Origin: an uncultured Alphaproteobacteria bacterium | GTDB taxonomy: Bacteria; Pseudomonadota; Alphaproteobacteria; Rhodobacterales; Rhodobacteraceae | Length of the DNA: 64,000 nt | Reading direction: 5' to 3' | Assembly: GCA_902537235.1 (NCBI GenBank) | Contig: CACBAO010000005.1 | Span: 19,951-83,950 of the forward strand | In this document: positions 1 through 64,000 of the stretch, one piece after another | Position numbering within the stretch: the first letter of the stretch is position 1 | Layout of the letters: each line of letters opens with the position of its first letter | Translations under genes and position numbers: made by a program | The notes under the pieces: model-generated | What the model saw: the letters and a program-made list of their open reading frames with translations, nothing else | Databases searched by the model: none | What the model was told of the DNA's origin: nothing

Positions 1-470
1 GTTATTTTGAAAAATGGCTTGCTGGTTTGATCAACTTATTGGGTGAAAACGGTATTATTAAAGATGGGAAAGAAAGTGGAGGCAATTTTAAAAAAAACTC
101 TTTTCGCATTTTAGAAGCAAAAAATGTAAAAAAATTGTTGCATATGGGGGGACCAACCAAAAGAGATAGTACTATAGAGAAAAAATTCAACTTAGGAGAG
201 ACTGTCTCCGTAAGATCTAATAATAGTAATACAAGAGTTGAAAAAGGGCATACAAGACTACCAGACTATGTAAAGGGAAGAACTGGGAAGGTCATTGCCT
301 ATCACGGTAGTCATATATTACCAGATGCAAACGCTCATTTTTTAGGAGAAAGTCCAGAAGCACTCTACTCAGTGGAATTTAAGAGCCGAGATTTATGGGA
401 TAAATGTGAGCATGTTGAGGATACAGTAGTAGTTGATTTATGGGAGAGTTATCTTGAAAAATTCAAGTAA
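1..470 (+). CDS. nthB: nitrile hydratase beta subunit, 3' part (gene starts upstream of the window)
   Basis: The frame is open from the window edge. The tail HTRLPDYVKGRTGKVIAYHGSHILPDANAHFLGESPEALYSVEFKSRDLWDK...VVVDLWESYLE fits the conserved C-terminal region of NHase beta subunits. Confidence 0.85.
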   Translation, partial: YFEKWLAGLINLLGENGIIKDGKESGGNFKKNSFRILEAKNVKKLLHMGGPTKRDSTIEKKFNLGETVSVRSNNSNTRVEKGHTRLPDYVKGRTGKVIAYHGSHILPDANAHFLGESPEALYSVEFKSRDLWDKCEHVEDTVVVDLWESYLEKFK

Positions 471-771
471 TAAACCAATACCATTAACTAATGACCACGA
501 AGTTTTTTCTGCACCATGGCATTGTGAATTATTTGCACTTACCATTTCTTTGTATGAAAAAAAAGTTTTCGATTGGGCACTTTGGACTTCCGCACTGGGT
601 AATAAGCTTAAAGACAAGCCAGAGAGCATGGAAGACGATTTGGATTACTATTATGGTAGCTGGCTTGAGGCACTAGAAGAATTGATTTTAACTAAAGAGA
701 TGACTTATCAAGATGATTTCGAAAGAGAAGTTTTGTCCCAAATGAAGCATCTCCGAGATGATCACCATTAA
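433..771 (+). CDS. nitrile hydratase accessory (activator) protein, small beta-homolog type
   Basis: About 110 aa, overlapping the end of the beta subunit gene. FSAPWHCELFALTISLYEKKVFDWALWTSALG...YYYGSWLEALEELI fits the NHase accessory protein pattern (F-x-PW-x-AFAL...F-W-EW...YY-x-WL-ALE). The exact start is uncertain (ATG 433 or TTG 454). Confidence 0.75.
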   Translation: MIYGRVILKNSSNKPIPLTNDHEVFSAPWHCELFALTISLYEKKVFDWALWTSALGNKLKDKPESMEDDLDYYYGSWLEALEELILTKEMTYQDDFEREVLSQMKHLRDDHH

Positions 772-778
772 TATAAAG

Positions 779-1702
779 TTATCTTAAATCTTTGATAATA
801 CGTTTAACAATTTCACTAATATCTTTTTCATTGAAAGTTTTTTTATTTAGTTTCTCATGTATTTCTTGATCAACTAGGCACTGTTCTATTTTTTCATAAA
901 GTATTTGACGAACAAACCACAAATAACTTTCTTTGTTTTTCTCCAATTTTAATTTTTTTAAATATTTTTCGATGTGGCTAATTATTTTAGTATTTTCTTT
1001 CTGGTCTTTTTCATTAGTAACCATTATTTTGATATTTTTACCGTCGGGAGCCTGAGCCATATTAATTATAGACTTTAATTGGTGGAATGTTTGTGAGGAT
1101 TCTGGTTTGTCGGATTTATTCACTAAAATTAAATCTACTATTTCCAAAACGCCACCTTTCATCGCCTGGATACTATCTCCAAGTCCCGGGGCCAAAGTAA
1201 GAATTGAGAAATCTGCTAGTTTCGTAATATCTGATTCAGATTGCCCAACCCCAACAGTCTCAACGAAAATAAAATCGAAGTTGAAAGTGGCCATAACCAT
1301 TGATAAGAGAAAGCTCTTGTGAGATATTCCACCCAATGCACCATCCGACGATAATGATCTTATAAAGACATTCTCATCTGAAGAATGCTGTTCCATTCTA
1401 GTCCTATCACCGAGAAGCGAGCCTCCAGAAATTAAGCTGCTCGGGTCGACAGCAATCACGCCAATTTTCTTTTCTTTCGATCTAAGGATACTTATAAAGC
1501 TATTTATCAAACTCGATTTGCCTGCCCCAGGGAAGCCAGTTACACCAATTATTGGTGTTTTACAATCTGCTCTATTATAAAGCTTCAAGACCAATTCTAT
1601 TGGATTGTCACTGGTCTCTACATGGGTTAAGAATTTTGATAAAGCTAGCCTGTCACCTGCTTTGAGGTCTTCTATTGTTTGTTGTAACTCCATTGATTTC
1701 AT
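779..1702 (-). CDS. meaB: MeaB/ArgK-type G3E P-loop GTPase (methylmalonyl-CoA mutase-associated chaperone family)
   Basis: Motifs GVTGFPGAGKSSL, AVDPSSLISGGSLLGDRTRM, FIRSLSSDGALGG, VETVGVGQSE and NKSD are present. Confidence 0.85.
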   Translation of the reverse strand: MKSMELQQTIEDLKAGDRLALSKFLTHVETSDNPIELVLKLYNRADCKTPIIGVTGFPGAGKSSLINSFISILRSKEKKIGVIAVDPSSLISGGSLLGDRTRMEQHSSDENVFIRSLSSDGALGGISHKSFLLSMVMATFNFDFIFVETVGVGQSESDITKLADFSILTLAPGLGDSIQAMKGGVLEIVDLILVNKSDKPESSQTFHQLKSIINMAQAPDGKNIKIMVTNEKDQKENTKIISHIEKYLKKLKLEKNKESYLWFVRQILYEKIEQCLVDQEIHEKLNKKTFNEKDISEIVKRIIKDLR

Positions 1703-1725
1703 AACGAGGTTATTATTTTATTACA

Positions 1726-2403
1726 TCACTTTTCAAAGCCATAAAATGTAGTAAAACTGTCAACTGCTTCGCGGTCGGTTCTCCATGAATTAATAGGATG
1801 ATTCTCATCAGCATACCCGATACCCATTCCGCAAAAGAGCATCAAATTGTTATCAACAACAAGGTGTTTGTTTACAGTTGAATGCCACATCGCCCATGCT
1901 TCTTGAGCACAACTATGTAAGCCTTTCTCTCTTGCTATTAACATTACAGTTTGCAAAAACATTCCAACATCTGACCATTGGGGAGGCCCCATCTTTCTAT
2001 CGATGTAAACAAATAGCCCGACAGGGGCACCAAAAAAGCGTAAATTTTTAGCCAATTGATTTAACCGCGCGCTCTTATCTTCCCTTGGTATATTTATACT
2101 TTTGTATAAATCTTCGCCACATTTAAAGCGTCGACTTCTATAAGGGTCCCAAAGATTTGGTGGATATACGTCATATTCCGTTTTTTCTCCCATAGGCATT
2201 TCTGTTATTTTAGATTCAATATCCGAAACTATCTGATCGAGTTTCTTTCCTGATATTGCATGAATATGCCATGGCTGAAGGTTGCCCCCCGATGGGGCTT
2301 GTTTAGCTACGTCTAAAATTTCCTTGATTAATTCCTTAGAAACAGGCTTCTCAGTAAATGATCTGCAAGAAAATCTTGATTTTACAGCTTCTGAAACATA
2401 CAC
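1726..2403 (-). CDS. FMN-dependent nitroreductase family protein
   Basis: The N-terminus RFSCRSFTEKPVSKELIKEILDVAKQAPSGGNLQPW is the canonical nitroreductase-fold signature. Length is 225 aa. Confidence 0.8.
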   Translation of the reverse strand: MYVSEAVKSRFSCRSFTEKPVSKELIKEILDVAKQAPSGGNLQPWHIHAISGKKLDQIVSDIESKITEMPMGEKTEYDVYPPNLWDPYRSRRFKCGEDLYKSINIPREDKSARLNQLAKNLRFFGAPVGLFVYIDRKMGPPQWSDVGMFLQTVMLIAREKGLHSCAQEAWAMWHSTVNKHLVVDNNLMLFCGMGIGYADENHPINSWRTDREAVDSFTTFYGFEK

Positions 2404-2404
2404 C

Positions 2405-3514
2405 TTAATTAATACCCCATTGGCAAAACACCTCGGCTTCAGTCAATTTAATTTTATGCTTATCCGTAATTTTTGGTGCAGGAGTCACTGATAGATCGGG
2501 AGCTGGTTTTGGCTGAATAATATTAAAAGCCTTAGGAAAAATTCCTCGGTATTTATTGTGAGGATCAACAAAAGCTTCCTCAAAGTTTAAAACAGGAGCA
2601 ACGCATGCGTCTGTCCCAAAGTAAATCTCCTCCCACTCTCTCATAGTTTTTATCTTGATAATTTCTTGAAATATATTTTTCAGTTTCGGCCAATTAGACT
2701 TATCTGCTCTGTTTGGAAGCTCATCAAGTTTTAGATCAAGTTTTGTAATGAACTCTAGGTAAAACTTATCTTCAATAGCACCAACTGAAATATGCCGACT
2801 GTCTGAAGTTTTATAAGTTGTGTAAAAAGGCGCACCTCCATCAAGAAGATTAATATCTCGTCTATCTTCCCATTGTTTAAAATTAAACATTGAGTACATC
2901 ATTGCCATCAAATTGGCGGTTCCGTCCACAATCGATCCATCGACGACTTGACCCTGACCAGTCTGCTTTGCGTGTAAAACGGCACATAGGATTCCAAAAA
3001 CTAAATACATTGAACCTGCTGCAAAATCCCCCAAAAGATTCAGTGGTGCTATTGGAGTATCTTTGGTTCCGATAGCATGAAGCGCGCCGGATATAGAAAT
3101 ATAATTAATATCATGACCTGCAGTGTTACTTAATGGACCTTTTTGACCCCACCCTGTCATTCTCCCATAAACAAGCTTTTTGTTTGTTGAAAGCATCTCT
3201 GAAGGCCCTAAGCCCAATCTTTCCATAACGCCTGGTCTAAACCCTTCTATTAATATGTCAGAATGGGATACAATTTTCTTAGCGATGGTAAAATCATTAA
3301 CATCCTTTAGATCCAGCTCTATATAAGATCTATTCCTAATAACAACGTCAGTAAACTGATTGGCAGCCTGGGTACCTGTTTTTCGAGCGATCCTAATTAC
3401 GTTGGCTCCCATATCTGCCAATTGCATGGCAGAAAATGGAGTTGGTCCAAGCCCATCAAATTCAACGACTTTTAACCCTGATAAGGGTCCACCAGTGTTG
3501 TTCTGATCAATCAT
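2405..3514 (-). CDS. family III CoA-transferase (CaiB/BaiF) or alpha-methylacyl-CoA racemase-like protein
   Basis: GPLSGLKVVEFDGLGPTPFSAMQLADMGANVIRI, FRPGVMERLGLG and GHDINYI are present. The stop is 1 nt from the start of the nitroreductase gene. Confidence 0.85.
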   Translation of the reverse strand: MIDQNNTGGPLSGLKVVEFDGLGPTPFSAMQLADMGANVIRIARKTGTQAANQFTDVVIRNRSYIELDLKDVNDFTIAKKIVSHSDILIEGFRPGVMERLGLGPSEMLSTNKKLVYGRMTGWGQKGPLSNTAGHDINYISISGALHAIGTKDTPIAPLNLLGDFAAGSMYLVFGILCAVLHAKQTGQGQVVDGSIVDGTANLMAMMYSMFNFKQWEDRRDINLLDGGAPFYTTYKTSDSRHISVGAIEDKFYLEFITKLDLKLDELPNRADKSNWPKLKNIFQEIIKIKTMREWEEIYFGTDACVAPVLNFEEAFVDPHNKYRGIFPKAFNIIQPKPAPDLSVTPAPKITDKHKIKLTEAEVFCQWGIN

Positions 3515-3519
3515 TTTAA

Positions 3520-4686
3520 TTAGTCGTCCAACGATCTGGCAATTAATTCCTTCATGATTTCATTAGTCCCGCCATAAATTGACTGCACGCGAGCGTCGGC
3601 GTACATTCGTGCTATGGGGTATTCCATTATGAAACCGTATCCACCATGAAGTTGCAAACATCCATCCATGATCTCATTTTGTGTTTGGCTTCCCCAATAT
3701 TTTGCCATTGAAGCGGTAGCAGCATCAAGAGATCCCTGCTTAACTCTATCAACACAATCATTAATAAACGACCTAAGAACCTCAGCTTTGGTTTTCATTT
3801 CAGCAAGTTGAAAACGAGTATTCTGAAAATCCATAATTCGCTTATCAAAGGCTTTTCTATCTTTTACATATTTTATTGTCTCTTCTAGCGCAAAGTCAAT
3901 ATTTCCCAGAGCACCTATACCAATTGCTAATCTTTCCCATGGCAACTGTTTCATCAATTGATAAAAACCTTGGCCTTCTTCACTCCCAAGCAAATTTGTT
4001 AAAGGGACCTTGACATCTTCAAAAAATAATTCACAAGTGTCGTTGCCTTTTTGACCTAGTTTCTTTAGGGGTTTTCCTCTCGAAAAGCCTTCGAGGTCTT
4101 TTGTTTCAACAACTACCAACGAGACACCTTTCGATTTTTCATTTTTATTTGTCTTTGCCGCTAAAACAATGAGGTCAGCTGAGCCACCATTTGTTATGAA
4201 TATTTTTGATCCATTAATTCGATATTGATTTCCATCTTTTTCTGCCGTTGTTTTAATTGCCTGAACATCTGATCCAGTGCTGGGTTCGGTCATGGCTAGA
4301 GAGGCAACATATTCACCTGTTGATAGTTTAGGAAGCCATCTTTTTTTCTGTTCATCGGTGCCATACGCGTTGATGTAATGAACAACTATTGATTGGATAG
4401 CATATCCCCAGCTACCCGAGTCTCCGGCAGTTCTCCCGAGTTCGTATAAAGTGATAGCATCAAATCCTAAATCACCGCCAAAGCCACCAAATTCTTCGGG
4501 TATTGAGCTTCCTAAAATTCCTGCATCTCCTGCTTTATTCCATAAGGTCCTGTCGACCTGTTGTTTCTTACCCCAATCCTCTAAATTGGGCTTTACTTCG
4601 TCTATAAAAAATTTTTTTACACTATCGGTAAATAATTGGTGTTCTTCCATTTGCCATTTAGAAGTTGGGGTGAATAATGTCATCAA
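3520..4686 (-). CDS. acyl-CoA dehydrogenase
   Basis: LAMTEPSTGSD, KIFITNGG and IYGGTNEIMKELIARSL are present. Length is 388 aa. Confidence 0.9.
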   Translation of the reverse strand: MMTLFTPTSKWQMEEHQLFTDSVKKFFIDEVKPNLEDWGKKQQVDRTLWNKAGDAGILGSSIPEEFGGFGGDLGFDAITLYELGRTAGDSGSWGYAIQSIVVHYINAYGTDEQKKRWLPKLSTGEYVASLAMTEPSTGSDVQAIKTTAEKDGNQYRINGSKIFITNGGSADLIVLAAKTNKNEKSKGVSLVVVETKDLEGFSRGKPLKKLGQKGNDTCELFFEDVKVPLTNLLGSEEGQGFYQLMKQLPWERLAIGIGALGNIDFALEETIKYVKDRKAFDKRIMDFQNTRFQLAEMKTKAEVLRSFINDCVDRVKQGSLDAATASMAKYWGSQTQNEIMDGCLQLHGGYGFIMEYPIARMYADARVQSIYGGTNEIMKELIARSLDD

Positions 4687-4720
4687 AGTTCCTCGTATTT
4701 ATTAATATGCAAAAATGCTA

Positions 4721-4767
4721 CTACAAAAAAAAATTTGTGAACATCTAAATTTTGAACTTTTTTGTAG
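4721..4767. promoter_or_regulatory. 10-bp inverted repeat CTACAAAAAA-N27-TTTTTTGTAG in a divergent promoter region
   Basis: Read directly: arms at 4721-4730 and 4758-4767. The spacer holds a near-direct repeat AAATTTGTGAAC / AAATTTTGAAC. It lies between the ACAD start (4686, minus) and the hydrolase start (4797, plus). The arms are AT-rich and of low complexity, so significance is uncertain. Confidence 0.25.
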
Positions 4768-4796
4768 ATATTTGAGGTTTTCTACCCCAACATGTA

Positions 4797-5804
4797 TTGA
4801 TGATGGCTTCAATAGTGAAATATGCTTCTTTTCTTTTGATTTCAATATTCATTGTCTGCCTGGCCGTGGGGGAATATATACTTTGGCAAGCTTTGCCAGT
4901 TTCATGCTCAAACCATGAAAAAGTAAAAGCTAACAATCCCATAAAGTTTGTTACGAATGCAAAAGGCCAAGGTCCCTTCAGAGGTGAGAGATGGTCACAA
5001 CTTGTGGATACAGACCTTTCGCAGTGGTACCTAAAACACAAAAAGTACGAAAGCATAATAATTAAAAATAAAGAAGATGGGATAGATATTAGTTCTTGGT
5101 GGATTCCCGCTGATAAAGAAAATGAAAAGCGAACCGTTATTGTTGTTCATGGCATTAATGGTTCAAAGAAACAGTTTAACCAATTGATCCCGGCAAATAT
5201 AATCGCGAATTCTGGATTAAATGTTTTGATGATAGATGTTAGAAATCATGGAGAAAGTTCATGTCCAGATGGATGGCACTTTGCAGGAATAAAAGAATGG
5301 AAAGATGTTGACGCAGCTATTGAGTATCTTATCGACAAAAAAGGAATACCTGAGAGAAACATTGGAATTCATGCGGTCTCAGGAGGAGGTCTGGGTACTT
5401 TCTTTTTGATAAAAAATAGAAAAGATCTTGGAGCATTTTCACTCGATAGTGGTGTTTTTGATTGGGACTCTATTGTTCAACATGAGTTGGAATACCATGG
5501 TGTGCCTGGGTTTACGTGGCAGCTTGCAATTTTCGTAGCTAAATTTCACGGTATTTTCTTTGATAAGGATTTACCTAAAGATGCGCTTAATAACTTGCAG
5601 GATAGGCCAATGCTTGTTTTTCATGGGACAGAAGACACTAGAGTCCCTTTCTTCCACTCCGAGCAATTAGTTAAATATGTGAAGAGCATAAATGGTAAAA
5701 TAACATTCCTTTCATTAGAAGGAGCGGACCATACAGAAGGTGTACTATCACACTCCAAAATTTATGAAGATAATCTTCCTAAATTTTTCAAAACAAATCT
5801 TTGA
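4797..5804 (+). CDS. membrane-anchored alpha/beta-fold hydrolase
   Basis: There is an N-terminal hydrophobic helix (ASFLLISIFIVCLAVG). VVHGINGSKKQF, nucleophile elbow HAVSGGG, FHGTEDTRVP and GADHTEG fit a Ser-Asp-His hydrolase. Confidence 0.7.
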   Translation: MMMASIVKYASFLLISIFIVCLAVGEYILWQALPVSCSNHEKVKANNPIKFVTNAKGQGPFRGERWSQLVDTDLSQWYLKHKKYESIIIKNKEDGIDISSWWIPADKENEKRTVIVVHGINGSKKQFNQLIPANIIANSGLNVLMIDVRNHGESSCPDGWHFAGIKEWKDVDAAIEYLIDKKGIPERNIGIHAVSGGGLGTFFLIKNRKDLGAFSLDSGVFDWDSIVQHELEYHGVPGFTWQLAIFVAKFHGIFFDKDLPKDALNNLQDRPMLVFHGTEDTRVPFFHSEQLVKYVKSINGKITFLSLEGADHTEGVLSHSKIYEDNLPKFFKTNL

Positions 5805-5819
5805 TAGGTAGGATCGAAT

Positions 5820-6827
5820 ATGAACAGAAAAATAATTCTCAAATCGCGACCAGAAAAAGAACCTTTAAAAGAAAATTTTCAAATTGTTGAAGAGGCTTTA
5901 AAGCCAGTTCAACCTGGGCAAGTTCAATTAAAGTCAATTTATTTGTCGTTAGATCCCTATATGCGAGGAAGAATGAATGCTGGGCGTAGTTATGCGAAGC
6001 CAGTAGAACTAGGAGCAGTAATGGAGGGAGAAGCCGTTTCAGAGGTAATAGAGAGTGGTAGTGATATGTTCAACAAAGGTGATATTGTTATCGGTAGAAC
6101 TGGATGGCAAACGATGCCATTAGTTTCTAATAAAATTATAGAAAAAGTACATAACCCTGATCTTCCTTTAGGCCTAGCACTTGGAACATTGGGAATGCCA
6201 GGAAGAACTGCTTATATTGGAATGATGAATATTGGTAATCCAAAAAAGGGAGAAACACTAGTTGTATCTGCGGCTTCAGGCGCTGTTGGATCTGTCGTAG
6301 GACAAATTGGAAAAATTTATGGCTGCAATGTAATAGGGGTGGTAGGTAATGAAGAAAAATCGGATTACGTTAAAGATGAATTAGGCTTTGATGATTGTCT
6401 GAATTACAACGATGATAATTTCGAAAAAAAGCTAGGCGAAATTTGCAAAGATGGGGTCGACATATATTGGGAAAATGTTGGAGGGAAAACGTTCAATGCC
6501 GTTTATCCGCATCTCCGTGATTTTGCAAGAATTCCAGTTTGTGGTGTAATCTCAATGTATAATAATCAAAGCCAGCAATTAGAGGAAGATCGTCTGCCGA
6601 TGCTTTTTAGAAATGTTCTAACTTGGCGCTTGAGAATACAAGGATTTATTGTAAGAGAATTTCCTGAGCAACAACTAGAAGCAATGCAGCATTTAGAAAA
6701 GTGGTATTTGGAAGGGAAGCTACAATACAGAGAGGATATAGTAGAAGGCTTGGACAATATGGTTGAAGCTTTTCAAGGTCTTTTAAGGGGTGACAATTTC
6801 GGAAAGTTATTAGTAAAAGTAAACTAG
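5820..6827 (+). CDS. NADP-dependent oxidoreductase, MDR superfamily (YncB/CurA/PTGR1-like enone reductase)
   Basis: LSLDPYMRGRM and the Rossmann motif AASGAVGSVVGQIGK are present. The C-terminus is GDNFGKLLVKV. Confidence 0.85.
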   Translation: MNRKIILKSRPEKEPLKENFQIVEEALKPVQPGQVQLKSIYLSLDPYMRGRMNAGRSYAKPVELGAVMEGEAVSEVIESGSDMFNKGDIVIGRTGWQTMPLVSNKIIEKVHNPDLPLGLALGTLGMPGRTAYIGMMNIGNPKKGETLVVSAASGAVGSVVGQIGKIYGCNVIGVVGNEEKSDYVKDELGFDDCLNYNDDNFEKKLGEICKDGVDIYWENVGGKTFNAVYPHLRDFARIPVCGVISMYNNQSQQLEEDRLPMLFRNVLTWRLRIQGFIVREFPEQQLEAMQHLEKWYLEGKLQYREDIVEGLDNMVEAFQGLLRGDNFGKLLVKVN

Positions 6828-6857
6828 AAAACCGGAGCAATTAAAGAGGAGACTGTT

Positions 6858-7922
6858 ATGTCAGATACAAATTTGGATATTGAAAAACTAAAAAACCTCC
6901 AGTTTAAAATAATGAAAGATGTTGCAGCATCAGCGTTAATCCCGCTTATGCGAATAGGAGATCAGTTAGGGCTCTTCCAAAAACTTTCAGAGTTAGGGCC
7001 TATAAATTCAAAAAAATTTGCTGAAGAAGCTAGAGTTGATGAGCGGTATTTGAGAGAATGGCTATATGCGCTATCTGCCACTGACTTTGTCTCTTACGAT
7101 GGAGCAAAAGAAGAATTTTCATTGTCACCTGAACAAAGAGCAGTTTTTGCTGATGAAGAAGGGCCAGCAAACATGATGGGTGCGTACGAAGTCTTAGCAG
7201 GACAAGTATATGCTGAGGAAAAAGTGTTAGAGGCATTTAAAACAGGAAATGGTGTAGCTTATGAAAATGCGTGCCCTCTGTGTTTTACTGGAACTGCTAG
7301 ATTTTTCAAACCATCTTATCAGGTAAATCTTATAAAAAAATGGCTTCCAATGATTGATGGTTTTGAGGAAAAAATGAAGTTGGGAGGAAGTTTTGCTGAT
7401 GTGGGCTGTGGTCATGGGTTGTCTACTTTGATGGTAGCGCAAGCGTTTCCAGAGGCAAGCGTCTTTGGCTTTGATTTTCATGAACCATCGATAATTGAGG
7501 CAAAAAAACTAGCCGACAACGCTGTAAGTTCAGAGAAAATTAGTTATGAGATAGCTGACGCTAAAAGCTACTCAGGCAATTACGACTATATCGCTTTTTT
7601 TGATTGCCTTCATGATATGGGTGATCCCGTGGGGGCAGCAAAATATGCCTACGATCGCTTAAACGATGGTGGAGCTGTAATTCTCATTGAGCCAACAGCA
7701 AATGACAAGCCAGAGGAGAATTTCAATATATATGGACAGATGTATTATTCATTTTCAACCATGGGTTGTATACCAGTTTCTAAATCTCAGGAGGTAGGCT
7801 TAGCATTAGGTGCTCAGGCTGGACCTGCAAAACTAATTGAGGTGTTAGAAAAGGCAGGCTTTAAGGACTGCAAGATAGTCAAAAAAAATGCAACGAATAT
7901 GGTTTTAGAGGCGAGAAAATAA
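6858..7922 (+). CDS. class I SAM-dependent methyltransferase with an N-terminal helical domain
   Basis: Motif I FADVGCGHGLST, FGFDFH and AFFDCLHDMGDP are present. The substrate is unknown. Confidence 0.75.
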   Translation: MSDTNLDIEKLKNLQFKIMKDVAASALIPLMRIGDQLGLFQKLSELGPINSKKFAEEARVDERYLREWLYALSATDFVSYDGAKEEFSLSPEQRAVFADEEGPANMMGAYEVLAGQVYAEEKVLEAFKTGNGVAYENACPLCFTGTARFFKPSYQVNLIKKWLPMIDGFEEKMKLGGSFADVGCGHGLSTLMVAQAFPEASVFGFDFHEPSIIEAKKLADNAVSSEKISYEIADAKSYSGNYDYIAFFDCLHDMGDPVGAAKYAYDRLNDGGAVILIEPTANDKPEENFNIYGQMYYSFSTMGCIPVSKSQEVGLALGAQAGPAKLIEVLEKAGFKDCKIVKKNATNMVLEARK

Positions 7923-9074
7923 AAGCTTATAATTTATCATGCAAATTCCTGCTATAAAAAGTGAGCAACCTGATAAAAGCATCGCGTTTTGGTAATTTCC
8001 AAAAAAGTCGATCATTAAACCAGAAACGTATGGCCCAATAATCTGGCCGACGCTAAAGGTAGTAGTTAAAAAAGCTACAGCAAATGTTATTGATCCAGCG
8101 TGCCTTATCTTTCCCTCCATTAACACTAAACCTACGATGCCAACAACACCAAATCCATATGCCACGCAGGCAAATAATGAAGCGCTTATTCCTTCAAAAA
8201 AATACAATGTAAGTATACCTGAAGAACAGGTTAGGCACGATAGGGCCAGAGATATATGATTACCAGTAATTTTACTGATAGCTTGCCAGATGAAAATGGC
8301 TGGCATAGCAGAAATCCCAACTAAGATCCAACTCGCATGCTGAATGTTCTCTAATGCAGGAGTGTTGACCGCCAAAGCTGCGATAAAGGTACCAAAAATA
8401 ATATAGCCAAACCCAAAAAATAAGTAACCTACTGAGATACCAACGAAGCCTAAAGAGAGTTTATTCGACTGAGAGGTCTGATCAATGCTTGCTTCTGAAC
8501 TTACTTCTAGTGGACTTGAAATGATCGGTATAGTTAAAACCAAGCAAATCAACGCTATCACAAACCATTGGTAGTGCCATTGCAAGTCAAACATAGAGCA
8601 GATCCATACAGCTACAGCACTCAAAAACATTCCAACACCAAAACCCGATATATGAGCTAAACGAAGATCTATACGACCGGTAACTGTAATCTGAGAAAAA
8701 ATTAGATTTGTCGCAATAACTAACCCAATTGCACCTGAAATTCCCTGAAGGAATCTTAATAGAATAAATAAGTAAAAATCATTAGTTGAACCCATAAGGC
8801 CAAGTGTCACAATGGACACCACAACCGATAGATAAAGTGTAAGCCTTTGTTTGTTTGCAAAAGAATAAATAAGGGGAATGATCGAACCAATTAGATATCC
8901 CAAATAGTTAGAAGAAGCTATCAAGCCGATATCTGCAGAAGAAATATTAAGAGTATTCTGCATGTAGGGAATTATAGGAGTATAGGCAAACCTGCCTAAG
9001 CCGCCAGTAATTGCCACAACACAAATTCCTACCAGTGCCAATCTAAACTGTGAATTTGTTGTTAAAAGTGACAT
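7905..9074 (-). CDS. MFS transporter, YbfB/YjiJ-like
   Basis: About 12 predicted TM segments. The N-terminal GLGRFAYTPIIPYM is typical of the YbfB/YjiJ (MFS_4) group. The 3' end overlaps the convergent methyltransferase gene by 18 nt. Confidence 0.7.
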   Translation of the reverse strand: MSLLTTNSQFRLALVGICVVAITGGLGRFAYTPIIPYMQNTLNISSADIGLIASSNYLGYLIGSIIPLIYSFANKQRLTLYLSVVVSIVTLGLMGSTNDFYLFILLRFLQGISGAIGLVIATNLIFSQITVTGRIDLRLAHISGFGVGMFLSAVAVWICSMFDLQWHYQWFVIALICLVLTIPIISSPLEVSSEASIDQTSQSNKLSLGFVGISVGYLFFGFGYIIFGTFIAALAVNTPALENIQHASWILVGISAMPAIFIWQAISKITGNHISLALSCLTCSSGILTLYFFEGISASLFACVAYGFGVVGIVGLVLMEGKIRHAGSITFAVAFLTTTFSVGQIIGPYVSGLMIDFFGNYQNAMLLSGCSLFIAGICMINYKLLFSRL

Positions 9075-9150
9075 TTCTTTTTATAGTTCCTATGATTGAA
9101 AATAGCTTTTCTTATGCCTAAAGAATATGCAAACAAAAGGATAGCCATAA

Positions 9151-11313
9151 ATGAATAGTGAGGAAAGTTTTTTTGAAAGAGACTTGGTTCTTATCGGAGC
9201 GGGGCATACAAATTGTCTTTTTTTGAAAATGTGGGCAATGAAGAGTGATCCTTCTCTTCGAGTGACTCTAATAAATCCAGATCCTATTTCCTCTTATACC
9301 GGTATGCTACCTGCTCTAGTAGCTGGTTTATGTGCCAAATCAGATGCTCAAATAAATTTATTCAGTTTGTGTAGAGCTACAGAAACAAGATTAATTATCG
9401 ATACTGTTAAAAAAATCGATAAGAAAAAAAATCAAATTATGTGTAAGACAGGGAGGATTGTAAACTTTGATCTCCTATCCATAAATATTGGATCTAACTC
9501 CGTCCCTTTGATAAATGGGTTTAAAAAATTTGGATGCAGTGTTCGGCCTCTAGCTGCATTTCAAGAGCGTTGGGAAAACTTTTTGGAGTCCATTAATGAA
9601 AAATCGTCTCCGGTTATTTGTGTTGTAGGGGGAGGCCTAGCATCAATTGAGTTGGGTTTCGCAATGGATATTCGATTGAAAAAGACTGAATTAAAAGATT
9701 TTAAGATTAAAATTTTTGAAAGTGGTAAAGCTTTTGAAAAACTGAGTTTAAATCAGCAAAGATATTTGAAAACCAAAGCCAAACTACGAAAAATTGAAAT
9801 AATTGAAAATACTACAATAAAAGAAGTTTCAAATAATGGGTTAGTACAAAAAAACGGCAATTTTGTTCATGCAGATTTTATTATTTCTTGTATAGGACCT
9901 CAACCAAACGATTTGTTTAAAAAGTCAAAAATTGAAAATAAAGATGGATATGTTTGCGTCGACGAAACGCTAAGAGTTATAGGTTTTCAAAATGCGTTTG
10001 CAGTTGGTGATTGTGCACATTTCCCTTCTAAAGCTGTAGATAAGTCAGGAGTTTATGCAGTTAGGCAAGCACCAATTCTTTATAAAAATATCCTTAAGCT
10101 TTTTAAGAACAAGCAGCTAATTCGATTTAAACCTCAAAGTGATTATTTAAAGCTCATTGTCTATGAAGGTGATTCCGCGATTTTCCTTAGAAATGGGGTT
10201 GCCTTTTCAGCAAAATGGGTTTGGGCATTAAAAAGTTTTATTGATAAAAAGTTTATAAAGAATTTTAAAAAACTTAGTGAGATGGTCACTAAAAATATGG
10301 AAAACGCTCGAAGCAATAACCAAAAAATGCTTTGTGGTGGCTGTGGCTCGAAAGTCGGAAATGTTATTTTGGAGTCTTCGTTAAGGAAGTTAGCAGATCC
10401 TAGCTCAAAACATATTGTTAGTAAAATAGGAGATGACGCAGCAATTATAAAATTTAATTCCTTGTTTCAAGCTTTGACGACCGATCATCTGAGGTCATTT
10501 ACAAAGGATGCGTGGCTTCAAAGTAAGATAACGGCGATTCACGCTTTGGGAGATATTTGGGCAATGGGATCCGATCCTGAAATCGCTCTCACAAATATTA
10601 TTATTCCAGAGTCCTCCAATGACATACAAAAGCGAACAATCGAAGAAATTATAGATGGGGCAAATAGTGTTTTTGGTGCTGATGGAGTGAAGATAGTGGG
10701 TGGTCATACCTCTTTAGGAAAAGAGCTAGTAATCGGGTTCACGTTGGGAGGTTTTTCCAAAAACCAACCTAAGACTGTCGATAAGGCAAGTGTAGGTGAT
10801 CAAATAATATTAACAAAACCATTAGGCTCTGGGATTCTATTGGCAGGGGAAATGCGTTTTGAAGGTGAAGGGCAGGATCTAAAAAATCTTTTTGATGCAA
10901 TGTCTAAGTCACAAAGTTCTATCGCAAATGTGTTGAGGAAAGTTGCAAACTCGATGACGGACATCACTGGATTTGGCTTAGGTGGCCACCTTCTAAACAT
11001 AGTTTCAAAGTCTAACGTAGGAGCAAAACTATATTTGGATCAGATACCAGTATACCCTGGTGCCAATAATCTTATAGCCAAAGGTATTAGGTCTTCGATT
11101 TTTGAGAATAATTATATGTATTCTGAGAGAATGATTATTAAAACAACAGCGAATACAGATATCCTTTTTGATCCCCAAACATCCGGTCCATTACTTGCTA
11201 CCGTTCCGAAGAGCAAAGTAAAGGGTGTTATTACATCTGGTGAAAAGTTGGGTTTTGAGTGTAAAGTAATTGGCGAATTGGCAATTGGAAAGCCCTATAT
11301 TGAGGTTTTATAG
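9151..11313 (+). CDS. selD: fusion protein: FAD-dependent pyridine-nucleotide-disulfide (NDH-2-like) oxidoreductase domain plus selenide,water dikinase (selenophosphate synthetase)
   Basis: aa 1-380 carry two dinucleotide-binding motifs (LIGAGHTN, VVGGGLASIELG). aa 393-720 align along their length with SelD: CGGCGSK (nt 10333-10353, Cys type), DDAA, TTD, GDIWAMG, GGHT, LTKPLGSG, MTDITGFGLGGH and DPQTSGPL. Confidence 0.85.
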   Translation: MNSEESFFERDLVLIGAGHTNCLFLKMWAMKSDPSLRVTLINPDPISSYTGMLPALVAGLCAKSDAQINLFSLCRATETRLIIDTVKKIDKKKNQIMCKTGRIVNFDLLSINIGSNSVPLINGFKKFGCSVRPLAAFQERWENFLESINEKSSPVICVVGGGLASIELGFAMDIRLKKTELKDFKIKIFESGKAFEKLSLNQQRYLKTKAKLRKIEIIENTTIKEVSNNGLVQKNGNFVHADFIISCIGPQPNDLFKKSKIENKDGYVCVDETLRVIGFQNAFAVGDCAHFPSKAVDKSGVYAVRQAPILYKNILKLFKNKQLIRFKPQSDYLKLIVYEGDSAIFLRNGVAFSAKWVWALKSFIDKKFIKNFKKLSEMVTKNMENARSNNQKMLCGGCGSKVGNVILESSLRKLADPSSKHIVSKIGDDAAIIKFNSLFQALTTDHLRSFTKDAWLQSKITAIHALGDIWAMGSDPEIALTNIIIPESSNDIQKRTIEEIIDGANSVFGADGVKIVGGHTSLGKELVIGFTLGGFSKNQPKTVDKASVGDQIILTKPLGSGILLAGEMRFEGEGQDLKNLFDAMSKSQSSIANVLRKVANSMTDITGFGLGGHLLNIVSKSNVGAKLYLDQIPVYPGANNLIAKGIRSSIFENNYMYSERMIIKTTANTDILFDPQTSGPLLATVPKSKVKGVITSGEKLGFECKVIGELAIGKPYIEVL

Positions 11314-12372
11314 AGTTTTCATTCTATTATTTGCTGTTTTCAATATGCTATCAACGGTTAAACTAAGGCCCTTTCGAGATATGTCCTCTATTTCTATGGT
11401 AGCAAATACTTGTTTTTTCTTTCTTAAGAGTCCTCGTTCGTATCTGGGGTCATAGTGTTTTTCAATTAGTTGTTTTGCAAGTGCAATAAATTCTTTGTTT
11501 TTTGCCATTCTCAACCAACTCTCTACAACTTTATGCCCAGCTATTGTCGAAAGGCTCGTAATTTGTTTTTCTAATAAATCTAGATCAGTTGTTATTTCAG
11601 AATATTCTTCAACTAAAAATTGTGCCCTCTGTTCAACTGTAGCCGATATTTCAATTTGTGGAGAGTTTTTCATTAACTTCCAAAATTCTTTAGGTATATG
11701 CAAGTTTCCAATTTTATTAGATTCTGCTTCTACAAATATAGGTTCACCAGTTTTGAGGTTTTTTACTTTATCATAAATCAAAGTTTCGAATAATTTTTGA
11801 GATGGTTGTTTCTGACCTTGTGATCCAAATACTGACCCTTTATGATTAGCTAGGCTTTCCAGATCGATAGTTTGCCCCTGCCTCTCTTCTATCAAGTTAA
11901 GCAGTTTTGTTTTTGCGGTTCCTGTATTACCTGTTATTAGTATTAGAAAGTAATTTTCTATATTTTTATCCAGGAAATCATTGACATGTTTTCGGAATGA
12001 TTTATAGCCTCCATCCACTACTCCTACATCCCATCCTATTTGGTCAAGTATAGTTGCAAAGGCATATGATCGCTGTCCACCTCGCCAACAGTAGATTAAA
12101 GGAAGCCAATCTCGATGTTTTTCTCGAATATTCTCTTTTAAAAAATTCGAAATGTTTTTTGAGATAAGGGCAGCACCGAGTTTTTTTGCTTCAAACTTAC
12201 TATTTTGTTTATATATGGTGCCTACCATCTCACGCTCTTTATCGAAAAGAACCGGTAAATTAATTGCGCCAGGTATATGATCAACCTCATACTCGGATGG
12301 CGACCGAACATCTATTACATCATCGAGTTTTTTCAAGTCGATATCGGAAAAACTTATACGTTTAAATGCCAT
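11308..12372 (-). CDS. selU: tRNA 2-selenouridine synthase (rhodanese plus P-loop)
   Basis: The rhodanese domain has the active-site loop IYCWRGGQRS, and Walker A is ITGNTGTAKTKLL. Length is 354 aa. The stop codon interlocks with the selD stop (TTATAG, 11308-11313). Confidence 0.85.
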   Translation of the reverse strand: MAFKRISFSDIDLKKLDDVIDVRSPSEYEVDHIPGAINLPVLFDKEREMVGTIYKQNSKFEAKKLGAALISKNISNFLKENIREKHRDWLPLIYCWRGGQRSYAFATILDQIGWDVGVVDGGYKSFRKHVNDFLDKNIENYFLILITGNTGTAKTKLLNLIEERQGQTIDLESLANHKGSVFGSQGQKQPSQKLFETLIYDKVKNLKTGEPIFVEAESNKIGNLHIPKEFWKLMKNSPQIEISATVEQRAQFLVEEYSEITTDLDLLEKQITSLSTIAGHKVVESWLRMAKNKEFIALAKQLIEKHYDPRYERGLLRKKKQVFATIEIEDISRKGLSLTVDSILKTANNRMKTL

Positions 12373-12450
12373 ATCCTTATTAAAAACCTCTTTTAAAATC
12401 TTTCAAAATGATGTGCTGTTATTAGATTAGTATTAACTTAAGCGAAAAAA

Positions 12451-13002
12451 TTGGAGGATACAAAAATGTTTTCAAATTTACGAAGAGTTGTAACTGGAAA
12501 TGATGCAAGTGGAAAATCGTTGATAACTTTTGACGGGGCACCCCCTGCGTCCTATGAAATGGGTGCAGGTGGACTTTATGAATTATGGGACTCTGCAGGA
12601 AATAGCCTAAATTCGCAGGATAAACTTGATCGTGGGCTAGGAAAAGTAGTTCTGGGCCCACAATCTGGGGGAGTGAAATTTCGGTATTTCGCAATAGCGC
12701 CAACTCCAGAGGGGATCTCGAATGATGAGTTAAATAAAATGTTTGCTAAAGTATTTGGAGACATTAATGCAGCCGATGATCGTGTGGATGTAACTCGGCA
12801 TCCTGGAATGCATAAAACTAAAACGTTGGACTATATAATCCTCCTAAAAGGAACTGCAAAATTAATTTTAGACAATGATGAAACCGATCTTAAGCCCTTT
12901 GATGTTGTAGTACAGAGGTCTACTAACCATGCTTGGGTATGCACCAGTCAGGATCCTGCTTTATTTATAGCTGTACTTATAGCAACCGAAGTGGATATCT
13001 AA
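12451..13002 (+). CDS. cupin-fold protein of unknown function
   Basis: 183 aa. The beta-rich C-terminal part (GGVKFRYFAIAP...DYIILLKGTAKLILD...DVVVQRSTNHAW) is cupin-like. No catalytic assignment is possible. Confidence 0.5.
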   Translation: MEDTKMFSNLRRVVTGNDASGKSLITFDGAPPASYEMGAGGLYELWDSAGNSLNSQDKLDRGLGKVVLGPQSGGVKFRYFAIAPTPEGISNDELNKMFAKVFGDINAADDRVDVTRHPGMHKTKTLDYIILLKGTAKLILDNDETDLKPFDVVVQRSTNHAWVCTSQDPALFIAVLIATEVDI

Positions 13003-13106
13003 ATCGCCTTTCCTTTTGGTTATATTTAAATAAAGATTTGGTTTTACATTGTGTCAATTTGTCGCTAACTTTTTTAATATAAGAACAAATATTAAAGGGG
13101 GAAACG

Positions 13107-14168
13107 ATGAAAAAACTATTTTTTGGTATTTTTTCTGTATTAATCATTTCTATTACTTCACATCTAGCGGTAGCTAAAGAGATAAGTGTTACTTATGTTG
13201 CTGGACATCCACCGGTATTCAGATGGGTGAAACACGTCAATCAAACATTTATTCCAGCAGTAAACAAATCTTTGGAGGGTAGTGGCCATTCCATAAAATG
13301 GAGTGAGCAATATGGGGGATCCTTGGCAAAAGTTGGAGATGAGCTTGAAGCGGTTGAAGAGGGGTTAGCTGAAATAGGAGGAATATCAAGCTTATTTGAC
13401 CCTGCTAAACTAGCGGTGCAAAACGTCACTTATTATTCTCCCTTTGTTTCAAGTAATGTCGACAAAGTATCTGAGTTAATGACAAGAATGCAGTTCGAAA
13501 ACAAAGATATGAAGGCAGCTTGGGAAGCGAATGGATTAATTCAGCTAGGTGGTTCCATTGCAATTGATGATTACTTACTAATGACAACTTTCCCAGTCAA
13601 TTCGATTGCCGATTTAAAAGGAAGAAAAATTGGAGCTCCTGGTCCTGCTGTTACTTGGTTGAAGGGAACAGGAGCAGTCGGAGTATCCGGTAATCTGACC
13701 ACTTACAACAATGAAATAAAAGCAGGGGTATATGACGGAGTAATAGTTTTTGCTTCTGCAGCATTGCCTGGCAAACTTCATGAGGTGGCCCCATATATTA
13801 CAAAATTTGGGTTTGGAGCTCAATATGCTGGCTCAATTGCGGCTAATAAAGATTGGTTTGAGTCTCAACCCGATGTTGTGCAGAAGGCTCTAATAGACGC
13901 TGGTGAAACATACCGAGTTGCATATCAAAAAGATCTAGGTGCATCAGTTGCTAAATTTCTGTCTATAATGGAATCTCAAGGAGCAAAGGTTTCTGAAGCT
14001 AGTCCCGAGATGAGGAAAAAATGGGCTGCTGGAATGGATAATGTTGCTATGGAGTGGGCTAAAAAACTAGACTCTTCTGGTGTGAATGGAACTGCAGTTC
14101 TAAAAGCCTATATGGACACGATGAGAGCTGCAGGAGCAAAGCCGGTTAGAAACTGGGATAAAGAGTAA
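13107..14168 (+). CDS. TRAP transporter substrate-binding protein (DctP family) with signal peptide
   Basis: There is an N-terminal signal sequence (MKKLFFGIFSVLIISITSHLAVA). Size is about 350 aa, and the gene is followed by DctQ- and DctM-type genes. Confidence 0.8.
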   Translation: MKKLFFGIFSVLIISITSHLAVAKEISVTYVAGHPPVFRWVKHVNQTFIPAVNKSLEGSGHSIKWSEQYGGSLAKVGDELEAVEEGLAEIGGISSLFDPAKLAVQNVTYYSPFVSSNVDKVSELMTRMQFENKDMKAAWEANGLIQLGGSIAIDDYLLMTTFPVNSIADLKGRKIGAPGPAVTWLKGTGAVGVSGNLTTYNNEIKAGVYDGVIVFASAALPGKLHEVAPYITKFGFGAQYAGSIAANKDWFESQPDVVQKALIDAGETYRVAYQKDLGASVAKFLSIMESQGAKVSEASPEMRKKWAAGMDNVAMEWAKKLDSSGVNGTAVLKAYMDTMRAAGAKPVRNWDKE

Positions 14169-14192
14169 AGACAAGTATCTTTTGTAAATTTG

Positions 14193-14226
14193 AGGTGCCT
14201 TTTGAATAAGGCACCTTACTTTTTTT
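14193..14226 (+). terminator. intrinsic terminator or attenuator hairpin after the TRAP binding-protein gene
   Basis: The stem AGGTGCCTT (14193-14201) pairs with AAGGCACCT (14208-14216). The loop is TTGAAT, followed by TAC and a run of 7 T (14220-14226). Confidence 0.55.
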
Positions 14227-14249
14227 AAATTTTATTTCTTCATATACAG

Positions 14250-14897
14250 ATGGGTTTAACAAAGCTTATATTTTCAAAAACAGAACTGTTCTTCAATTTT
14301 ATTACGCAGAGTTTTAATATAATGGGGACGATATTAATCATTTTTATAATGATAATAGTCAATGTTGATGTAATAGGTAGAGAATTGTTTCTAATGCCTA
14401 TTGCAGGCGTCCCAATGATGGTATCAATGTCTATTGTTGCAATAGTTTTTTTGCAAACGCCTCAAACATTTAATCGAGGCAGACTTACTCAAAATGTATC
14501 TATATTAAATGCCATTGGACGAAGAACGCCTTTAGTAAAATTGCTATTAGATATCACATATTCTATAGCAGCTTTTTTCTTAATTTTACAGATATTCAAG
14601 TCGACTTATCCTTTGTTTATAAAATCTTGGGTAAGAAATACGTATGAGGGAACCATAGGAGATTTTACAGCACCAATCTGGCCCATAAAACTTGTCATCC
14701 TTTTGGGGTGTTTTTTACTGATGGTGCAAATCATGTTATTTGGTATTAGGCAAGTGATAAAATATTATGATCCAAAACATCAAGAAAATGAATCAGAAAA
14801 GATTAATGCAGAGGATATGGCTCTAAGGTTAGTTGCACAAAATACGAAAAAGATAATCACGGGAACTGAGGAAAAAGAACCCGCAGAGAGGAACTAA
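14250..14897 (+). CDS. TRAP transporter small permease (DctQ-like) with a long charged C-terminal tail
   Basis: Four hydrophobic segments, positioned between the DctP-like and DctM-like genes. The tail is ...KHQENESEKINAEDMALRL...EEKEPAERN. Confidence 0.75.
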   Translation: MGLTKLIFSKTELFFNFITQSFNIMGTILIIFIMIIVNVDVIGRELFLMPIAGVPMMVSMSIVAIVFLQTPQTFNRGRLTQNVSILNAIGRRTPLVKLLLDITYSIAAFFLILQIFKSTYPLFIKSWVRNTYEGTIGDFTAPIWPIKLVILLGCFLLMVQIMLFGIRQVIKYYDPKHQENESEKINAEDMALRLVAQNTKKIITGTEEKEPAERN

Positions 14898-14939
14898 ATT
14901 GATTGTTTTTTGCTTCAGAGATTTTTTTATTAAGAAGCG

Positions 14940-16259
14940 TTGCTAATGACCCCTTTTGACATTGGACTATACTCACTGGTTGCAATTGTAATACTTGTTT
15001 ATATGGGCTTTTGGGTTCCCTTTGCTTTGATGCTTTCTTCCTACATAGGAGTTTGGTTAATAAAAGACTCCTCTATTTTAGCAGGAAAATTACTAGCACT
15101 GGCAGCATCTGAAACCATTTCAAGCTATTTTTTTGGCGTAGTGCCATTGTTCGTATTCATGGGAAATGTTGTTTCAGCTACAGGGATGGGAGAAGATGCT
15201 TATGACGTTGCTAATCAAGCATTTAGAAAAATCAAAGGTGGTTTGGCTATCGGAACAGTTGGAGCCAACGCAGTATTTGCGGCTGTAACGGGAATATCAA
15301 TAGCATCAGCAGCAGTATTTACTAAAATTGCAGTTCCCCATATGGTCAAGTTTGGTTATTCACCGAGGTTTTCGGTAGGAGTGGTTGCAGGTTCTTCAGT
15401 TCTTGGAATGCTTATTCCTCCAAGCTTGTTGTTAATTTTATATGGAATTTTAACGGAACAATCAATTGGGGATTTATTTGTTGCTGCAATTATTCCAGGG
15501 ATCTTGTTAGCAATAGTTTTTGGCTTTGGAATTTTTATTCTATGTATTTTTTGGAAAAAATTTGTATTTTCAGAAGAAGTTCAAACTTTTGGTGATATTG
15601 AATTAATGCCATTGAAAGATTTTTGCTTAAAATGTTTGCCTTTAATTTTTTTAATTTCCATAGTTTTAGGGGGTATTTACGGAGGGATTTTTACTCCGAT
15701 AGAAGCGGGTGCTATCGGTAGTCTTGGAGCAGTAATAATAGGTATTCTTAAAAGACGGCTTTCATTGAAAGTTCTTTGGGAGGTACTCGTCGAAACTGGC
15801 TATATAACGGCTACAATATCTTTCATTATCATAGCGGCACAGATGTATGCCAGAATGCTAGCTCTTTCTGGAATGCCAGCAGAGTTTGGTTCGTTTGTGG
15901 TTGGTTCAGACCTAAGCATAATGGGTATAATAATTCTTTATATAATACTCATTATACTGATGGGAACGATATTAGATAGTGGATCAATAATGTTGATACT
16001 AGTACCTTTAATGTATCCTATATTGGTCTCTCTGAATATTGATTTGATTTGGTTTGGAATAGTCACCGTTATTGCCGTTGAGGTAGGGCTCCTTACTCCT
16101 CCTTTAGGCATATCTATATTTGTTATTAAGTCTTCTCTAGATAATGATAAAATATCATTGGGAGACATATTTGCGGGTGCGGCACCATTTGCTTTAATGA
16201 TGGTTACAGTTTTGTTACTTGTGATTGCTTTCCCAATTTTGACAACAATTCTTTTATAA
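14940..16259 (+). CDS. TRAP transporter large permease (DctM family)
   Basis: 439 aa and highly hydrophobic, with a DctM-like pattern (AIGTVGANAVFAAVTGISIASAA, LIPPSLLLILYG). The start is TTG 14940 or ATG 14946. Confidence 0.9.
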   Translation: MLMTPFDIGLYSLVAIVILVYMGFWVPFALMLSSYIGVWLIKDSSILAGKLLALAASETISSYFFGVVPLFVFMGNVVSATGMGEDAYDVANQAFRKIKGGLAIGTVGANAVFAAVTGISIASAAVFTKIAVPHMVKFGYSPRFSVGVVAGSSVLGMLIPPSLLLILYGILTEQSIGDLFVAAIIPGILLAIVFGFGIFILCIFWKKFVFSEEVQTFGDIELMPLKDFCLKCLPLIFLISIVLGGIYGGIFTPIEAGAIGSLGAVIIGILKRRLSLKVLWEVLVETGYITATISFIIIAAQMYARMLALSGMPAEFGSFVVGSDLSIMGIIILYIILIILMGTILDSGSIMLILVPLMYPILVSLNIDLIWFGIVTVIAVEVGLLTPPLGISIFVIKSSLDNDKISLGDIFAGAAPFALMMVTVLLLVIAFPILTTILL

Positions 16260-16268
16260 GAGGAAAAA

Positions 16269-17045
16269 ATGCCAAGAAAATTTATTGATCTTTCGGTAGC
16301 CTTAGAAACGGGTATTGTTTCAGATCCTCCTATGGCTCTTCCCGAAATAGAGTATGTAGATCACGCTATGTCAGCAGATCAAATCTGTTCCTTTTTTCCA
16401 GGACTCGACAAAAAAGATTTGCCCGGTGAAGAAGGTTGGGCCGTGGAAAATCTGAAAATAAGTACTCATAACGGTACGCATTTAGATGCTCCTTATCATT
16501 ACCATTCTACAATGGATGGTGGAAAACGAGCCATTACGATTGATGAGGTTCCTTTGGATTGGTGCTTTAATGATGGTGTAAAATTAGACTTCAGGCATTT
16601 TGAGGACGGTTATGTGGTTACTCCCAACGACATAGATGCTGAACTAGATAGAATAGGTTATCAAATTAAACCCTTTGATATAGTCTTGGTCAACACTTCA
16701 GCTGGGGAGAGATACGGTTACGATGATTATTTACTCAAAGGCTGCGGTATAGGTCGAGAAGCAACTCTTCATCTAACTAGTAAGGGAGTTAAAATTACTG
16801 GAACGGATGCATGGAGTTGGGATGCGCCATTTTCTCATACAGCAAAAAGATATGCTGAGAGTAAGAATTCTTCTATAATTTGGGAGGGACATAGAGCTGG
16901 TATGGAAAGAGCATATTGTCATATTGAAAAACTGAGCTCATTAGAAAAACTACCTGACTTTGGTTTTTTAGTTTCTTGCTTTCCCTTTAAAATAAAGAAA
17001 GCATCAGCTGGCTTCATTAGAGCAGTAGCAATCCTGGAAGAATAA
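16269..17045 (+). CDS. cyclase-family metal-dependent hydrolase (kynurenine formamidase / isatin hydrolase fold)
   Basis: The signature HNGTHLDAPYHY (HxGTHxDxPxH) is present. Length is 258 aa. Confidence 0.8.
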   Translation: MPRKFIDLSVALETGIVSDPPMALPEIEYVDHAMSADQICSFFPGLDKKDLPGEEGWAVENLKISTHNGTHLDAPYHYHSTMDGGKRAITIDEVPLDWCFNDGVKLDFRHFEDGYVVTPNDIDAELDRIGYQIKPFDIVLVNTSAGERYGYDDYLLKGCGIGREATLHLTSKGVKITGTDAWSWDAPFSHTAKRYAESKNSSIIWEGHRAGMERAYCHIEKLSSLEKLPDFGFLVSCFPFKIKKASAGFIRAVAILEE

Positions 17046-17060
17046 TCAGAAAGAAGAAAT

Positions 17061-17567
17061 ATGAACAATAAATTAGATTTAGAAAATTTACCAGGCGAAG
17101 CAGAAGTAAAGTTTACTTGCAATGGCCAAGCCGTTGGAAAAATGAGAAATGAACTTAAAGTAGATATGGTGTCTCCAATAGAGGAGACATTCCATTTGGC
17201 TACTGACGAAGGGTCTTTTCATGGAGGTGATGCTACTGCCCCACCGCCACTTGCTTTATTTATAGCAAGTCTTACTGGTTGCATAATGACACAAATTAGG
17301 GCGTTTTCTAAAAGAATGAAAATTGAAATAAACGATTTAAAGGTTGATAGCCGAATTATATGGAAATGGAAAAAACTCGATAATATTTATGAGACGGCTC
17401 CTCAAAGTTTCGAATTAGATGTATTCATAGAAAGCAATGAACCTTTAGAAAGAGTGAAAAATTTAATCGCGGCAGCTAAAAAGGGATGCTTTATTGAGCA
17501 AACTTTAAGTCAAAAAAATATTATTAACCATAAGTTAAGGGATGGTGACAACTGGGTTAATGTATGA
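17061..17567 (+). CDS. OsmC/Ohr family protein
   Basis: GGDATAPPPLALFIASLTGCIMTQIRAF and KKGCFIEQTL (two conserved Cys regions) are present. Confidence 0.75.
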   Translation: MNNKLDLENLPGEAEVKFTCNGQAVGKMRNELKVDMVSPIEETFHLATDEGSFHGGDATAPPPLALFIASLTGCIMTQIRAFSKRMKIEINDLKVDSRIIWKWKKLDNIYETAPQSFELDVFIESNEPLERVKNLIAAAKKGCFIEQTLSQKNIINHKLRDGDNWVNV

Positions 17568-17574
17568 AGTTGAC

Positions 17575-19275
17575 TTAGGTTGGTAAAGCTCTTTTTATAA
17601 TTTCGTCAAAATTTGTATTTGAATTTAGAGTTCCAAAAGCTCCAGTCCAGTTGCCTCCAAGGCGACTACTACAAAAAGCTGAGGCTATTTCTTCATTACA
17701 ATTTTTCAAGAAAATAGAAGCCTGCATCAGTGTTGCTAATCGTTCTGTTATAGATCTTGATTTTATTTCTAAATCCTCTGGGTTCTTTAACTCGAGAAAT
17801 AAATTATCAACATTCAAATCATAGTAAGCATTTAATCCTCTCGCTTTCTCTAACTCGTTGAAAACTGAAGAAATAGCGTTTTTATCCTTTTGCATGGCCC
17901 TCAAAACATCGACACACATAACGTTACCACTTCCTTCCCAAATACTATTTAGAGGAGCTTCCCGATATAATCTAGGCATAATTGACTCTTCTATGTATCC
18001 TGGTCCACCATGACATTCCAAGGCCTCAAAAATCAGATACGGTGCTCTTTTAGTTATCCAATACTTACTCACAGTCGTGAATATTCGCGATATTGATTTT
18101 TCGTTTTCATCCTCTTCCTGACAATCAACTGACCTAGCTACCCTCATAGCGAGATTAGCTGCCGCGTCGCTTTCTAAAATCATATCTGCAATGACATTCT
18201 TCATAAGAGGTTGATCAATCAATTTTTTCTGGAAAGCCGTTCTATGGGTCGTATGGTGTAGGACCTGAACAACCGCTTGACGCATTAAAGACGCTGAGCT
18301 GACAGCACAGTAAATTCTGTTTCCTATAACCATATCGAGTATAGTCTTAATTCCCTTACCTTCTTCTCCAATCATTGTGCCAAACGTATCATCAAGCTCA
18401 ATTTCAGAGGATGCATTCGACCTATTTCCAAGCTTGTCTTTTAGTCTTTGGATGAAAAAATTATTTCGTTCCCCATCTGGTTTCCATCTTGGAACAAGAA
18501 AGCATGACAACCCCACATCAGTGTTAGCTAGCACAAGAAAGGCATCGCACATTGGGGCTGAACAAAAATACTTATGCCCTGTAAGAAGATATTCCGATCC
18601 ATTGCCAACACTTGAGGACACCGGTTTTGCTCGTGTAGAGTTGGCTCTAACATCTGATCCACCTTGTTTCTCAGTCATAAACATGCCTATTGTTCCACCC
18701 AATTTCTGATCAATGGGGATATCTCTATCGTCATACTCATTAGATAGTACTTTTGGTAGCCATTGAGCTTCTAAGTCTGGATTATGCTTCAGTGCTGGAA
18801 TAACAGAATACGTCATTGCCATTGGGCACATAACGCCTCCCTCAATCTGGCTAAACATATAAGTTAGTGCCATATGTGCGACCTGTGACCCTTCTTTTTT
18901 ATGGTTCCACGCAAAACTTGGGATTTCATTCTTTATAGCTACTCCCAAGAGGTGATGGTAAGAAGGATGATAATCAACGTAGTTAATCCTATTGCCATAT
19001 TGATCGAATGCCTTTAGTTCTGGCGGATTTTTATTTGCCTTCTCAGCATGATCAAACATTTCAGTGCAGCCCATCAAATGTCCAAACGCACTTAAATTTT
19101 TCTCCGCCCAACCAGCGCCTTCTCTATTAACAGCTTCTCTAAGATTTTTATCATTTTTCCATAAATCTTGATTGCCCATATATGGCGGCATGTTTTCAAC
19201 TTCATGGGTAGGTAATTGTTTAATTGGTCTAAGATGGTTCATATTATCATTCCATTTTATTAAGTGAAAGCACAC
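17575..19275 (-). CDS. AidB-like acyl-CoA dehydrogenase family flavoprotein
   Basis: 566 aa with an extended N-terminus (DLWKNDKNLREAV...PELKAFDQYGNRINYVDYHPSYHHL) as in AidB. The ACAD core shows MTEKQGGSD and IWEGSGNVMCVDVLR. Confidence 0.8.
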   Translation of the reverse strand: MCFHLIKWNDNMNHLRPIKQLPTHEVENMPPYMGNQDLWKNDKNLREAVNREGAGWAEKNLSAFGHLMGCTEMFDHAEKANKNPPELKAFDQYGNRINYVDYHPSYHHLLGVAIKNEIPSFAWNHKKEGSQVAHMALTYMFSQIEGGVMCPMAMTYSVIPALKHNPDLEAQWLPKVLSNEYDDRDIPIDQKLGGTIGMFMTEKQGGSDVRANSTRAKPVSSSVGNGSEYLLTGHKYFCSAPMCDAFLVLANTDVGLSCFLVPRWKPDGERNNFFIQRLKDKLGNRSNASSEIELDDTFGTMIGEEGKGIKTILDMVIGNRIYCAVSSASLMRQAVVQVLHHTTHRTAFQKKLIDQPLMKNVIADMILESDAAANLAMRVARSVDCQEEDENEKSISRIFTTVSKYWITKRAPYLIFEALECHGGPGYIEESIMPRLYREAPLNSIWEGSGNVMCVDVLRAMQKDKNAISSVFNELEKARGLNAYYDLNVDNLFLELKNPEDLEIKSRSITERLATLMQASIFLKNCNEEIASAFCSSRLGGNWTGAFGTLNSNTNFDEIIKRALPT

Positions 19276-20029
19276 TATTTATTCTTATGGTCCCGGGTGT
19301 TCTCACACTACAGTAAACGCCAAAATCCTGGTGGCCAAAACGTTCATTAAGTATACCTATGGTATCACAATTATGTTGGCCTGTCTTAGTATTAGTTTTT
19401 GTAGCGTTACATCGCTCAATTCTATCAACGACCTTTAACTCTACTTTATCAATTTTAATTAATTCACCAACCCAATCAAATTCAGTCCATGGCTTCCCGG
19501 TTCGTATCCATATATTTCCTCTAAACCTTTCAGGTTCCAAGCTAATCCCTGCTTTTTTAGAGAGGTCTTCTAGAGAGTCCAACGAATTGATAGAAATTGA
19601 CTGGAAAGGAGTGTCTGTGAGAGCTGTATCGGCTACGCAAACTAATTTTGTAGGTTTCGGAAATTTATCAGAACAAATAGGGAGCAACCAGTTCACGAAA
19701 GATCCTCTGTCAGTATGATCACTAAGGTCTAATGATATAGGTTTTAGCTCAGGATGTTTAAAAGTATATTTTTGATCATCAGTCCTTATTGACTCGACGG
19801 CTGATAGCGTAGGCATAATTGAGCCTCTGAGAAACTTAGTACACGGTTGCCACTCATTTGATAATTCGTCAAAAGAACTTTTTTCATGCACCAATGCCCA
19901 CATTCTGTCTAACGGAAGAGCTTTTCTTCTTTCTAACTTAATCTGTGTAATTTCTTCGCGACTTATCGATTTTATTGGATGCCGAAAAATCTTTTCGACT
20001 CTAAAAGGCAGGGTGCTTCGTAAATTCAT
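19247..20029 (-). CDS. MOSC domain protein (with MOSC N-terminal beta-barrel)
   Basis: RFRGNIWI, DRIERCNATKTN and a YcbX-like layout are present. The start shares TAATG with the upstream stop. Confidence 0.75.
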   Translation of the reverse strand: MNLRSTLPFRVEKIFRHPIKSISREEITQIKLERRKALPLDRMWALVHEKSSFDELSNEWQPCTKFLRGSIMPTLSAVESIRTDDQKYTFKHPELKPISLDLSDHTDRGSFVNWLLPICSDKFPKPTKLVCVADTALTDTPFQSISINSLDSLEDLSKKAGISLEPERFRGNIWIRTGKPWTEFDWVGELIKIDKVELKVVDRIERCNATKTNTKTGQHNCDTIGILNERFGHQDFGVYCSVRTPGTIRINSVLSLNKME

Positions 20030-21600
20030 TATGGCCTCATTGTTACAAGGTAAGGTTTTGGGCTTTTCAATCGGTAAGCTTTAAGCGCGAGTTCTAACCA
20101 AGATATTAGTCGTGGACGCGTTTCCCTAGGATCTATCAAATCATGGGCAGAAAAACCTTCTGCTCTTGGAATTGGTGATTGTCTTTGAGCTAATTGATCC
20201 TCAAGCTCCTTCTGTTTTTTTTCAGGATTTTTTGCCCTAGCAATTTCCTTTGAAAATGCAACGGCAACGCCACCTTCTACAGGTAAAGCACCACTTAAGG
20301 CACTGGGCCAAAGTAATGTGAAGCTATCAGGCCCATAGTGTGCAGTAGCGGCTACTCCAAAAGATTTATGCATATGCACAGACGCCCATGGCACTCTTGA
20401 TTGCATTATCGCGGATATTGCAGCAGTGCCAAATCTAATTGTACCACTTTTTTCTGACTCTGGACCAATCATGAATCCTGGTTCATCTACCAAACTGATA
20501 ATCGGAATATGGAAACTGTTACAAAAATCAGAAAATCTTTCTAATTTCTTTGAGGCACTGGTTGTCATCGCTCCTGCATAGAACATGCAGTCATTAGCGA
20601 TAACGCCAACTGATTGACCATTAAGTCTACCTAAGCCTGTTACGAGGCTTGGTCCATATTTTTTACCGATCTCGAAAAAGGTGCTTTGATCATCATTTAT
20701 ATCTAGTAGGGATGTGATGATCTTTCTTACGCTATATGGTCTACGTCTATCTTTTGGTATTATATCGATTAATAAATCATCACAACGATCCTCCTTGTCG
20801 TTAGTAGAAATAGAGTCTGGGAACGTCCAAGCATTATCTGGCACGAAGGAAAGGAATGTTTTTATTTGTTCAAAAGCGTCATCTTCTGTTTTTGCAAAGT
20901 TGTTTATTACTCCGCTTTTTAAGTGTACCTCAGGTCCACCGAGAGCTTCTTTCGTAACATCTATATTTAACGCTCTTTTTACGACTTTTGGCCCTGCTAT
21001 AAGCACTAACGAGCTCTCTGTCATTACTGAAAAGTGTGAAGCAACGAGACGAGATGCGGGCAGCCCGGCGACTGGTCCCAACGCAGCCGTTGCCACGGGG
21101 ACTTCTCCCAAAGTGTTAGCGAGCGAAATAAATCGTGAAGGCGTATATACGGCATCACTTGTAGGTCGATTACTTTTTTCTTGATTGGTGCCACCAACGG
21201 ATCCCCCAGCCCCTTCATGTAGTCGAATTAAAGGAACCTTGTATTTAAGTGCTAGCTCTTCTGTGTATATACTTTTCCTTAAACCGGCAGCATTTGGTGA
21301 TCCACCTTTTAAAGAAAAATCTTCTCCTCCTATGATCACTGGTCTTTTATTGATTTTCCCAAATCCTAGAATAAAGTTTCCGGGAGTAAATTTCTTGAGT
21401 GATCCATTATCATTATACTCCGAGTAACCAGCACTTTTACCAATTTCATTGAAAGATTTATTATCTAGTATCCTGTTGATCCTTTCTCTTATAGGTAGTC
21501 TGCCTTTTTTATACTGTAATTCTACAGCCTCTTTGCCACCCATTTGATCAGCAAAATTTCTCTTCTCATTAATTTCTTTTGCTTCTTTTTCCCAAGTCAA
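20029..21600 (-). CDS. acyl-CoA carboxylase carboxyltransferase (beta) subunit / acyl-CoA decarboxylase-like protein
   Basis: 523 aa two-lobed carboxyltransferase (IGGEDFSLKGGS, LHEGAGGS, ANDCMFYAGAM, PIISLVDEPGF). No biotin carboxylase or BCCP gene lies in the window. Confidence 0.85.
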   Translation of the reverse strand: MTWEKEAKEINEKRNFADQMGGKEAVELQYKKGRLPIRERINRILDNKSFNEIGKSAGYSEYNDNGSLKKFTPGNFILGFGKINKRPVIIGGEDFSLKGGSPNAAGLRKSIYTEELALKYKVPLIRLHEGAGGSVGGTNQEKSNRPTSDAVYTPSRFISLANTLGEVPVATAALGPVAGLPASRLVASHFSVMTESSLVLIAGPKVVKRALNIDVTKEALGGPEVHLKSGVINNFAKTEDDAFEQIKTFLSFVPDNAWTFPDSISTNDKEDRCDDLLIDIIPKDRRRPYSVRKIITSLLDINDDQSTFFEIGKKYGPSLVTGLGRLNGQSVGVIANDCMFYAGAMTTSASKKLERFSDFCNSFHIPIISLVDEPGFMIGPESEKSGTIRFGTAAISAIMQSRVPWASVHMHKSFGVAATAHYGPDSFTLLWPSALSGALPVEGGVAVAFSKEIARAKNPEKKQKELEDQLAQRQSPIPRAEGFSAHDLIDPRETRPRLISWLELALKAYRLKSPKPYLVTMRP

Positions 21601-21614
21601 TGTCTATCTCCAAT

Positions 21615-22514
21615 TTATTGTGTCTGGATTCCGTTAAGTTTCTCAACAAACTCTTTTTCGTTATAAAAATTCTTTTTACCGATCACAACAAATACAGACT
21701 CCTTTTCATTTTTTTCTGTTTTTTCGATTTTTAAAGTTAATCCATCATATTGGATTGTACATACTTCACCCTTTTTATTTTTAAAAAATCCTTTAGCTCT
21801 TTCGATATTATAAACTGGATCCCGCAAAAGTGTGCTTAGCGCCTCAGCATTCATTGTTCCAGTCGGTTTAATTGTTGAGGAAATAAATCCATGCTCCTGT
21901 TTTTTCTCTAAGTTTATTTTGTGACTAGGGCCAAAGTCTAGAAGCATATCTTCTTCTTCAATATATGCGTTTACCGTTTTAAGAAACTTTCGTATTTCAA
22001 AACGTTTTGATAGAGTGTCGATACAATTTAATAGCTCATCTTCTTTAAGCAAATCAGTTTTATTCAATACCAAGAGATCATGTTGCTCGATTTGTAAACT
22101 AATTGTATCACTGATATACAAGTCATTTAATTGTGACCTAAGTCGGGATGCGTCTGTTAACAACACCGTTCCATGAAATGACAGGAAGTCCATAAGCGAT
22201 ATTGTTTGTATAATTTTAGAAGGTAAAGCAATCCCGCTTGCCTCAAGCACAATATGATCTGGTAAAATCTCATTTGAATTCATACTCTCCAAAGTTTCTA
22301 TCAACTCATTTCCATAGCTACAACACACACATCCACCCGCGATGCTCAGAACGGAGTCAGTTCTAGCTTCAATTAAGGACTCATCAATGTTAACGTCACC
22401 AAAGTCATTTACCAGTAGAGCTATTTTTTTCTTAGTTGTCCTAAGTAAATTATTTATTAATGTCGTTTTACCTGTTCCAAGGTAACCGGAGATCAATGTC
22501 AGAGGAATACCCAC
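21615..22514 (-). CDS. COG0523 (CobW/YjiA/Nha3-type) G3E metallochaperone GTPase
   Basis: Walker A GYLGTGKTTLINNLL, metal motif GCVCCS, LNKTDL and a CobW_C-like C-terminal domain are present. Confidence 0.85.
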   Translation of the reverse strand: MGIPLTLISGYLGTGKTTLINNLLRTTKKKIALLVNDFGDVNIDESLIEARTDSVLSIAGGCVCCSYGNELIETLESMNSNEILPDHIVLEASGIALPSKIIQTISLMDFLSFHGTVLLTDASRLRSQLNDLYISDTISLQIEQHDLLVLNKTDLLKEDELLNCIDTLSKRFEIRKFLKTVNAYIEEEDMLLDFGPSHKINLEKKQEHGFISSTIKPTGTMNAEALSTLLRDPVYNIERAKGFFKNKKGEVCTIQYDGLTLKIEKTEKNEKESVFVVIGKKNFYNEKEFVEKLNGIQTQ

Positions 22515-22516
22515 AA

Positions 22517-24244
22517 TTACGAACTATTTTCGATAATATGCGGCTTGCCACCTTTAATCGTCCCTAAGATTTTTTGATCTTTAAATTTTATTTCATCAAT
22601 ATCAAAGGGGTCCTCTTCTAGGACGCAACAATCCGCTTTTTTACCCGTTTCTAGTGATCCTACTTCATGATCTATCTTAAGAGTAAACGCAGCTCCTAAA
22701 GTGATCGCATATAACGCTTCCATTTTATTAATTTTTTCATAATCCCCCAGAGTTCTTCCTGAAAATGTTAATCTATTCATAGCACACCAAGCTGTAAATA
22801 GTGGGCCAAGGGGAGTTACTGGGGCATCGGAGTGTATTGCCAAAGGGACTTTTTCTTGTAGTGCTGTTTTACAGGCATTCATTCGATGAGCTCTTTCTGG
22901 ACCAACCGTTAGGGAGTAATGTTCATCTCCCCAATAAAAATGGTGGTTAGAAAATAAGTTTGCACACATACCAAGCTTATGCATCCTTTTAAATTGAGCA
23001 GTTGATGCAAGCTGACAATGTTGCAAAGTAAATCTATGATCATTTTTAGGAAATTTAGCCAGAGCACCTTCCAGACAATCGAGAGCTAATTCTGTAGCCT
23101 CGTCCCCATTAGTGTGCGTATGTACTAATATATTATTTTCTAATGCAAGCTCATAGGCTTCTTGTATATGTTCAGGTGCTGTATACCACATGCCATTGGG
23201 AGCTCCATTATAATATCCAGGCCATTTAAGTCTAGCCGTGAAGCCTTGAATTGAGCCATCTGCAACAATTTTTATTGCACCTAGTCTTAAATTTTCCGTT
23301 GATTTTTGTTTGAGTTCTAAGACTTTGGGAATTAATTCTTTTGGGCTTATCCCCTGCATATATCGTAAAGAAACAATTCGAGCTGGAAAATCTGTTTCCG
23401 ATGTAACCTTTAGCATCATTTCAACAGCCTCATCTGTTTGAAGGTTCGCAAGGTCAGCAGCAGTAGTGACCCCAGCTCTGGCACAGATTTTTCCAAAGTT
23501 TCTTAGACCTTCTGAATCTCCTGAGAGCCAATCCTTGCCTAAGCCTACATGCCTAGTTACTAAAGCAATGGTTTCAGCCCCTCTTATCTCCCCAGATGGA
23601 AGACCATCTTCACCGAGAGGAAGGCCCTCATGATTTATGCCTGTTCTCAAAAATCCTGCCAGCTTTAAGCCTACTGAGTTTATATTGAGTTTATGTCCAG
23701 ATGCATGTAGTATTCCTATCGGTCTTTGGTCTGAAACCACATCTAGTATTTTTCTGTCTAACGCTTTGTCGTCAAAATAAATTGGGTCTAATCCCCATCC
23801 TGCTAATGGTGCGTTCGGGTCCAATAAGGTTTCATTCTCGTGTTTAAGTGTCTGAACAAGCTCTTTTACATTTTTAATGCCAAGGCTCATTGTTCCATCC
23901 GGCTTTTGCCTATCAAAATACCCACAATATAATTTACTCCACAATGCACCTTCAAACAAATGACTATGTCCTTCAACAAGACCCGGCATTAAAACATAAT
24001 TCTCAAAACTTTTATCCAGTTCGTACTTGCCCTCAGGTTTAATTGTATTGAGGTCTCCCACTTGAACAATTTTACCATCCAGAACACTCATGTATTGTGC
24101 TTCTGGATTTCTAGGGTTCATTGTAATTATTTTTTTTGCCTTAAAAATTTTTAACAAGAATAAACCTTTCAAAAAAAACTTCTGTTTATACGAAAGCTTG
24201 ATATCATTAATATTAAATGTGACTTTTGAATGATAATCAATCAA
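22517..24244 (-). CDS. amidohydrolase_3 (YtcJ-like) metal-dependent hydrolase
   Basis: PGLVEGHSHL, HTHTNGDEA, IHSDAPV and ADCCVLEEDP are present. The longest ORF starts at 24244, but an internal TTG near 24157 (MLKIFKAKKIITMN...) gives a more typical N-terminus. Confidence 0.85.
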   Translation of the reverse strand: MIDYHSKVTFNINDIKLSYKQKFFLKGLFLLKIFKAKKIITMNPRNPEAQYMSVLDGKIVQVGDLNTIKPEGKYELDKSFENYVLMPGLVEGHSHLFEGALWSKLYCGYFDRQKPDGTMSLGIKNVKELVQTLKHENETLLDPNAPLAGWGLDPIYFDDKALDRKILDVVSDQRPIGILHASGHKLNINSVGLKLAGFLRTGINHEGLPLGEDGLPSGEIRGAETIALVTRHVGLGKDWLSGDSEGLRNFGKICARAGVTTAADLANLQTDEAVEMMLKVTSETDFPARIVSLRYMQGISPKELIPKVLELKQKSTENLRLGAIKIVADGSIQGFTARLKWPGYYNGAPNGMWYTAPEHIQEAYELALENNILVHTHTNGDEATELALDCLEGALAKFPKNDHRFTLQHCQLASTAQFKRMHKLGMCANLFSNHHFYWGDEHYSLTVGPERAHRMNACKTALQEKVPLAIHSDAPVTPLGPLFTAWCAMNRLTFSGRTLGDYEKINKMEALYAITLGAAFTLKIDHEVGSLETGKKADCCVLEEDPFDIDEIKFKDQKILGTIKGGKPHIIENSS

Positions 24245-24344
24245 ATGTTTCTATTGCAAATTAGTTTACCTTAAGTCAATCTAATCATAGGGGGCGTTTA
24301 GTGAAAATCGGGCAAAAATTTCAATTAACTAGAAAGGTCGAGAA

Positions 24345-25919
24345 ATGAATAAACATTTTTTAAAAACGTTACTTCTCACTGCTACTCTAATTTTTACGTC
24401 ATTAGGCGTATGTTTTGCAGAGCCGAAAAAGGGTGGTACTCTGATAGCTGCTGTTGGGAATAGCCCACGACATTTAAATCCAGCTGTTCAATCAGGAATT
24501 GTGACTGGGTTTCCGGGCGCACAACTCTTTGCAACACCAATTCGATATGACAATAATTGGGAACCACAGCCTTATCTTGCTGAGTCATGGGAAATAAGCG
24601 ATGGTGGAAAAACAGTTAGACTTAATCTTGTAAAAGATGCTGTGTTTCACGATGGAGTTCCTATTAAATCTAGTGACGTAAAGTTCTCCTTGGAAACAAT
24701 TAAAAAGAACCATCCCTTTAAAACCATGTTTGCTCCTGTTGTATCGGTCGAAACACCTGACGAGCATACAGCCATTTTAAAATTATCATCTCCACACCCC
24801 GCTTTAATGTTAGCCATGTCATCACAATTGATGGCTATAATACCTGAGCATGTTTATGGAGATGGTCAAGATCCAAAAACACATCCACAAAACTCTGAAA
24901 ATGTTGTTGGATCAGGTCCCTTTAAGCTCGTTGAATTTAAATCAGGTGAGCATATCATCTTGGAAAGATTTGATGACTTTTTTATAGATGGGAGACCATA
25001 CCTAGATAAGATGGTTCTTAAAATTATAAAAGATCCAGCAACCAGAACTATAGGGCTTGAAAATGGCGAAATTGATTTTTATGCCTTCGAAAATGTGGCT
25101 AGAAACATTGTTCGATTGAAAAAGAACGATAACCTGACAGTAACGCCTGATGGATATGCGGCCATTGGACCGATCGACTGGTTAGCTTTCAATACAAAAA
25201 CTGGAAAAACGGCTGACGTGAATGTTAGACGCGCTATCGCTTATGCAATAGACAGAAACTTCATTCTGAAAGCTATTATGCTTGGTGTTGCCGATGAGGC
25301 TCGAACTGGTATTCATCCTGGAAGTCCTTTTTATGAGCCGAATGTGGAGCCATATAATCTAGATATTGATAAGGCAAACAAAATACTTGATGATGCCGGT
25401 TATAAAAAGGGTAGTGATGGTATGCGGTTTGGATTGACAGTCGACTTTGGTTGGCCAGGGCTAAAACCAAACGCCGAATATACAAAGGCGGCACTCAAGA
25501 AAATAGGTATAGACGTAACCGTAAGAGCATCTGCCGACTTTCCAACATGGGCAAAGACTGTTAGCAACCATAATTTTGATCTAACCTGGGATACCGTTTT
25601 TAATTGGGGAGATCCTGTTATAGGTGTTCACAGAACCTATCAGACCTCTAATATAAAAAAGGGAGTTATCTGGTCTAACACTCAACAATATAGTAATCCA
25701 AAAGTGGATGCTATAATGGAGAAGGCTGGAGTAGAAAACGATATGGATAAGCGAAAAGCTCTATATTCAGAGTTACAAAAAATGCTGGCAAACGACTTGC
25801 CTGTATATTGGACAAATACTCTCCCTTATCATACCATTTACAGCAAGAAGGTTGGCAATCCTCCTATGGGAATTTGGGCAACCAGCTCTCCAATGGATAT
25901 GACATATATCAAAGATTAA
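24345..25919 (+). CDS. ABC transporter substrate-binding protein, family 5 (peptide/nickel/opine type)
   Basis: It has a signal peptide and is 524 aa. PKKGGTLIAAVGNSPRHLNP and RRAIAYAIDR are present. Confidence 0.85.
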   Translation: MNKHFLKTLLLTATLIFTSLGVCFAEPKKGGTLIAAVGNSPRHLNPAVQSGIVTGFPGAQLFATPIRYDNNWEPQPYLAESWEISDGGKTVRLNLVKDAVFHDGVPIKSSDVKFSLETIKKNHPFKTMFAPVVSVETPDEHTAILKLSSPHPALMLAMSSQLMAIIPEHVYGDGQDPKTHPQNSENVVGSGPFKLVEFKSGEHIILERFDDFFIDGRPYLDKMVLKIIKDPATRTIGLENGEIDFYAFENVARNIVRLKKNDNLTVTPDGYAAIGPIDWLAFNTKTGKTADVNVRRAIAYAIDRNFILKAIMLGVADEARTGIHPGSPFYEPNVEPYNLDIDKANKILDDAGYKKGSDGMRFGLTVDFGWPGLKPNAEYTKAALKKIGIDVTVRASADFPTWAKTVSNHNFDLTWDTVFNWGDPVIGVHRTYQTSNIKKGVIWSNTQQYSNPKVDAIMEKAGVENDMDKRKALYSELQKMLANDLPVYWTNTLPYHTIYSKKVGNPPMGIWATSSPMDMTYIKD

Positions 25920-25928
25920 ACTATAATG

Positions 25929-25959
25929 ATGAGAAGGGGCATAAGTTGCCCCTTCTCAT
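25929..25959 (+). terminator. perfect 12-bp hairpin after the binding-protein gene (partial terminator or mRNA-stabilising element)
   Basis: ATGAGAAGGGGC (25929-25940) pairs with GCCCCTTCTCAT (25948-25959), with loop ATAAGTT. Only TTT follows, so it is not a classic strong terminator. Confidence 0.45.
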
Positions 25960-25989
25960 TTTCCAATAAACTATTTCAGTCATTTATAA

Positions 25990-26964
25990 ATGCCATTTTT
26001 TGTTTCACTGATTAGGCGCCTCGTTTCCATGCTCTTGGTTTTGCTTGTTGTAGTCGTCTTAAACTTTCTCATGCTGCATTTAGCTCCCGGTGATATTGCA
26101 GACACAATCGCTCAAACAATGGGGGGTGCTGACGAGCAAGATATGGCTGAATTGAGGAAGCAGTATGGGCTTGACCAACCATTTTTTATTCAGTTGTTTA
26201 ACTATGTTGTTAGGGTTGCTTTATTGGATTTTGGACATTCTCACTTTTACAATTTACCAGTATTTGACTTGATAATGGAGAGATTTCCTGCCACTTTATT
26301 ATTAGTTTTTTCAGCACAGATATTGTCTTTATTTGTAGGCATACTTTTAGGGGTATACGCTGCTCAAAACCCTAATGGACTATCAAGTCTTTTTGTAAAT
26401 ATGTTTTCTCTATTTGGTTACGCAGCTCCTGTATTTTGGACTGGAATTCTTTTATTGATTGCGTTCTCACTCCACATTCCTATTTTTCCAGTCTCAGGAA
26501 TGAGGGATATAACAATTGAAAGCGGTAATTTCTTTGTTCATTTCTTTGATGTACTTAGACACCTATTTTTACCTATGATAACACTGGCCTCTATATTTTT
26601 CGCCTATTATTCGCGTCTTTGTAGAGCGAGTATGTTAGAAGTACTGGGCGCGGACTTTGTTCGAACTGCTAAAGCGAAAGGACTATCCAAAAAGGACGTA
26701 TTACTGAAGCATGCACTAAAGAATTCTTTATCCCCAGTTATAACTTTTGCTGGACTGAGCTTTTCTGCCGTTGTCTCAGGGGCCATTCTCGTAGAAACGG
26801 TTTACAGTTGGCCAGGTTTAGGGACATTAGCATTTAATTCAATTATATCTAGGGATACGCCGGTTTTACTAGGCATCCTGATTTTCTCAACGCTAATGGT
26901 AACTGTAGGAAATCTTTTAACAGATTTAACGTTAAAAGCTTTAGACCCAAGAATAAAAATTTAA
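25990..26964 (+). CDS. ABC transporter permease (DppB/OppB type)
   Basis: The C-terminus is LTDLTLKALDPRIK, and there is an EAA-like loop FVRTAKAKGLSKKDVLLKHALKNSL. Confidence 0.9.
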   Translation: MPFFVSLIRRLVSMLLVLLVVVVLNFLMLHLAPGDIADTIAQTMGGADEQDMAELRKQYGLDQPFFIQLFNYVVRVALLDFGHSHFYNLPVFDLIMERFPATLLLVFSAQILSLFVGILLGVYAAQNPNGLSSLFVNMFSLFGYAAPVFWTGILLLIAFSLHIPIFPVSGMRDITIESGNFFVHFFDVLRHLFLPMITLASIFFAYYSRLCRASMLEVLGADFVRTAKAKGLSKKDVLLKHALKNSLSPVITFAGLSFSAVVSGAILVETVYSWPGLGTLAFNSIISRDTPVLLGILIFSTLMVTVGNLLTDLTLKALDPRIKI

Positions 26965-26973
26965 GGTTTCAGA

Positions 26974-27846
26974 ATGTTAGAAAATGAAGAAATTGAAGAA
27001 CCTACAATCAAGCCTGTTAAAGAAATTTTTCAGACATTCTTCAAGAGTTACTCAGCAGTTACAGGACTGATTATTCTTATTGGTATCGCAGTGATGGGCT
27101 TTATAGGACCAATATTTTATCCTACTGACCCCTTTGATATGGTATGGATGCCATTTTCGCCTCCAGGAGCCGATGGGTTTCTGTTAGGAACAGATTATTT
27201 AGGTCGTGATATCTTATCCCAAATTATCAACGGTGCACGCGTTTCGATAGCAATAGGTTTTTCTGCGGCTTTGGTTTCGTGTTTTATAGGGGTGGGTATA
27301 GGCTCATTCGCTGGGTTTTATGGCGGTTGGGTCGAAGAAACATTAATGAGAATAACTGAGTTTTTTCAAGTTTTACCAACCTTATTATTTGCTATGGTAA
27401 TCGTGGCGCTATTTGGCTCATCAGTACTTTCTATAACTCTAGCGATAGGAGCAGTTAGCTGGGCTAGTGTTGCTAGAATTACAAGATCAGAGTTTTTAAG
27501 AATAAAGGAGCTAGACTTTGTCTTAGCCTCACGCTCCTCTGGGAGCAATAATATGGCTTTAATTTTCAAAGTTATTTTACCCAACGCGGCAGCGCCAATA
27601 ATTGTACAATCAGCATTGTTGGTAGGAGCGGCAATTACATTTGAGGCAGGCTTAGCTTTTCTAGGTTTGTCAGACCCAAATGTCATAAGTTGGGGTCAGG
27701 TGATTGGATCTAACAGAGTGTATATTCTTGATGCAACATATACTGTTACATTTCCAGGAGTAGCAATTTTTATAACAGTGCTCGCTATATCTCTTGTAGG
27801 TGATGGTCTTAATGATGCGTTAAACCCAAAACTTAGGTCAAGGTAA
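26974..27846 (+). CDS. ABC transporter permease (DppC/OppC type)
   Basis: LLGTDYLGRDILSQII, VLASRSSGSNNMALIFKVILPN and GDGLNDALNPKLR are present. Confidence 0.9.
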   Translation: MLENEEIEEPTIKPVKEIFQTFFKSYSAVTGLIILIGIAVMGFIGPIFYPTDPFDMVWMPFSPPGADGFLLGTDYLGRDILSQIINGARVSIAIGFSAALVSCFIGVGIGSFAGFYGGWVEETLMRITEFFQVLPTLLFAMVIVALFGSSVLSITLAIGAVSWASVARITRSEFLRIKELDFVLASRSSGSNNMALIFKVILPNAAAPIIVQSALLVGAAITFEAGLAFLGLSDPNVISWGQVIGSNRVYILDATYTVTFPGVAIFITVLAISLVGDGLNDALNPKLRSR

Positions 27847-29648
27847 TGGAAGACCTAGTTTCAATAAATAATCTGAATATAGAGGCAAGGACAAGAGCCG
27901 GCACGCTAAAAGTGGTAAATGATCTCTCTTTTACGATAAAAAAAAGTGAGACTTTGTGTGTTGTCGGAGAGTCTGGATGTGGAAAATCGGTAACAGCATT
28001 GTCCTTGATGAGCTTATTACCTGAGGGAATATTAAACGTTTCGTCAGGAGATATCTTATTCGACAATACTAACCTAGCTCAATTATCAGAGGCAGAGATT
28101 GAGGGTATAAGAGGCAATGACATTTCAATGATATTTCAGGAGCCGATGACTTCTCTCAATCCTCTTTTTACAGTTGGAGAACAGGTTTCAGAAGTTATCA
28201 GACGGCATAAAAATCTCAATAAAGAAAAAGCATGGGTGAGTGCAGTAGAATTACTAGATGCTGTAAAAATTCCTAATCCAGATAAAAGAGCTTTTGATTA
28301 TCCTTTTCAGCTTTCTGGTGGACAACGACAAAGAGTTATGATCGCAATTGCGTTGGCGTGTCAGCCAAAAATCTTGATCGCGGATGAGCCAACAACAGCA
28401 TTAGATGTGACCATTCAAGCAGAAATACTTGCTTTGATTAATATGCTCAAACAAGAAACAGGTACTGCAGTAATGTTTATTACGCACGACATGGCGGTTG
28501 TAGCCCAAATGGCGGATCGTGTTGTTGTTATGCATCCAGGTAAAAAAGTCGAAGAGGGGACAGTACATGAGATTTTTAATAATCCTCAGCATGAGTACAC
28601 GAAGTCCCTCTTAGCGGCAGTTCCAAAACTCGGAGAGATGGCGAGCAAGAAATACCCTGAACCCATGCGGTTAGTAGGAGAGAAAAAGACAAAGGCCCTA
28701 AAACCTATTGTTGGCACAAATGAGCCCCTACTTGAAGTGAATAATTTGGTAACCCGCTACCCGGTCAAAGGGGGTGTATTGAGACGAACGGTGGCACGTG
28801 TTCACGCTGTTGAAGACGTATCTTTTACTATCATGAAAGGAAAGACACTTTCGCTTGTCGGTGAATCAGGGTGTGGTAAGTCAACGGTGGGACGCTCACT
28901 CATTCGATTGGTAGAGCCTACATCAGGGGATGTGAATTTAGACGGTCAGAATATACTATCACTTAATCAAAAGGATATGCGGGAAGCCCGTAGTAATATC
29001 CAGATGGTCTTTCAAGATCCTTTCTCATCATTAAATCCGCAACGACCACTTTTTGATCAAGTAGCGGAGCCGTTGCGTAATTATGGGACGGTTAAGCGTG
29101 AAATATTGCAAGAGAAGATTGGCGATCTCTTTGATCGTGTAAAATTACCACGAAGTTTTATGCAGCGCTATCCACATCAACTTTCGGGTGGTCAGCGTCA
29201 GCGGATAGCAATTGCACGTGCGCTAGCGCTTAACCCTAAGCTTATCATAGCAGATGAAGCAGTGAGTGCATTGGATGTATCGGTGCAAGCTCAAGTCTTA
29301 AACTTAATGATGGAACTCCAGGTTGATTTGGGTCTTTCCTTTTTATTCATCAGCCATGATATGGCGGTTGTTGAGCGGGTAAGCCATGATGTTGGTGTTA
29401 TGTACTTAGGACGCTTGGTAGAGATCGGTCCTAGGCAAGCTATTTTTCGTAATCCACAACATCCTTATACACAGGATTTATTAAAAGCTGTACCTATTGC
29501 GGATCCGGATAAGAGGAAGTCCGAAAGAGATCTAAACTTTAAACCGCTTCCATCACCTATTCATGATTTGAACTATAAGGCTGAACCATCTGTATATAGA
29601 AAAGTGGCTAAAGACCACTATGTGTTAACAACGGATTGTGGGTATTAA
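27846..29648 (+). CDS. fused double-NBD ABC ATPase (DppD-DppF / GsiA-like)
   Basis: Two Walker A motifs (GESGCGKS twice), two LSGGQRQR signatures and oligopeptide-type C-terminal regions. The start overlaps the permease stop. Confidence 0.9.
28400..29648 (+). repeat. copy A of a ~1.25-kb intragenomic duplicate shared by the two fused ABC ATPase genes (partner ~55176-56424, constant offset 26776 nt, no indels)
   Basis: Compared by eye: 29217-29636 is base-for-base identical to 55993-56412 (420 nt). Upstream, the copies differ at scattered, mostly third-codon positions. The 5' ~550 nt of the two genes are only distantly related. Confidence 0.9.
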
Positions 29649-29664
29649 AACTTAAATTGAGAAA

Positions 29665-30651
29665 GTGGATATAATGCAGAGTATGTTTAATAACATCAAT
29701 CGGGCTCGTGAAGTATTACAAGGACAAATTGTAAATACGCCAACGCTCAAACTGAATGAGGATGATATTCAAGAGATTCTTCCTCATAATGCTGATGTAT
29801 CTATAAAGCTGGAATTATTTCAGCAAACGGGCTCGTTTAAGGCGAGAGGTGTGGCTATCGGACTGGAAACTCTAGAGGAAGATAAAAAAGCTCAAGGTAT
29901 TGTAACCGTCACGGGAGGAAATCATGGCATCGCTACCGCTTGGGGTGCAAGTCAATACAATATTTCGGCAAAAATTATTATGCCAAAGACTGCAGACCCA
30001 TTTAGAATTGATAAATGCCGTAGCCTTGGCGCTCAAGTAATACTTGCTGAAAATGTTGATGATGCCTTTGCAAAATTAGATGAAATTGAAAAGGATGAAA
30101 ATCGTTTTGTGCTTCACCCATTTAATCAAGAAAACATGATAATTGGTTCAGCTACTTGTTGTGCTGAGATTATAGATCAGATGGGCGATATTGATATATT
30201 AATTATTCCAATCGGTGGAGGCGGACTGATAGGTGGTATGGCGCACTATCTTGAACAGATTAATGCGTCCGTTGAATTATTAGGGGTGGAGCCTACGGGA
30301 GCGGATAGTTTCGCACAAAGCTTGGAAAATGATAGTGCAGTAAGAATCAATAAAGTGAACACAATAGCCGACAGCTTAGGCGCTCCAATGGCCATGGACT
30401 TTTCTTTCAACATCGCAAAAAAGAGAGTAAATCAAGTTGAAAAAGTTACTGATAATGAAATACGCAGAGCAATGATTACCATGAGAGATAAGCTTGGATT
30501 TATTGTTGAACCTGCCTGTGCTACCTCTTTAGCTGGACTGTTAGAGCGATATAAAAAGAAATGTGAGGGTAAAAAAGTTGGAATAATTGCATGTGGCTCA
30601 AATATTTCATTCGAAAGATATAATGAAATATTAAAAGACTATAAAGACTAA
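29665..30651 (+). CDS. PLP-dependent serine/threonine dehydratase family enzyme (no ACT domain; could be a dehydratase or racemase)
   Basis: The PLP lysine motif SFKARG, GGNHG and a GGGGL glycine loop are present. Length is 328 aa. The start is GTG 29665 or ATG 29674. Confidence 0.8.
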   Translation: MDIMQSMFNNINRAREVLQGQIVNTPTLKLNEDDIQEILPHNADVSIKLELFQQTGSFKARGVAIGLETLEEDKKAQGIVTVTGGNHGIATAWGASQYNISAKIIMPKTADPFRIDKCRSLGAQVILAENVDDAFAKLDEIEKDENRFVLHPFNQENMIIGSATCCAEIIDQMGDIDILIIPIGGGGLIGGMAHYLEQINASVELLGVEPTGADSFAQSLENDSAVRINKVNTIADSLGAPMAMDFSFNIAKKRVNQVEKVTDNEIRRAMITMRDKLGFIVEPACATSLAGLLERYKKKCEGKKVGIIACGSNISFERYNEILKDYKD

Positions 30652-30884
30652 CTCCACCACCTAAATAATCCAATTATCGCAGCACAAGAGTAAAAGAATT
30701 GTAATAAAAGAATTCCACTATGACGATTTAAGTACGCCCATACTCCAATTGAAATAGCAGAAACTAATAGTAAGAAAAACCCTATAACCTCCAAACCGAG
30801 GTTCAATGCTACGAATACTGAATAGAAGATTGCTGTAATTACCCCTAGCCATTCAAAAATGTAATAATTTTTTTTTTTAATCAT
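30648..30884 (-). CDS. 78-aa three-TM membrane protein (PnuC-half / SemiSWEET-like pattern)
   Basis: Three hydrophobic helices. The pattern FEWLGVITAIFYSVFVA...GILLLQFFYSCAAIIGLFRWW resembles one triple-helix bundle of PnuC. The start overlaps the upstream ligase gene by 8 nt. Confidence 0.4.
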   Translation of the reverse strand: MIKKKNYYIFEWLGVITAIFYSVFVALNLGLEVIGFFLLLVSAISIGVWAYLNRHSGILLLQFFYSCAAIIGLFRWWS

Positions 30885-32547
30885 TAGGTTTTCTCTTTTT
30901 TAAATGAGTAAAGTTAAATACTCCGGTTAAATTTCTAGGATCAATTTCTGGTTCAAATATCTTATGTTTAACAACTTTTTGGGTTCCAGTTACGGGAAGA
31001 TCATCCATGAACAAGATATAGCCAGGGGCCTTGAAGTAAGCCATTTTTTCTAAGGCATGATTGAAAAGAATTTCTGCTACCTCTTTAGATTCCTTCTTGC
31101 CATCTTCAAGAACTACGCAGGCCATAACTTCTTCCTCTCTGATATCATCTTTCACTGCTATGCACGCAATCTTGGATACAATTTCTATTTCAAAGAGGCA
31201 GTTCTCGACTTCTGCTGCAGCAATATTTTCTCCAGCACGCCTAATAATGTTTTTTGCTCGATCAACAAAGTACAACATTCCCGTTTCATCCATAGTCACC
31301 GTATCACCAGTATGAAACCAACCACTTTTCCATGCTTCTTCTGTTTCTTTTTCTTTATTTAGATACCCACTAAAAGCTCCCGCTCTAGGTGTTTTCTCTG
31401 AATGCCTTACAACCATTTGACCTGGCATTCCTATCTCCACTTCCTGATCATTTTCATCTACTACTTTAACCTGAAGATCTTCTCGCGGTCTTCCCATTGC
31501 TCTGGTGTGTATCTGCCTCGGTTCCTCGTTATTATAGAGCACTCGACACATTTCCGTCATACCCCAGCATTCGATCAGTGGAATGCCAAATCGGGTCTCA
31601 AATTCTTGGTGCAAAGCTGGTTCGACTCCCGCGCCGAAGCCTACCCTCAATTTACTAAGAGATGCTTTTGTTGCAGACTGATCAGACAATAAAACAGCAA
31701 TAATAACACCTAAATAATGAAAAATTGTTGCTTCTGTCTCATTAATATCTTCCCACCAACTTGAAATACTGAAACGCTCTGGTTGAATGAGACTATTCCC
31801 TGTAAGCATGGCTGCAAAAAAAGTAACTATACCAGCATTTATGTGGTAGCTAGGCAAGGGGTTTAAAATCTTATCTTTTCCAAAAGACAAACTTATTGGC
31901 GTTCCAATATTTGCATAGACTTCGCCACACATTAGCTCATATTCATGGGATAATATGCATCCCTTAGGTCTTCCTGTTGTTCCTGAAGTATAGAGTAAAC
32001 TAGCTTCGGTGTTTCCGTGGACCTGTGCTCCACGATCAGATAAGGGCTTAAGTGTTTGAATAGTTTCAATTTCGTCATATGTAACTATTGGAACGGAAAG
32101 ATCTTTGTAGGCTATCGCTGTTTTGAGCTGTTTTTTGTAATGCTCTGCACAAATTGCTAAGACGGAACCACTATCTACCAGCAAATACGCTGTCTCGTCA
32201 GGAGAATAATCAGGATTTATAGGCACTACTGAAACTCCGATTTTATTAAGTGCTAGTTTGACAATATAATGTGCTGGAGTAGACCCTAGTAAAGTAGCAA
32301 CTCGCAAATTGTTGCCATAGCCATTATCTAAAAAAATAGTCGATATCTTATTAGCTTTCTCAAATGTTTCTTGATAAGAGAAAGTCGTCATACCTTTTTG
32401 ATTTCTTGAAGGAGATATTAAAAAGGGTGCAGAAGGTGTTTTTCTGCAAATATCTTCAAAGGATTTAAAAATGGTCAGATCTTGTTTATTCATTTGAAAA
32501 CTTCCAAACTTTAAATGATATCTATTGTTATTCTTACCTAACGGCAA
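30877..32547 (-). CDS. AMP-dependent acyl-CoA synthetase/ligase
   Basis: The AMP-binding motif LLYTSGTTGRPKG, GWFHTGD and the C-terminal GTQKVVKHK are present. Confidence 0.85.
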   Translation of the reverse strand: MPLGKNNNRYHLKFGSFQMNKQDLTIFKSFEDICRKTPSAPFLISPSRNQKGMTTFSYQETFEKANKISTIFLDNGYGNNLRVATLLGSTPAHYIVKLALNKIGVSVVPINPDYSPDETAYLLVDSGSVLAICAEHYKKQLKTAIAYKDLSVPIVTYDEIETIQTLKPLSDRGAQVHGNTEASLLYTSGTTGRPKGCILSHEYELMCGEVYANIGTPISLSFGKDKILNPLPSYHINAGIVTFFAAMLTGNSLIQPERFSISSWWEDINETEATIFHYLGVIIAVLLSDQSATKASLSKLRVGFGAGVEPALHQEFETRFGIPLIECWGMTEMCRVLYNNEEPRQIHTRAMGRPREDLQVKVVDENDQEVEIGMPGQMVVRHSEKTPRAGAFSGYLNKEKETEEAWKSGWFHTGDTVTMDETGMLYFVDRAKNIIRRAGENIAAAEVENCLFEIEIVSKIACIAVKDDIREEEVMACVVLEDGKKESKEVAEILFNHALEKMAYFKAPGYILFMDDLPVTGTQKVVKHKIFEPEIDPRNLTGVFNFTHLKKRKPND

Positions 32548-32647
32548 TAAGATTAATTAAAAGCTTTAATGGGGGAAAGACTTAATTACATTATATCTGA
32601 TTATGACTCCACTTTCTTATAATTGGAATTAAGTTTTAAAGGGATTT

Positions 32648-34330
32648 ATGAACAAAATTCAAAAGATCACAAAAGGGAAACGAGACTTTTTTTCCCCCAA
32701 GGGTAGGCAAGTGGATGATCTAGCTCTAGACAGGATTAAGTCCATCTTAGCTGACCTGGAAATAAGAAGAGATCTTCTTATAGAGGCACTGCACAAAGTT
32801 CAAGATGCTTATGGATACATCAGTGCTGAAGACATGGCGGCATTGGCAGATATTTTCAAATTATCTCAAGCTGAGGTTTATGAGGTAGGGAGTTTTTATC
32901 ATCATTTTAAAATCGTAAAAGAGGATGGAAAGAAACCCCATAAATCAAAATTAAGAATTTGTGATGGGTTATCATGTGAAATGGCTGGTGCACATGCACT
33001 TTTTGACTTAGTGAAAGACGAATTGTCAGCCGAAAAAATAGAGATTGAAAAAGTCCCCTGTATTGGTCGATGCGCCTCTGCACCAGCGGCGCGCTTCAAC
33101 AATTTACCTATCGATAATTTGAACATAAAAAAAGTTAAAGAAATACATCGCGGTGGAATGTCTTATGTCCTTAAGTTACCTCAATACGAGAATCTTAATG
33201 AGTATGTTAGTAGGGGTGGATACCGAACACTCAATAAAATCAAAAAAGGGGAACTAAAATCAGAGAACCTTATTAAATTGATTGCAGATTCAAAACTAAG
33301 AGGTTTAGGCGGTGCAGGGTTCCCCGCTGGTAAAAAATGGGAAATTGTTAGGTCTTTTGAGGGACCGCGTTTGATGACCGTGAACGGTGACGAAGGAGAG
33401 CCGGGCACATTTAAGGATAGGTTTTGGTTAGAAAGAAGACCGCATCAAATGTTGGAGGGGGCCTTGATTGCAGCTCATATCGTTGAATGTGAAAAAATTT
33501 ACATTTATATGCGTGATGAATATCCTGAGGTATTAGAAATATTAAAAAGAGAAATAAATTCAATTGAAAAAGAAAATATTGCGGATATTTCTATCGAATT
33601 AAGACGAGGCGCTGGTGCATATATTTGTGGCGAAGAAAGTGCCATGATAGAAAGCATTGAAGGTAAAAGGGGCTTGCCAAGACATAGACCACCATATATT
33701 GCTGAGGTCGGGTTATTTGGAAGACCTACGCTAAATCATAATATAGAGACTTTAAACTGGCTTCCCGATATAATTGAAAATGGGGTTGATTGGTTTAAAA
33801 GAAAGGGCTGGACTGAGGCTTATAGCGGCGTGCGATCTTTTTCAGTATCAGGTCGAGTAAAAATTCCTGGAGTAAAAATTGCTCCAGCGGGTATACCTCT
33901 TCAACAGCTAATAGTCGACTATTGTGGGGGAATGCAAGACGGACACACATTAAAGGCATTCTTCCCTGGTGGAGCATCCGGGGGAATACTTCCAGCCAAT
34001 CTAGCATCATTACCACTTGATTTCGGAATTTTTGAAGAGTATGGGGGCTTTATTGGCTCGCATGCGATAGTGATTTTATCTGATCAAGATAATATCAAAG
34101 AGGCAGCTTTGAACACAATGCGTTTTTTTAAGCATGAAAGCTGTGGGCAATGCACCCCATGTAGGTCTGGTACGGACAAAATGATTAGTCTACTAGAAGA
34201 TAACAATAAGGAATTAGATCTCTATAACGCTCTTATCAAGGTTATGAGTGACAGTTCAATTTGTGGGTTAGGCCAAGCGGCTAGCAACTGTGTATCTCAT
34301 CTTATTAAATATTTTCCAGAGGAGTTTTGA
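32648..34330 (+). CDS. fdsB: NAD-dependent formate dehydrogenase diaphorase subunit, fused gamma (NuoE-like) plus beta (NuoF-like)
   Basis: The N-terminal ~150 aa are NuoE-like (2Fe-2S Cys pattern CDGLSC...CIGRC). Then come NuoF-like GLGGAGFPAGKKWE, NGDEGEPGTFKDR, a YICGEESAMIESIEG FMN site and ESCGQCTPCR. Confidence 0.85.
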   Translation: MNKIQKITKGKRDFFSPKGRQVDDLALDRIKSILADLEIRRDLLIEALHKVQDAYGYISAEDMAALADIFKLSQAEVYEVGSFYHHFKIVKEDGKKPHKSKLRICDGLSCEMAGAHALFDLVKDELSAEKIEIEKVPCIGRCASAPAARFNNLPIDNLNIKKVKEIHRGGMSYVLKLPQYENLNEYVSRGGYRTLNKIKKGELKSENLIKLIADSKLRGLGGAGFPAGKKWEIVRSFEGPRLMTVNGDEGEPGTFKDRFWLERRPHQMLEGALIAAHIVECEKIYIYMRDEYPEVLEILKREINSIEKENIADISIELRRGAGAYICGEESAMIESIEGKRGLPRHRPPYIAEVGLFGRPTLNHNIETLNWLPDIIENGVDWFKRKGWTEAYSGVRSFSVSGRVKIPGVKIAPAGIPLQQLIVDYCGGMQDGHTLKAFFPGGASGGILPANLASLPLDFGIFEEYGGFIGSHAIVILSDQDNIKEAALNTMRFFKHESCGQCTPCRSGTDKMISLLEDNNKELDLYNALIKVMSDSSICGLGQAASNCVSHLIKYFPEEF

Positions 34331-37149
34331 TTATGAGCCTCGATAATCCAACGATTAATGAAAAAATATTTTTTACTTTAGATGGCAAACGTGTGGAAGC
34401 AACTAAAGGAGAAACCATTTGGCAAGTTGCTAAGAGACATGGGGTTACTATTCCACATCTTTGTTGGAAAGATGCTCCTGGGTATAGAGCGGATGGAAAT
34501 TGCAGGGCATGCATGGTTGAGATAGAGGGGGAAAGAGTCTTAGCGGCTTCTTGTGTTAGAATGCCTTCAGAAGGAATGTCGGTTATATCACAGGGAGAAA
34601 GGGTCAATAGTAATAGGAAAATCGTTTTTGACCTCCTTGCTTCAGATATGCCGATTAAAGAGCAGAGTCCAGACCCAGAAGCCCATTTCTGGACTCAAGC
34701 GAAAAATGCAGATTTTGAAAGCCCATCTTTTCCAAGCAGTAAACCAGGAGCAAAAAATGAAATTCCTGTAGATAGTATATTCCGCGACGCGTCACACCCA
34801 TCGATTGCAGTTAATCTTGACGCGTGCATAGCTTGTGGTCTTTGTGAAAGAGCTTGTAAGGAAGTTCAGGTTAATGATGTAATAGGTATGGCTAAAAGAG
34901 GTATTGATACAGTTCCTGTTTTCGACATAGAAGACCCTATGGGATCTTCCTCTTGTGTAGCATGTGGAGAATGCGTTCAGGCTTGCCCCACGGGTGCCCT
35001 GATGGAAAAGTCTTTGATGAATGCAGAATCAACTAAAAGAATAGCCTATCCGGAAAAAAAGATTGAAAGCGTTTGTCCATTTTGTGGCGTTGGATGTCGT
35101 ACTGAGGTAAGTGTAAAAGAAAATCGGATAATAAAAGTCGATGGCATTCAAGGTCCGGCGAATAGGGGTAAGCTGTGTGTCAAAGGAAGGTTCGGAATGG
35201 ACTATGTTATGCATCCTGAACGACTTACTAAACCTTTAATAAGAAGGACAGGTGTCGAAAAGAAACCAGACTGCGCATACGATTTTTCAGATATAAATGA
35301 AATTTTTAGAGAAGCAACATGGGACGAAGCACTAGATTTAGCTGCTTCAAAATTTTTGAAGATACTTGAGCAAAAAGGAGGCCAGGCGCTTAGCGGGTTT
35401 GGGTCAGCTAAAGGAACAAATGAAGAGGCTTATTTATTCCAAAAATTTATAAGACAAGGCTTCGGCACTAATAATGTCGATCACTGTACAAGGCTATGCC
35501 ATGCTTCAAGTGTTGCTGCTCTTATGGAAGGAATTGGGTCAGGGGCAGTATCAGCGCCTTTTACTGCTGCAGATGACAGTGACTGTATTATGATAATAGG
35601 AGCAAGACCGGAACAGAACCATCCAGTGGCCGCAACTTACTTTAAACAGGCAGCCAAAAACGGGAAAAAATTAATTGTTATGGATCCGAGGAAACAGGGT
35701 TTAATGCGTTTAGCAAGCCATCCTGTTGTATTCAATGCTGGTCGCGATGTTGCAATGCTTAATGCAATGATTAATGTAATAATTGAAGAAAACTTGTATG
35801 ACACACAATATATCCAAGCTAATGTGGATGGCTTTCAATCTTTGGCCGAGAACGTAAAGGATTTTACCCCAGAGGCAATGGAAGAAGTCAGTGGAGTTAA
35901 GGCAGAGTATATAAGAGAAATTGCACGAACATATGCTACCTCAAACAACAGTATAATTTTTTGGGGAATGGGTATCAGTCAGCACGTTCATGGAACTGAT
36001 AATGCCCGATGTCTCATAGCCTTATCGTTAATCACAGGTCAAATTGGTAGAAAAGGGACCGGGCTTCATCCTTTGAGAGGACAAAATAATGTTCAAGGTG
36101 CTTCTGACGCTGGCCTTATACCCATAACATATCCCGACTACAAGTCAGTTGAGAACTCAGATATGCGTAAGCATTATGAGGATGCATGGGGAAGATCTTT
36201 GGATCCTGTCAAAGGACTTACCGTAGTTGAAATAATGAATGCAATAAATGATGGCGATATATCCGGAATGTATATTATGGGAGAAAATCCAGCTATGAGT
36301 GATCCGGATCAGCGGCACGCTAGACACGCTCTTTCAAAACTAGATAACCTCGTAGTTCAGGACATATTTTTTACTGAAACAGCTTGGTTTGCTGACATAA
36401 TTTTTCCAGCCTCAGCTCAAGCAGAAAAGCTGGGTACATACACGAACTCTAATAGGCAGATTCAATTAGGTCGACCTGTATTAGAGATGCCGGGTGATGC
36501 GAGACAAGATTGGGAGTTGATAGTTGATTTAGCCAAAAGATGTGGGCTGAAATGGGAATATAATAGTGTTTCAGATGTTTACAAAGAAATGGCAGGTCAT
36601 ATGAGAAGTTTAGATAATATAAGCTGGGATCGTTTGGAGAAAGAAGGATCGGTCTGCTATCCAAGCTTTGGTCCTGACTTACCAGGAGAGGAGGTTATAT
36701 TTTTCTCTGGGTTCCCAACTGAGACAGGAAAAGCCAAAATTGTGCCAACCGACCTTCTTCCTCCAGACGAATTGCCAGATGAAAAATATCCTTTTGTCTT
36801 AACCACTGGTAGGGTACTAGAACATTGGCATACAGGTGCAATGACAAGAAGAGCGTCGATGCTAGAAGCACAAGAGCCTATTCCAGTCGTAAGTATGCAT
36901 CCAAGGGATGCAAAAATTCAGGGTTTCAACAGGGGTGACTGGGTTTGTGTAAAAACGAGAAGGGGAGAAGTTGAGCTTCAACTCAAGCTTGATAGGGATG
37001 TCAGTGAAGGGATGCTATTTATGCCATTTTGTTACGTTGAAGCACCTGCAAACTTCTTAACTAACCCACAACTTGATCCATATGGAAAAATTCCTGAGTT
37101 TAAATTCTCAGCAGCACAAGTAACTAGGTCAAAAAAAACGGCAAACTAA
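34327..37149 (+). CDS. fdsA: formate dehydrogenase alpha subunit (molybdopterin; Cys type)
   Basis: N-terminal 2Fe-2S and 4Fe-4S Cys clusters (CRACMVE, CIACGLCERAC, CVACGECVQACP, CPFCGVGC). The molybdopterin domain has HCTRLCHASS (Cys at the Sec/Cys position). The start overlaps the beta stop by 4 nt. Confidence 0.9.
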   Translation: MIMSLDNPTINEKIFFTLDGKRVEATKGETIWQVAKRHGVTIPHLCWKDAPGYRADGNCRACMVEIEGERVLAASCVRMPSEGMSVISQGERVNSNRKIVFDLLASDMPIKEQSPDPEAHFWTQAKNADFESPSFPSSKPGAKNEIPVDSIFRDASHPSIAVNLDACIACGLCERACKEVQVNDVIGMAKRGIDTVPVFDIEDPMGSSSCVACGECVQACPTGALMEKSLMNAESTKRIAYPEKKIESVCPFCGVGCRTEVSVKENRIIKVDGIQGPANRGKLCVKGRFGMDYVMHPERLTKPLIRRTGVEKKPDCAYDFSDINEIFREATWDEALDLAASKFLKILEQKGGQALSGFGSAKGTNEEAYLFQKFIRQGFGTNNVDHCTRLCHASSVAALMEGIGSGAVSAPFTAADDSDCIMIIGARPEQNHPVAATYFKQAAKNGKKLIVMDPRKQGLMRLASHPVVFNAGRDVAMLNAMINVIIEENLYDTQYIQANVDGFQSLAENVKDFTPEAMEEVSGVKAEYIREIARTYATSNNSIIFWGMGISQHVHGTDNARCLIALSLITGQIGRKGTGLHPLRGQNNVQGASDAGLIPITYPDYKSVENSDMRKHYEDAWGRSLDPVKGLTVVEIMNAINDGDISGMYIMGENPAMSDPDQRHARHALSKLDNLVVQDIFFTETAWFADIIFPASAQAEKLGTYTNSNRQIQLGRPVLEMPGDARQDWELIVDLAKRCGLKWEYNSVSDVYKEMAGHMRSLDNISWDRLEKEGSVCYPSFGPDLPGEEVIFFSGFPTETGKAKIVPTDLLPPDELPDEKYPFVLTTGRVLEHWHTGAMTRRASMLEAQEPIPVVSMHPRDAKIQGFNRGDWVCVKTRRGEVELQLKLDRDVSEGMLFMPFCYVEAPANFLTNPQLDPYGKIPEFKFSAAQVTRSKKTAN

Positions 37150-37226
37150 GTTTTGATTATACTTTATTAAATAAAGATAAACCCTATAGGACTTCGGTCT
37201 GATTTTATGATAGTCTTATTCCTAGC

Positions 37227-37303
37227 GGTGACGTAGCTCAGCTGGATAGAGCACCAGATTTCGGCTCTGGGGGTCGAGGGTTCGAATCCTTCCGTCATCG
37301 CCA
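37227..37303 (+). tRNA. tRNA-Arg (anticodon UCG), CCA encoded
   Basis: Folded by hand. Acceptor GGTGACG/CGTCATC, D arm GCTC-AGCTGGATA-GAGC (A20 present) and anticodon arm CCAGA-TTTCGGC-TCTGG (anticodon TCG at 37261-37263). Variable loop GGGTC, T arm GAGGG-TTCGAAT-CCTTC, discriminator G, then CCA. Confidence 0.85.
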
Positions 37304-38827
37304 TTAATTTTGTCCATTAATTAAGTCTAGATTAATTCCAAAATCAGTTTCTATTTGTCTTAATATCTCTGGGCTTAGGTGGCTCCTAAAATTGCTAGAA
37401 AGAATTTTTTCAAGGTTTTTTCTGGCTTCGTTTAACATTGTATTATCTTTTTCTTTCATCCATAACTCTGGCGATAACCTTTTTGCCGATTTTGGATAAT
37501 CAAAATCAGTACTCATTCTTTTCAAGGTATCAGACTCTCCTAAAAAGTGCTTGTCCCCCTCAATTACTTGCCTTATGGACTCTAAATCATCGGTTAGCGC
37601 TGGTACATCTATGCTACGCATTGAACTCAAAATTGATCCACATAGTTCATTATCGAGAACGAAAGATTCAAGGGATACTCCCATTAGACCGCTGAGCATA
37701 CCGCTTGCTTGTGTGACTAAATTTGCTCCTGACTGTGCTGAGGTTGCTATTGAGAGAGCTTTCTCATAACCTGCTTGGTAATCGGGAATATTGCTGTCTG
37801 ATGCACCAGCGATCGATGAGTTTGGGATCTTGTAGTAATGCATCATTTGACTAAGCAAAGAGGTGGTTTGTGCTTGCTCTCCGCTTCCTCCAGCCATTCC
37901 GCCTGTCCTTAGATCGGTTACCATAGCTCTTGGACCACAGATAACTTTTGAATCTGGATCTAAAAGCCAACATATTAATAACCCTGATAATGCCTCAGCA
38001 ATCGTTTGACAGACTGATCCAACAATGCTGACAGGGCTGGAAGCGCCTCGCTGTCCAAACACGTTTGCCATAACAGGAATTCCATATTTGACACTCTCTC
38101 TCATAACTTCGCACGCTTCAGTATCTAACCTAAGTGGAGGAATTATGAAATTGATATTTAAAGATAAAAACGGTGATCGCCTAAAAGCGTCTTCCCCACC
38201 AGCTATAAGATAGCAGACTTCGGCCAAGGGTTTTACGGTATTAGAGTTGGCGACGCTTGTCATGACATGTTTGTTGGTAGCAGATAAAGATATAACAGCT
38301 GTATAGATATCCATTAGGTGTGGGTCTGCAATATCTGTCAGTACCAAGGGCCTTGAAAAAAAACTCAGATTATCTAATCTATCAACAACTCGGGCTGCGT
38401 TTAAGAGATCTTTTCCTAAAGAGGGGCGATAAATTTTTTTTTCATAGTCCAAAATAAGCGGAGCAGCACCCCCTGTTCCAAAATAAACATTTCCTTTTGA
38501 CAGATCTAAGTAGTTCTCTAGATTTTGTTGATGCAATAAAATTTTGTTGTTGAACGATTTTAGGCACTGATCAATTAGCCCTAATCCAAAGCAGAACCGA
38601 TTATTTTTTCTAATAATCGTTTTATTATCAATAAAACTTTCTAAAAATTTCGGAAGTTGCTCAAAGCCTATTTCAGACAGAATGTGCTGCACCCCCGCAT
38701 GGATCTCGGCCTTGTCTTTTTCTGATAGTGTGTTGAGACTGTTGCTAAACACGCCTAAATTTTTAGAGTTATCAAATTCAATGCTCTCTTGAGCTCCACG
38801 GGAACGTGATCCTCTTCGTCGACTCAT
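37304..38827 (-). CDS. MttB-superfamily methyltransferase, non-pyrrolysine type (quaternary-amine/betaine methyltransferase-like)
   Basis: 507 aa with an Arg-rich N-terminus MSRRRGSRSRG. YFGTGGAAPLILD, ARVVDRLDN and NINFIIPPLRLDTEACE fit COG5598. The frame is uninterrupted, with no in-frame TAG. Confidence 0.85.
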   Translation of the reverse strand: MSRRRGSRSRGAQESIEFDNSKNLGVFSNSLNTLSEKDKAEIHAGVQHILSEIGFEQLPKFLESFIDNKTIIRKNNRFCFGLGLIDQCLKSFNNKILLHQQNLENYLDLSKGNVYFGTGGAAPLILDYEKKIYRPSLGKDLLNAARVVDRLDNLSFFSRPLVLTDIADPHLMDIYTAVISLSATNKHVMTSVANSNTVKPLAEVCYLIAGGEDAFRRSPFLSLNINFIIPPLRLDTEACEVMRESVKYGIPVMANVFGQRGASSPVSIVGSVCQTIAEALSGLLICWLLDPDSKVICGPRAMVTDLRTGGMAGGSGEQAQTTSLLSQMMHYYKIPNSSIAGASDSNIPDYQAGYEKALSIATSAQSGANLVTQASGMLSGLMGVSLESFVLDNELCGSILSSMRSIDVPALTDDLESIRQVIEGDKHFLGESDTLKRMSTDFDYPKSAKRLSPELWMKEKDNTMLNEARKNLEKILSSNFRSHLSPEILRQIETDFGINLDLINGQN

Positions 38828-38857
38828 AGAAGCGTTTTTTTTAATAGACTAAAAAGC

Positions 38858-39064
38858 TTAATCGACTTTTATATTAATGGCAGATTTACGGCCATCTTCG
38901 GAAGTCTCTATTTCAAAGGAAACCTCTTGGTCCTCATCAAGTCTTTTTAGACCTGCGGCCTGCACAGCGGTGATATGTACAAAAACGTCCTTGTCTTCAC
39001 CCTCTGGCGCTATGAAACCGTAGCCCTTTTTTTGGTTGAACCATTTTACGATACCTTTAGTCAT
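38858..39064 (-). CDS. cspA: cold-shock protein (CspA family)
   Basis: [16 protein letters not shown] (RNP1) and VFVHITAV (RNP2) are present. Length is 68 aa, and AAGGAG lies upstream of the start. Confidence 0.95.
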
Positions 39065-39296
39065 ACTATATCTCCTTTGACCGTCTATATTTCCGATCTT
39101 TTAGTATGTATCTTAAGCAATAATCTCGATACATCAGATAGAATAGTAAAGCATAACCTATCCTCAAAAAATCGTTGATGATAGCGATAGACTAATTACA
39201 CCGTCTTTTCAATTTATTTTTTGTTATTTTAGTTTTTTTGTTAAAGTCAGTGATATCTCAGTAATACTTGAGAATTTTAAATTAAAGGAAATTACC

Positions 39297-40049
39297 ATGG
39301 TAAATAAAGTTGCGTGGATAACTGGGGCAGGGTCAGGTATTGGCGAGGCATCCGCTATTAAGCTTTCAGAAGAGGGTTTCATTGTTGTACTTTCTGGGAG
39401 AACTAAGGAAGCTCTTGAATCAGTGGCCTCAAAATGTAGAGGACAGGCTTCAGTAGAGCCTCTTGATGTCTCCAATTCGGAAGATGTGGAAGGTGTGTTT
39501 AAAAATATCATCTCAGACTACGGTCGAATAGATGTATTAGTTGCTAGTGCAGGTTTAAACGCGAAGAACAGAAACTGGCATAATGTGTCAGATGAAGATT
39601 TCGATCAAATTATAAAAATTGATTTGAACGGTGTGTTTTATACAAATCGCTTAGTGTTAGAAAAAATGAAGGAGCAAAGAGAGGGTTTAATTATAAATAT
39701 CTCATCTTGGGCAGGAAAATATGTGACTACACTTACAGGACCCGCATATACAGCAGCTAAACACGGGGTAAATGCTTTAACCGAAGGCATAAACATGGAG
39801 GCAGGTCACTTTGGTGTTAGAGCTTGTGCTATTTGCCCTGGTGAAGTGGCGACACCAATTCTTGATAAAAGGCCTATACCCGTCTCCAAAGAAGATAAGG
39901 AAAAAATGGTTCAACCGGAAGACTGTGCGGAGACTGTTGCATTTCTAGCTAAGCTACCTCCAAGAGTATGTATAAATGAGATTACTATTAGTCCTACTTG
40001 GAATAGACTTTATGTAGCTGGCCTTACAGATCAAATTCCAAAAAAATAA
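39297..40049 (+). CDS. SDR family oxidoreductase
   Basis: ITGAGSGIGEA, NISS and YTAAKHG (catalytic Tyr-x3-Lys) are present. Confidence 0.9.
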   Translation: MVNKVAWITGAGSGIGEASAIKLSEEGFIVVLSGRTKEALESVASKCRGQASVEPLDVSNSEDVEGVFKNIISDYGRIDVLVASAGLNAKNRNWHNVSDEDFDQIIKIDLNGVFYTNRLVLEKMKEQREGLIINISSWAGKYVTTLTGPAYTAAKHGVNALTEGINMEAGHFGVRACAICPGEVATPILDKRPIPVSKEDKEKMVQPEDCAETVAFLAKLPPRVCINEITISPTWNRLYVAGLTDQIPKK

Positions 40050-40056
40050 AATATAA

Positions 40057-40974
40057 ATGACCCAATTCTCACATCTGGCCCAGTCTATTTTCTGGATGCT
40101 AGGGGCTATGATCTCCTTCACTCTCATGGCAGTTTCAGGAAGAGAACTGTTTTCGTCTTTAGATACCTTTGAGATTATGCTCTATCGGTCATTAGTAGGG
40201 ATTTTTTTAGTCTTATCTTTTGGAAAATATTTTAATACTCTTAAGCAAATACGGGTGGAGAAGCTTTCGCTTCATTTCATACGAAACATAAGTCATTTTG
40301 GTGGTCAAAATTTTTGGTTTTATGCTATCGCATTGATACCTTTTTCTCAACTATTCGCCTTCGAGTTTTCAACCCCTCTTTTTATAGTGTTTCTAGCTCC
40401 TATTTTTTTAGGCGAGCTGTTAACAAAAGAAAAGCTTTTCGCAGCATCCATTGGTTTTGTGGGTATTATGTTAGTAGCAAGGCCCGATTTAAATGTTGTA
40501 AGCTGGGCCTTAGTTGCAGCATTTCTTCTACCTATTTGTTTTGCAGCAACAGCTATTGCAACGAAGTTACTGACCCGTACATTTAGTTTAACCTGTATAC
40601 TCTTTTGGTTGGTTATTATGCAAACGGTATTTAGTCTCATCTGCGCAGGGTATGATCTCACCATTAAAATACCAACAAAGTCCGATTTACCATTCTTACT
40701 TGTAGTTTCTGTTACAGGGTTGACTGCGCATCTATGCATGACAAAAGCATTCAGTTTGGCGCCAGTTTCTGTAGTAATGCCGATTGATTTCGTAAGGTTA
40801 CCTCTGATTTCTGTGGTAGGTTACCTGTTTTATAATGAAGTGCTAACATGGTACATAGTTTTGGGATCTGTATTAGTATTTCTCGGGAACTATATAAATA
40901 TAAAAGCAGAGGAAAGGGGTCAAAGTTATGAAAGAGTTTCAGGATCTGAAAGACAGTATCAGGACAGTGCCTGA
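40057..40974 (+). CDS. DMT superfamily (EamA-like) transporter
   Basis: About 10 TM segments in two EamA-like halves. The 3' end overlaps apt by 47 nt. Confidence 0.8.
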   Translation: MTQFSHLAQSIFWMLGAMISFTLMAVSGRELFSSLDTFEIMLYRSLVGIFLVLSFGKYFNTLKQIRVEKLSLHFIRNISHFGGQNFWFYAIALIPFSQLFAFEFSTPLFIVFLAPIFLGELLTKEKLFAASIGFVGIMLVARPDLNVVSWALVAAFLLPICFAATAIATKLLTRTFSLTCILFWLVIMQTVFSLICAGYDLTIKIPTKSDLPFLLVVSVTGLTAHLCMTKAFSLAPVSVVMPIDFVRLPLISVVGYLFYNEVLTWYIVLGSVLVFLGNYINIKAEERGQSYERVSGSERQYQDSA

Positions 40975-41461
40975 TTATCCAGTAAAGGGTGTTCAATTCA
41001 GGGATATTACAACCCTTCTTCAAAATAGAGATCTCTTTAAAAAGATGATTGATGGAATGACAAAACAATGGGCCGAAACACCTATTGATGCAATTTTAAG
41101 TATCGAGTCCAGAGGGTTTATAATGGCTGGAGCGCTGGCATTTAACCTTAATGCCGCTTTCGTTCCTTTGAGAAAACCACAAAAGTTACCCTTTCACACA
41201 TACAATGTTTCATATGAGCTAGAATATGGTGCTACGGATATGCATATACATAAAGATGCTTTAGATAATCACAAAAATCTTTTAATAATTGATGATCTCC
41301 TTGCTACAGGTGGGACAGTAATTGCGTCACTTGATTTAATCAGAAAATTTGAAGCCAAAAATATAGTTGGTGCAGGTTTCTTGGTAAACCTCCCTGCTTT
41401 AGGTGGATTTAAAAAGTTAGAAAATTTAGGAATTAAATCCAAATACTTAGTTGAATTTTAA
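40928..41461 (+). CDS. apt: adenine phosphoribosyltransferase
   Basis: IRTVPDYPVKGVQFRDITTLL and the PRPP motif LLIIDDLLATGGT are present. Confidence 0.9.
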   Translation: MKEFQDLKDSIRTVPDYPVKGVQFRDITTLLQNRDLFKKMIDGMTKQWAETPIDAILSIESRGFIMAGALAFNLNAAFVPLRKPQKLPFHTYNVSYELEYGATDMHIHKDALDNHKNLLIIDDLLATGGTVIASLDLIRKFEAKNIVGAGFLVNLPALGGFKKLENLGIKSKYLVEF

Positions 41462-41537
41462 AAAATCAATTCAAATTTGCAACGAATCGCTATTTAATTA
41501 TCATAGAGCTCATTAAAAACACCCGGGGGATATTGTC

Positions 41538-44500
41538 ATGGATAATAGCGATGCAATTTTAGCAATGATGGACGCTTTTGATAATGGAGGCCAAGGGTTG
41601 GCCGTTTGGGACCCGAAAGATAATTTGACTTCCTTTAATATCAATTACAAAAAAATATTTTTTAGTAATATGCATTTCAGCCCTGAGGTAGGGCTAAATT
41701 TTGGAAAGGCTTATGCTGACGCCGCGAAAAACCCAAAATTCACGCTTGATCCGGAAAATACAAAGCAAAGAATTGCACAAAGAGAACAAGCTAGGTTAGA
41801 CAAAAGGCCAATTGAAAGTGAATATGAAGTTGAACCCGGCAAATGGCTTCATGTCAAGGAAACAGCCTCTAATGACGGCCACATGATTACCGTTTTGACG
41901 GATGTAACTGCAAGAAAAACTAGGGAGATCATGCAATCGAAGCTTGCCGATGCTATTGATGCAATACCCTCACATGTAATGTTCTGGGATGAAAAAGAAA
42001 AGCTGGTTAAGGCTAATAAATTGGCAGTAAAAGAAAACTTAGAATACGAGGTGGAGTTGCGTGAAGGTATGAGTTACGCTGAGTTTCTGTCTTCTCAGTT
42101 CGAAAAAGGGGTTTACTCTACTCCCCCAGATTTTTCAATTAAGAAATTAGTTAAAAAACGTTTAGATGAAAGAAAAGAATTAACTTCGAAATCCAGAAAA
42201 GTACACTACAAAAATGGTAGAACGTTAATCAGAACTGAAAATAAGTTAGACCAAGGGGGCATTCTTACCATCCTAAATGATGTCACGGAGCTTGAGCAAA
42301 TAGAGGCAAAAGAAAAGCTGTTATCTTCTTCACTTGAAAATATGTCGTACGCTGTTGCTTTATGGGACAAAGACAATAGGCTTGTGAGGTTCAATGAAGC
42401 TCTTCGAAGAAATAATGAAAAGTTTGGAATGAAGACTGAGGTTGGAATTTCATTTGAAGATGCTTTGGAGCGCCAGGTAAAGGGTTCTTTTTATAACATT
42501 GCTGAAAGTGATAAGAAAGACTGGATTAATAAGGGATTAAAATACTGGAAAAATTTGAAAGGAGAACATACGGTAACCTATCAGCATCCAAATGGACAGC
42601 ATTCAATGGTTACCGATAAACGCCTCGATGATGGAGGAACTTTACAGATAATTTCAGATGTCACTTACTTAAAGAAACAAGAAAAAGAGTTAATCCGATT
42701 AAGAGAAGGGATCGATCAAATGCCCGATGGAATTGCTTTTTGGGATAACAAAGAGCAACTTATCTATGCAAATAAATCGATGCAAGACTGGCAAAATAAT
42801 GTGGGTTTCGAAATGCAGCCTGGGGCCAAAAAAAAGGACCTTGTCTCTAATCTAATTAGTAAGAAGATAATTAGAACCGAAAAGTCTGCTACTGAATTAG
42901 AAGAGTATTTTAAGTCAGTAAAAGTATCCGCTGCGCAACGTTCAAAATCAACTGACATACAGTTTTTTCTGGGGGATCAATTGCAGACTACAGCGGTAAC
43001 AGAAATAGATTTGAAAAATGGGGATTCAATACAGAGATTCTCTGATGTCTCGAGAGACAGAAAGAGAGAGGCAGAAATCAAGCGGGTATACGATGCATTA
43101 GAAAACTTTCCGACCGGTGCAATGCTTTGGGATAAAGAACACAAACTTATATTTGCAAATAGAGCTGCTCGAGAAATTCAAGAAAATAATGGTCTGAAAA
43201 TGTCTGTAGGTATCAGCCGGATAGATATGGTCAAAAATAGTATAAAGAACAATATTTTTGCTTTGCCGAATGATATAAAAACAGTTGAAAAATATGTTGA
43301 ATATTCTGTTCAAATGATGAGGGAGAATGAACAAGGTTTTGTGTTTTCTTTTAGCAACGAAAAGAATGCATTTTTAGGTACGAACATGCTGTTGGAAACT
43401 GGTGATTATATTCAAATTTATAATGATATTACCGAAATCAAACAAAAAGAAGGGGAGCTTACTCGTCTGAGAGACGGTATTGATCAAATGCAGTCTGGAG
43501 TAGCATTCTGGAATTCTGATGATGAGCTAATATACGCAAATAAGGTTGTGAGAGATTTCCAAGAAGCTATTGATTTTAAGATGGAGCCTGGCGTTAAGCG
43601 TATTGATATGGTTCGAAATAGTATGACAAAAGGCTCAACCAAGTATGAATTTGATAATGCAGAACAACAGCATAATGATTATGTAAGAAAAATGGATGAA
43701 GCTGGCTCAACAGGCATTAGTTACGAAGTCGAGATGGAAGTGGATGGTGAAAGAGGTTTTATGTTGAGTACAGGTTTTAGGTTGGATACTGGCGATTGGA
43801 TACAGACCTTTAATAATATCACTGATATAAAAAATAAGGATCTCGAATTGAATAGGCTTAGAGAAAGTGTAGATCAAATGCCTGATGGTTTGATGGTCTG
43901 GGGCAAAGAGGGGAAACTTGTATATGCAAATAAAATTGTTCGTGATGTCCAAGCCGCTATCGGTTTTGACATAAAACCTGGTGTTAATAGGCTAGACATG
44001 CTGAAAAATAATGTTGAGAAAGGCCTGTCCGATTATGGTATGTCAGTCGAGGAATATCAAAAACAGTTTTTAGCTAAGCTAAATGACGCGGGCGACGCAG
44101 GTATAAGTAGTGAGTTAAAAATGCAGTTTGAAGGTGAAGAGAGCAGTTTTATCTCAACAGCTTTCAAATTAAAAAACGGTGACTGGATACAGACTTTAAA
44201 AAATATCAGTGATATAAAGAAAAGAGAGGAAGAGCTTAAAAGAGTAACTGACGCAATAGAAATTATTCCAAACGGAATTGTAATCTGGGATAGCGAGCAT
44301 TCTTTGACTTTCTTTAATAAATTCGCTGCTAAAATAATGGAAGAGTGGGGCTGTCCACTTAAATTGGGTCTAATGAGAAAAGAACTGGTAAATAAATTGA
44401 TTTCCAGTGGCATAATAAACCTTCCTGCTGGTCAGAATGTTGATAGTTATATTGAAAACTCTTTATCAGCAATGAAGGATTCTGAGAATGGTTATAATAT

Positions 44501-46170
44501 TGAAACATCAAATTATGGTACTCACCTTTTGGTAAATAATGTTGCCTTGGAAACAGGAGAATATGTTGGTGTTTATTCGGACATCACAGAGATAAAAAAT
44601 AAACAGGGTGAGCTAGACAGATTAATGCTTGGCATGAACCAGGTGAAAGGTTTTGGCCTAGCGGCATGGTCAAAAGATAACAAGCTCATATATGCTAATG
44701 ATTTTATGAAAGAGTTTTCGAGGAAAGTTGGCTTCGATCTGGTTGCAGGTGTTAAGAGGTTAGACTTTATAAAAAGCCAATTTGCAAAAAGAAGTTTGTC
44801 CGTTGAGCATAAAACGCCAGAGGCCTATTTAAATTGGTTCAATAATGAAATGGATAAAAGTGAAGATGGGTTTACTTTTGAGTTTGAGGCATTTGATGGA
44901 GAAAATAGGTTTCATAACCAACAAAGTGCTCGGCGAGTAGAGAATGGAGACTATTTCCAGATGATTACCGATATCACACAAGTGAAACAGCAGCAAAAAG
45001 AACTTGAAAGGTTGTATGATGGGATCGATAAAATGGGTGACCCAGTTATAATATGGGATTCCGAAAATGTTCTGGTATTTTGTAACGAAGCAGCAAAGCT
45101 GAGGAATAAAAATGAGTGGGATTATGATATAAAGCCTGGGGTTAGACGAGCGGATATGTTAAACCATTTTCTTAAAAAAGGATTAACCATTCCCAATGGG
45201 CTAAGCGTAGAGGAACATATGGGAATACAAAAGGGCAGAATGCTAGAGCGAGAAGAGGGTATTACTGTCGAAACCAGAATGGGTGAAACTACATTTATTT
45301 CAACTTCAAAGATGCTTGGTGATGGTGGTTTTATTCAAAATTTCACGGATATAACTCAGCAAAAAAATCATGAGGAGCAAATAGCGCTCCAAAAGGAAAG
45401 ATATTCTCGTGTTTTAGGAGACCTAAATTCAATTGTTTTTGACTCAAATTTAGAAACTAGAGAAGTAACCTATGAAGTACCTGAAAACCTTAACAGTGAG
45501 TGGGGTGATTTAGCTCAAGCTACTACCACAATTGAGGCAACCGAAGATTTCTATTCTTTTGTAAGAGAAGACTATAGAGATGCTTACAAGAAGGCATTTA
45601 AAGAACATGTTAAGGGCGAGACTGATGCTGTAAGGATAGAACATCTGAATAAGACACAAGATGGGAGCGAAATTTGGTATGAAACTAGAGCCAAAGCTGT
45701 CTTCGAGGAGGGAAGAGCAGTAAGGATAATTGGCTTGGTCGAGAATATTGATGCAAGAAAGGCTCTGGAACTTAAAGTAAAAAAAGCGCAACAGCAAGTT
45801 TATGATGCTATAAATAATATTGAAGGCGGAGTTATCCTTTGGAGTGAGGATGATAAGGTAATTTTAATAAATAGTTATATGAAAAAATTGACTGGAGAAG
45901 ATCTTGAAGAAGGGATTCACTATAGAGATCTAATTGCAATTTTTATTAAAAAGGGCCTGTTACAGCTAGATGATCAGGATCCAGAAGTATGGATTGAAGA
46001 ACGCCTGAATGCAAGACGGAAAGTAACTGGATTTGAGGAACAGACAATGCCTCCAATGAAAAATGGACGCTCGTTTAAGATGTCGGGTCGCAGACTTCCT
46101 GATAAAACTTTTATTCAGATCTTTACTGACGTGACTGATCTTAAAACAAGAGAGATTGAATTAGAGAGGA
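41538..46170 (+). repeat. protein-level tandem array of 12 PAS-like sensor modules (period ~126-136 aa)
   Basis: Module starts lie near 41538, 41946, 42324, 42702, 43087, 43470, 43860, 44247, 44625, 45015, 45393 and 45791. Eleven share ...G-I-D-x-M-P-x-G-[IV]-x-[FLI]-W-D-x5-L-[IV]-[YF]-A-N ... G-D-[WY]-I-Q-x3-[DN]-I-[TS]-[DE]-I-K. The module at 45393 is a different, classical PAS/PAC type. Confidence 0.8.
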
Positions 46171-47744
46171 TTGTCAACGAACTAAATGCAGCAAAAGAGC
46201 AAGCAGATGGTGCAAATAAAGCAAAAAGTCAATTTTTGGCAAATATGAGTCATGAACTTAGGACACCTCTAAATGCAGTGATCGGTTTAACAGAGATGCT
46301 AAAAGAAGATGCTGAAGACGACGGCAATGACGAGTACTTAGAGCCTTTAGAGCGTATTCATGGTGCTAGTAAACATTTACTTAATTTGATCAACGATGTT
46401 TTAGATTTATCTAAAATTGAGGCGGGAAAGGTTGAGCTTTATAATGAAAGCTTTTCGTTGCCTTCGTTACTTGAGGAGGTTGCAGATACTTCTAGAACTT
46501 TGGTGGAGCAAAAAAACAATAAATTATTGTTAAATGTCGACTCTGGCATCACTTTTATAAATGCAGATATTACGCGCACAAAACAAATCGTTCTAAATCT
46601 GATTTCTAATGCTGCTAAATTTTGCGAGAATGGAAATATATCTATTAATGTTAAATCTAAGAAAAGTCCTAAAACGAGACTCATTCAGATCGATGTCCAA
46701 GACTCCGGTATTGGTATGACACAAGACCAAATTGACAAATTGTTTCATGCTTTTACTCAAGCCGATGCTTCTACCACTAGAAAGTATGGAGGAACTGGTC
46801 TAGGTCTCACCATCGTACAGAATCTTGCAAGGTTGATGGGTGGAGATGTTTCGGTAAAAAGCGAATTAGGTAAGGGTACAACGTTTACCGTTACAATTCA
46901 GGATATTGAAGTCGAGAAAACCTCCGGTGTTGATGCCGAGGATCTAGAGAGCCTTAACCGGCAGACGGCTTTAATATCTAAGAAAAATGGAAAAAGCACA
47001 ATTTTGGTAATAGATGATGACCCAACAATCAGAGACCTGATGACAAGGCACCTGGAAAAGAATAATTTTAGTGTGCTTCAAGCTCTTGATGGAGCTCAGG
47101 GCATTAAAATGGCGAGGGAATACAGGCCCGATGCGATTACCTTGGATATTTTAATGCCCGAAATGGATGGATGGTCCGTCTTACGAACGTTGAAAGCTGA
47201 CAAGGAAGTTTCTCACATACCTGTTGTGATGGCTTCTATAATTGATGAAAAGAAGAAAGGATTTTCTCTAGGGGCAGCTGACTACCTATCCAAGCCTGTA
47301 GAAAGGGACAGATTAATAGGCTCTATAAGTAAATTGCTTGGCAGTAAATCAGGAAAAGTCATTTTGATTGTAGAAGACAATGACGATTTGAGGTTTACTG
47401 TAAAAGAAGCACTTACTAGTGCAGATAATATAGTGTTGGAAGCAGGTAACGGAAAAGAGGCTCTTGATGTATTGAACGACAAGACAAACAAAAGCCCAGA
47501 CCTAATTTTACTTGATTTAATGATGCCTAAAATGAATGGATTTGAGTTCTTGGAAGCCTATCGTACTCAATTTGAAAAACAGGTTCCAGTAATTGTAATT
47601 ACAGGAGCCGATTTGGATGAAAATGACAAAAAATTCTTGTCTTCAGAGACTAGCAGAGTTTTAGAAAAGTCTTCTATGAGTGACACTGGAATAGCTGATC
47701 ATTTAGTAAAAACAATTGAATCCGTTGCAGGAGTAGGCAAATGA
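41538..47744 (+). CDS. cytoplasmic hybrid sensor histidine kinase: 12 PAS-like modules, HisKA, HATPase_c and two receiver domains
   Basis: H-box SHELRTPLN (His codon 46251-46253), N/G boxes (NLISNAAKF, DSGIGM, GGTGLGL). REC1 has Asp at 47145-47147 and REC2 has Asp at 47514-47516. No hydrophobic TM segment was seen. Confidence 0.9.
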   Translation: MDNSDAILAMMDAFDNGGQGLAVWDPKDNLTSFNINYKKIFFSNMHFSPEVGLNFGKAYADAAKNPKFTLDPENTKQRIAQREQARLDKRPIESEYEVEPGKWLHVKETASNDGHMITVLTDVTARKTREIMQSKLADAIDAIPSHVMFWDEKEKLVKANKLAVKENLEYEVELREGMSYAEFLSSQFEKGVYSTPPDFSIKKLVKKRLDERKELTSKSRKVHYKNGRTLIRTENKLDQGGILTILNDVTELEQIEAKEKLLSSSLENMSYAVALWDKDNRLVRFNEALRRNNEKFGMKTEVGISFEDALERQVKGSFYNIAESDKKDWINKGLKYWKNLKGEHTVTYQHPNGQHSMVTDKRLDDGGTLQIISDVTYLKKQEKELIRLREGIDQMPDGIAFWDNKEQLIYANKSMQDWQNNVGFEMQPGAKKKDLVSNLISKKIIRTEKSATELEEYFKSVKVSAAQRSKSTDIQFFLGDQLQTTAVTEIDLKNGDSIQRFSDVSRDRKREAEIKRVYDALENFPTGAMLWDKEHKLIFANRAAREIQENNGLKMSVGISRIDMVKNSIKNNIFALPNDIKTVEKYVEYSVQMMRENEQGFVFSFSNEKNAFLGTNMLLETGDYIQIYNDITEIKQKEGELTRLRDGIDQMQSGVAFWNSDDELIYANKVVRDFQEAIDFKMEPGVKRIDMVRNSMTKGSTKYEFDNAEQQHNDYVRKMDEAGSTGISYEVEMEVDGERGFMLSTGFRLDTGDWIQTFNNITDIKNKDLELNRLRESVDQMPDGLMVWGKEGKLVYANKIVRDVQAAIGFDIKPGVNRLDMLKNNVEKGLSDYGMSVEEYQKQFLAKLNDAGDAGISSELKMQFEGEESSFISTAFKLKNGDWIQTLKNISDIKKREEELKRVTDAIEIIPNGIVIWDSEHSLTFFNKFAAKIMEEWGCPLKLGLMRKELVNKLISSGIINLPAGQNVDSYIENSLSAMKDSENGYNIETSNYGTHLLVNNVALETGEYVGVYSDITEIKNKQGELDRLMLGMNQVKGFGLAAWSKDNKLIYANDFMKEFSRKVGFDLVAGVKRLDFIKSQFAKRSLSVEHKTPEAYLNWFNNEMDKSEDGFTFEFEAFDGENRFHNQQSARRVENGDYFQMITDITQVKQQQKELERLYDGIDKMGDPVIIWDSENVLVFCNEAAKLRNKNEWDYDIKPGVRRADMLNHFLKKGLTIPNGLSVEEHMGIQKGRMLEREEGITVETRMGETTFISTSKMLGDGGFIQNFTDITQQKNHEEQIALQKERYSRVLGDLNSIVFDSNLETREVTYEVPENLNSEWGDLAQATTTIEATEDFYSFVREDYRDAYKKAFKEHVKGETDAVRIEHLNKTQDGSEIWYETRAKAVFEEGRAVRIIGLVENIDARKALELKVKKAQQQVYDAINNIEGGVILWSEDDKVILINSYMKKLTGEDLEEGIHYRDLIAIFIKKGLLQLDDQDPEVWIEERLNARRKVTGFEEQTMPPMKNGRSFKMSGRRLPDKTFIQIFTDVTDLKTREIELERIVNELNAAKEQADGANKAKSQFLANMSHELRTPLNAVIGLTEMLKEDAEDDGNDEYLEPLERIHGASKHLLNLINDVLDLSKIEAGKVELYNESFSLPSLLEEVADTSRTLVEQKNNKLLLNVDSGITFINADITRTKQIVLNLISNAAKFCENGNISINVKSKKSPKTRLIQIDVQDSGIGMTQDQIDKLFHAFTQADASTTRKYGGTGLGLTIVQNLARLMGGDVSVKSELGKGTTFTVTIQDIEVEKTSGVDAEDLESLNRQTALISKKNGKSTILVIDDDPTIRDLMTRHLEKNNFSVLQALDGAQGIKMAREYRPDAITLDILMPEMDGWSVLRTLKADKEVSHIPVVMASIIDEKKKGFSLGAADYLSKPVERDRLIGSISKLLGSKSGKVILIVEDNDDLRFTVKEALTSADNIVLEAGNGKEALDVLNDKTNKSPDLILLDLMMPKMNGFEFLEAYRTQFEKQVPVIVITGADLDENDKKFLSSETSRVLEKSSMSDTGIADHLVKTIESVAGVGK

Positions 47745-48112
47745 CAAAAATCCTATATGTAGAGGATAATCCTGATAATGTTTATATGCTTACTCGAAGG
47801 CTCAAGAAAAAAGGTTTTGAGCTAATAATCGCTGGAGACGGTCAGGAGGGAATCGATAAAGCTGTAGAAGAGAATCCAGACCTTATTTTAATGGACTTAA
47901 GTTTGCCAACTATGGATGGTTGGACTGCTACTGCCAAAATTAAGGAGATTGAAGAGGTGAAAGATATTCCGATTATAGCACTATCTGCTCATGCCATGCC
48001 TGAACACCGCGATAGAGCTCTTAAAGCTGGATGCAGTGACTATGATACAAAGCCAGTGGATATTAAAAGGCTTCTTAGCAAAATTGGCCAATATATAGAG
48101 TTACCGGGATAA
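47741..48112 (+). CDS. single-domain response regulator (CheY-like receiver)
   Basis: ILYVEDNPDN, DLILMDLSLPTMDGW, LSAHA and KP are present. The ATGA overlaps the kinase stop. Confidence 0.9.
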   Translation: MTKILYVEDNPDNVYMLTRRLKKKGFELIIAGDGQEGIDKAVEENPDLILMDLSLPTMDGWTATAKIKEIEEVKDIPIIALSAHAMPEHRDRALKAGCSDYDTKPVDIKRLLSKIGQYIELPG

Positions 48113-48113
48113 A

Positions 48114-49163
48114 ATGAATTCTTACAATCAAAAAATACTTATTGTTGATGATATCGAAGATAATAGATTTACACTCGAAAGGAGGTTATCTAGAAACGGC
48201 TACACCGCCATAAGCCAAGCTGACTGTGGGAAAAAGGCCCTTGAATTAGTGAAAGAAGAACGCTTTGACCTGATACTACTCGACTTGATGATGCCGGATA
48301 TTAGTGGTCTCGATGTGTTGAAAACACTAAAAGCTGATCCTAAGAATAGAAGTATACCTGTTGTAATGGTTACAGCGGCGGATGAGATAGAGACAACGGC
48401 AGATTGTATTAGTAATGGTGCTGAGGATTATATAACAAAACCAATTAATGCTACCTTGCTAAAAGCAAGAGTTTCTGCTTGTCTAGAAAAGAAAAGGTTC
48501 AGAGATAGTGAGGAGCACTATTTAAGCAAAGTTGAAGCTGATAAAAAAAGGTCACAATCATTCTTAAAGCAGATATTGCCAGAAAAAATAGCTGAGGAAC
48601 TTAACTCATCCGGACTAGTTAGACCAAGAAAATATGAAGATGTAGCAATACTTGTTTGTGATTTAGTTGGTTTCACGGCTTTCTGCGAGTCTAATCCTCC
48701 TGAAAATGTGGTAGAAAATCTTCAAGAGATTTTTGAAAAGTTTGAAAGTGAAATCGAAAGATTTGGACTAGAAAAAATTAAAACTGTAGGTGATGCCATA
48801 CTGGCGACTGGAGGGTTAACCAGAAGTTTAGAGAACCAAGTGCTTTCAGCATCGAAGTGTGCAATAAATTTGAAAAAGATAGCGATTGAGTCGGATCCTA
48901 ATTGGGCAATCCATATAGGTATTCATTCTGGACCATTAGTGGCGGGACTAATAGGAAAAAAGAGTTTTCAGTTTGATGTTCTAGGTGGTAACGTGAATAC
49001 AGCATTTAATATATGTGATAGAACGGAACCTAATGAGATTTTGATCTCTAGTGAGGCATGGATGTCGGTGAGAAGCGAAGTTGAGGTCCAATCAAAAGGG
49101 TTAATGAAACTTAAGAGTGATAACCAGATAGAGATTTTAGAACTTCTCAGTATAAATAATTAA
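48114..49163 (+). CDS. response regulator with a class III adenylate/guanylate cyclase output domain (atypical catalytic motif)
   Basis: REC shows ILIVDDIEDN and DLILLDLMMPDISG. The cyclase shows VAILVCDLVGFTAF and IKTVGDAILA. FDVLGGNVNTAFNI has Asn (49008-49010) where canonical enzymes have the transition-state Arg. Confidence 0.85.
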   Translation: MNSYNQKILIVDDIEDNRFTLERRLSRNGYTAISQADCGKKALELVKEERFDLILLDLMMPDISGLDVLKTLKADPKNRSIPVVMVTAADEIETTADCISNGAEDYITKPINATLLKARVSACLEKKRFRDSEEHYLSKVEADKKRSQSFLKQILPEKIAEELNSSGLVRPRKYEDVAILVCDLVGFTAFCESNPPENVVENLQEIFEKFESEIERFGLEKIKTVGDAILATGGLTRSLENQVLSASKCAINLKKIAIESDPNWAIHIGIHSGPLVAGLIGKKSFQFDVLGGNVNTAFNICDRTEPNEILISSEAWMSVRSEVEVQSKGLMKLKSDNQIEILELLSINN

Positions 49164-49168
49164 AGGAG

Positions 49169-49483
49169 ATGAAAATGGCGGTATCAATGCAAGTGGCTTA
49201 TCCGGTCAATGATGATACAAACTTCGACCTTGACTACTATATAAAAGAGCATTTGGCTATTATTAAGGAAAACTGGTCAGAGCATATTCAGCAAATGATT
49301 GTTACAAAAGGAACATCAGGAGGTAAGGATGTTCCTTCCCCTTATTATGCAATTGCCACTGTAATTTTTGAAAACGCTGAAGAAATGAGAGCTGCAATGA
49401 AAAAGGGTGGCCCAGTATTCAAAGATATAGGCAACTACTATAATACCAATCCAATCATGATGTTGGGTGAAGTTGTTGGATAA
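49169..49483 (+). CDS. EthD-family (dimeric alpha/beta-barrel) protein
   Basis: About 100 aa. VAYPVNDDTNFDLDYYIKEHLAIIKE...PYYAIATVIFENAEEMRAAM...DIGNYYNTNPIMMLGEVV matches the EthD (TIGR02118-like) pattern. Confidence 0.8.
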   Translation: MKMAVSMQVAYPVNDDTNFDLDYYIKEHLAIIKENWSEHIQQMIVTKGTSGGKDVPSPYYAIATVIFENAEEMRAAMKKGGPVFKDIGNYYNTNPIMMLGEVVG

Positions 49484-49521
49484 TATCCATTTATTTTCTT
49501 AATTGAGCTCTCTATTTAATC

Positions 49522-49752
49522 TTAAATGTTAATCTTGTAGATACTCCTTAGAGCCCTCGCTTTTATCTCGGCTTTGCTAAAACCTATATCGGCTAAGTCT
49601 CTGTTAGACATCTTTTCAAGTTCTCTAATGGTCTTTAGATACTCTCTTCTTTTTTTTACTCTGTCCAATGTTGCGAAGTAACTTCCAATGAATATTTGGC
49701 TTACTTTTTCCATAAATGTAAGATTGGTTGTTGTTATTTTTGTTACTGCCAT
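49522..49752 (-). CDS. DUF1127 small protein
   Basis: 76 aa. The C-terminal EKMSNRDLADIGFSKAEI matches the DUF1127 core (L-x-D-x-x-L-x-D-I-G-x-x-R/K). AAGGAGG lies 5 nt upstream of the ATG. Confidence 0.7.
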   Translation of the reverse strand: MAVTKITTTNLTFMEKVSQIFIGSYFATLDRVKKRREYLKTIRELEKMSNRDLADIGFSKAEIKARALRSIYKINI

Positions 49753-49767
49753 CTTGGCCTCCTTAAT

Positions 49768-49829
49768 TAGTTTAACGATGAACTATATGTTAAAGTTATG
49801 ACTCATATATTTAGTTTAAGGCTAAACTA
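49768..49829. promoter_or_regulatory. two copies of the palindrome TAGTT-N8-AACTA upstream of the DUF1127 gene
   Basis: Read directly: TAGTTtaacgatgAACTA (49768-49785) and TAGTTTAaggcTAAACTA (49812-49829, 7-bp arms). Their centres are 44 bp apart, within the 178-bp divergent intergenic region. Confidence 0.3.
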
Positions 49830-49930
49830 CTATTGATATTTCTAGAAGGCACCTATCGAATAAATGCATAGCCTAAAGTTAAATAGTGATTTGTTTTATC
49901 AAAATGTTAATATTTTCGAAAAAATGAAGT

Positions 49931-50740
49931 ATGCGAGGTCAAATGACTAAAATTGAAGAACTAAAAGAAAAAGCTAAAATGGGATGGGCATCATTCATTT
50001 CTTTTGAAGCGTTAACAAGTACAGCAGCACCAAAGCTTGTACAATTTAGTGGTGCAAGACAAGGAATGAAGTTATTGGATGTAGCTTGCGGCACAGGAGT
50101 GGTAGCTTTGACTGCATCAAGACAGGGAGTAGAAGTTGAGGGTATTGATCTGACACCAGAGTTAATTAGTAGGGCAATTGAAAATTCAAAGATAATGGGA
50201 CTTAAAGTAAAATTTGTTGAAGGTGATGCAGAGTTTCTACCCTATAAAGAAAATGAGTTTGATTTTATACTTAGCCAATATGGCCATATGTTTGCTCCAA
50301 GACCGTCAGTTGTTGTCAAAGAATTGGCAAGAGTCTTGAAACCAGGAGGTGTTTTGGCGTTCTCTACATGGCCAAAGGAGTTGTTTATGGGGAAATTTTT
50401 TAAGCTCATTGAAAGTTTTTCACAACCTCTTCCCACTGAAGTTCCCTCTCCGGTTCTATGGGGAGATATGGCAGTAATAGAGGACAGGTTAAAAGATCAT
50501 TTTGATCAGATTGAATTTGGTAGAGATACTATGTTTGCGCCAACTATGAGCCCGGGACATATGCTCAAATTATTTGAAAAAAATGCCGGTCCATTAGCAA
50601 ATTTGGTAAAAGCCCTATCCGATGATCCAAATAAATTAAGTAATCTCCGTAATAGAGCGTTAGAATTAATTGAAAACTTCTTTTCAAACAATTTTCTCAG
50701 GCAAGATTTTTTAATGACAAGATGTATAAAAAAGGTCTAA
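49931..50740 (+). CDS. class I SAM-dependent methyltransferase
   Basis: Motif I LLDVACGTGVVAL, EGIDLTPELI and LKPGGVLAFSTW are present. The start is ATG 49931 or ATG 49943. Confidence 0.8.
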   Translation: MRGQMTKIEELKEKAKMGWASFISFEALTSTAAPKLVQFSGARQGMKLLDVACGTGVVALTASRQGVEVEGIDLTPELISRAIENSKIMGLKVKFVEGDAEFLPYKENEFDFILSQYGHMFAPRPSVVVKELARVLKPGGVLAFSTWPKELFMGKFFKLIESFSQPLPTEVPSPVLWGDMAVIEDRLKDHFDQIEFGRDTMFAPTMSPGHMLKLFEKNAGPLANLVKALSDDPNKLSNLRNRALELIENFFSNNFLRQDFLMTRCIKKV

Positions 50741-50754
50741 CTTTTTTAAAAAAA

Positions 50755-51687
50755 TTATCTTTTCCTCATTCTTGGGTCGAGGGCATCTCTAAGTCCGTCA
50801 CCAAGATAATTGATACTTAAAACCGTCAGCGAAATTGCAAGGCCTGGCCAAAAAACCCTTTCTGGGTACTGCTGTATATAGTCAACAGCATCATTTAAAA
50901 GCCGGCCCCATGTCGGAAAATCGGGAGGAAAACCTAAGCCTAAAAAGGATAATGCACTTTCCGTGATAATACCATTGGCAATTCCGAGGGTCGCAGATAC
51001 CATTATAGGGGACAAGACATTTGGCATTATATGCCTTAAAATAATCAGAGTATCTGAAGTGCCACTTGCTTTGGCTGCTAACACAAACTCTCTTTCTTTA
51101 AGTGCCAGAACGTCAGCCCGTACTATTCTGGCTGTAGGCATCCAACTCGTGATACCAATGGAAACCACAATTAAAACAAACATTCCTCTCTCGGGACCAT
51201 ACGCCTCGCTGAGCGGCTCTCTAAATAAGAGCATCATCACTAAAAGGAGTGGAAGTAGGGGTAAAGAAAGAAATAAATCAGTAATCCGCATAAGAATGCC
51301 ATCCAATTTTTTATAAAAACCGGCAGTCACTCCTATGAAACTTCCAAAAAACAAAGACAGGGCCATTGCTGCTAATCCTACTGCAATTGATGTACGCCCC
51401 CCTGCCATCATTCTTGCCAATGTATCCCTACCTAACTGATCGGTTCCAAATGGATGCAATAAGCTGGGACCTTGGTTGCGAGATCTAATATCAATTTGAT
51501 TTGCGTCAAAGGGCCAAAGAAATGGTCCAATCATTACTAGCATAACAATTGAGAAGAATATTATCGCTCCCAGAAGAGCGCCTTTGTGGCTCTTGAACTG
51601 ATCCCAAACATCTCTAACTTTACTGCGTGGCTTTCCAGTGATATTATTGTTATCAGTCATAGCGTATCCTTGGATCAAGTATTCCAT
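50755..51687 (-). CDS. ABC transporter permease (DppC/OppC type)
   Basis: PFGTDQLGRDTLARMM, VLAAKASGTSDTLIILRHIMPN and GDGLRDALDPRMR are present. Confidence 0.9.
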   Translation of the reverse strand: MEYLIQGYAMTDNNNITGKPRSKVRDVWDQFKSHKGALLGAIIFFSIVMLVMIGPFLWPFDANQIDIRSRNQGPSLLHPFGTDQLGRDTLARMMAGGRTSIAVGLAAMALSLFFGSFIGVTAGFYKKLDGILMRITDLFLSLPLLPLLLVMMLLFREPLSEAYGPERGMFVLIVVSIGITSWMPTARIVRADVLALKEREFVLAAKASGTSDTLIILRHIMPNVLSPIMVSATLGIANGIITESALSFLGLGFPPDFPTWGRLLNDAVDYIQQYPERVFWPGLAISLTVLSINYLGDGLRDALDPRMRKR

Positions 51688-52660
51688 AAATGATGTCAGC
51701 TAATAAGTTGAAAAGCACTATTAATACGGCAAACATAAATGTAATCGTTTGTACGGTTGGTAGGTCGTTGGCATAAATTGCGCCAATTAATTGTTGGCCT
51801 ATACCATTTACCTTAAACACTTGTTCTGTAATAATTGCTCCCCCAAAGATTGCGGGCACGTTTAAAGCGATCACCGTTATTACTGGAATCATGGAATTCC
51901 TCAATACATGGACCATCACGACAGTCCACTCACTTAGCCCCTTTGCCCTTGCGGTTCTGACATAATCTTGATTTAAATTATCAAGCATAGTTGCTCGCAT
52001 AAATCTATTTATCATGGCTGTTGTTTGGAGTGCTAAAACCATAACTGGCATGACCATTTGTTTTAATTGAATCTTGAATGTTTCCCAATCGACTACAGAG
52101 TGTGTTGTATCATAAATTGATGGCAACCACCCCAATTGGACAGAAAAAATCACTATAACAAATACTCCAGTGAAAAACGGTGGTACTGAATAACCAATCA
52201 TTGTAACGAAAGTACCGACCTGATCAAAAACCGAGTATTGTTTGTAAGCTGAATATATTCCTATGGGAATAGCGATTAAAATACCAACAACGTAAGACAT
52301 TCCAACAACCCATAGTGTTTGGGGCATTCGTTGAACAATTATATCCATTACAGGACTACGAGTTTGCCAGCTAATTACTCTTTGTTTGCCTTCAGAAAAG
52401 CTCGTATCGAAAAGGTAATCTATAAATACTTGGGGTTCTATCCAAAAAAATTGGATCAGCCATTTTAAAAATTGAATGTAGAGGGGCTGTCCAAGCCCTA
52501 ATGCCTCCCTCATTTTTTGCTTTACTTCTGGAGGAACAGTTAGTGGTACTTGAGCCATAGGATCGTTAGGCGCTAAGTTAAGCAACAAAAAGATGACCAA
52601 ACTAATAACAATCAGTGTTGGGATCGAAATTAATAAACGTCTAGAAATGAAGCTAAGCAT
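51653..52660 (-). CDS. ABC transporter permease (DppB/OppB type)
   Basis: YVRTARAKGLSEWTVVMVHVLRNSMIP and the C-terminus ADIIYGILDPRIRY are present. It overlaps the downstream permease gene by 35 nt. Confidence 0.9.
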   Translation of the reverse strand: MLSFISRRLLISIPTLIVISLVIFLLLNLAPNDPMAQVPLTVPPEVKQKMREALGLGQPLYIQFLKWLIQFFWIEPQVFIDYLFDTSFSEGKQRVISWQTRSPVMDIIVQRMPQTLWVVGMSYVVGILIAIPIGIYSAYKQYSVFDQVGTFVTMIGYSVPPFFTGVFVIVIFSVQLGWLPSIYDTTHSVVDWETFKIQLKQMVMPVMVLALQTTAMINRFMRATMLDNLNQDYVRTARAKGLSEWTVVMVHVLRNSMIPVITVIALNVPAIFGGAIITEQVFKVNGIGQQLIGAIYANDLPTVQTITFMFAVLIVLFNLLADIIYGILDPRIRYD

Positions 52661-52688
52661 TCTAATTTTATGCTGAAGTTTAACGAAT

Positions 52689-52716
52689 AAAGGCGCAACC
52701 CTTGAGTTGCGCCCTT
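52689..52716 (-). terminator. GC-rich hairpin between the binding-protein and permease genes (attenuator or stabiliser)
   Basis: On the plus strand, GGCGCAAC (52692-52699) pairs with GTTGCGCC (52706-52713). On the transcribed strand it lies just after the binding-protein stop and is followed by TTTATTCGTT. Confidence 0.4.
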
Positions 52717-52722
52717 ACAAAA

Positions 52723-54435
52723 TTATTTAATTCGGTACCAATCGGCAACATTCCAGAGTTCGGAGTCCCATGTGTTCAACACAACTCCGCCAAGGGATTT
52801 GGCATGAGCTGAAACTCTTCCTCTATGTACCAAAGGAACAATTGTGTAGCTATCCTTAGTCAACATATTGTTGAGCTTAATTCCGATCTCTCCTCTCTTC
52901 TTGAGGTCACCGGTAGCGGACAACTCATCTAGCAACGCGTCATAGGCTGGGTCGCAATATCTATTAATATTCTCACCCTGCCATTGGCTTTCTGGCTTTG
53001 GCTCGTTACCACATCTATACATGGAAAGGTAATTTTGAGGGTCAGTACCATCAAATGTATTTGCATACATTTCTACATCAGCATAGAATTTTTGAAAAGT
53101 ATCTGGTGAACCAGGGTCCCCTCCAAAGAAAACCGATGCGTTTAGGTTCCTCAACTCAGTTTCAACACCAATTTGCTGCCACCAGTCTTTAATAAGAGCT
53201 TGGAAGTCTTGTCTTACGGCATTAGTAGATGTTTGGTATAAAATAGAGAGCTTTACACCATCCTTAGCTCTAATACCATCCGAACCTTTTTTCCATCCAG
53301 CGCTTTCTAGCAAAGCATTGGCCCCAGCTATATCCTGTTTCATGCAATAATCATTTTTAGCTGCATACAAGTCTGGAGCAGGAACAAGATCACAAGTAAC
53401 ATCACCAGCTTTGCCATACCCTATTTCTACTAGTAATGTTCGATCTATTGCCATCGATAGCGCTTTACGAACGTTGATATCTGTTAGAAATGGATGGGGA
53501 GCTTTCCTCGTAGCTCTGGTATTTGCATCTAAATCTGGAGATGGGTCTGTTAAATTCATTTCTAATCTTTCAACCAATGGTCCAAAGCCGGCGATTGCGA
53601 TACCTTTTCCAGCTTTTTCCATATTAGCAATAACTTCAGGTGCTAATTGTAGGTTCCAAGCATAATCGAATTCCCCTGTTTCAAGTACTGATCTTCCTGC
53701 AGCTGTTGCATCTCCGCCACCTTTAAAAGTAACAGTTGCAAAAGCTGGTTTGTTAGGATCTCTGTAGTTGTCATTAGCTTTCATTTGAATGACATCATTA
53801 GGCTTAAATTCAGTAACTACAAACGGTCCAGTTCCAATGGGCCCAAAATTTGCGTCGGTACAATTTGGTGCTTTTGCGCCCATACAGTTTTCGAACTGTT
53901 TTTTCTGTATTATTGGCGATTGGCCACCCATGAAAGGACCGTAAGGGTTTGGTTTAGGTGCAGAAAATTTTACAACGATAGTTCTTTCGTCAGGGGTTGA
54001 TACTGAAGTCACCCCATCAAATTTTGCTAACTGTGCACAGCCTCCCTCAGGGTGCATGCAGTAATCTGCAGTAAATTTTACATCAGCTGATGTAACTGCT
54101 GAACCATCAGACCACTTTAAACCCTTTTTGAGCTTCCACGTAATAGACATTAGGTCTGAACTAACGCCTCCGTTTTCAACGGTCGGAATCTCTTCAGCCA
54201 AATAGGGAACAAGAGCTCCTGTTTCGGTATATCTTCCTAGCGGTTCAATAATCATCGATGACGACTCAATATCCTTTGTTCCGCTAGAGAGGTATGGGTT
54301 CAAAATTGAAGGTGCTTGCCAGTATATTATGCTAACATTTCCATCAGAACCCCTTCCTGCAAAACTAGCGGTAGCTATAAGAACTGCAGCTAGTCCCACA
54401 AATAAAGATTTAATTTTCATATTATTTTCTCCCAA
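52723..54435 (-). CDS. ABC transporter substrate-binding protein, family 5 (peptide/opine type)
   Basis: It has a signal peptide (KIKSLFVGLAAVLIATASFA) and is 570 aa. VRKALSMAIDR is present. It is not similar to the binding protein at 24345. Confidence 0.85.
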   Translation of the reverse strand: MGENNMKIKSLFVGLAAVLIATASFAGRGSDGNVSIIYWQAPSILNPYLSSGTKDIESSSMIIEPLGRYTETGALVPYLAEEIPTVENGGVSSDLMSITWKLKKGLKWSDGSAVTSADVKFTADYCMHPEGGCAQLAKFDGVTSVSTPDERTIVVKFSAPKPNPYGPFMGGQSPIIQKKQFENCMGAKAPNCTDANFGPIGTGPFVVTEFKPNDVIQMKANDNYRDPNKPAFATVTFKGGGDATAAGRSVLETGEFDYAWNLQLAPEVIANMEKAGKGIAIAGFGPLVERLEMNLTDPSPDLDANTRATRKAPHPFLTDINVRKALSMAIDRTLLVEIGYGKAGDVTCDLVPAPDLYAAKNDYCMKQDIAGANALLESAGWKKGSDGIRAKDGVKLSILYQTSTNAVRQDFQALIKDWWQQIGVETELRNLNASVFFGGDPGSPDTFQKFYADVEMYANTFDGTDPQNYLSMYRCGNEPKPESQWQGENINRYCDPAYDALLDELSATGDLKKRGEIGIKLNNMLTKDSYTIVPLVHRGRVSAHAKSLGGVVLNTWDSELWNVADWYRIK

Positions 54436-54594
54436 GTTAAGAGTTTAAAACCAGATATAAAGACAAGCATCTGATTCCAAAACCCGTTATAAGCAGAGAA
54501 TGAGTATGCAATATCGATTTGTCATTGTAAATGATGTAATTCGAGTTGTAAGATAGAAAGCTAAATTTATTTTTAATCGGAGATTAAATCAAAA

Positions 54595-56424
54595 ATGCTA
54601 GATGATAAAAAACCCCTCGCATCCTTCGAAAACTTACGTGTTGAGTTTGATACTAAGGATGGAAAGGTTGTGGCAGTTGAGAATATTTCCTTTGAGATAA
54701 AGCCGCAGCAAACCGTATGCTTGGTCGGTGAGTCTGGTTCTGGGAAATCCGTCTCATCGCTTTCCATGATGAGGCTTGTTGAATTTGGCGGTGGGAGCTT
54801 GGCCGGTGGCAAGTTGATTTTTAATAGAGGTGATAAAGAATCAATTGACGTAGCAGTCTCTAATCAGTCTCAAATGAGAAAAATCAGGGGTAATGAAATT
54901 GGTATGATATTTCAAGAACCCATGACCGCGTTAAATCCCGTTTTCACGGTTGAAAGACAATTGACTGAAGGTCTAATGGTTCATAAAGGGTTTTCAAAGA
55001 GAGAAGCGAAGAAAAGAGCGTTAGAGCTAATGACTATGGCAAAAATACCAGAGCCTGAGAGAAGATTAAAACAATTTCCACATGAACTCTCTGGCGGCAT
55101 GAGGCAAAGAGTAGTAATAGCTATCGCGCTGGCGTGCCAGCCAAGACTTTTAATCGCTGACGAGCCCACAACAGCTTTGGATGTGACCATTCAAGCAGAA
55201 ATACTCGCTTTAATAAATCGATTGAAGGAAGAAACAGGTACAGCAGTGATGTTTATTACGCATGATATGGCAGTGGTAGCGCAAATGGCAGATCGTGTTG
55301 TGGTTATGTACCAAGGCAAGAAAGTCGAAGAGGGAACAGTACATGAGATTTTCAATAATCCTCAGCATGAGTATACGAAGTCCCTCTTAGCAGCGGTTCC
55401 AAAACTTGGAGAGATGGCAAGTAAGAAATATCCCGAACCCATGCGGTTAGTAGGAGAGAAAAAGACAAAGGCTTTAAAGCCTATTGTAGGAACGAATGAG
55501 CCCCTGCTTAAAGTGAATAATCTAGTGACTCGCTACCCGGTTAAAGGGGGTGTATTGAGAAGAACGGTAGCACGTGTTCACGCTGTTGAGGATGTATCTT
55601 TTACTATTATGAAAGGAAAGACACTTTCGCTTGTAGGGGAGTCAGGTTGTGGTAAGTCAACGGTGGGACGCTCACTCATTCGATTGGTAGAGCCTACTGC
55701 AGGAGATGTGAATTTAGATGGTCAGAATATACTATCACTTAATCAAAAGGATATGCGGGAAGCCCGTAGAAATATCCAGATGGTGTTTCAAGATCCCTTC
55801 GCCTCATTAAATCCTCAAATGATGTTAATTGATCAAGTAGCGGAACCGTTTCGTAATTATGGGACAATGAAGCATGAAGTATTGCAGGAGAAGATTGGAG
55901 ATCTCTTTGATCGTGTAAAATTACCACGAAGTTTTATGCAACGCTATCCCCATGAACTTTCCGGTGGTCAGCGTCAGCGGATAGCAATTGCGCGTGCGCT
56001 AGCGCTTAACCCTAAGCTTATCATAGCAGATGAAGCAGTGAGTGCATTGGATGTATCGGTGCAAGCTCAAGTCTTAAACTTAATGATGGAACTCCAGGTT
56101 GATTTGGGTCTTTCCTTTTTATTCATCAGCCATGATATGGCGGTTGTTGAGCGGGTAAGCCATGATGTTGGTGTTATGTACTTAGGACGCTTGGTAGAGA
56201 TCGGTCCTAGGCAAGCTATTTTTCGTAATCCACAACATCCTTATACACAGGATTTATTAAAAGCTGTACCTATTGCGGATCCGGATAAGAGGAAGTCCGA
56301 AAGAGATCTAAACTTTAAACCGCTTCCATCACCTATTCATGATTTGAACTATAAGGCTGAACCATCTGTATATAGAAAAGTGGCTAAAGACCACTATGTG
56401 TTAACAACGGATAGTGGGTATTAA
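54595..56424 (+). CDS. fused double-NBD ABC ATPase (DppD-DppF / GsiA-like), mosaic paralog of 27846-29648
   Basis: Walker A motifs GESGSGKS and GESGCGKS, with signatures LSGGMRQR and LSGGQRQR. The C-terminal ~415 aa are nearly identical to the other ATPase. Confidence 0.9.
55176..56424 (+). repeat. copy B of the ~1.25-kb duplicate (partner ~28400-29648)
   Basis: Same comparison as copy A: 55993-56412 equals 29217-29636 exactly. Identity ends just after the stop codons. Confidence 0.9.
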
Positions 56425-57586
56425 TAAGATGAGTGAATTATCGGCTTTAGAAATTCTGGAAAAATTAGTTAGCTTTCCCACGGTAAGCGATAGAAGTAAT
56501 CTTGAGCTTATTGACTGGGTAGAAAATTACTTAAACTCATTTCAAATAGAGACATACAGAAAATATAATGAAGACAAGAGTAAGGCTTCACTATTTGCTC
56601 ATGTAGGTCCGCAAATAGAGGGAGGCGTAGTGCTATCTGGCCATACGGATGTAGTTCCGGTTGAAGGCCAAGATTGGAGCACTGATCCTTGGGTACTTAC
56701 AGAAAATGATAATAAACTTTATGGTCGGGGATCCTGCGATATGAAGGGATTTGATGCATTGGCTATTTGGGCAATGATTGAAGCCAACAAGAGTGAACTG
56801 AAAAGACCTCTCCAGGTAGCACTTAGTTATGATGAGGAAGTTGGCTGTATAGGCGCGCCTCCGATGATAGACGAAATGATAAAAAAATTGCCAAAAGCCA
56901 GTATGGTAATTGTTGGAGAACCATCCACTATGCTCGCAGTAACTGGACATAAGGGTGCTCTAGGTTTTACAACACATTTAGTTGGGAAAGAGGTTCATTC
57001 CTCAATATTAGATAGAGGTGTTAGTGCAATAATGAATGGAGCAAAGTTGATAGACTGGGCTAACGAACAGAATATAAACAATAAAAAAGCTGAGCAGACA
57101 GAGACTGCAAAGTTATTTGACCCTCCCTATACCACTTTACATGTAGGTGTTGTAAAAGGAGGAACAGCACATAATATAACCGCAAAAGATTGTCATTTTG
57201 AAATGGACATAAGAGTTGTTTCGGACCAAAAAGTTGATTTTTGGATTGAAAAATATAACGAAAAAGTACAAGAGATAGAAACTGAAATGAAAGCCATCTC
57301 GGAAGATGCAAAAATAATTGTTTCAAATAGATCTGCAGTGCCAGGGTTAAGACCGGAAACTAATGGTGAAGCTGAAACTTTTGTCAGACAAATTACTGGG
57401 GATAATGGGAACCATTTTGTTTCTTATGGCACCGAGGCTGGTCAATTTCAAGAAAGAGGGTATTCTGCTGTTATATGTGGGCCAGGTGATATTTCTGTAG
57501 CCCATCAACCTAACGAATACATTGAGAAATCTCAGTTTGAACTTGGCCGCAGCTTTATGAAAAATATGATCAAAAAGCTTTCTTGA
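56414..57586 (+). CDS. argE: M20-family deacylase, acetylornithine deacetylase (ArgE)-like
   Basis: GHTDVVPVEGQDWSTDPW, GRGSCDMKG and DEEVGC are present. The start is GTG 56414 (11-nt overlap with the ATPase gene) or, more likely, ATG 56429. Confidence 0.75.
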   Translation: MGINKMSELSALEILEKLVSFPTVSDRSNLELIDWVENYLNSFQIETYRKYNEDKSKASLFAHVGPQIEGGVVLSGHTDVVPVEGQDWSTDPWVLTENDNKLYGRGSCDMKGFDALAIWAMIEANKSELKRPLQVALSYDEEVGCIGAPPMIDEMIKKLPKASMVIVGEPSTMLAVTGHKGALGFTTHLVGKEVHSSILDRGVSAIMNGAKLIDWANEQNINNKKAEQTETAKLFDPPYTTLHVGVVKGGTAHNITAKDCHFEMDIRVVSDQKVDFWIEKYNEKVQEIETEMKAISEDAKIIVSNRSAVPGLRPETNGEAETFVRQITGDNGNHFVSYGTEAGQFQERGYSAVICGPGDISVAHQPNEYIEKSQFELGRSFMKNMIKKLS

Positions 57587-57683
57587 AAATTCGAAAAGTT
57601 CAGTTTTTTGATGCCAGTTCCTATTGACAGAATGGAGCTAATTAAAATACGATTTATTTATGAAATTATAAAGGAAATACTAA

Positions 57684-58367
57684 ATGCACATAGAACCTGG
57701 AGTAGTAAACGGCGCAAAAATTGGATTTAGTTATTTAACCGGCGCAGCAGCGATAGCAATAGGATTAAAGTTACTTTTTCAGCGAATGTCTAACAACACA
57801 TCTGTTTTGATAACAGCTGTTAGATGTCTATTAACCACTATTTTTGTTTTTTCTTTTTTTGAGGTTCTTCCACAGTACCCACTTGGTGTTTCGGAGGTTC
57901 ATTTTATATTTGGTGCTACTCTGTTCTTATTTTTTGGTGCTGGAGCAACAGCTTTTGGTTTGGTTGCAGGTATATCTTTACAGGGACTTTTGTTAGCTCC
58001 ATCAGATTTGCCGCAGCTCTACATAAACATATCAACTCTAATATTTCCTTTATTTGCGGTTTCGTACATTTCAAAGAAGATAATACCGGCCAACATTGCG
58101 TATACTGATTTGAAGTATAGGCAAGTTATATCATTAACAGGAATATATCAGGGTGGAATAATTCTTTGGGTCGCGTTTTGGTGTTTCTATGGCCAAGGAT
58201 TTAATCAAGAAGCATTTTACAATGTCGGTATATTCTCCTTAGCGTACTCTACGGTCATTGGCATAGAATGTCTACTAGATGTTGGATTGCTAGCCACATT
58301 TAAAAGTTACAAAAAAAGATCTTTGCCATATGTATTTAATCAAAGGTTGATTTCTGTGAAAGACTGA
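57684..58367 (+). CDS. solitary CbiM/NikM-like membrane protein (ECF-type Co/Ni substrate-capture component fold)
   Basis: The N-terminus is MHIEPG (Met1-His2, as in the CbiM/NikM metal site). SEVHFIFGATLFLFFGAGATAFGLVAGISLQGLLLA parallels the CbiM core (S-x-S-H-P-x-G...FQALLLA). About 6-7 TM segments. No CbiN/Q/O genes are nearby. Confidence 0.55.
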   Translation: MHIEPGVVNGAKIGFSYLTGAAAIAIGLKLLFQRMSNNTSVLITAVRCLLTTIFVFSFFEVLPQYPLGVSEVHFIFGATLFLFFGAGATAFGLVAGISLQGLLLAPSDLPQLYINISTLIFPLFAVSYISKKIIPANIAYTDLKYRQVISLTGIYQGGIILWVAFWCFYGQGFNQEAFYNVGIFSLAYSTVIGIECLLDVGLLATFKSYKKRSLPYVFNQRLISVKD

Positions 58368-58468
58368 TTATTTCTTTTATTCAAATAACAAATTTAAAGT
58401 TGAATTAATTTCCAGAAATGGAATACCTTCTGGGTTACACTGGCATTTAAATTGAAAGGTTAATCACT

Positions 58469-59704
58469 ATGGGTTCTATAAACTTCGAGAAGTTGGATAA
58501 GCTTGCTGAACTCTCAGTTAGTACTGGGGTTGCTCTGCAAAAAGGACAAAACCTATTAATTACCGCGCCATCAGATGCACTACCACTAGTGAGATTAATA
58601 GCAAAGCATGCGTACAAAGCGGGAGCGGGCTTGGTTACACCTTTTTTCTCTGATAGTGAAATAACGCTTGCAAGATATAAATACGCTTCCGATGAAAGTT
58701 TCGACGTAGCTGCAGATTGGCTTTACAAGGGTATGGGTGAAGCTTTTGATAATAATACGGCTAGAATGGCAATTGCCGGTGATGACCCAATGTTATTATC
58801 AGATATGGATCCGGAAAGAGTTGCGAGAGCAAATAAAGCTAACTCTAAGGCTTACAAACCAGCAAGAGAACGAATTACCCAGTTTGATATTAACTGGAAC
58901 ATTATAGCTTGGCCAGGCTTATCTTGGGCAAAAAGAATGTTCCCTGATCTAGCTGAAGATGATGCGCAAGCTCGATTAGCTGAGGCTATTTTTATGGCTT
59001 CGCGTGTTAACGCAGAAGATCCCGTTGCATCATGGAAAACACATAATCAGACACTGAAAGAGAAAAGGGATTGGTTGAATCAAAAAGATTTCAAAGAGAT
59101 ACATTTCAAGGGGCCTGGAACAGATTTGAAGGTAGGTTTGGCTGATGACCACGAGTGGATGGGTGGTGCTTCAATAGCTCAAAATGGTGTGATTTGTAAT
59201 CCTAATATTCCTTCTGAAGAAGTTTTCACTACCCCACACGCGCTGAAAGTTGAGGGCTATGTATCTTCTACTAAACCATTATCGCATCAAGGAACGTTAA
59301 TTGATAATATTCGAGTTGTTTTTGAAAAAGGTAGTATTACAGATGCAAAAGCTAACAAAGGTGAAACCGTTTTGAAGAAGGTTTTAGAGTCTGATGAAGG
59401 GGCTCGAAGATTGGGAGAAGTAGCACTCGTACCTAATAGCTCACCAATTTCGAACTCTGGACTTTTATTTTATAATACACTTTTTGATGAAAATGCTGCT
59501 TGTCACATAGCTCTTGGCCAGTGTTACTCTAAGTGCTTTAAAGGAGAAACAAACCTTTCGACGTCAGAAATAAGGGAGCGTGGAGGCAATTCAAGCATGA
59601 TCCATATTGATTGGATGATTGGGTCAGGTGAGATTGACATTGATGGTTTTGGAAAAAACGGGGAAATAGTGCCTATATTTAGGAGAGGTGAGTGGGTTGA
59701 TTAA
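58469..59704 (+). CDS. M29-family aminopeptidase (AmpS/PepS/aminopeptidase T-like)
   Basis: 411 aa. EKLAELSVSTGVALQKGQNLLI, IPSEEVFTTP, EGARRLGEVALVP, DENAACHIALG and HIDWMIG are present. Confidence 0.85.
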   Translation: MGSINFEKLDKLAELSVSTGVALQKGQNLLITAPSDALPLVRLIAKHAYKAGAGLVTPFFSDSEITLARYKYASDESFDVAADWLYKGMGEAFDNNTARMAIAGDDPMLLSDMDPERVARANKANSKAYKPARERITQFDINWNIIAWPGLSWAKRMFPDLAEDDAQARLAEAIFMASRVNAEDPVASWKTHNQTLKEKRDWLNQKDFKEIHFKGPGTDLKVGLADDHEWMGGASIAQNGVICNPNIPSEEVFTTPHALKVEGYVSSTKPLSHQGTLIDNIRVVFEKGSITDAKANKGETVLKKVLESDEGARRLGEVALVPNSSPISNSGLLFYNTLFDENAACHIALGQCYSKCFKGETNLSTSEIRERGGNSSMIHIDWMIGSGEIDIDGFGKNGEIVPIFRRGEWVD

Positions 59705-59884
59705 AACAAATATAGTAACATCAAAAGTGCTAGCCGAGGGCTTAAAAAAAATAGTAAAGCTTGAAGGTGTCGATGAAAAAAAAGAGCCGTATGAAAAAAC
59801 AAAAAAAATTACCAAAGGGGTAGTTGTAGCTTTGAGTTCAGAAGCAAAACAGAAAGTAATTAAGTCCCTATAGATTTTTTTTAA

Positions 59885-60319
59885 TCAACCCATATCATAG
59901 AATTTTCTTAAAAGATTTAAAGCCGTAGGTTTCAACTTATTTGGGTTAGACCAAAATTGGTCATCATTAATATTGATGAATCCTGGAATGTCCTCAAGTG
60001 CTTCGGTATTTAAGTTCTTCAAACCCATAGACCATGTCGAAAAGTTTCTTTCTTCAAAACTCCCATCCTCTAGAACTGTTATTGTATGATGTCTAGGGTC
60101 AGCAGTAATTCTATCCCACGTAGGTGAGATTGATTTTTTTGGTCCCTCAATGATTTGAAGGAAGTTGCCTCTTTTAAACTTTTTATTGTATCTATAAATA
60201 AGTAATCCTGTGATTTCATAAGCTTCGTTCCATTCTCTTGCTTTTTGTAATAATTCTTTAAGCTCACTACTGCTTATTTCTGACTGAGAGAAGCTGTAAT
60301 AGACAATATATTTCAACAT
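59885..60319 (-). CDS. short BLUF-domain blue-light photoreceptor
   Basis: YIVYYSFS (photoactive Tyr region), ITGLLIY, FLQIIEGP (conserved Gln), DPRHH and FSTWSM (Trp-x-Met) are present. Length is 144 aa with a ~45-aa C-terminal extension. Confidence 0.8.
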   Translation of the reverse strand: MLKYIVYYSFSQSEISSSELKELLQKAREWNEAYEITGLLIYRYNKKFKRGNFLQIIEGPKKSISPTWDRITADPRHHTITVLEDGSFEERNFSTWSMGLKNLNTEALEDIPGFININDDQFWSNPNKLKPTALNLLRKFYDMG

Positions 60320-60409
60320 AGCATCATTTAATCATTATAGACCTAGTATTCTTATGGTAAAGTATAACTGGTAACAAACCAAATTAAGATTATCAGGGAG
60401 ATAACTCCA

Positions 60410-61612
60410 ATGAGAGAAGCCGTTATAGTATCGACAGCCAGAACCCCCATTGGGAAAGCATACCGTGGATCGTTCAATAACACACATGCACAAACTTTAG
60501 CAGGGCATGCCATTTCAGAGGCAGTAAAACGAGCAAAAGTAGATCCGACTGATATTGATGATGTAATATTAGGGGCAGCAGCTCAACAAGGTACGCAGCA
60601 AGGCAATATTGCAAGGCAATCTTTACTTAGAGCTGGCCTGCCTACAAGTGTTGCTGGTATGTCAATAGACAGACAATGTGCATCGGGTATGATGGCAATA
60701 GCTACTGCAGCCAAACAGATAATTGATGATGGAATGAATGTTACAGTAGGGGGCGGAGTTGAGTCTGTTTCATTGGTCAGAAATGAAAATTTTAGAATGG
60801 ATAATGCAAGAGATCCTTGGCTTGAGAATGAAATGCCTGAGCTTTACATGACTATGATTGAAACAGCCGAAACAGTAGCAAATCGATATGGGATATCTCG
60901 TGAAAAACAAGATGAATACGCGTTACAGTCACAAATGCGAACAGCACATGCCCAAAGAAATGGGTTTATGGATGATGAAATTGTGCCGCTTAAGTCTACA
61001 ATGAAATATTACGATAAAAAAAATAAAACTGCTACTTATAATGAGGTGAATTTAATAAAAGATGAGGGGAACCGACCTGATACAAGTTTGGAGGGCTTAA
61101 GCGCGCTCAAACCGGTTTTTAAAGATGGCATTCACATAAGTGAGGGAAGTCACATCACTGCAGGAAATGCCTCTCAATTGTCAGACGGAGCATCTGCAAG
61201 TATTTTGATGGAGTCAAAAGAGGCTGAGCGGAGGGGGCTAAGCCCTCTGGGAGTTTATAGAGGTATGGCTGTTGCCGGTTGTGATCCTGATGAAATGGGA
61301 ATAGGTCCGGTATATGCGGTACCAAAGCTTCTGAAAAATAATGGGTTAAAAATGGACGATATTGATCTCTGGGAGCTAAATGAAGCGTTCGCAAGCCAAG
61401 TCATTCACTGCAGAGATAGGTTAGGAATTCCAAACGAAATTTTAAATGTAAATGGAGGAGGGATATCTATCGGCCATCCATTCGGAATGTCAGGCGCTAG
61501 ACTTGTAGGGCACGCATTAATTGAGGGGAAACGGCGAAATGCAAAGTTTGTTGTTTGCACTATGTGTGTTGGAGGAGGTATGGGGGCTGCCGGACTCTTC
61601 GAGGTTTTGTAA
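60410..61612 (+). CDS. acetyl-CoA C-acyltransferase (thiolase)
   Basis: DRQCASGM (active-site Cys), [17 protein letters not shown] and CVGGGMG are present. Confidence 0.9.
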
Positions 61613-62077
61613 TTGCTTAAATTAAAATATCCAAGAGATTTAAAGAAATTTGAGAATTATGAGTTGGGCTTTAGTGATTGGTTTTTCATTGATCAGCAAC
61701 TTATCAATGCCTTTGCACAGCTTTCAGGTGATGATCAGTGGATTCATGTTGATACAGGAAGAGCATTAAATGAAATGCCAGATGGAAAAACAATTGCTCA
61801 CGGGTTATTAAGCCTTTGCATTTCTCCAACTTTAGGAAAAAACAAAATTCATATTGAGAACCTAAAGCATACTCTAAACTACGGGATTGATAAAGTTAGA
61901 TTTATTTCTCCAGTAAAAGTTGGATCATTTATAAGGCTTAAATCAAAGATAATGAAAGTCACAATACGTGAAGACAATTCCGTTCTTGTCAGAATTGAGA
62001 GATTGATGGAAATTAAGGGAATAAAAAAGTTAGCTATGTATGCTGAAACTTTGTCATTAATGAATTCCGGTGATTGA
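61613..62077 (+). CDS. MaoC-like (R)-specific enoyl-CoA hydratase / hot-dog fold dehydratase
   Basis: FAQLSGDDQWIHVD (the GDxNxIHxD-type motif) and AHGLLSL are present. The TTG start comes directly after the thiolase stop. Confidence 0.8.
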   Translation: MLKLKYPRDLKKFENYELGFSDWFFIDQQLINAFAQLSGDDQWIHVDTGRALNEMPDGKTIAHGLLSLCISPTLGKNKIHIENLKHTLNYGIDKVRFISPVKVGSFIRLKSKIMKVTIREDNSVLVRIERLMEIKGIKKLAMYAETLSLMNSGD

Positions 62078-62078
62078 G

Positions 62079-63848
62079 TTAATTGAAAAGGCTTTCAACA
62101 AAGCCTACAAGAGATTTTTGCAAACCTTCATTATTTAAATGAAACCTGTCTATTTCCATTTCCCAATCCATTTCCTTGAAATGATCTTTATTTTCAGTAA
62201 ACCAAACTTCTGAAGTATATTCTATCTCTTCATCATCACAAATTTTTGCGGTCACTAGCCATGATTTAAAGTCAACCTCTTGCAGGTTTTTTATGAGCTC
62301 CTTGCACTTGTCACTGTTTCTATCCATAAAATATCCAAATAGAACGGCTCTAATTCTATGATCTGTATTTGTTTTCCCCATTGGTATGGGATCTAATTCC
62401 AGAGCACTTTCTAAAAGTTCTATTCCCTTTTCTGTTGAACCAGTTCTAGAAAGTATTTCTCCATACACCGATAATACTCTCGGATCATTTGGAACCATCT
62501 TAAATGACGTACGAGCATGCCTTTCTCCAGCCTTGAAATCGTGGGTGCTTAAGGCAACTTCTGCCAGCATTCTATGGACTTCAAAATCATTATCATTTAG
62601 CTGTTGAGCTTTCTCTATACACTGCATGGAATTATCCCACCACTCTTTCATATCACCTTCTAAATAACCACGACCCATTCCCTGACCAATCGCGCAAGCC
62701 TTCCAGGCATATGCCTGCCCATTATTATTGTCAGCCTGAATCGCTTTATTGAATGAATCTATAGCTTCAAGGCAAGCCTCTTTCTTAAATTTATGGTGCA
62801 ACACTTTGCCTCTAAGTAATAATTCGTATGAGGTAAGATTCTCAGTTGGTTTACGATTAGCCCGCTCGAGACTTGAAATTTCAATTTCGCCCAGAAGTGC
62901 TATTGATATTTTTCTTACAATCTCATCTTGCACATCGAAAATGTCTTCTAGGATACGATCATACTTATTATTCCAAAGAGCATTACCATCGCTCGAGTCT
63001 GATAATTCTACGGAAATTCTAACTCGCTTTCCTGATGTACGAATACTACCTGAAACTGCGTAATCTACTCCAAACTTTTTGCAAAAATCTCGTATGCTGC
63101 TAGAGGCATCACGAAATTCGAAACAAGACTGTCTGGATAAGACCTCAAGTTCGCGTATTCGTGAAAACTCTGTAATTAAATCTTCAACAACACCATCAAC
63201 TAAATAACCGCTGTCTTCATCATTGTTCATATTATCAAAAGGTAAAACTGCTAATTTTGGCTTATAACTTTTAACCGCCTCTTGTGCATCCTTTTCTTTA
63301 AGTGCATCGGTCTTAGAAATTTTTTCGCCAGAGGGAGAGATTCCATATACTTGAAAGGCCTCGTCAATATTTTTTAAAGATTTTGTTCCAGCATCTTCAA
63401 TACTAAAATTTATTCTTTTATTAACCTGATCTTGTACTGCTGTTGAAAGTAATATTTGTCCTGGAGAACAGGCAGTCTCAAGTCTAGCTGCAATGTTTAC
63501 GCCGTTACCATAGACATTATCTCCTTCTATTATGACGTCATCGAGATGTATACCAACTCTCCAGTCCAGCTGAGATTCTTCAGAAAGCATATTATTTCTA
63601 TCATTAATAGCTTTTTGAAAACCTATTGCTGCGTTCACACATTCAACAGGACTTTCAAACTCCGCTATTACTGAGTCACCTGCTGTATAAAAAATTCTTC
63701 CGCCAAATTCCTTTATCTGTGGATCTATTATAGATCTGCAGGCTTTTAGGTTTTCAAGTGTTAGTTCTTCATTTTCATCCATTCTTTTGCTAAAGCCGAC
63801 ACAATCGGTAGCAAGAATTGTTGTTAATTTACGTTTAACTTTTGACAT
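62079..63848 (-). CDS. class III adenylate/guanylate cyclase with TolB-N-like and TPR domains
   Basis: The N-terminal cyclase shows ILATDCVGFSKRM, FYTAGDSVIAEF and a canonical GNGVNIAARLE. The middle region is KPKLAVLPFDNMNNDEDSGYL, and the C-terminal part has TPR-like repeats. Confidence 0.85.
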   Translation of the reverse strand: MSKVKRKLTTILATDCVGFSKRMDENEELTLENLKACRSIIDPQIKEFGGRIFYTAGDSVIAEFESPVECVNAAIGFQKAINDRNNMLSEESQLDWRVGIHLDDVIIEGDNVYGNGVNIAARLETACSPGQILLSTAVQDQVNKRINFSIEDAGTKSLKNIDEAFQVYGISPSGEKISKTDALKEKDAQEAVKSYKPKLAVLPFDNMNNDEDSGYLVDGVVEDLITEFSRIRELEVLSRQSCFEFRDASSSIRDFCKKFGVDYAVSGSIRTSGKRVRISVELSDSSDGNALWNNKYDRILEDIFDVQDEIVRKISIALLGEIEISSLERANRKPTENLTSYELLLRGKVLHHKFKKEACLEAIDSFNKAIQADNNNGQAYAWKACAIGQGMGRGYLEGDMKEWWDNSMQCIEKAQQLNDNDFEVHRMLAEVALSTHDFKAGERHARTSFKMVPNDPRVLSVYGEILSRTGSTEKGIELLESALELDPIPMGKTNTDHRIRAVLFGYFMDRNSDKCKELIKNLQEVDFKSWLVTAKICDDEEIEYTSEVWFTENKDHFKEMDWEMEIDRFHLNNEGLQKSLVGFVESLFN

Positions 63849-64000
63849 TTTTTATTACAGAAAGCTTTGATTTTAATAGGCAACCAAATGCCCAATTCAA
63901 AATTTAGTGTAAAACGAACAAATGACCAAAAGCTATAAAAAAATTAGTTTCCATCGCTTGTTCCTTGAAAGTCAGACATGGGCGGACACGTGCAAATTAG

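Follow-up and report, generated by a model that had tools for sequence, protein, structure and literature searches.

The fusion gene and the convergent selU

The window (the whole 64-kb stretch of DNA analyzed here) harbors a fusion gene at 9151..11313 on the plus strand, a single unbroken frame of 720 aa in which, according to the ORF, the HMMs, the homologs and the predicted structure, an NDH-2-like flavoprotein domain is joined to SelD. The flavoprotein domain, residues 11-372 (9181..10266, plus strand), is a member of TIGR03169 ("Nterm_to_SelD"; NCBI curated HMM), with a score of 352.5 bits against a cutoff of 310, and Pfam Pyr_redox_2 covers residues 11-294 (E 4e-22). It ends in a long helix, residues 355-387 (10213..10311, plus strand), which was assigned from predicted secondary structure, alignment and conservation. 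This helix is followed by a linker, residues 388-394 (10312..10332, plus strand), that varies in length and sequence among homologs and has a pLDDT below 50 at residues 388-391. The SelD domain, residues 391-720 (10321..11310, plus strand), was delimited with TIGR00476, solved structures and Foldseek; it has the AIRS and AIRS_C folds (Pfam, residues 427-532 and 548-710, respectively), and the TIGR00476 SelD equivalog scores 252.9 bits over residues 391-689 against a cutoff of 125. The AF2 model of the whole protein has a pLDDT of 89.7 and a pTM of 0.90.

The first-pass annotation had described a fusion of SelD with an FAD/NAD(P)H flavoprotein, either pyridine-nucleotide-disulfide or NDH-2-like, and had proposed separate HMM searches of the two halves. 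Curated HMMs, structure prediction and homologs agree with that call, the N-terminal half passing TIGR03169 and the C-terminal half TIGR00476, and all of the motifs that it quoted were found where it had placed them: LIGAGHTN, VVGGGLASIELG, CGGCGSK (nt 10333-10353), GDIWAMG, GGHT, LTKPLGSG, MTDITGFGLGGH and DPQTSGPL.

On the minus strand, selU (mnmH), encoding a tRNA 2-selenouridine(34) synthase of 354 aa, occupies 11308..12372. SelU uses selenophosphate to turn 2-thiouridine at tRNA position 34 into 2-selenouridine. The earlier identification of this gene holds, as the product exceeds the SelU/MnmH cutoffs (NF008752, 421.5 bits versus 266; TIGR03167, 349.1 bits versus 219.75) and carries both the rhodanese loop CWRGGQRS (12067-12090, minus strand) and the P-loop GNTGTAKT (11908-11931, minus strand). 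C95 in CWRGGQRS, together with G148, T150, G151, K154 and T155, is invariant in the selU alignment, and the SelU proteins of relatives carry Pfam AAA_SelU.

The two ORFs overlap tail to tail by the 6 nt TTATAG (11308..11313, shared by both strands), which contains both stop codons, as had been noticed in the first reading of the sequence: TTA encodes Leu720 of the fusion and reads on the opposite strand as the TAA stop of selU, and TAG terminates the fusion and reads there as the final Leu codon of selU. No terminator-like hairpin was found at the junction. TTATAG as such is specific to a single selU allele; elsewhere the arrangement varies between an overlap of 18 nt and a spacer of 11 nt, and the general feature is the tight convergence of the fusion and selU, not the exact hexamer. 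Upstream, the 76-nt gap between the fusion gene and a divergent MFS gene contains a promoter-like site, GTGACA-17-TATGAT (9068..9096, plus strand; 10/12 match), which is a weak candidate only, because the number of such sites in the region (13) is not in excess of that in shuffled sequence (12.1 +/- 3.1).

Distribution of the fusion and its gene neighborhood

By tblastn, 13 related single-cell genomes gave matches spanning residues 1-720 (83-96% identity), and in two further single-cell genomes the matches were interrupted by a contig end. The fusion protein has more than 3000 database matches and, among the 120 listed, all but one are approximately 710-750 aa long with a query coverage of at least 93%. 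In addition, the fusion was found in 58 of the 80 metagenomic loci and in cultured Hyphomonas, Ruegeria and Roseobacter. The single frame through the junction described in the first-pass annotation therefore recurs in 13 relatives and in thousands of public proteins. Given this recurrence in independent single-cell genomes, metagenomic loci and cultured strains, and in the literature since 2008, an artefactual origin, through a frameshift or an assembly error joining two genes, has a negligible probability and was rejected, nothing having been found in its favor.

An "Ndh-SelD" fusion with a CxxC motif was reported by Zhang and Gladyshev (2008) for approximately 40% of the Cys-type SelDs in ocean metagenomes, and the fusion has been seen in marine surveys (PMC2398784, PMC4561486). 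That the fusion was known from such surveys had been acknowledged from the start, as had the lack of biochemical characterization, and no such characterization was found in the literature searched. The window protein resembles these fusions (Zhang and Gladyshev 2008; Mariotti et al. 2015; TIGR03169 and TIGR00476) in being a single ORF with the flavoprotein N-terminal to SelD, in passing both cutoffs and in its Cys-type CxxC loop, and likewise in having a marine alphaproteobacterial host and a selU neighbor. It shares 38-41% identity over the full length with annotated Rhodobacteraceae and Hyphomonas fusions; its clade differs from other Ndh-SelD fusions in a linker that is somewhat shorter, by a 7-residue deletion, and in N21 instead of the usual H21, and otherwise in nothing of substance. 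The fusion and selU are a real gene pair of marine bacteria that has already been cataloged, not a new one.

The convergent selU next to the fusion is widely conserved. Among the 58 metagenomic fusion loci, 31 have selU within 5 kb, and in 24 of these 31 it is convergent and directly downstream; across the genome and assembly contigs, selU adjoins the fusion in seven of eight lineages (six convergent, one on the same strand). In Hyphomonas neptunium, the pair adjoins selA-selB. In the window, the fusion gene and selU together make up a module of two genes for selenium activation.

Members of TIGR03169 also occur unfused (56 of 145 representatives; 13 of the 80 metagenomic loci), mostly lacking selenium genes at distances up to 5 kb (12 of the 13 metagenomic loci and four of five other judgeable contexts). 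Judged from these contexts, the basic activity of the family need not involve selenium. Two unfused genes do lie inside selenium gene clusters: one, at locus L024, has a convergent selU, and the other, at L096, is located between selB and selA, with the SelD half precisely missing in comparison with the syntenic locus L104. As far as gene content indicates, members of the TIGR03169 family can apparently function as stand-alone proteins, too.

The MFS and methyltransferase genes that flank the fusion are not conserved beside it outside the close clade. A selenium role for them had been offered as pure speculation, and no conserved link to the fusion was found. In agreement with the first-pass annotation, neither selA nor selB was detected among the ORFs of at least 200 aa in the window, nor any tRNA-Sec over its length; all three were likewise absent from relatives in the flanking sequence covered, at most 10 kb per side. 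The FDH-like alpha subunit gene (34327-37149) is one continuous ORF of 940 aa and thus has no in-frame TGA. A "selenouridine only" trait, which had been proposed for this organism, cannot be shown from 64 kb, and the H. neptunium pair with its selA-selB neighbors is to be kept in mind here.

Characteristics of the two halves

The glycine-rich catalytic loop of SelD, C395-G-G-C398-G-S-K401 (10333..10353, plus strand), was located by alignment to E. coli SelD. C398 and K401 correspond to Cys17 and Lys20 of the E. coli enzyme (alignment to 3u0o), and C395, three residues upstream at the position of E. coli Gly14, is an extra Cys that creates a CxxC. Both Cys codons are TGT (10333-10335 and 10342-10344), so the loop is of the Cys type, as originally proposed. 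C395, C398 and K401 are the sole invariant Cys/Lys set of the fusion (84 of 87 diverse representatives), and the CxxC is its only conserved Cys pair. All of the Asp motifs of SelD are present (GDDAA, TTD, GDIWAMG and MTDITGFG), with D429, D445, D468 and D604 invariant and aligned with the DDAA, TTD, SDI(F/Y)AMG and TDVTGFG of solved SelDs. Against the PDB, this half matches 2yye (E 1e-38) and 3u0o (E 7e-32), and Foldseek gave a TM of 0.86-0.88 to single-domain SelD structures; the catalytic loop is modeled with low confidence (pLDDT ~66). Judged by its sequence, the C-terminal half lacks nothing that a functional selenophosphate synthetase of the Cys type should have, and this activity is predicted for it.

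Compared to the single-domain SelDs of E. coli (3u0o) and Aquifex aeolicus (2yye), with which it shares the fold, the Cys17 and Lys20 equivalents and all of the Asp motifs, this half is distinguished by the extra Cys and by an N-terminus that is tethered to a 390-residue flavoprotein instead of being free. The CxxC has been reported for all Ndh-SelD fusions versus fewer than 5% of single-domain SelDs (PMC2398784). The same two-domain layout is found in TIGR04369, the "oxidoreductase/SelD-related fusion protein" (fusion_not_SelD), whose model aligns to residues 14-691; this identity was rejected, as the score was 397.8 bits against a cutoff of 700, the true SelD equivalog was passed and the catalytic Cys and Lys are kept.

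In the N-terminal half, the first Rossmann motif is GAGHTN (9187-9216, plus strand; family signature GxGHxH) and the second is GGGLASIE (9619-9654, plus strand); G16/G18, G160/G162/E167 and G286/D287 are invariant in the family alignment. The best structural match is the NDH-2 of C. thermarum (4nwz, Foldseek TM 0.83), with S. aureus NDH-2 (5na1) at 0.82, and the shared fold extends over the whole domain (~390 columns). As modeled, this half has an NDH-2-type FAD/NAD(P)H flavoprotein fold with both dinucleotide-binding motifs, and flavin binding is predicted. It also shares with NDH-2 the GD motif, the lack of a catalytic Cys and the C-terminal helix, in which the invariant W358, K361, D365 and F368 are homologous to W374, K376, D380 and Y383 of 4nwz, and I364 is the equivalent of I379. 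However, the identity is only ~20%, GxGHxH stands for GxGxxG, and the helix continues into the linker and SelD, whereas that of NDH-2 ends as a membrane anchor. Moreover, GVYAVR (10048-10065, plus strand; mapped by residue to NDH-2) takes the place of AQxAxQ: G300-V301-Y-A303-V304-R305 aligns to A316-Q317-x-A-x-Q321 of C. thermarum, and GVxAVR is invariant across the family. We take both the AQxAxQ motif and the helix bearing I379 to belong to the quinone site of NDH-2. As AQxAxQ has been exchanged for an invariant GVxAVR while the equivalent of the I379 helix has been retained, the acceptor site of the flavoprotein half has probably been altered relative to that of NDH-2.

Across 87 diverse representatives of the fusion, no Cys is conserved in residues 1-385 (C74 62%, C288 43%, others below 30%). 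The first-pass annotation had named this half a disulfide-reductase domain; the term "disulfide reductase" is imprecise, given the match to NDH-2 and the absence of a conserved Cys in this half. A classical pyridine-nucleotide disulfide reductase (GR, TrxR, CoADR or Npsr) was rejected on the same absence and on a score of 46 bits with the CoADR models, whose cutoffs are 458-579. Residue 190 is acidic in only ~37% of the fusions, which suggests from the alignment that the preferred nucleotide varies within the fusion family.

Possible role of the flavoprotein half in selenium activation

The short flexible linker joins the flavoprotein half directly to the mobile glycine-rich loop of SelD with its extra Cys. 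We consider it somewhat probable (roughly 0.55) that the flavoprotein half reduces oxidized selenium on, or for, the CxxC loop and in this way feeds SelD. The flavin would accept a hydride from NAD(P)H, with NADH the likely donor in the window protein, since its second beta-alpha-beta unit ends in E190. Two electrons would then pass from the flavin to an oxidized selenium species that is bound to the loop or brought to it, candidate acceptors being a Cys-S-Se-S-Cys selenotrisulfide derived from selenite or GS-Se-SG, or a loop disulfide. The product would be a Cys398 perselenide or enzyme-bound selenide, to be phosphorylated with ATP at the SelD active site. If so, SelD would need neither free HSe- nor the general thiol systems, an independence that could be important in oxic seawater with nanomolar selenium. 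The mechanism proposed in the first-pass annotation is not original, since the idea of a flavoprotein reducing a selenium compound for SelD was published in 2008 by the group that described Ndh-SelD (PMC2432076). Its statement that no dedicated bacterial enzyme is agreed upon for the selenium supply of SelD is matched by a 2026 review, in which the in vivo selenium donor is still "incompletely elucidated" (PMC13188914).

Selenium reduction by the flavoprotein half is favored by the confinement of the invariant Cys/Lys set to the loop with no conserved Cys in the N-domain, the tie between CxxC and fusion, the exchange of AQxAxQ for GVxAVR, the adjacency of selU and the unfused genes in sel clusters. 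Pointing the other way, the N-domain retains the quinone-site helix of NDH-2, so that a quinone or another small acceptor is conceivable, unfused TIGR03169 members are common and most have no selenium gene nearby, and residue 190, which bears on nucleotide preference, is not uniform in the family. A broader proposal, which we hold only tentatively and would sooner expect to fail than to stand, is that the TIGR03169 flavoprotein is the dedicated, long-missing supplier of reduced selenium to SelD. With NAD(P)H and FAD, a selenotrisulfide (or an Se(0) adduct) borne by the CxxC loop would be reduced to a Cys-perselenide; the flavoprotein would act in cis where it is fused and in trans where it is encoded by the unfused sel-cluster genes (L024, L096), and it would replace glutathione/thioredoxin or NifS-type routes in aerobic marine bacteria.

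The flavoprotein might instead be a built-in reactivase that keeps the CxxC loop reduced in aerobic cells, by repairing a disulfide or an over-oxidized Cys, and does not deliver selenium. This seems unlikely, yet it would account for the CxxC being the sole conserved Cys pair and co-occurring with the fusion, and for the abundance of the fusion in oxic surface-ocean data (PMC2398784). As the flavin domain has no conserved Cys, electrons would pass straight to the loop. However, direct transfer from a flavin to a protein disulfide without a relay dithiol in the flavoprotein would be unusual, and the unfused members with no selD nearby must use another acceptor. Such maintenance differs from selenium reduction in its substrate only, and sequence data cannot separate the two.

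Slightly less probable still is that the N-terminal half is a membrane-associated NADH:quinone (or small-acceptor) reductase unrelated to selenium, fused for localization (e.g., SelD at the membrane near selenium uptake), for co-regulation, or as a neutral linkage spread by horizontal transfer. The whole-length match to NDH-2 including the C-terminal helix, the conserved equivalents of W374, K376, I379, D380 and Y383, and the many unfused family members without selenium neighbors would fit this explanation, but the whole family has GVxAVR where NDH-2 has its AQxAxQ quinone motif, and the helix that anchors NDH-2 in the membrane here runs on into a soluble domain. In addition, the extra loop Cys goes strictly with the fusion, which argues for chemical coupling, and two unfused members still lie within sel clusters. 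Very improbable is an SQR-like chalcogenide oxidoreductase that handles selenide or sulfide, for example by oxidizing excess HSe- for protection or by buffering a persulfide/perselenide pool. SQR structures are significant neighbors (TM 0.71-0.77, including A. ferrooxidans SQR crystallized with selenide, 3sz0) and SQR_III_seleno of NCBIfam is matched weakly. Nevertheless, SQR catalysis requires conserved cysteines in the flavoprotein, which the N-terminal half does not have, the SQR_III_seleno score of 56 bits is below the family cutoff of 525, NDH-2 is the better Foldseek match, and selenide oxidation would oppose the fused SelD.

With regard to reduction of selenium for SelD by its fused partner, the NifS-SelD fusions of Geobacter sp. 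FRC-32 and some protists share the logic of a candidate selenium supplier at the N-terminus of SelD (PMC2398784, PMC4561486); their partner is a PLP-dependent domain of the cysteine/selenocysteine lyase type, whereas that in the window is a flavoprotein.

The fused protein and its convergent neighbour

The first-pass annotation had described the ORF at 9151-11313 (forward strand) as a single 720-aa frame joining a flavoprotein to selenophosphate synthetase (SelD), and its convergent neighbour as the tRNA 2-selenouridine synthase SelU; the observation was confirmed and the interpretation supported. The frame is uninterrupted; residues 11-372 passed the NCBIfam model TIGR03169 'Nterm_to_SelD' (352.5 bits, cutoff 310) and residues 391-689 passed the SelD equivalog TIGR00476 (252.9 bits, cutoff 125). 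Pfam placed Pyr_redox_2 at residues 11-294, AIRS at 427-532 and AIRS_C at 548-710. The look-alike family TIGR04369 'fusion_not_SelD' was rejected, its cutoff being missed (397.8 against 700). The convergent ORF (11308-12372, reverse strand, 354 aa) carries a Pfam Rhodanese domain and passed two MnmH/SelU equivalogs of NCBIfam (421.5 against 266 and 349.1 against 219.75); it has all the features to be expected of SelU. Its Walker A motif (GNTGTAKT, 11908-11931) has Ala at a Gly position of the canonical GxxxxGK[ST]. The same variant occurs in SelU of the homologous loci L016 and L024, and G(N/M)TGSGKT is found in L017 and L018.

The two genes interlock as claimed: the hexamer TTATAG at 11308-11313 contains the stop codons of both ORFs, each complementary to the last Leu codon of the other gene. 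Scanning 8900-12600 revealed no terminator-like hairpin at the junction, and the counts of promoters and terminators in this interval were not above those in shuffled sequence.

The CGGCGSK catalytic loop of the SelD half was found at nt 10333-10353, and both of its Cys codons are TGT, in agreement with the earlier reading of a Cys rather than a TGA codon. When aligned to solved SelDs, C398 corresponds to E. coli Cys17, K401 to Lys20 and C395 to Gly14, and the set of Asp-containing motifs (GDDAA, TTD, GDIWAMG and MTDITGFG) is complete. C395, C398, G399, K401, D429, D445, D468 and D604 are invariant among 120 homologues, and the two cysteines, K401 and four Asp residues are all kept in 84 of 87 fusions representing clusters at 50% identity. 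A Foldseek comparison with the PDB matched this half to the SelD structures 2yye and 3u0o (TM 0.86-0.88). The C-terminal half has all that a functional Cys-type SelD would be expected to have. An in-frame ATG (Met393, 10327-10329) lies two codons 5' of the CxxC loop formed by C395 and C398; internal initiation yielding a free SelD domain is conceivable in principle, but it is probably not meaningful, because Met393 is not conserved among homologues.

A word-indexed search returned more than 3000 relatives of the fusion. Identity among the 120 matches listed ranged from 96% down to 36%, and 119 of these were about 710-750 aa long with query coverage of at least 93%; they include proteins of Hyphomonas neptunium, Ruegeria, Roseobacter and Tropicimonas, most of them annotated as SelD. 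The protein belongs to the 'Ndh-SelD' fusions. The GOS survey of Zhang and Gladyshev recovered these by the hundreds; every one had CxxC, they accounted for about 40% of the Cys-type SelDs, and less than 5% of single-domain SelDs had CxxC (PMC2398784). Fusion correlates with an extra cysteine in the mobile SelD loop. Mariotti et al. reported Ndh-SelD as by far the commonest SelD fusion, present also in protists via horizontal transfer (PMC4561486). The architecture (since 2008) and the flavoprotein hypothesis are already published and curated HMMs exist, so the window adds one more member rather than a discovery.

No other Cys-type SelD variant is as abundant in the surface ocean as this fusion, and it offers an obvious handle on selenium supply to SelD. 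The in-vivo selenium donor system for SelD 'remains incompletely elucidated' according to a 2026 review (PMC13188914). The literature searched yielded neither biochemical nor structural studies of the fusion, later reviews hold no experimental additions, and a sequence search of the PDB returned no structure of it. The feature bears on a genuine open question and lends itself to experiment; to a specialist it would not come as a surprise.

A putative role for the flavoprotein half

In the favoured reading, NAD(P)H would reduce the flavin of the N-terminal half, and the flavin would in turn reduce oxidised selenium that is bound at the CxxC loop or presented there. A selenotrisulfide, arising from selenite or from GS-Se-SG, and the disulfide of the loop are the candidate acceptors. 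The product would be a Cys398-bound perselenide or selenide to be phosphorylated by SelD, and the resulting selenophosphate would then be used by SelU on tRNA. NADH is the probable donor in the window protein because of E190, although only about 37% of fusions have an acidic residue at this position. We assign a probability of about 0.55 to the whole picture, comprising the identities of the parts and the selenium-reducing role; the identities themselves are very probable, and the role of the flavoprotein half is proposed tentatively, at slightly short of even odds.

The earlier designation of this half as a 'disulfide-reductase domain' was upheld for the flavoprotein fold with its dinucleotide motifs. 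It did not hold for a classical disulfide reductase, because the half has no conserved cysteine: in the diverse fusion set, C74 is kept in 62%, C288 in 43% and every other position in less than 30%. As the flavin domain is devoid of a conserved cysteine, the CxxC loop of SelD is the only candidate thiol acceptor. An alternative hypothesis is that the flavoprotein merely maintains the thiols of this same loop, which would likewise accord with the pairing of flavin domain and CxxC; we consider it unlikely.

An AlphaFold2 model of the fusion built with a 120-sequence alignment was of high overall confidence (mean pLDDT 89.7, pTM 0.90), falling low only at residues 1-4, the loop 292-299 and the linker 388-391. 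The linker is preceded directly by a 33-residue helix (355-387), and the segment leading from this helix to the CxxC loop is variable in length and sequence among homologues and short in the window clade. The signature of the flavoprotein half comprises GxGHxH (G16, G18, H19), YTGMLP (Y49, G51, L53, P54), GGGxxxxE (G160, G162, E167), GD (G286, D287), G300-V-x-A-V-R305 and, in the C-terminal helix, W358, K361, D365 and F368. The best Foldseek matches in the PDB were NDH-2 enzymes (C. thermarum 4nwz, TM 0.83; S. aureus 5na1, 0.82), and W374, K376, I379, D380 and Y383 of the 4nwz helix, the site of the deposited 'I379E variant' mutation, correspond to W358, K361, I364, D365 and F368 of the fusion. 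A316-Q317-x-A-x-Q321 of NDH-2 is replaced by the family-invariant G300-V301-x-A303-V304-R305. These NDH-2 elements, the helix and the A316-Q321 motif, form its quinone site. In fold and dinucleotide motifs the half is an NDH-2-type flavoprotein, but its acceptor motif is altered and it lacks a conserved cysteine; the NDH-2-like nature of the domain, the lack of a conserved Cys and the exchange of the quinone motif for invariant GVxAVR are added here. A generic activity of the NDH-2 type, in which fusion would serve to localise or regulate the protein, would suit the fold and the shared helix, while the altered acceptor motif fits it poorly, and we regard it as distinctly unlikely. SQR-like chalcogenide oxidation is very improbable: sulfide:quinone oxidoreductases (TM 0.71-0.77), like FSP1 (0.76-0.78), are structurally further from the half than NDH-2.

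An artefactual fusion through frameshift or misassembly is ruled out for practical purposes, as the fusion is intact in 13 related single-cell genomes (SAGs), 58 metagenomic loci and cultured genera. The single-frame junction was borne out by a genome scan that retrieved 15 loci from uncultured marine alphaproteobacterial SAGs (AG-### isolates): residues 1-720 were matched in 13 of them at 83-96% identity, and two end at a contig edge.

Gene neighbourhood

Among the neighbours of the fusion, selU alone persists over large evolutionary distances. The window clade, L016 (40% identity), Planktotalea arctica L017 (34%), H. neptunium L027, L029 and L030 all have a convergent selU that abuts the fusion; in L018 selU lies downstream and co-directional, and in L028 it is absent. 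A metagenome scan, with a query profile built from unfused N-domain proteins, gave 80 loci that a script sorted into 58 fused, 13 unfused, one ambiguous and eight running off the contig end. Among the 58 fused loci, selU was convergent and immediately downstream in 24, immediately upstream on the same strand in five, downstream on the same strand in one and further off in one; one locus contained selA and selB. Measured from stop to stop, the two genes overlap by as much as 18 nt or stand up to 11 nt apart, and the close clade has two selU alleles, one about 90% identical to that of the window with a 6-nt overlap and one about 79% identical with a 5-nt spacer. Thus, tight convergence is the general trait, whereas only one selU allele has the TTATAG interlock. 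Since the fusion and selU pair of H. neptunium adjoins selB-selA, the fusion can serve the Sec trait too.

All SAG loci reaching far enough upstream share the order of the window: hydrolase, ADH, methyltransferase, MFS (reverse), fusion (forward) and selU (reverse). The YbfB-type MFS (7905-9074) and the Rv2258c-like methyltransferase (6858-7922) had been linked to selenium as a speculation. No support for this was found, the two genes being conserved only within the close SAG clade; by tblastn neither turned up in the more distant L016-L018, where the upstream genes examined differ (EamA in L016, CrtC-like in L017). Just past the start of selU, cupin and TRAP transporter genes (DctP/Q/M-like, 12485-16273) are missing in L001 and L012 by direct comparison, and the other SAGs whose selU is of the more divergent type (about 79% aa identity) show no cupin/TRAP matches within their flanks. 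Thus, selU borders on a segment that varies in presence or absence, which is probably a recombination tract.

The reported absence of Sec machinery from the window was reproduced: Rfam and ARAGORN gave only tRNA-Arg across the window, and neither selA nor selB is among its ORFs of at least 200 aa. The molybdopterin FDH-like alpha subunit (34327-37149, 940 aa) is without in-frame TGA; it forms an NAD-dependent formate-dehydrogenase-like pair (32648-37149) with a NuoE/F-like subunit (32648-34330) overlapping it by 4 nt. The tRNA-Arg(TCG) downstream (37227-37303) directly abuts the 3' end of an MttB-family methyltransferase gene that runs convergently (37304-38827, reverse). Further on, 41538-47744 encodes a 2068-aa sensory protein that combines multiple PAS domains with a histidine kinase and two receiver domains, and next to it 48114-49163 encodes a response-regulator/adenylate-guanylate cyclase fusion; the G+C content of the window is 38%, and the sensory protein is very large for a marine alphaproteobacterium of this composition.

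Unfused relatives

Residues 1-385, used as the query of an exhaustive HMMER search, yielded 1054 cluster representatives at E ≤1e-30, and the 145 new representatives among those listed comprised 81 fusions, 56 proteins of 364-472 aa and eight fragments. The short proteins share every N-domain signature residue with the fusions and clear the TIGR03169 cutoff (390-491 bits). Truncation of fusions at a Sec-TGA (CxxU loop) was ruled out, since none of the 56 has a C-x-x tail and most stop just after the W..K..ID..F helix, not where such a codon would fall. One unfused protein (P0122) was possibly cut by its contig end, and longer contigs were used instead. A simple split-gene arrangement, with a separate selD beside the unfused gene, was seen in none of the 13 metagenomic loci and five other judgeable contexts. 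Most unfused members have no selenium gene nearby, and the TIGR03169 family, taken as a whole, also occurs outside selenium contexts.

There are two exceptions. In L024 (535-2471; Logan contig, run SRR33375175), a complete unfused 383-aa gene (P0132) is convergent with selU, overlapping it by 43 nt, tail-to-tail as in the fusions and without a SelD domain; this selU is bona fide (CWRGGQRS, GNTGTAKT), and the locus is a single short contig in which an assembly problem is possible. In L096 (4980-7081; Ga0207697_10000863), a 384-aa unfused gene (forward) with its own stop lies between selB (forward) and selA (reverse), where its syntenic relative L104 (4998-8280; Ga0073934_10003021) has a full TIGR03169-SelD fusion. 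The flavoproteins of L096 and L104 are 73% identical in amino acids and the flanks 70-80% in nucleotides, and a SelD segment of roughly 1.1 kb is precisely absent from L096 in the nucleotide alignment, with no degraded or frameshifted remnant even at a tblastn E of 10. By this comparison, L096 is a natural 'un-fusion' inside a Sec gene cluster. Taken together, L024 and L096 indicate that the association of the flavoprotein with selenium genes is not strictly dependent on covalent fusion. Such natural unfused versions inside selU and selA/selB clusters are new here and make cis-versus-trans experiments feasible.

Two further unfused TIGR03169 genes have neighbourhoods that may be coincidence. 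In L022 (3230-7119; SUNY21-1_SAMEA6942735 scaffold_12175), the gene points away from clustered genes for radical SAM + DUF3641 (ArsS-like), a family 2 glycosyltransferase and DUF2064, with only a SUI1 gene in between; the three-gene set is presumably the 'rSAM/selenodomain-associated' set of NCBI/TIGRFAMs. In L026 (2926-7179; GCA_022760435.1, JALEFY010000012.1), the unfused gene has separate genes for Methyltransf_30 and DAO at a distance of 1-3 kb, which resemble a split MnmC; the product of MnmC, mnm5s2U, is the substrate that SelU selenates.

Follow-up and report, generated by a model that had tools for sequence, protein, structure and literature searches.

We propose that positions 21615-29648 of the window, by which we mean the whole 64-kb stretch of DNA analysed here, are probably a naa-type N-acetyltaurine locus, and that the genes downstream of it are lineage-specific additions. 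The host is an abundant, uncultured and streamlined marine alphaproteobacterium, and N-acetyltaurine is an algal sulfonate and algal exometabolite. Homology, synteny, phylogenetic placement and the conservation of signature residues all tie the locus to known naa systems; N-acetyltaurine as the substrate would follow, by analogy, from the purified enzyme of C. necator and the annotation of R. pomeroyi. The features are as follows.

22517-24157, minus strand: naaS homologue, an Amidohydro_3 metal-dependent amidohydrolase, probably an N-acetyltaurine amidohydrolase (Pfam Amidohydro_3, 203.7 bits)
21615-22514, minus strand: naaT homologue, a COG0523/G3E GTPase, putative metallochaperone for NaaS (Pfam cobW, 138.2 bits)
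20029-21600, minus strand: carboxyltransferase resembling an acyl-CoA carboxylase beta subunit (Carboxyl_trans, 272 bits)
19247-20029, minus strand: MOSC_N plus MOSC protein, 260 aa (Pfam MOSC, 46.8 bits; MOSC_N, 31.2 bits)
17575-19242 (refined start, ATG 19242), minus strand: AidB-like flavoprotein with an acyl-CoA dehydrogenase fold (AidB_N, 191.8 bits, plus acyl-CoA dehydrogenase middle and C-terminal domains)
24158-24344, unstranded: divergent promoter region between naaS and naaA, from sequence
24345-25919, plus strand: naaA homologue, a family-5 periplasmic substrate-binding protein (SBP_bac_5, 279 bits)
25990-26964 and 26974-27846, plus strand: naaB and naaB' homologues, two ABC permeases (BPD_transp_1 with OppC_N and BPD_transp_1_N domains)
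27846-29648, plus strand: naaC-naaC' homologue, a 600-aa protein in which two ATP-binding units are fused (ABC_tran and oligo_HPY, two stretches each)
29665-30651, plus strand: PLP-dependent enzyme resembling serine/threonine dehydratase (PALP, 240.5 bits)
30877-32547, opposite strand to the five-gene block: AMP-forming ligase (acyl-CoA ligase)

In the reading that we favour, the ABC importer (NaaA, NaaB, NaaB' and the fused NaaC-C') would take up N-acetyltaurine, and NaaS, whose metal site would be of the form HxH / Lys / His / His / Asp, would split it at the amide bond into acetate and taurine. NaaT would activate NaaS by delivering the catalytic metal through its CxCC motif and GTP hydrolysis, by analogy with what UreG does for urease and Nha3 for Fe-type nitrile hydratase. 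The carboxyltransferase, MOSC and AidB-like genes would be lineage-specific additions, probably co-transcribed because the genome is extremely compact.

The NaaS-NaaT pair

R. pomeroyi SPO0657-0664 have been annotated as naaT ("metallochaperone, putative"), naaS (N-acetyltaurine amidohydrolase), naaR and naaABB'CC' (PMC4334477), an assignment that goes back to functional work on C. necator (PMC13335735). The naa transporter has been called experimentally verified (PMC4809877, PMC8027193), and expression of naaS rises in response to phytoplankton exometabolites (PMC9870897). The amidohydrolase of the window is 57% identical, over 535 gap-free residues, to the cluster containing R. pomeroyi NaaS (SPO0658; cluster member P0241, AAV93966.1, Q5LVP2) and shares 45% identity with its C. 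necator counterpart, taken from a strain other than H16, while these two reference proteins share only 49% identity with each other. Strain H16 reportedly carries the genes as naaROPST, and NaaS is said to have been purified from it. In a neighbour-joining tree (without bootstrap) the window protein nests within the clade spanned by both reference NaaS proteins, on a relatively long branch. It keeps 105 of the 107 family-invariant positions, its 2 deviations comparing with a family 95th percentile of 4.1 and with deviations at 30-43 of these columns in the outgroup, and eight candidate metal ligands are invariant.

The GTPase has a Walker A motif (GYLGTGKTT), the CxCC motif GCVCCS and a short C-terminal domain. 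It is 33% identical to R. pomeroyi NaaT over its full length and 42% identical, in the G-domain, to the copy of the same non-H16 C. necator strain. A GTPase gene lies directly downstream of NaaS at 163 of the 177 NaaS-family loci with sufficient downstream sequence, and the junctions, overlapping or of 2 nt, recur in Alpha-, Beta- and Gammaproteobacteria, Acidimicrobiia and Actinomycetes. The initial annotation had proposed the amidohydrolase as the metallation client of the GTPase, and this putative relationship is strongly supported, because translationally coupled adjacency is conserved across several classes and phyla. A chaperone-client relationship between NaaS and NaaT had also been proposed earlier in the literature. 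NaaS and NaaT are a tractable candidate for a COG0523 client pair.

Nha3 and UreG resemble NaaT in being G3E/COG0523 GTPases encoded beside a single metalloenzyme client, which they presumably metallate, and urease and binuclear amidohydrolases have a common HxH / carbamylated-Lys / His / His / Asp site. Both the client family and the GTPase subfamily differ, however, and NaaT is short (299 aa), without a His-rich stretch and with a weak CobW_C match, its metal transfer being putative. Clustering with metal-dependent hydrolase genes in Proteobacteria has also been described for COG0523 "subgroup 4" (Haas et al. 2009, PMC2770081), whose context of UraA, UbiX/UbiD, AtzB and CoxLSM nonetheless differs from that of naa. 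The proposed reaction, N-acetyltaurine to acetate and taurine, is also that of the mammalian N-acetyltaurine hydrolase PTER (PMC11374699), likewise of the amidohydrolase superfamily. PTER belongs to the phosphotriesterase-related family rather than to Amidohydro_3 and has no COG0523 partner; N-acetyltaurine hydrolysis by PTER and NaaS has independent origins within the superfamily.

The importer and the divergent region

Domain matches confirmed that the divergent importer is a family-5 ABC system and that a PLP enzyme lies behind it. The binding protein is 62% identical (78% positives) to R. pomeroyi NaaA over the full length of both (524 vs 524 aa), and about 40 of 83 loci have a NaaA orthologue of 60-73% identity next to naaS. 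The permeases are 62-72% identical to those adjoining naaS in other Alphaproteobacteria, and the fused ATP-binding protein is 52-61% identical to its counterparts at naaS-adjoining loci. The PLP enzyme, 16 nt past the importer and below every NCBIfam equivalog cut-off, adjoins naa in the window's clade only.

The locus of R. pomeroyi DSS-3 (SPO0657-SPO0664) has the same layout, naaS followed by naaT and divergent from a five-function family-5 ABC importer, with nearly identical protein lengths. It differs in having the LysR gene naaR between the two units, two ATPase genes (350 and 332 aa) where the window has one fused protein, a convergent dnaE after naaT in place of the carboxyltransferase, MOSC and AidB-like genes, and no PLP enzyme after the importer. 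C. necator (the non-H16 strain, with the order LysR / DUF3311 / sodium:solute symporter (SSF) / Amidohydro_3 / cobW) shares with the window the amidohydrolase and COG0523 pair, but uptake there is assigned to a sodium:solute symporter and DUF3311 protein instead of an ABC system. Both transporter types recur in the family (78 ABC and 39 symporter loci). Betaproteobacterial naaST is often flanked by the taurine-pathway genes xsc and pta (pta in 21 loci), whereas neither these nor tpa, tauXY or tauD were found within the 64-kb window. No LysR regulator corresponding to NaaR lies beside the window locus, including the naaS-naaA divergent region. The absence of NaaR and of taurine genes from the window, and the 45% identity to the biochemically characterised lineage, count against the naa assignment.

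An intergenic alignment of 10 genomes of the clade revealed two conserved palindrome-like motifs in the divergent region, TGATATCA (24199-24206) and TGATAATCA (24231-24239), each occurring only twice in 64 kb; a sigma-70-like, promoter-like match lies on the minus strand at 24259-24230. Judged from sequence, these motifs are no more than candidate regulatory elements.

The five-gene minus-strand block

We recovered all five minus-strand open reading frames of the initial annotation at their coordinates, and their family assignments stand. Reading the junctions directly gave a 2-nt gap between amidohydrolase and GTPase (TAA-tt-GTG), 14 nt including GGAG and then TTG between GTPase and carboxyltransferase, and TAATG, with 1 nt common to both genes, between carboxyltransferase and MOSC. 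A 29-nt overlap previously assigned to the MOSC and AidB-like genes is a product of choosing the longest open reading frame with a GTG start: an ATG at 19242 lies 4 nt past the MOSC stop, and AidB-like relatives are proteins of 552-555 aa. At the other end, the longest frame of the amidohydrolase reaches 24244, but its start is most likely TTG 24157, preceded by GAAAGG, because the NaaS alignment starts at residue 4 and one relative has no upstream extension.

It had been held almost certain that the block is a single transcript. Co-transcription is plausible, because the genes share one orientation, the gaps between them measure 14 nt at most (4, -1, 14 and 2 nt) and terminator-like matches within the block, like promoter-like ones, show no excess over shuffled controls. 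The tight spacing, however, is uninformative rather than exceptional, being normal for this genome: same-strand genes of the window are separated by a median of 9 nt, with 16 nt or less in 20 of the 31 pairs, the coding share is about 94%, and the unrelated DctM, cyclase and OsmC genes are packed equally tightly.

The carboxyltransferase reaches 275 bits against the mmdA model (cut-off 999), and its best solved relatives are PCC beta and 12S transcarboxylase (~240 bits). As initially annotated, neither a biotin carboxylase nor a biotin carrier protein was found within the window; homologues at 41% identity are accompanied by one or both of these. The MOSC protein has no ferredoxin domain, no NCBIfam match and no PDB sequence match, and homologues on plasmids share 23-29% identity with it. 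The AidB-like protein scores 502.9 bits against PRK11561 (cut-off 545); among solved structures, E. coli AidB (3DJL) matches it at 411 bits and 5EZ3 at 453 bits. From their distribution, these three genes appear to be lineage-specific operon additions without a demonstrable naa role. The five-gene block is invariant in the ~15 species-level genomes of the clade, every one whose contig permits the check, while its flanks vary (L004 and L013 have a substitute for the ABC importer, and OsmC and a TRAP transporter are gained or lost). An invariant block with variable flanks is a pattern also expected of a functional five-gene unit.

Alternative explanations

The starting hypothesis was a dedicated, undescribed catabolic route made up of the five genes together with the importer and the PLP enzyme, in which the tail enzymes would process the products of the amidohydrolase. 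The co-orientation and close packing of the genes without terminator-like signals above background, and the persistence of the block while both flanks vary, are in its favour; yet such spacing is the default of the genome, and acetate and taurine need none of the three tail enzyme types in known pathways. While the hydrolase-GTPase pair is widespread, a neighbourhood search placed the carboxyltransferase, MOSC and AidB-like genes beside naaST in no genomes other than those of the window's clade, about 15 from marine single cells and metagenomes, and a carboxyltransferase or MOSC gene occurs at 0 of 185 NaaS-family loci outside it. Carboxyltransferase orthologues elsewhere (61-66% identity) are solitary, among unrelated housekeeping genes (Porticoccaceae, Parvibaculum, Tepidicaulis, PS1 and OCS116), and at the single MOSC homologue locus inspected the neighbouring genes are unrelated as well. 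The proposal of a self-contained seven-function route therefore lacks comparative support, because the tail and PLP genes are not conserved with the core outside the clade and the neighbours of the carboxyltransferase orthologues are unrelated, and we regard it as unlikely. Nor is the combination undescribed: uptake and hydrolysis of an amide-linked N-compound were correctly predicted, but the importer, hydrolase and GTPase match an already characterised catabolic cluster, the published naa genes (PMC4334477), and so represent a mostly known system.

Two other readings concern the core itself. It is highly improbable that the GTPase merely adjoins the hydrolase and is either a CobW or a COG0523 protein of general zinc homeostasis (ZigA, YeiR or YciC type). 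YjiA is its nearest solved structure and its top NCBIfam matches are CobW, PRK11537 and ZigA, but all three matches are weak and far under their cut-offs (103 vs 332, 97 vs 361 and 80 vs 600 bits). Genes for zinc uptake, Zur or cobalamin are absent from the vicinity, and adjacency to NaaS is widely conserved. We also consider it quite improbable that the NaaS-like enzyme and importer of the clade have shifted to another substrate, such as a different N-acyl aminosulfonate or an N-acyl amino acid, whose acyl group the AMP-forming ligase would activate and the AidB-like dehydrogenase and carboxyltransferase would handle. The relatively long NaaS branch, the missing NaaR and taurine genes and the presence of an acyl-CoA ligase, an acyl-CoA dehydrogenase-fold protein and an acyl-CoA carboxyltransferase within 15 kb would fit such a shift, as would two clade species that have the same operon with a different ABC importer (binding protein just 28% identical). 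Yet the ligase lies outside the block on the opposite strand, the conservation of family-invariant positions is within the normal family spread, and the identity of the binding protein to NaaA and to other naaS-adjoining homologues argues for the same ligand.

Identity of the locus

The locus is a further naa system, that is, a member of the published group of N-acetyltaurine gene clusters, with a lineage-specific operon extension; transcription of its five genes as a single unit is putative. ORF scanning and translation placed five minus-strand open reading frames within 17575-24244, in a window with a G+C content of 36-42% of which about 94% is coding. Pfam and NCBIfam searches confirmed all the families named in the initial annotation, and the divergent family-5 ABC importer and PLP enzyme were likewise confirmed. 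The genes are:

22517-24157, minus strand: naaS, amidohydrolase (Amidohydro_3; Pfam)
21615-22514, minus strand: naaT, cobW/COG0523 GTPase with Walker A GYLGTGKTT and a GCVCCS motif (Pfam, translation)
20029-21600, minus strand: full-length carboxyltransferase, CT (Pfam)
19247-20029, minus strand: MOSC gene, with MOSC_N and MOSC domains (Pfam)
17575-19242, minus strand: AidB-like gene, with AidB_N and acyl-CoA dehydrogenase domains (Pfam)
24345-25919, plus strand: binding protein of the NaaA type
25990-27846, plus strand: permeases
27846-29648, plus strand: fused ATPase
29665-30651, plus strand: PLP enzyme

The R. pomeroyi DSS-3 cluster comprises naaT (SPO0657, "metallochaperone, putative"), naaS (SPO0658, encoding the N-acetyltaurine amidohydrolase), naaR (SPO0659) and naaABB'CC' (SPO0660-0664) (PMC4334477). 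The naa assignment is founded on the characterisation of C. necator (PMC13335735), and the transporter has been described as experimentally verified (PMC4809877, PMC8027193). We found the published gene order in the R. pomeroyi locus, with gene lengths nearly equal to those of the window. NaaA of the window is 62% identical to that of R. pomeroyi over its full length, and the window permeases and ATPase share 52-72% identity with those beside naaS in other loci; a dedicated transporter, the divergent ABC system of NaaABB'CC' type, therefore adjoins naaST here. One C. necator strain carries genes for LysR, DUF3311, a sodium:solute symporter (SSF), Amidohydro_3 and cobW, and this betaproteobacterial order (LysR, DUF3311, symporter, amidohydrolase, GTPase) we take to be the naaROPST cluster for N-acetyltaurine. 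The window differs from the reference clusters in having no NaaR regulator, in the fusion of its two ATPase genes, in the PLP enzyme that follows the importer and in having no taurine genes inside its 64 kb, where none of the taurine dissimilation genes tpa, tauXY, xsc and pta was found.

Window NaaS aligns without gaps over 535 aa, at 57% identity, with the R. pomeroyi SPO0658 cluster, which includes AAV93966.1 / Q5LVP2, named "N-acetyltaurine amidohydrolase". NaaS of one C. necator strain shares 45% identity with the window protein and 49% with R. pomeroyi NaaS, and naaS is also present in Delftia acidovorans. In a neighbour-joining tree the window protein nested in the clade holding both reference NaaS proteins, within its alphaproteobacterial part, to which the betaproteobacterial clade is sister; the distant outgroup consisted of other Amidohydro_3-GTPase pairs (28% identity). 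Among 107 family-invariant columns, each at least 97% conserved among 179 family members, window NaaS retains 105 and so deviates at two, compared with a family 95th percentile of 4.1 and with 30-43 in the outgroup. Residues H64, H66, K296, H346, H348, H380, H442 and D444 were invariant in all 196 sequences. The best PDB match of the amidohydrolase was the uncharacterised 3ICJ (at most 92 bits, partial), and molinate hydrolase and phenylurea hydrolase B gave partial matches of about 36-40 bits. With PDB matches this weak and partial, N-substituted formamide deformylase, phenylurea hydrolase, molinate hydrolase and D-aminoacylase were dropped in favour of NaaS.

Since window NaaS is homologous to the enzyme purified from C. 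necator (cited in PMC13335735 and PMC8027193), we infer that it converts N-acetyltaurine to acetate and taurine. The ABC system would import N-acetyltaurine and NaaS would cleave it at a metal centre built from HxH, Lys, His, His and Asp. By analogy with the G3E paradigm, and given the conserved coupling of the two genes, NaaT may load metal into NaaS through its CxCC site and GTP hydrolysis.

The initial annotation had proposed an uptake-plus-hydrolysis system for an amide-linked N-containing compound, with the GTPase serving the amidohydrolase as metallochaperone, and had viewed all five or seven functions as one undescribed pathway. The two functional proposals stand; the claim of novelty does not, as the core is the system published for R. 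pomeroyi and C. necator, and neither does the single pathway, as the five genes recur together only in the window's own clade (a group of about 15 uncultured marine genomes). An apparent new pathway thus becomes a correctly named locus, and the machinery for N-acetyltaurine, a C-, N- and S-containing compound from diatoms and picoeukaryotes (PMC9870897, PMC8027193), seems to be present in a marine alphaproteobacterium that is uncultured, streamlined and very abundant.

Conservation of the neighbourhood and the divergent region

A first census was seeded with the GTPase; a wider one covered 185 NaaS-family loci, 177 of them with sufficient downstream sequence. The neighbourhood search called for in the initial annotation gave a divided result: the naaS-naaT pair is widespread, the GTPase following NaaS immediately in 163 of the 177 loci, and the five genes occur in order only in 13-15 species-level genomes of a single clade of marine Alphaproteobacteria (single-cell genomes AG-...), with no such set outside it among the GTPase-seeded loci. 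In those loci the Amidohydro_3 gene lies immediately upstream of the GTPase gene (junctions of 2, 0, -4 or -11 nt), an adjacency that spans Beta-, Gamma- and other Alphaproteobacteria, Acidimicrobiia and Brevibacterium. Within the wider census an orthologous family-5 ABC importer accompanied 78 loci and a sodium:solute symporter 39; CT and MOSC genes were found in only two, both from the window's clade. Betaproteobacterial naaST is flanked by the taurine-pathway genes xsc and pta, pta being present in 21 loci.

Other neighbours recur. In 47 loci the vicinity of naaST includes an FAD-dependent amine oxidoreductase of the DAO family (about 470 aa), frequently some 2.5 kb downstream, and in 19 loci a MocR-type regulator; neither is named in the naa literature searched, and they are possible taurine-oxidising and regulatory partners of naa, respectively. 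Within the window's clade, AG-422-M03 and AG-895-K23 keep naaS-naaT-CT-MOSC-AidB with a NaaS 87% identical to that of the window, but in place of the divergent NaaABC-type importer they have a co-directional family-5 ABC system, with a binding protein of only 28% identity.

The naaS/naaA intergenic region comprises 187 nt without an ORF, and the LysR family model matched none of the proteins scanned from the window. Some other Alphaproteobacteria also appear to have no LysR regulator beside naaS, as naaS and the binding-protein gene apparently stand too close together in several of their loci to leave room for any gene. The 187-nt region is conserved across the clade and contains two palindrome-like motifs 32 nt apart, TGATATCA at 24199-24206 and TGATAATCA at 24231-24239. 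Both are conserved in nine of ten clade genomes and each occurs twice in the 64-kb window; judging from this pattern, they could form a candidate operator for some regulator replacing NaaR.

The three downstream genes

The junctions amidohydrolase/GTPase (TAA-tt-GTG, a gap of 2 nt), GTPase/CT (a 14-nt gap containing GGAG) and CT/MOSC (TAATG) read as originally described. The amidohydrolase start is most likely TTG 24157, behind GAAAGG, and that of the AidB-like gene ATG 19242, which sits 4 nt past the MOSC stop; as relatives of the AidB-like protein measure 552-555 aa, the 29-nt MOSC/AidB overlap reported earlier is an artefact of taking the longest ORF. Tight packing had been offered as a sign of a shared unit, yet it is not meaningful alone, because equally short gaps prevail across the window: same-strand gaps have a median of 9 nt and are 16 nt or less in 20 of 31 pairs, and functionally unrelated neighbours (DctM, cyclase, OsmC) lie equally close together. 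Within the block, matches resembling promoters or terminators did not exceed the expectation from shuffled controls. The three downstream genes thus caution against reading shared function into the close spacing of streamlined genomes.

CT matched PF01039 with 272 bits over residues 29-514, the PCC beta and 12S transcarboxylase structures with about 240 bits and the mmdA model with 275 bits (cut-off 999). A PccB or MccB identity, for example in acetate assimilation, was rejected, as scores fell far below orthology. By its sequence CT is a divergent acyl-CoA carboxylase beta subunit. It is indeed an orphan, as neither a biotin carboxylase nor a biotin carrier gene was found in the 64-kb window, and it probably partners with biotin subunits whose genes lie in another part of the genome. 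Homologues at 41% identity in plasmid loci adjoin a biotin carrier protein, a biotin carboxylase or both, together with a CoA-transferase. The 260-aa MOSC protein (MOSC 46.8 bits, MOSC_N 31.2 bits) has an RC..T motif at the conserved Cys (IERCNATK). YcbX itself combines MOSC_N and MOSC with a C-terminal 2Fe-2S ferredoxin domain; unlike YcbX, the window protein has no ferredoxin domain, and it matched no NCBIfam model. No close characterised relative of it was found in NCBIfam, the PDB or plasmid homologues. The AidB-like protein scored 191.8 bits for AidB_N, 502.9 bits against NF008594 (cut-off 545) and 411 bits against E. coli AidB (3DJL), and on these scores it is probably a near-orthologue of AidB.

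In about 15 species-level genomes of the clade CT-MOSC-AidB invariably accompanies naaST, whereas the flanks differ on both sides; a functional link between the three genes and naaST may therefore be entertained, albeit as an improbable one. The naaT/CT interval, moreover, leaves no space for a terminator. Extended further, the argument would make naaST of this clade, abundant in the oligotrophic ocean, part of an undescribed N-acyl-sulfonate route, built into a five-gene operon in which the three genes lengthen the pathway; we consider this unlikely, and doubt to the same degree that their products would process a non-acetyl acyl group or act on the sulfonate product. CT orthologues of 61-66% identity in Porticoccaceae, Parvibaculum, Tepidicaulis, PS1 and OCS116 all had unrelated neighbours in the CT-seeded loci (TypA, inositol monophosphatase, alpha/beta hydrolase, ABC exporters), with no conserved CT-MOSC-AidB module around them. 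Plasmid homologues of MOSC and CT showed no link to naa, the single MOSC locus examined having unrelated neighbours. To the best of our knowledge, the known routes for catabolising N-acetyltaurine or taurine involve no protein of the CT, MOSC or AidB type.

NaaS-NaaT and other modules of the window

Window NaaT carries the cobW G-domain (PF02492, 138.2 bits) and is 33% identical to R. pomeroyi NaaT in a full-length alignment; the CxCC motif is kept in both the C. necator and R. pomeroyi proteins. CobW_C (PF07683) scored 20.9 bits in window NaaT, slightly below the gathering cut-off of 22, and 56 bits in the C. necator copy. Identity with CobW, ZigA or YjiA was rejected on NCBIfam cut-offs: the scores were 102.8 bits for CobW (cut-off 332.1), 97.3 bits for the PRK11537 GTPase (cut-off 361) and 80 bits for ZigA (cut-off 600). 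A weak match to the "CobW-related selenoprotein" model was also seen (61 bits, cut-off 180). NaaT diverges much faster than its neighbours: in AG-435-J13 it is 51% identical to window NaaT, compared with 80% for NaaS, 91% for CT, 94% for the AidB-like protein and 90% for the binding protein, and family-wide NaaT shows 31-50% identity as against 56-61% for NaaS.

The direct succession of hydrolase and GTPase across the census argues that NaaT probably metallates NaaS. Known pairs under the G3E paradigm are UreG with urease and Nha3 with nitrile hydratase, and the 2024 review of bacterial metallostasis reports few insights on bacterial COG0523 clients beyond those of CobW and Nha3. Neither full-text search nor the available sections of the 2024 Chem Rev review yielded any work on NaaT as a metallochaperone of the COG0523 type, and a PDB sequence search returned no solved structure of the pair. 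NaaS-NaaT may thus be an overlooked chaperone-client pair, adjacent across several phyla and absent from those parts of the COG0523 literature that were searchable. As a client NaaS is simple and soluble, and it can be followed by a colorimetric-type assay; given the conserved adjacency, the assayable client and the gap in the literature, the pair is practical for testing COG0523 client metallation, and herein lies the remaining value of the locus.

Selenium-related genes cluster at 9151-12372 and 17061-17567: an oxidoreductase-SelD fusion (selD model 253 bits, cut-off 125), the tRNA 2-selenouridine synthase MnmH (421 bits) and a member of the "OsmC-related (seleno)protein" family (NF041052, 120 bits, cut-off 95), which directly abuts the AidB-like gene. 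The genes for a second G3E GTPase (MeaB), a nitroreductase, a family III CoA-transferase and an acyl-CoA dehydrogenase are closely packed at 779-4686, with 23, 1 and 5 nt between them; no methylmalonyl-CoA mutase was seen in the 64-kb window. A second family-5 ABC importer occupies 50755-57586, with binding protein and permeases on the minus strand and a fused ATPase on the plus strand, followed by an overlapping M20 deacylase resembling ArgE/acetylornithine deacetylase (NF005710, 480 bits versus 412); this looks like another import-plus-deacylation module for an N-acyl compound. Subunits of an NAD-linked formate dehydrogenase (Nuo51-like and molybdopterin proteins) lie at 32648-38827 beside an MttB-family methyltransferase, which is one uninterrupted ORF of 507 aa, an arrangement consistent with quaternary-amine demethylation feeding one-carbon oxidation. 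Finally, 41538-49163 encodes a hybrid histidine kinase of 2068 aa with at least five PAS_7 and two receiver domains, followed by a stand-alone receiver protein and a receiver-adenylate/guanylate cyclase fusion.

Follow-up and report, generated by a model that had tools for sequence, protein, structure and literature searches.

Two paralogous genes for fused ABC importer ATPases, designated A and B, occur as direct repeats with a spacing of 26.8 kb in a marine alphaproteobacterial genome, and the last 1,319 nt of both very probably evolve in concert through repeated, non-reciprocal, homology-dependent gene conversion between the two loci. B would be the native gene and A a mosaic, with the latest transfer running from B to A and particular positions held apart by selection. 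All coordinates refer to the window, i.e. the whole stretch of DNA that was analyzed (64,000 nt). The source is a low-GC marine member of the Paracoccaceae, represented by a draft assembly of 1.92 Mb that appears to be metagenome-derived (59 contigs, 80.6% complete).

The two ATPase genes and their transporter loci

The two genes, their transporter partners and the genes directly downstream are as follows:

24345-25919, plus strand: A-locus binding protein, family-5 solute-binding (Pfam)
25990-26964, plus strand: A-locus DppB-like permease
26974-27846, plus strand: A-locus DppC-like permease
27846-29648, plus strand: gene A, 600-aa fused double-domain ABC ATPase, DppD/DppF-type, GsiA-like; terminal gene of the A transporter operon
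29665-30651, plus strand: PLP-dependent dehydratase-like gene directly 3' of A, marking the A context; dissimilar to the sequence downstream of B
50755-51687, minus strand: B-locus DppC-like permease, within the 26.8-kb inter-repeat interval
51653-52660, minus strand: B-locus DppB-like permease, within the same interval
52723-54435, minus strand: B-locus binding protein, within the same interval
54595-56424, plus strand: gene B, 609-aa paralogous fused ABC ATPase, divergent from its own binding-protein and permease genes
56429-57586, plus strand: ArgE-like M20 deacylase gene directly 3' of B, marking the B context

Both ATPases have two ABC_tran and two oligo_HPY matches (Pfam), and alignments placed Walker A, Q-loop, signature and Walker B motifs in each half. 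These domains and motifs, with a neighboring SBP_bac_5 gene and two BPD_transp_1 genes at each locus, identify A and B as fused importer ATPases of the DppD/DppF type (peptide/opine/nickel). Against the GsiA equivalog model (NCBIfam NF007613) they scored 753 bits (A) and 763.3 bits (B), short of the cut-off of 1077; judged by sequence, the architecture is GsiA-like and the genes are not filed as GsiA. They are also distinct from multitask ATPases of the MsmX/MsiK type, since each locus has its own ATPase gene adjoining its own permeases and only a module is common to both.

The amino-acid identity between the partner proteins of the two loci is 26% for the binding proteins, and 32% and 37% for the permeases. 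A preliminary description of this DNA had called these partners dissimilar; they are indeed distant, but still homologous and not unrelated. The dehydratase-like gene downstream of A is kept in relatives. The ArgE-like gene likely starts at the ATG at 56429, rather than at the GTG at 56414 chosen by the ORF finder, and is annotated as 385 aa in three public contigs (L146, L148 and L150).

An identical tract within a longer shared block

The A/B pair constitutes the largest repeat of the 1.92-Mb assembly. The copies were compared without gaps at an offset of 26776, which delimited the following features:

28330-29648, plus strand: homogenized block in A, 1,319 nt, codons about 162-600 plus stop
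55106-56424, plus strand: homogenized block in B, partner of 28330-29648
29217-29636, plus strand: recent tract in A (recipient), 420 nt, identical to 55993-56412
55993-56412, plus strand: recent tract in B (donor copy), 420 nt, identical to 29217-29636
29637 (A) and 56413 (B), plus strand: single mismatch, TGT (Cys) in A vs AGT (Ser) in B

The gap-free comparison reproduced the indel-free 420-nt identity originally reported for the 3' ends, as well as the lone substitution before the stop codon and the loss of similarity beyond it. After the mismatch, 11 nt (29638-29648) are again identical through the stop, and identity then drops to 15-32%. All other A and B sequences of the genus encode Cys at the mismatched position; by this comparison the Ser codon appears to be a change private to the B copy of this genome, which either arose after the conversion or lies just beyond the tract. 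The recent tract probably extends to the end of homology at 29648, i.e. over 432 nt.

Over its full length the block is 91.9% identical between the copies, with no indels. Upstream of the tract (28330-29216) identity is 84-90%, and the differences, described earlier as scattered and mostly synonymous, proved to be so: 73 codons differ synonymously and 19 nonsynonymously. The last 143 codons contain one difference. The similarity extends to synonymous sites, as expected under gene conversion: third-codon positions differ at 0 of 144 sites in the tract vs 80 of 296 outside it. The identical run is also longer than chance allows. When the 107 mismatches were placed at random 200,000 times, the longest identical run was 187 nt (mean 61) and none reached 420 nt; the analytic probability of a clean 420-nt run at 12% background divergence is about 1e-20.

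The shared block makes up the 3' 73% of the gene, and the 5' quarters of A and B are unrelated at the DNA level. Indel-free collinearity begins at about 28086, where identity is 55%. The block itself starts at approximately 28330-28350, with a maximum chi-square breakpoint at 28350 (codon about 162), at the LSGG signature of the first domain. The high-identity block had been assigned a start at 28400, which is too far downstream, while its extension to the end of the gene was correct. Its content is likewise broader than first proposed: the second nucleotide-binding domain is homogenized as described, but homogenization also extends to the final 40% of the first domain, with its signature motif, Walker B, D-loop and H-loop, to the linker and to the C-terminal domain.

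Donor and direction of the latest conversion

For comparison, 22 genomes of the same genus and public assemblies were used (this genome is designated G000); the genomes of the genus are interrelated, and counts across them are therefore not independent. The A- and B-type genes of the relatives are all located in matching flanks. In the tree of the tract, G000_A and G000_B are both nested in the B clade of G003, G009 and G017 (99/99). A cluster of informative sites points in the same direction:

29572-29603, plus strand: nine diagnostic nucleotide sites with consistent differences between A orthologues and the closest B orthologues; B state in both copies of this genome

As a result, gene A of this genome encodes a 12-residue B-type tail in place of the usual A tail, THDPAPSEYKEV. 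The C-terminal tail is locus-specific in 6 of the 7 other genomes that carry A and B on one contig. The A gene of G002, whose N-terminal segment is 98.8% identical to that of A, has kept the A-type tail, and its C segment is only 86.8% identical.

Judging from the nesting in the B clade, the nine diagnostic sites and the A-type tail kept in G002, B was the donor of a non-reciprocal transfer, although its direction is firm only for the last ~80 nt. This answers the question of the donor raised in the preliminary description, and its alternative, a recent replacement of the C-terminal part of one ATPase, holds in the sense that the 3' end of A was overwritten from B. The diagnostic sites at 29334-29339, which also lie within the tract, show the A-type state in both copies: either the donor was itself mosaic or the three reference B genes carry the derived state here. 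The latest event would then have covered at least 420 nt, and probably the 432 nt to the 3' end of homology; it would have replaced the normally locus-specific C-terminal tail of A, and would postdate the split from the closest sampled relative.

Could the identity instead be an assembly artefact, the 3' end having been collapsed or copied between the loci while the true copies differ there as elsewhere? The draft looks metagenome-assembled, short-read assemblers do collapse near-identical repeats, and four public contigs that join the 5' part of A to the 3' part of B make graph mis-joins in the repeat at least possible. A bubble-popping assembler could also have made a 98-99% identical tract perfect. 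We nevertheless regard an artefact as very unlikely. The B-type bases at 29572-29603 lie only 46-77 nt from sequence found only downstream of A, and just 11 nt (29638-29648) are shared before homology ends, so that a k-mer graph needs real spanning reads to link the B tail to the gene downstream of A. Moreover, collapse depends on shared k-mers and thus requires true copies already about 97% or more alike, whereas even the closest A orthologue matches the tract at only 86.8% identity. An A gene with a B-type tail in true A context also occurs in an independent metagenome-assembled genome (36-kb contig L143). Finally, assemblies of relatives break at such repeats rather than copying them. Contig ends fall within the A/B genes in six genomes, and in three of these both paralogues break at the identical homologous base, as would be expected for longer identical tracts. 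The coincident coordinates suggest collapsed repeats; no shared k-mer overlaps were found at the paired contig ends of the relatives. Searching public assemblies for exact copies of A and B returned no record.

We find it similarly improbable that the 3' end of A was replaced by recombination with the DNA of another strain, e.g. a carrier of an A/B hybrid. Hybrids with one-sided homology to A, and thus possible donors, are present in public contigs, and the alleles of the G001 species are highly mosaic. The tract, however, equals the resident B gene for 420 nt, while the closest B orthologue is 91.7% identical to it, which makes the resident copy by far the most economical donor. A hybrid would also have no homology to A past the stop codon, exactly where the own sequence of A resumes.

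Concerted evolution of A and B in relatives

In relatives, too, A and B lie about 26 kb apart on a single contig (G001, G009, G020 and a long-read contig). Gene segments gave significantly conflicting trees. In codons 1-160, gene A forms one clade (100/100), and only in these codons do the genes of the genus cluster by locus; the remainder groups by lineage. Trees with a single A clade were rejected for codons 163-456 (AU p 3.8e-68) and codons 457-600 (AU p 5.2e-26).

The identities follow the same pattern, with paralogues of one lineage closer in the affected region than orthologues of different lineages, as gene conversion predicts. In the C segment, A and B are 99.5% identical in G000, vs 85-92% to their orthologues; in G001 the values are 92.4% and 82-88%. 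G010_A and G022_B, which come from sister genomes with flanks 97.6% identical, are 88-97% identical in this segment, vs about 75% to other lineages. Across the matching 1,327 nt these two genes are 91.9% identical, and each is only about 75% identical to A or B of the G000 lineage. A long-read, Pilon-polished contig of 292 kb contains the matching block at 90.7% identity, and its copies share an uninterrupted identity of 140 nt at another place in the block. The conflicting segment trees, the clustering of the 3' block by lineage and the identity of synonymous sites all bear out the initial proposal of repeated conversion with a very recent 3' tract.

That A instead acquired the 3' part of B only once, before the radiation of the genus, with exchange over and constraint acting since, is hardly credible: the block boundaries (signature motif to stop) are alike in all lineages examined, including a sister lineage 25% diverged, and the encoded protein is highly conserved, but constraint on the protein would not explain 0 differences at 144 third positions in the tract, within-lineage A/B identities of ~92% vs ~75% for cross-lineage orthologues, the separate within-genome tracts of G001 and G000 or the rejection of one-clade A trees, and an error in the orthology assignments is opposed by flank synteny.

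Origin of the N-terminal segment of A

Among the non-A proteins retrieved, none exceeded 53% identity to the N-terminal 160 aa of A, and the remainder of A reaches 93-99% identity to B. In outgroup genomes and among metagenome relatives, the matches are to B at either end, with about 70% identity for the N-terminus and 75% for the remainder. A metagenome scan with protein A retrieved only distant relatives (up to 76% identity over the C-terminal 440 aa) and no independent genome copy; among the same matches, no relative of the A-type N-terminus exceeded 53%. Similarly, no source of this N-terminus lying between about 53% and the A clade was found among the third and fourth paralogue types of the genus or in a search of 5.8 billion proteins. 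With repeated conversion as the preferred explanation, B would represent the native full-length gene of the lineage, and A would be a mosaic, in which 160 codons whose close relatives are confined to the genus, encoding Walker A, the Q-loop and the helical subdomain of domain 1, are joined to a remainder of the B lineage.

Locus-specific positions inside the block

Twelve amino-acid positions in the block are locus-specific in 8-11 of 11 A/B pairs. The locus-specific sites are distributed as follows:

28338-28537, plus strand: cluster at the 5' edge of the block, codons 165, 175, 176, 200, 203, 230 and 231
29043-29052, plus strand: internal island, codons 400-403, RPLF in A vs MMLI in B (55819-55828)
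29178 (codon 445) and codon 394, plus strand: further locus-specific positions

Fixed differences between the loci are nonsynonymous and synonymous in a ratio of 10:4, compared to 9:69 for non-fixed differences (Fisher p 8e-6). Codons 400-403 fall between the residues aligned to N113 and E124 of E. coli DppF, which contact the coupling helix of DppC (PMC12136057); these contact residues are conserved here as N397 and E408. The twelve positions appear to lie either beside that half of the first domain which is locus-specific or, in the second domain, on the surface that docks to the permease, and from this placement we infer their structural role.

Of 116 public proteins whose N-terminus is A-type, about 28 have the B-type residues at codons 400-403. 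Five of these were looked up, and four were found on hybrid contigs with the genes downstream of B; contig L147, with true A context, was the sole exception. The proposal that these proteins disprove the locus specificity of codons 400-403 was dropped, given the four hybrids among five and the fact that the positions hold in genomes with A and B on a single contig.

On these comparisons, conversions across the twelve positions have likely been selected against, and such counter-selection would keep the positions locus-specific across lineages. A mechanical cause is possible as well, because the edges of a homology block convert less often; for codons 400-403, the cluster of 9 mismatches in 10 nt could block heteroduplex extension.

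A candidate deletion junction

The interval between the repeats comprises 25 kb and includes a complete importer and a sensor-kinase locus. Deletion of such an interval by recombination between the direct repeats had been predicted from the repeats, and the expected 26-kb junction, joining the 5' side of A to the 3' side of B, is present in the four public contigs mentioned above, which represent either real deletions or assembly chimeras. Among the 22 relatives no deletion was found, and every full-length A gene was followed by the A downstream flank.

A broader reading of the data is tentative, and we consider it rather doubtful: continuing gene conversion may maintain an ATPase module that is interchangeable between the two importers and consists of half of domain 1, the linker, and the second and C-terminal domains, selection may hold only the 160 N-terminal residues and ~12 positions locus-specific, and the 26-kb deletion may recur in the wild.

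Comparison with known systems

Abdulkarim and Hughes reportedly described, in 1996, the concerted evolution of tufA and tufB by RecA-dependent gene conversion in Salmonella and other bacteria. As in that pair, A and B are dispersed paralogues of one chromosome that are kept alike non-reciprocally by tracts of a few hundred bases, and resemble each other more than they do their orthologues; we infer a RecA-type mechanism for A and B too. In Salmonella, tuf conversion tracts extend in either direction up to the bounds of homology (PMC5485169), which fits the end of the A tract at the stop codon. However, tufA and tufB are equivalent in function and undergo conversion along the entire gene, whereas A and B share only the 3' 73% and belong to different transporters.

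Concerted evolution that recurs over long periods, with ongoing conversion mostly among subunits of stable complexes, was described for prokaryotic paralogues by Wang and Chen 2018 (PMC6053082). A and B resemble those paralogues in clustering by lineage instead of locus, and differ from them in that conversion is partial-gene and confined to one genus as sampled. The terms 'ABC', 'transporter' and 'ATP-binding' are absent from the main text of that study (PMC6053082).

The multitask ATPases MsmX, MsiK and MsmK show that one ATP-motor sequence can serve several permease pairs of type I ABC importers (PMC7658222), and much of the ATP-binding domain is therefore not transporter-specific. A and B similarly represent ATP-motor sequence common to different permease pairs. 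In contrast to a single gene serving several sugar importers, each of the A and B importers keeps its own gene and shares the module by DNA copying, with about 160 N-terminal residues and about twelve positions remaining locus-specific.

The nearest solved structures are OppD of M. tuberculosis (Rv1281c; 8J5Q), DppD of M. tuberculosis (8WD9) and DppD/DppF of E. coli (8Z1V), with E values of 2e-136 to 1e-69, the fused M. tuberculosis proteins being the best relatives. Like A and B, all of them combine two ATP-binding domains, and an oligo_HPY region follows at the C-terminal side of each. Unlike E. coli DppD/DppF, A and B have no [4Fe-4S]-binding cysteine clusters in the alignment.

Implications

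The A/B case is a clear, ordinary instance of gene conversion of a known type, with practical consequences. The 3' three-quarters of these genes track lineage and not orthology, so that trees and annotation transfers based on them mislead. In addition, the A/B repeat breaks, and possibly mis-joins, short-read metagenome assemblies of an abundant marine group.

To our knowledge, the question of which residues pair an ATPase with its permeases has not been settled from structures alone. If the twelve positions are held by selection, they would narrow down to a few testable candidates the residues by which a fused ATPase of the peptide family is matched to its permeases. If the module is truly interchangeable, the two genes would amount to a domain swap carried out by nature, from which the residues that determine the choice of permease pair could be read. 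Direct repeats around 25 kb are a plausible hotspot of gene-content variation in a streamlined genome, and a recurrent deletion, if real, would fuse A to B, with loss of the entire B importer and of about 20 kb of accessory genes.

Two paralogous ATPase genes with a shared 3' block

The window carries two genes for fused double-domain ABC ATPases of the DppD/DppF type:

27846-29648, + strand: gene A, 600 aa, the last gene of an operon with a family-5 binding protein and two permeases
54595-56424, + strand: gene B, 609 aa, divergent from its own binding-protein gene and two permease genes

The best NCBIfam model for both was GsiA (753 and 763 bits, respectively, under the 1077-bit cut-off), and the nearest solved structures are the fused OppD and DppD of M. 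tuberculosis. The C-terminal regions of both halves of A (28600-28700 and 29500-29648), and likewise of B, lack the clusters of four cysteines with which the C-terminal domains of E. coli DppD/DppF bind [4Fe-4S]; A and B are like M. tuberculosis DppD in this respect. The partner proteins of the two loci had been described as not similar; they are homologous but distant (binding proteins 26% identical, permeases 32% and 37%). For the ArgE-like gene 3' of B, ATG 56429 is the probable start, giving the 385-aa product annotated in three other assemblies, rather than GTG 56414, from which the gene would overlap B.

A gap-free comparison at an offset of 26776 showed that 29217-29636 is identical to 55993-56412. 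The sole mismatch thereafter is at 29637 (TGT in A, AGT in B), followed by 11 identical bases including the stop codon, after which all similarity vanishes. Upstream, 28330-29216 is 84-90% identical to its partner, 73 codons differing synonymously and 19 nonsynonymously, and the breakpoint between the preceding zone of ∼56% identity and the zone of ∼88% is best placed at 28350, at the LSGG signature of the first domain. Both the 420-nt identity with its flanking details and the gradient along the genes, reported in the preliminary description, thus hold. Third codon positions differ at 0 of 144 sites in the tract and at 80 of 296 outside it; when the 107 mismatches were placed at random (200,000 trials), the longest clean run was 187 nt.

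The assembly of the window's genome (1.92 Mb, 59 contigs, 37% G+C, 80.6% completeness) is streamlined, with only four repeats found, of which the A/B pair is the largest; another, on a contig outside the window, is a 404-nt repeat (C30, 13765-14166 and 21453-21852, 92% identity, 7.7 kb apart). Near-identical public proteins carry the name 'Paracoccaceae bacterium'.

Concerted evolution of the block

Both loci were sought in 22 same-genus genomes and in more distant ones. All A-type genes lie in the flanks of A and all B-type genes in those of B, which makes the orthology secure. G001, G009 and G020 likewise carry both genes on a single contig, ∼26 kb from each other. Trees and identity matrices were computed by segment. 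For codons 1-160, the A genes form one clade (100/100) on a very long branch, and B resembles the single-copy gene of the outgroups. A tree with one A clade was rejected by the AU test for codons 163-456 (p 3.8e-68) and 457-600 (p 5.2e-26). In the sister genomes G010 and G022, whose B-locus flanks are 97.6% identical, the A gene of the former and the B gene of the latter match at 91.9% over precisely the same 1,327 nt, compared with only ∼75% to A or B of the lineage of the window's genome. G001 has its own raised A/B identity (92.4%) in the C segment (codons 457-600). A long-read, Pilon-polished 292-kb contig has the same arrangement, with the genes 26,014 nt apart, a block identity of 90.7% and a longest identical run of 140 nt at a different position.

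The shared block is a case of concerted evolution, as had been proposed: the segment trees conflict, and A and B resemble each other within lineages. A single old chimera frozen by constraint is ruled out by the clustering by lineage, the tree rejection and the C-segment elevation in G001. The A gene of G009 (L011, contig 1) shares only 70-74% nucleotide identity with the A genes of other genomes and with the B gene of G009, although its A locus as a whole is ∼81% identical to the window; this allele may have come in by replacement from a lineage further away.

Residues 1-160 of A share 44-51% identity with B, with two further types of paralogue and with the outgroups, while A beyond residue 160 is 93-99% identical to B. 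Metagenome relatives reach ∼70% identity to the N-terminus of B and ∼75% to the shared part, compared with at most 53% to the N-terminus of A; when 5.8 billion proteins were searched with the latter, the best 120 matches, down to 71% identity, all belonged to the A clade. B is therefore the native gene, and the 5' quarter of A is either foreign or very old.

Direction and authenticity of the recent tract

In the C-segment tree, A and B of the window's genome group together inside the B clade of G003, G009 and G017 (99/99). Nine sites at 29572-29603 distinguish A orthologues from these B orthologues, and both copies have the B-type state there, giving A a B-type 12-letter tail in place of its usual THDPAPSEYKEV. 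Of the seven other genomes that carry A and B on a single contig, six have a locus-specific tail. The closest sampled relative, G002, has an A gene 98.8% identical over the first 160 codons and only 86.8% identical in the C segment, with the A-type tail kept, so the copying went from B to A after the split from this relative. Comparison of both loci in relatives, proposed earlier as a way to find the donor, thus points to B as donor and A as recipient. At 29334-29339, three sites show the A-type state in both copies: either the donor was itself mosaic, or the reference B genes are derived at these positions. The direction is firm for no more than the final ∼80 nt. Only the window's B has the Ser codon at 56413; every other A and B has Cys. 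In the Salmonella tuf genes, measured conversion tracts run to the end of homology (PMC5485169), and the recent tract fits this behaviour.

The identical tract could alternatively be an artefact, a collapse or mis-join at the repeat, but the indirect arguments against this are strong. A distance of 46-77 nt separates the B-type sites from sequence present only downstream of A, and since the two loci have just 11 nt in common before homology ends, a k-mer graph cannot join the B tail to A-only sequence without reads spanning both. Bubble collapse could turn a 98-99% identical tract into an apparently perfect one; it needs common k-mers, however, so the true copies would already be nearly identical there. 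In relatives, assemblies break at this repeat, with contig ends inside these ATPase genes in six same-genus assemblies (loci L036-L058): in G007, G008 and G014 the breaks in the two paralogues fall on the same homologous base, and one copy is interrupted in G003, G013 and G017. The coincident ends suggest longer identical tracts (e.g., ∼776 nt in G008) that short reads could not bridge. An A gene that ends in a B-type tail, in full A context, also occurs in another MAG (L143, 36-kb contig).

Locus-specific positions inside the block

Twelve positions (165, 175, 176, 200, 203, 230, 231, 394, 400, 401, 403 and 445) differ in 8-11 of 11 A/B pairs, namely eight on single contigs (51 kb to 1.57 Mb) plus G001, G020 and G010/G022. 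Fixed differences comprise 10 nonsynonymous and 4 synonymous codons, compared with 9 and 69 among non-fixed ones (Fisher p 8e-6, with the caveat, as for the position counts, that the 11 pairs are related), which points to selection on amino acids rather than a mere lack of conversion. For mechanical reasons, conversion is rarer at the edges of a homology block, and L147, in true A context, is an exception with B-type residues at 400-403. Codons 400-403 lie between N397 and E408 of A, which align with E. coli DppF N113 and E124, residues that touch the DppC coupling helix (PMC12136057). Positions 165-231, whose role is putative, form a group in the first-domain core adjoining the locus-specific half.

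Hybrid genes and the predicted deletion

B-type residues occur in many public proteins whose N-terminus is A-type. Six were looked up: two lie in normal A context, and four (L144, L145, L146, L148) on contigs where the A-locus binding-protein and permease genes are followed by a hybrid gene (A 5', B 3') and then the neighbours of B, the 26-kb interval being skipped. An M20 gene lies downstream in L144 and 138 nt of B's downstream sequence in L145; L146 and L148 continue with M20 deacylase, CbiM and M29 peptidase genes, and in these contigs (30 and 32 kb) the context matches for at least 2.5 kb on each side.

Two of the four contigs with a hybrid ATPase gene followed by B's downstream sequence
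L146: GCA_045565115.1, 30-kb contig
L148: ERZ842729 NODE_122, 31.8 kb

These contigs represent either natural deletions, the hybrid being the exact product expected from recombination between direct repeats, or assembly chimeras, as a graph mis-join would yield the same gene. The switch in L146 falls inside a 72-nt run identical between A and B of G001. In this G001-like species, three contigs from three assemblies (L146, L147, L148) are different A-type/B-type mosaics with 12-14 switches over 1.3 kb, reflecting either very frequent conversion in the population or shared polymorphism with assembly mixing. The junction of the 26.8-kb deletion predicted earlier is thus present in four public contigs, as a real deletion or as a chimera, and the deletion was found in none of the 22 same-genus species representatives.

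Meaning of the A/B case

The earlier observation is real and its reading holds in substance: the comparisons describe ongoing gene conversion over part of a gene, with a very recent B-to-A tract. Since conversion between bacterial paralogues is well known from tuf genes and rRNA operons (PMC5485169, PMC6053082), the phenomenon itself is a known one; the A/B case is instructive for its domain-level mosaic, its conserved locus-specific residues and a possible deletion polymorphism.
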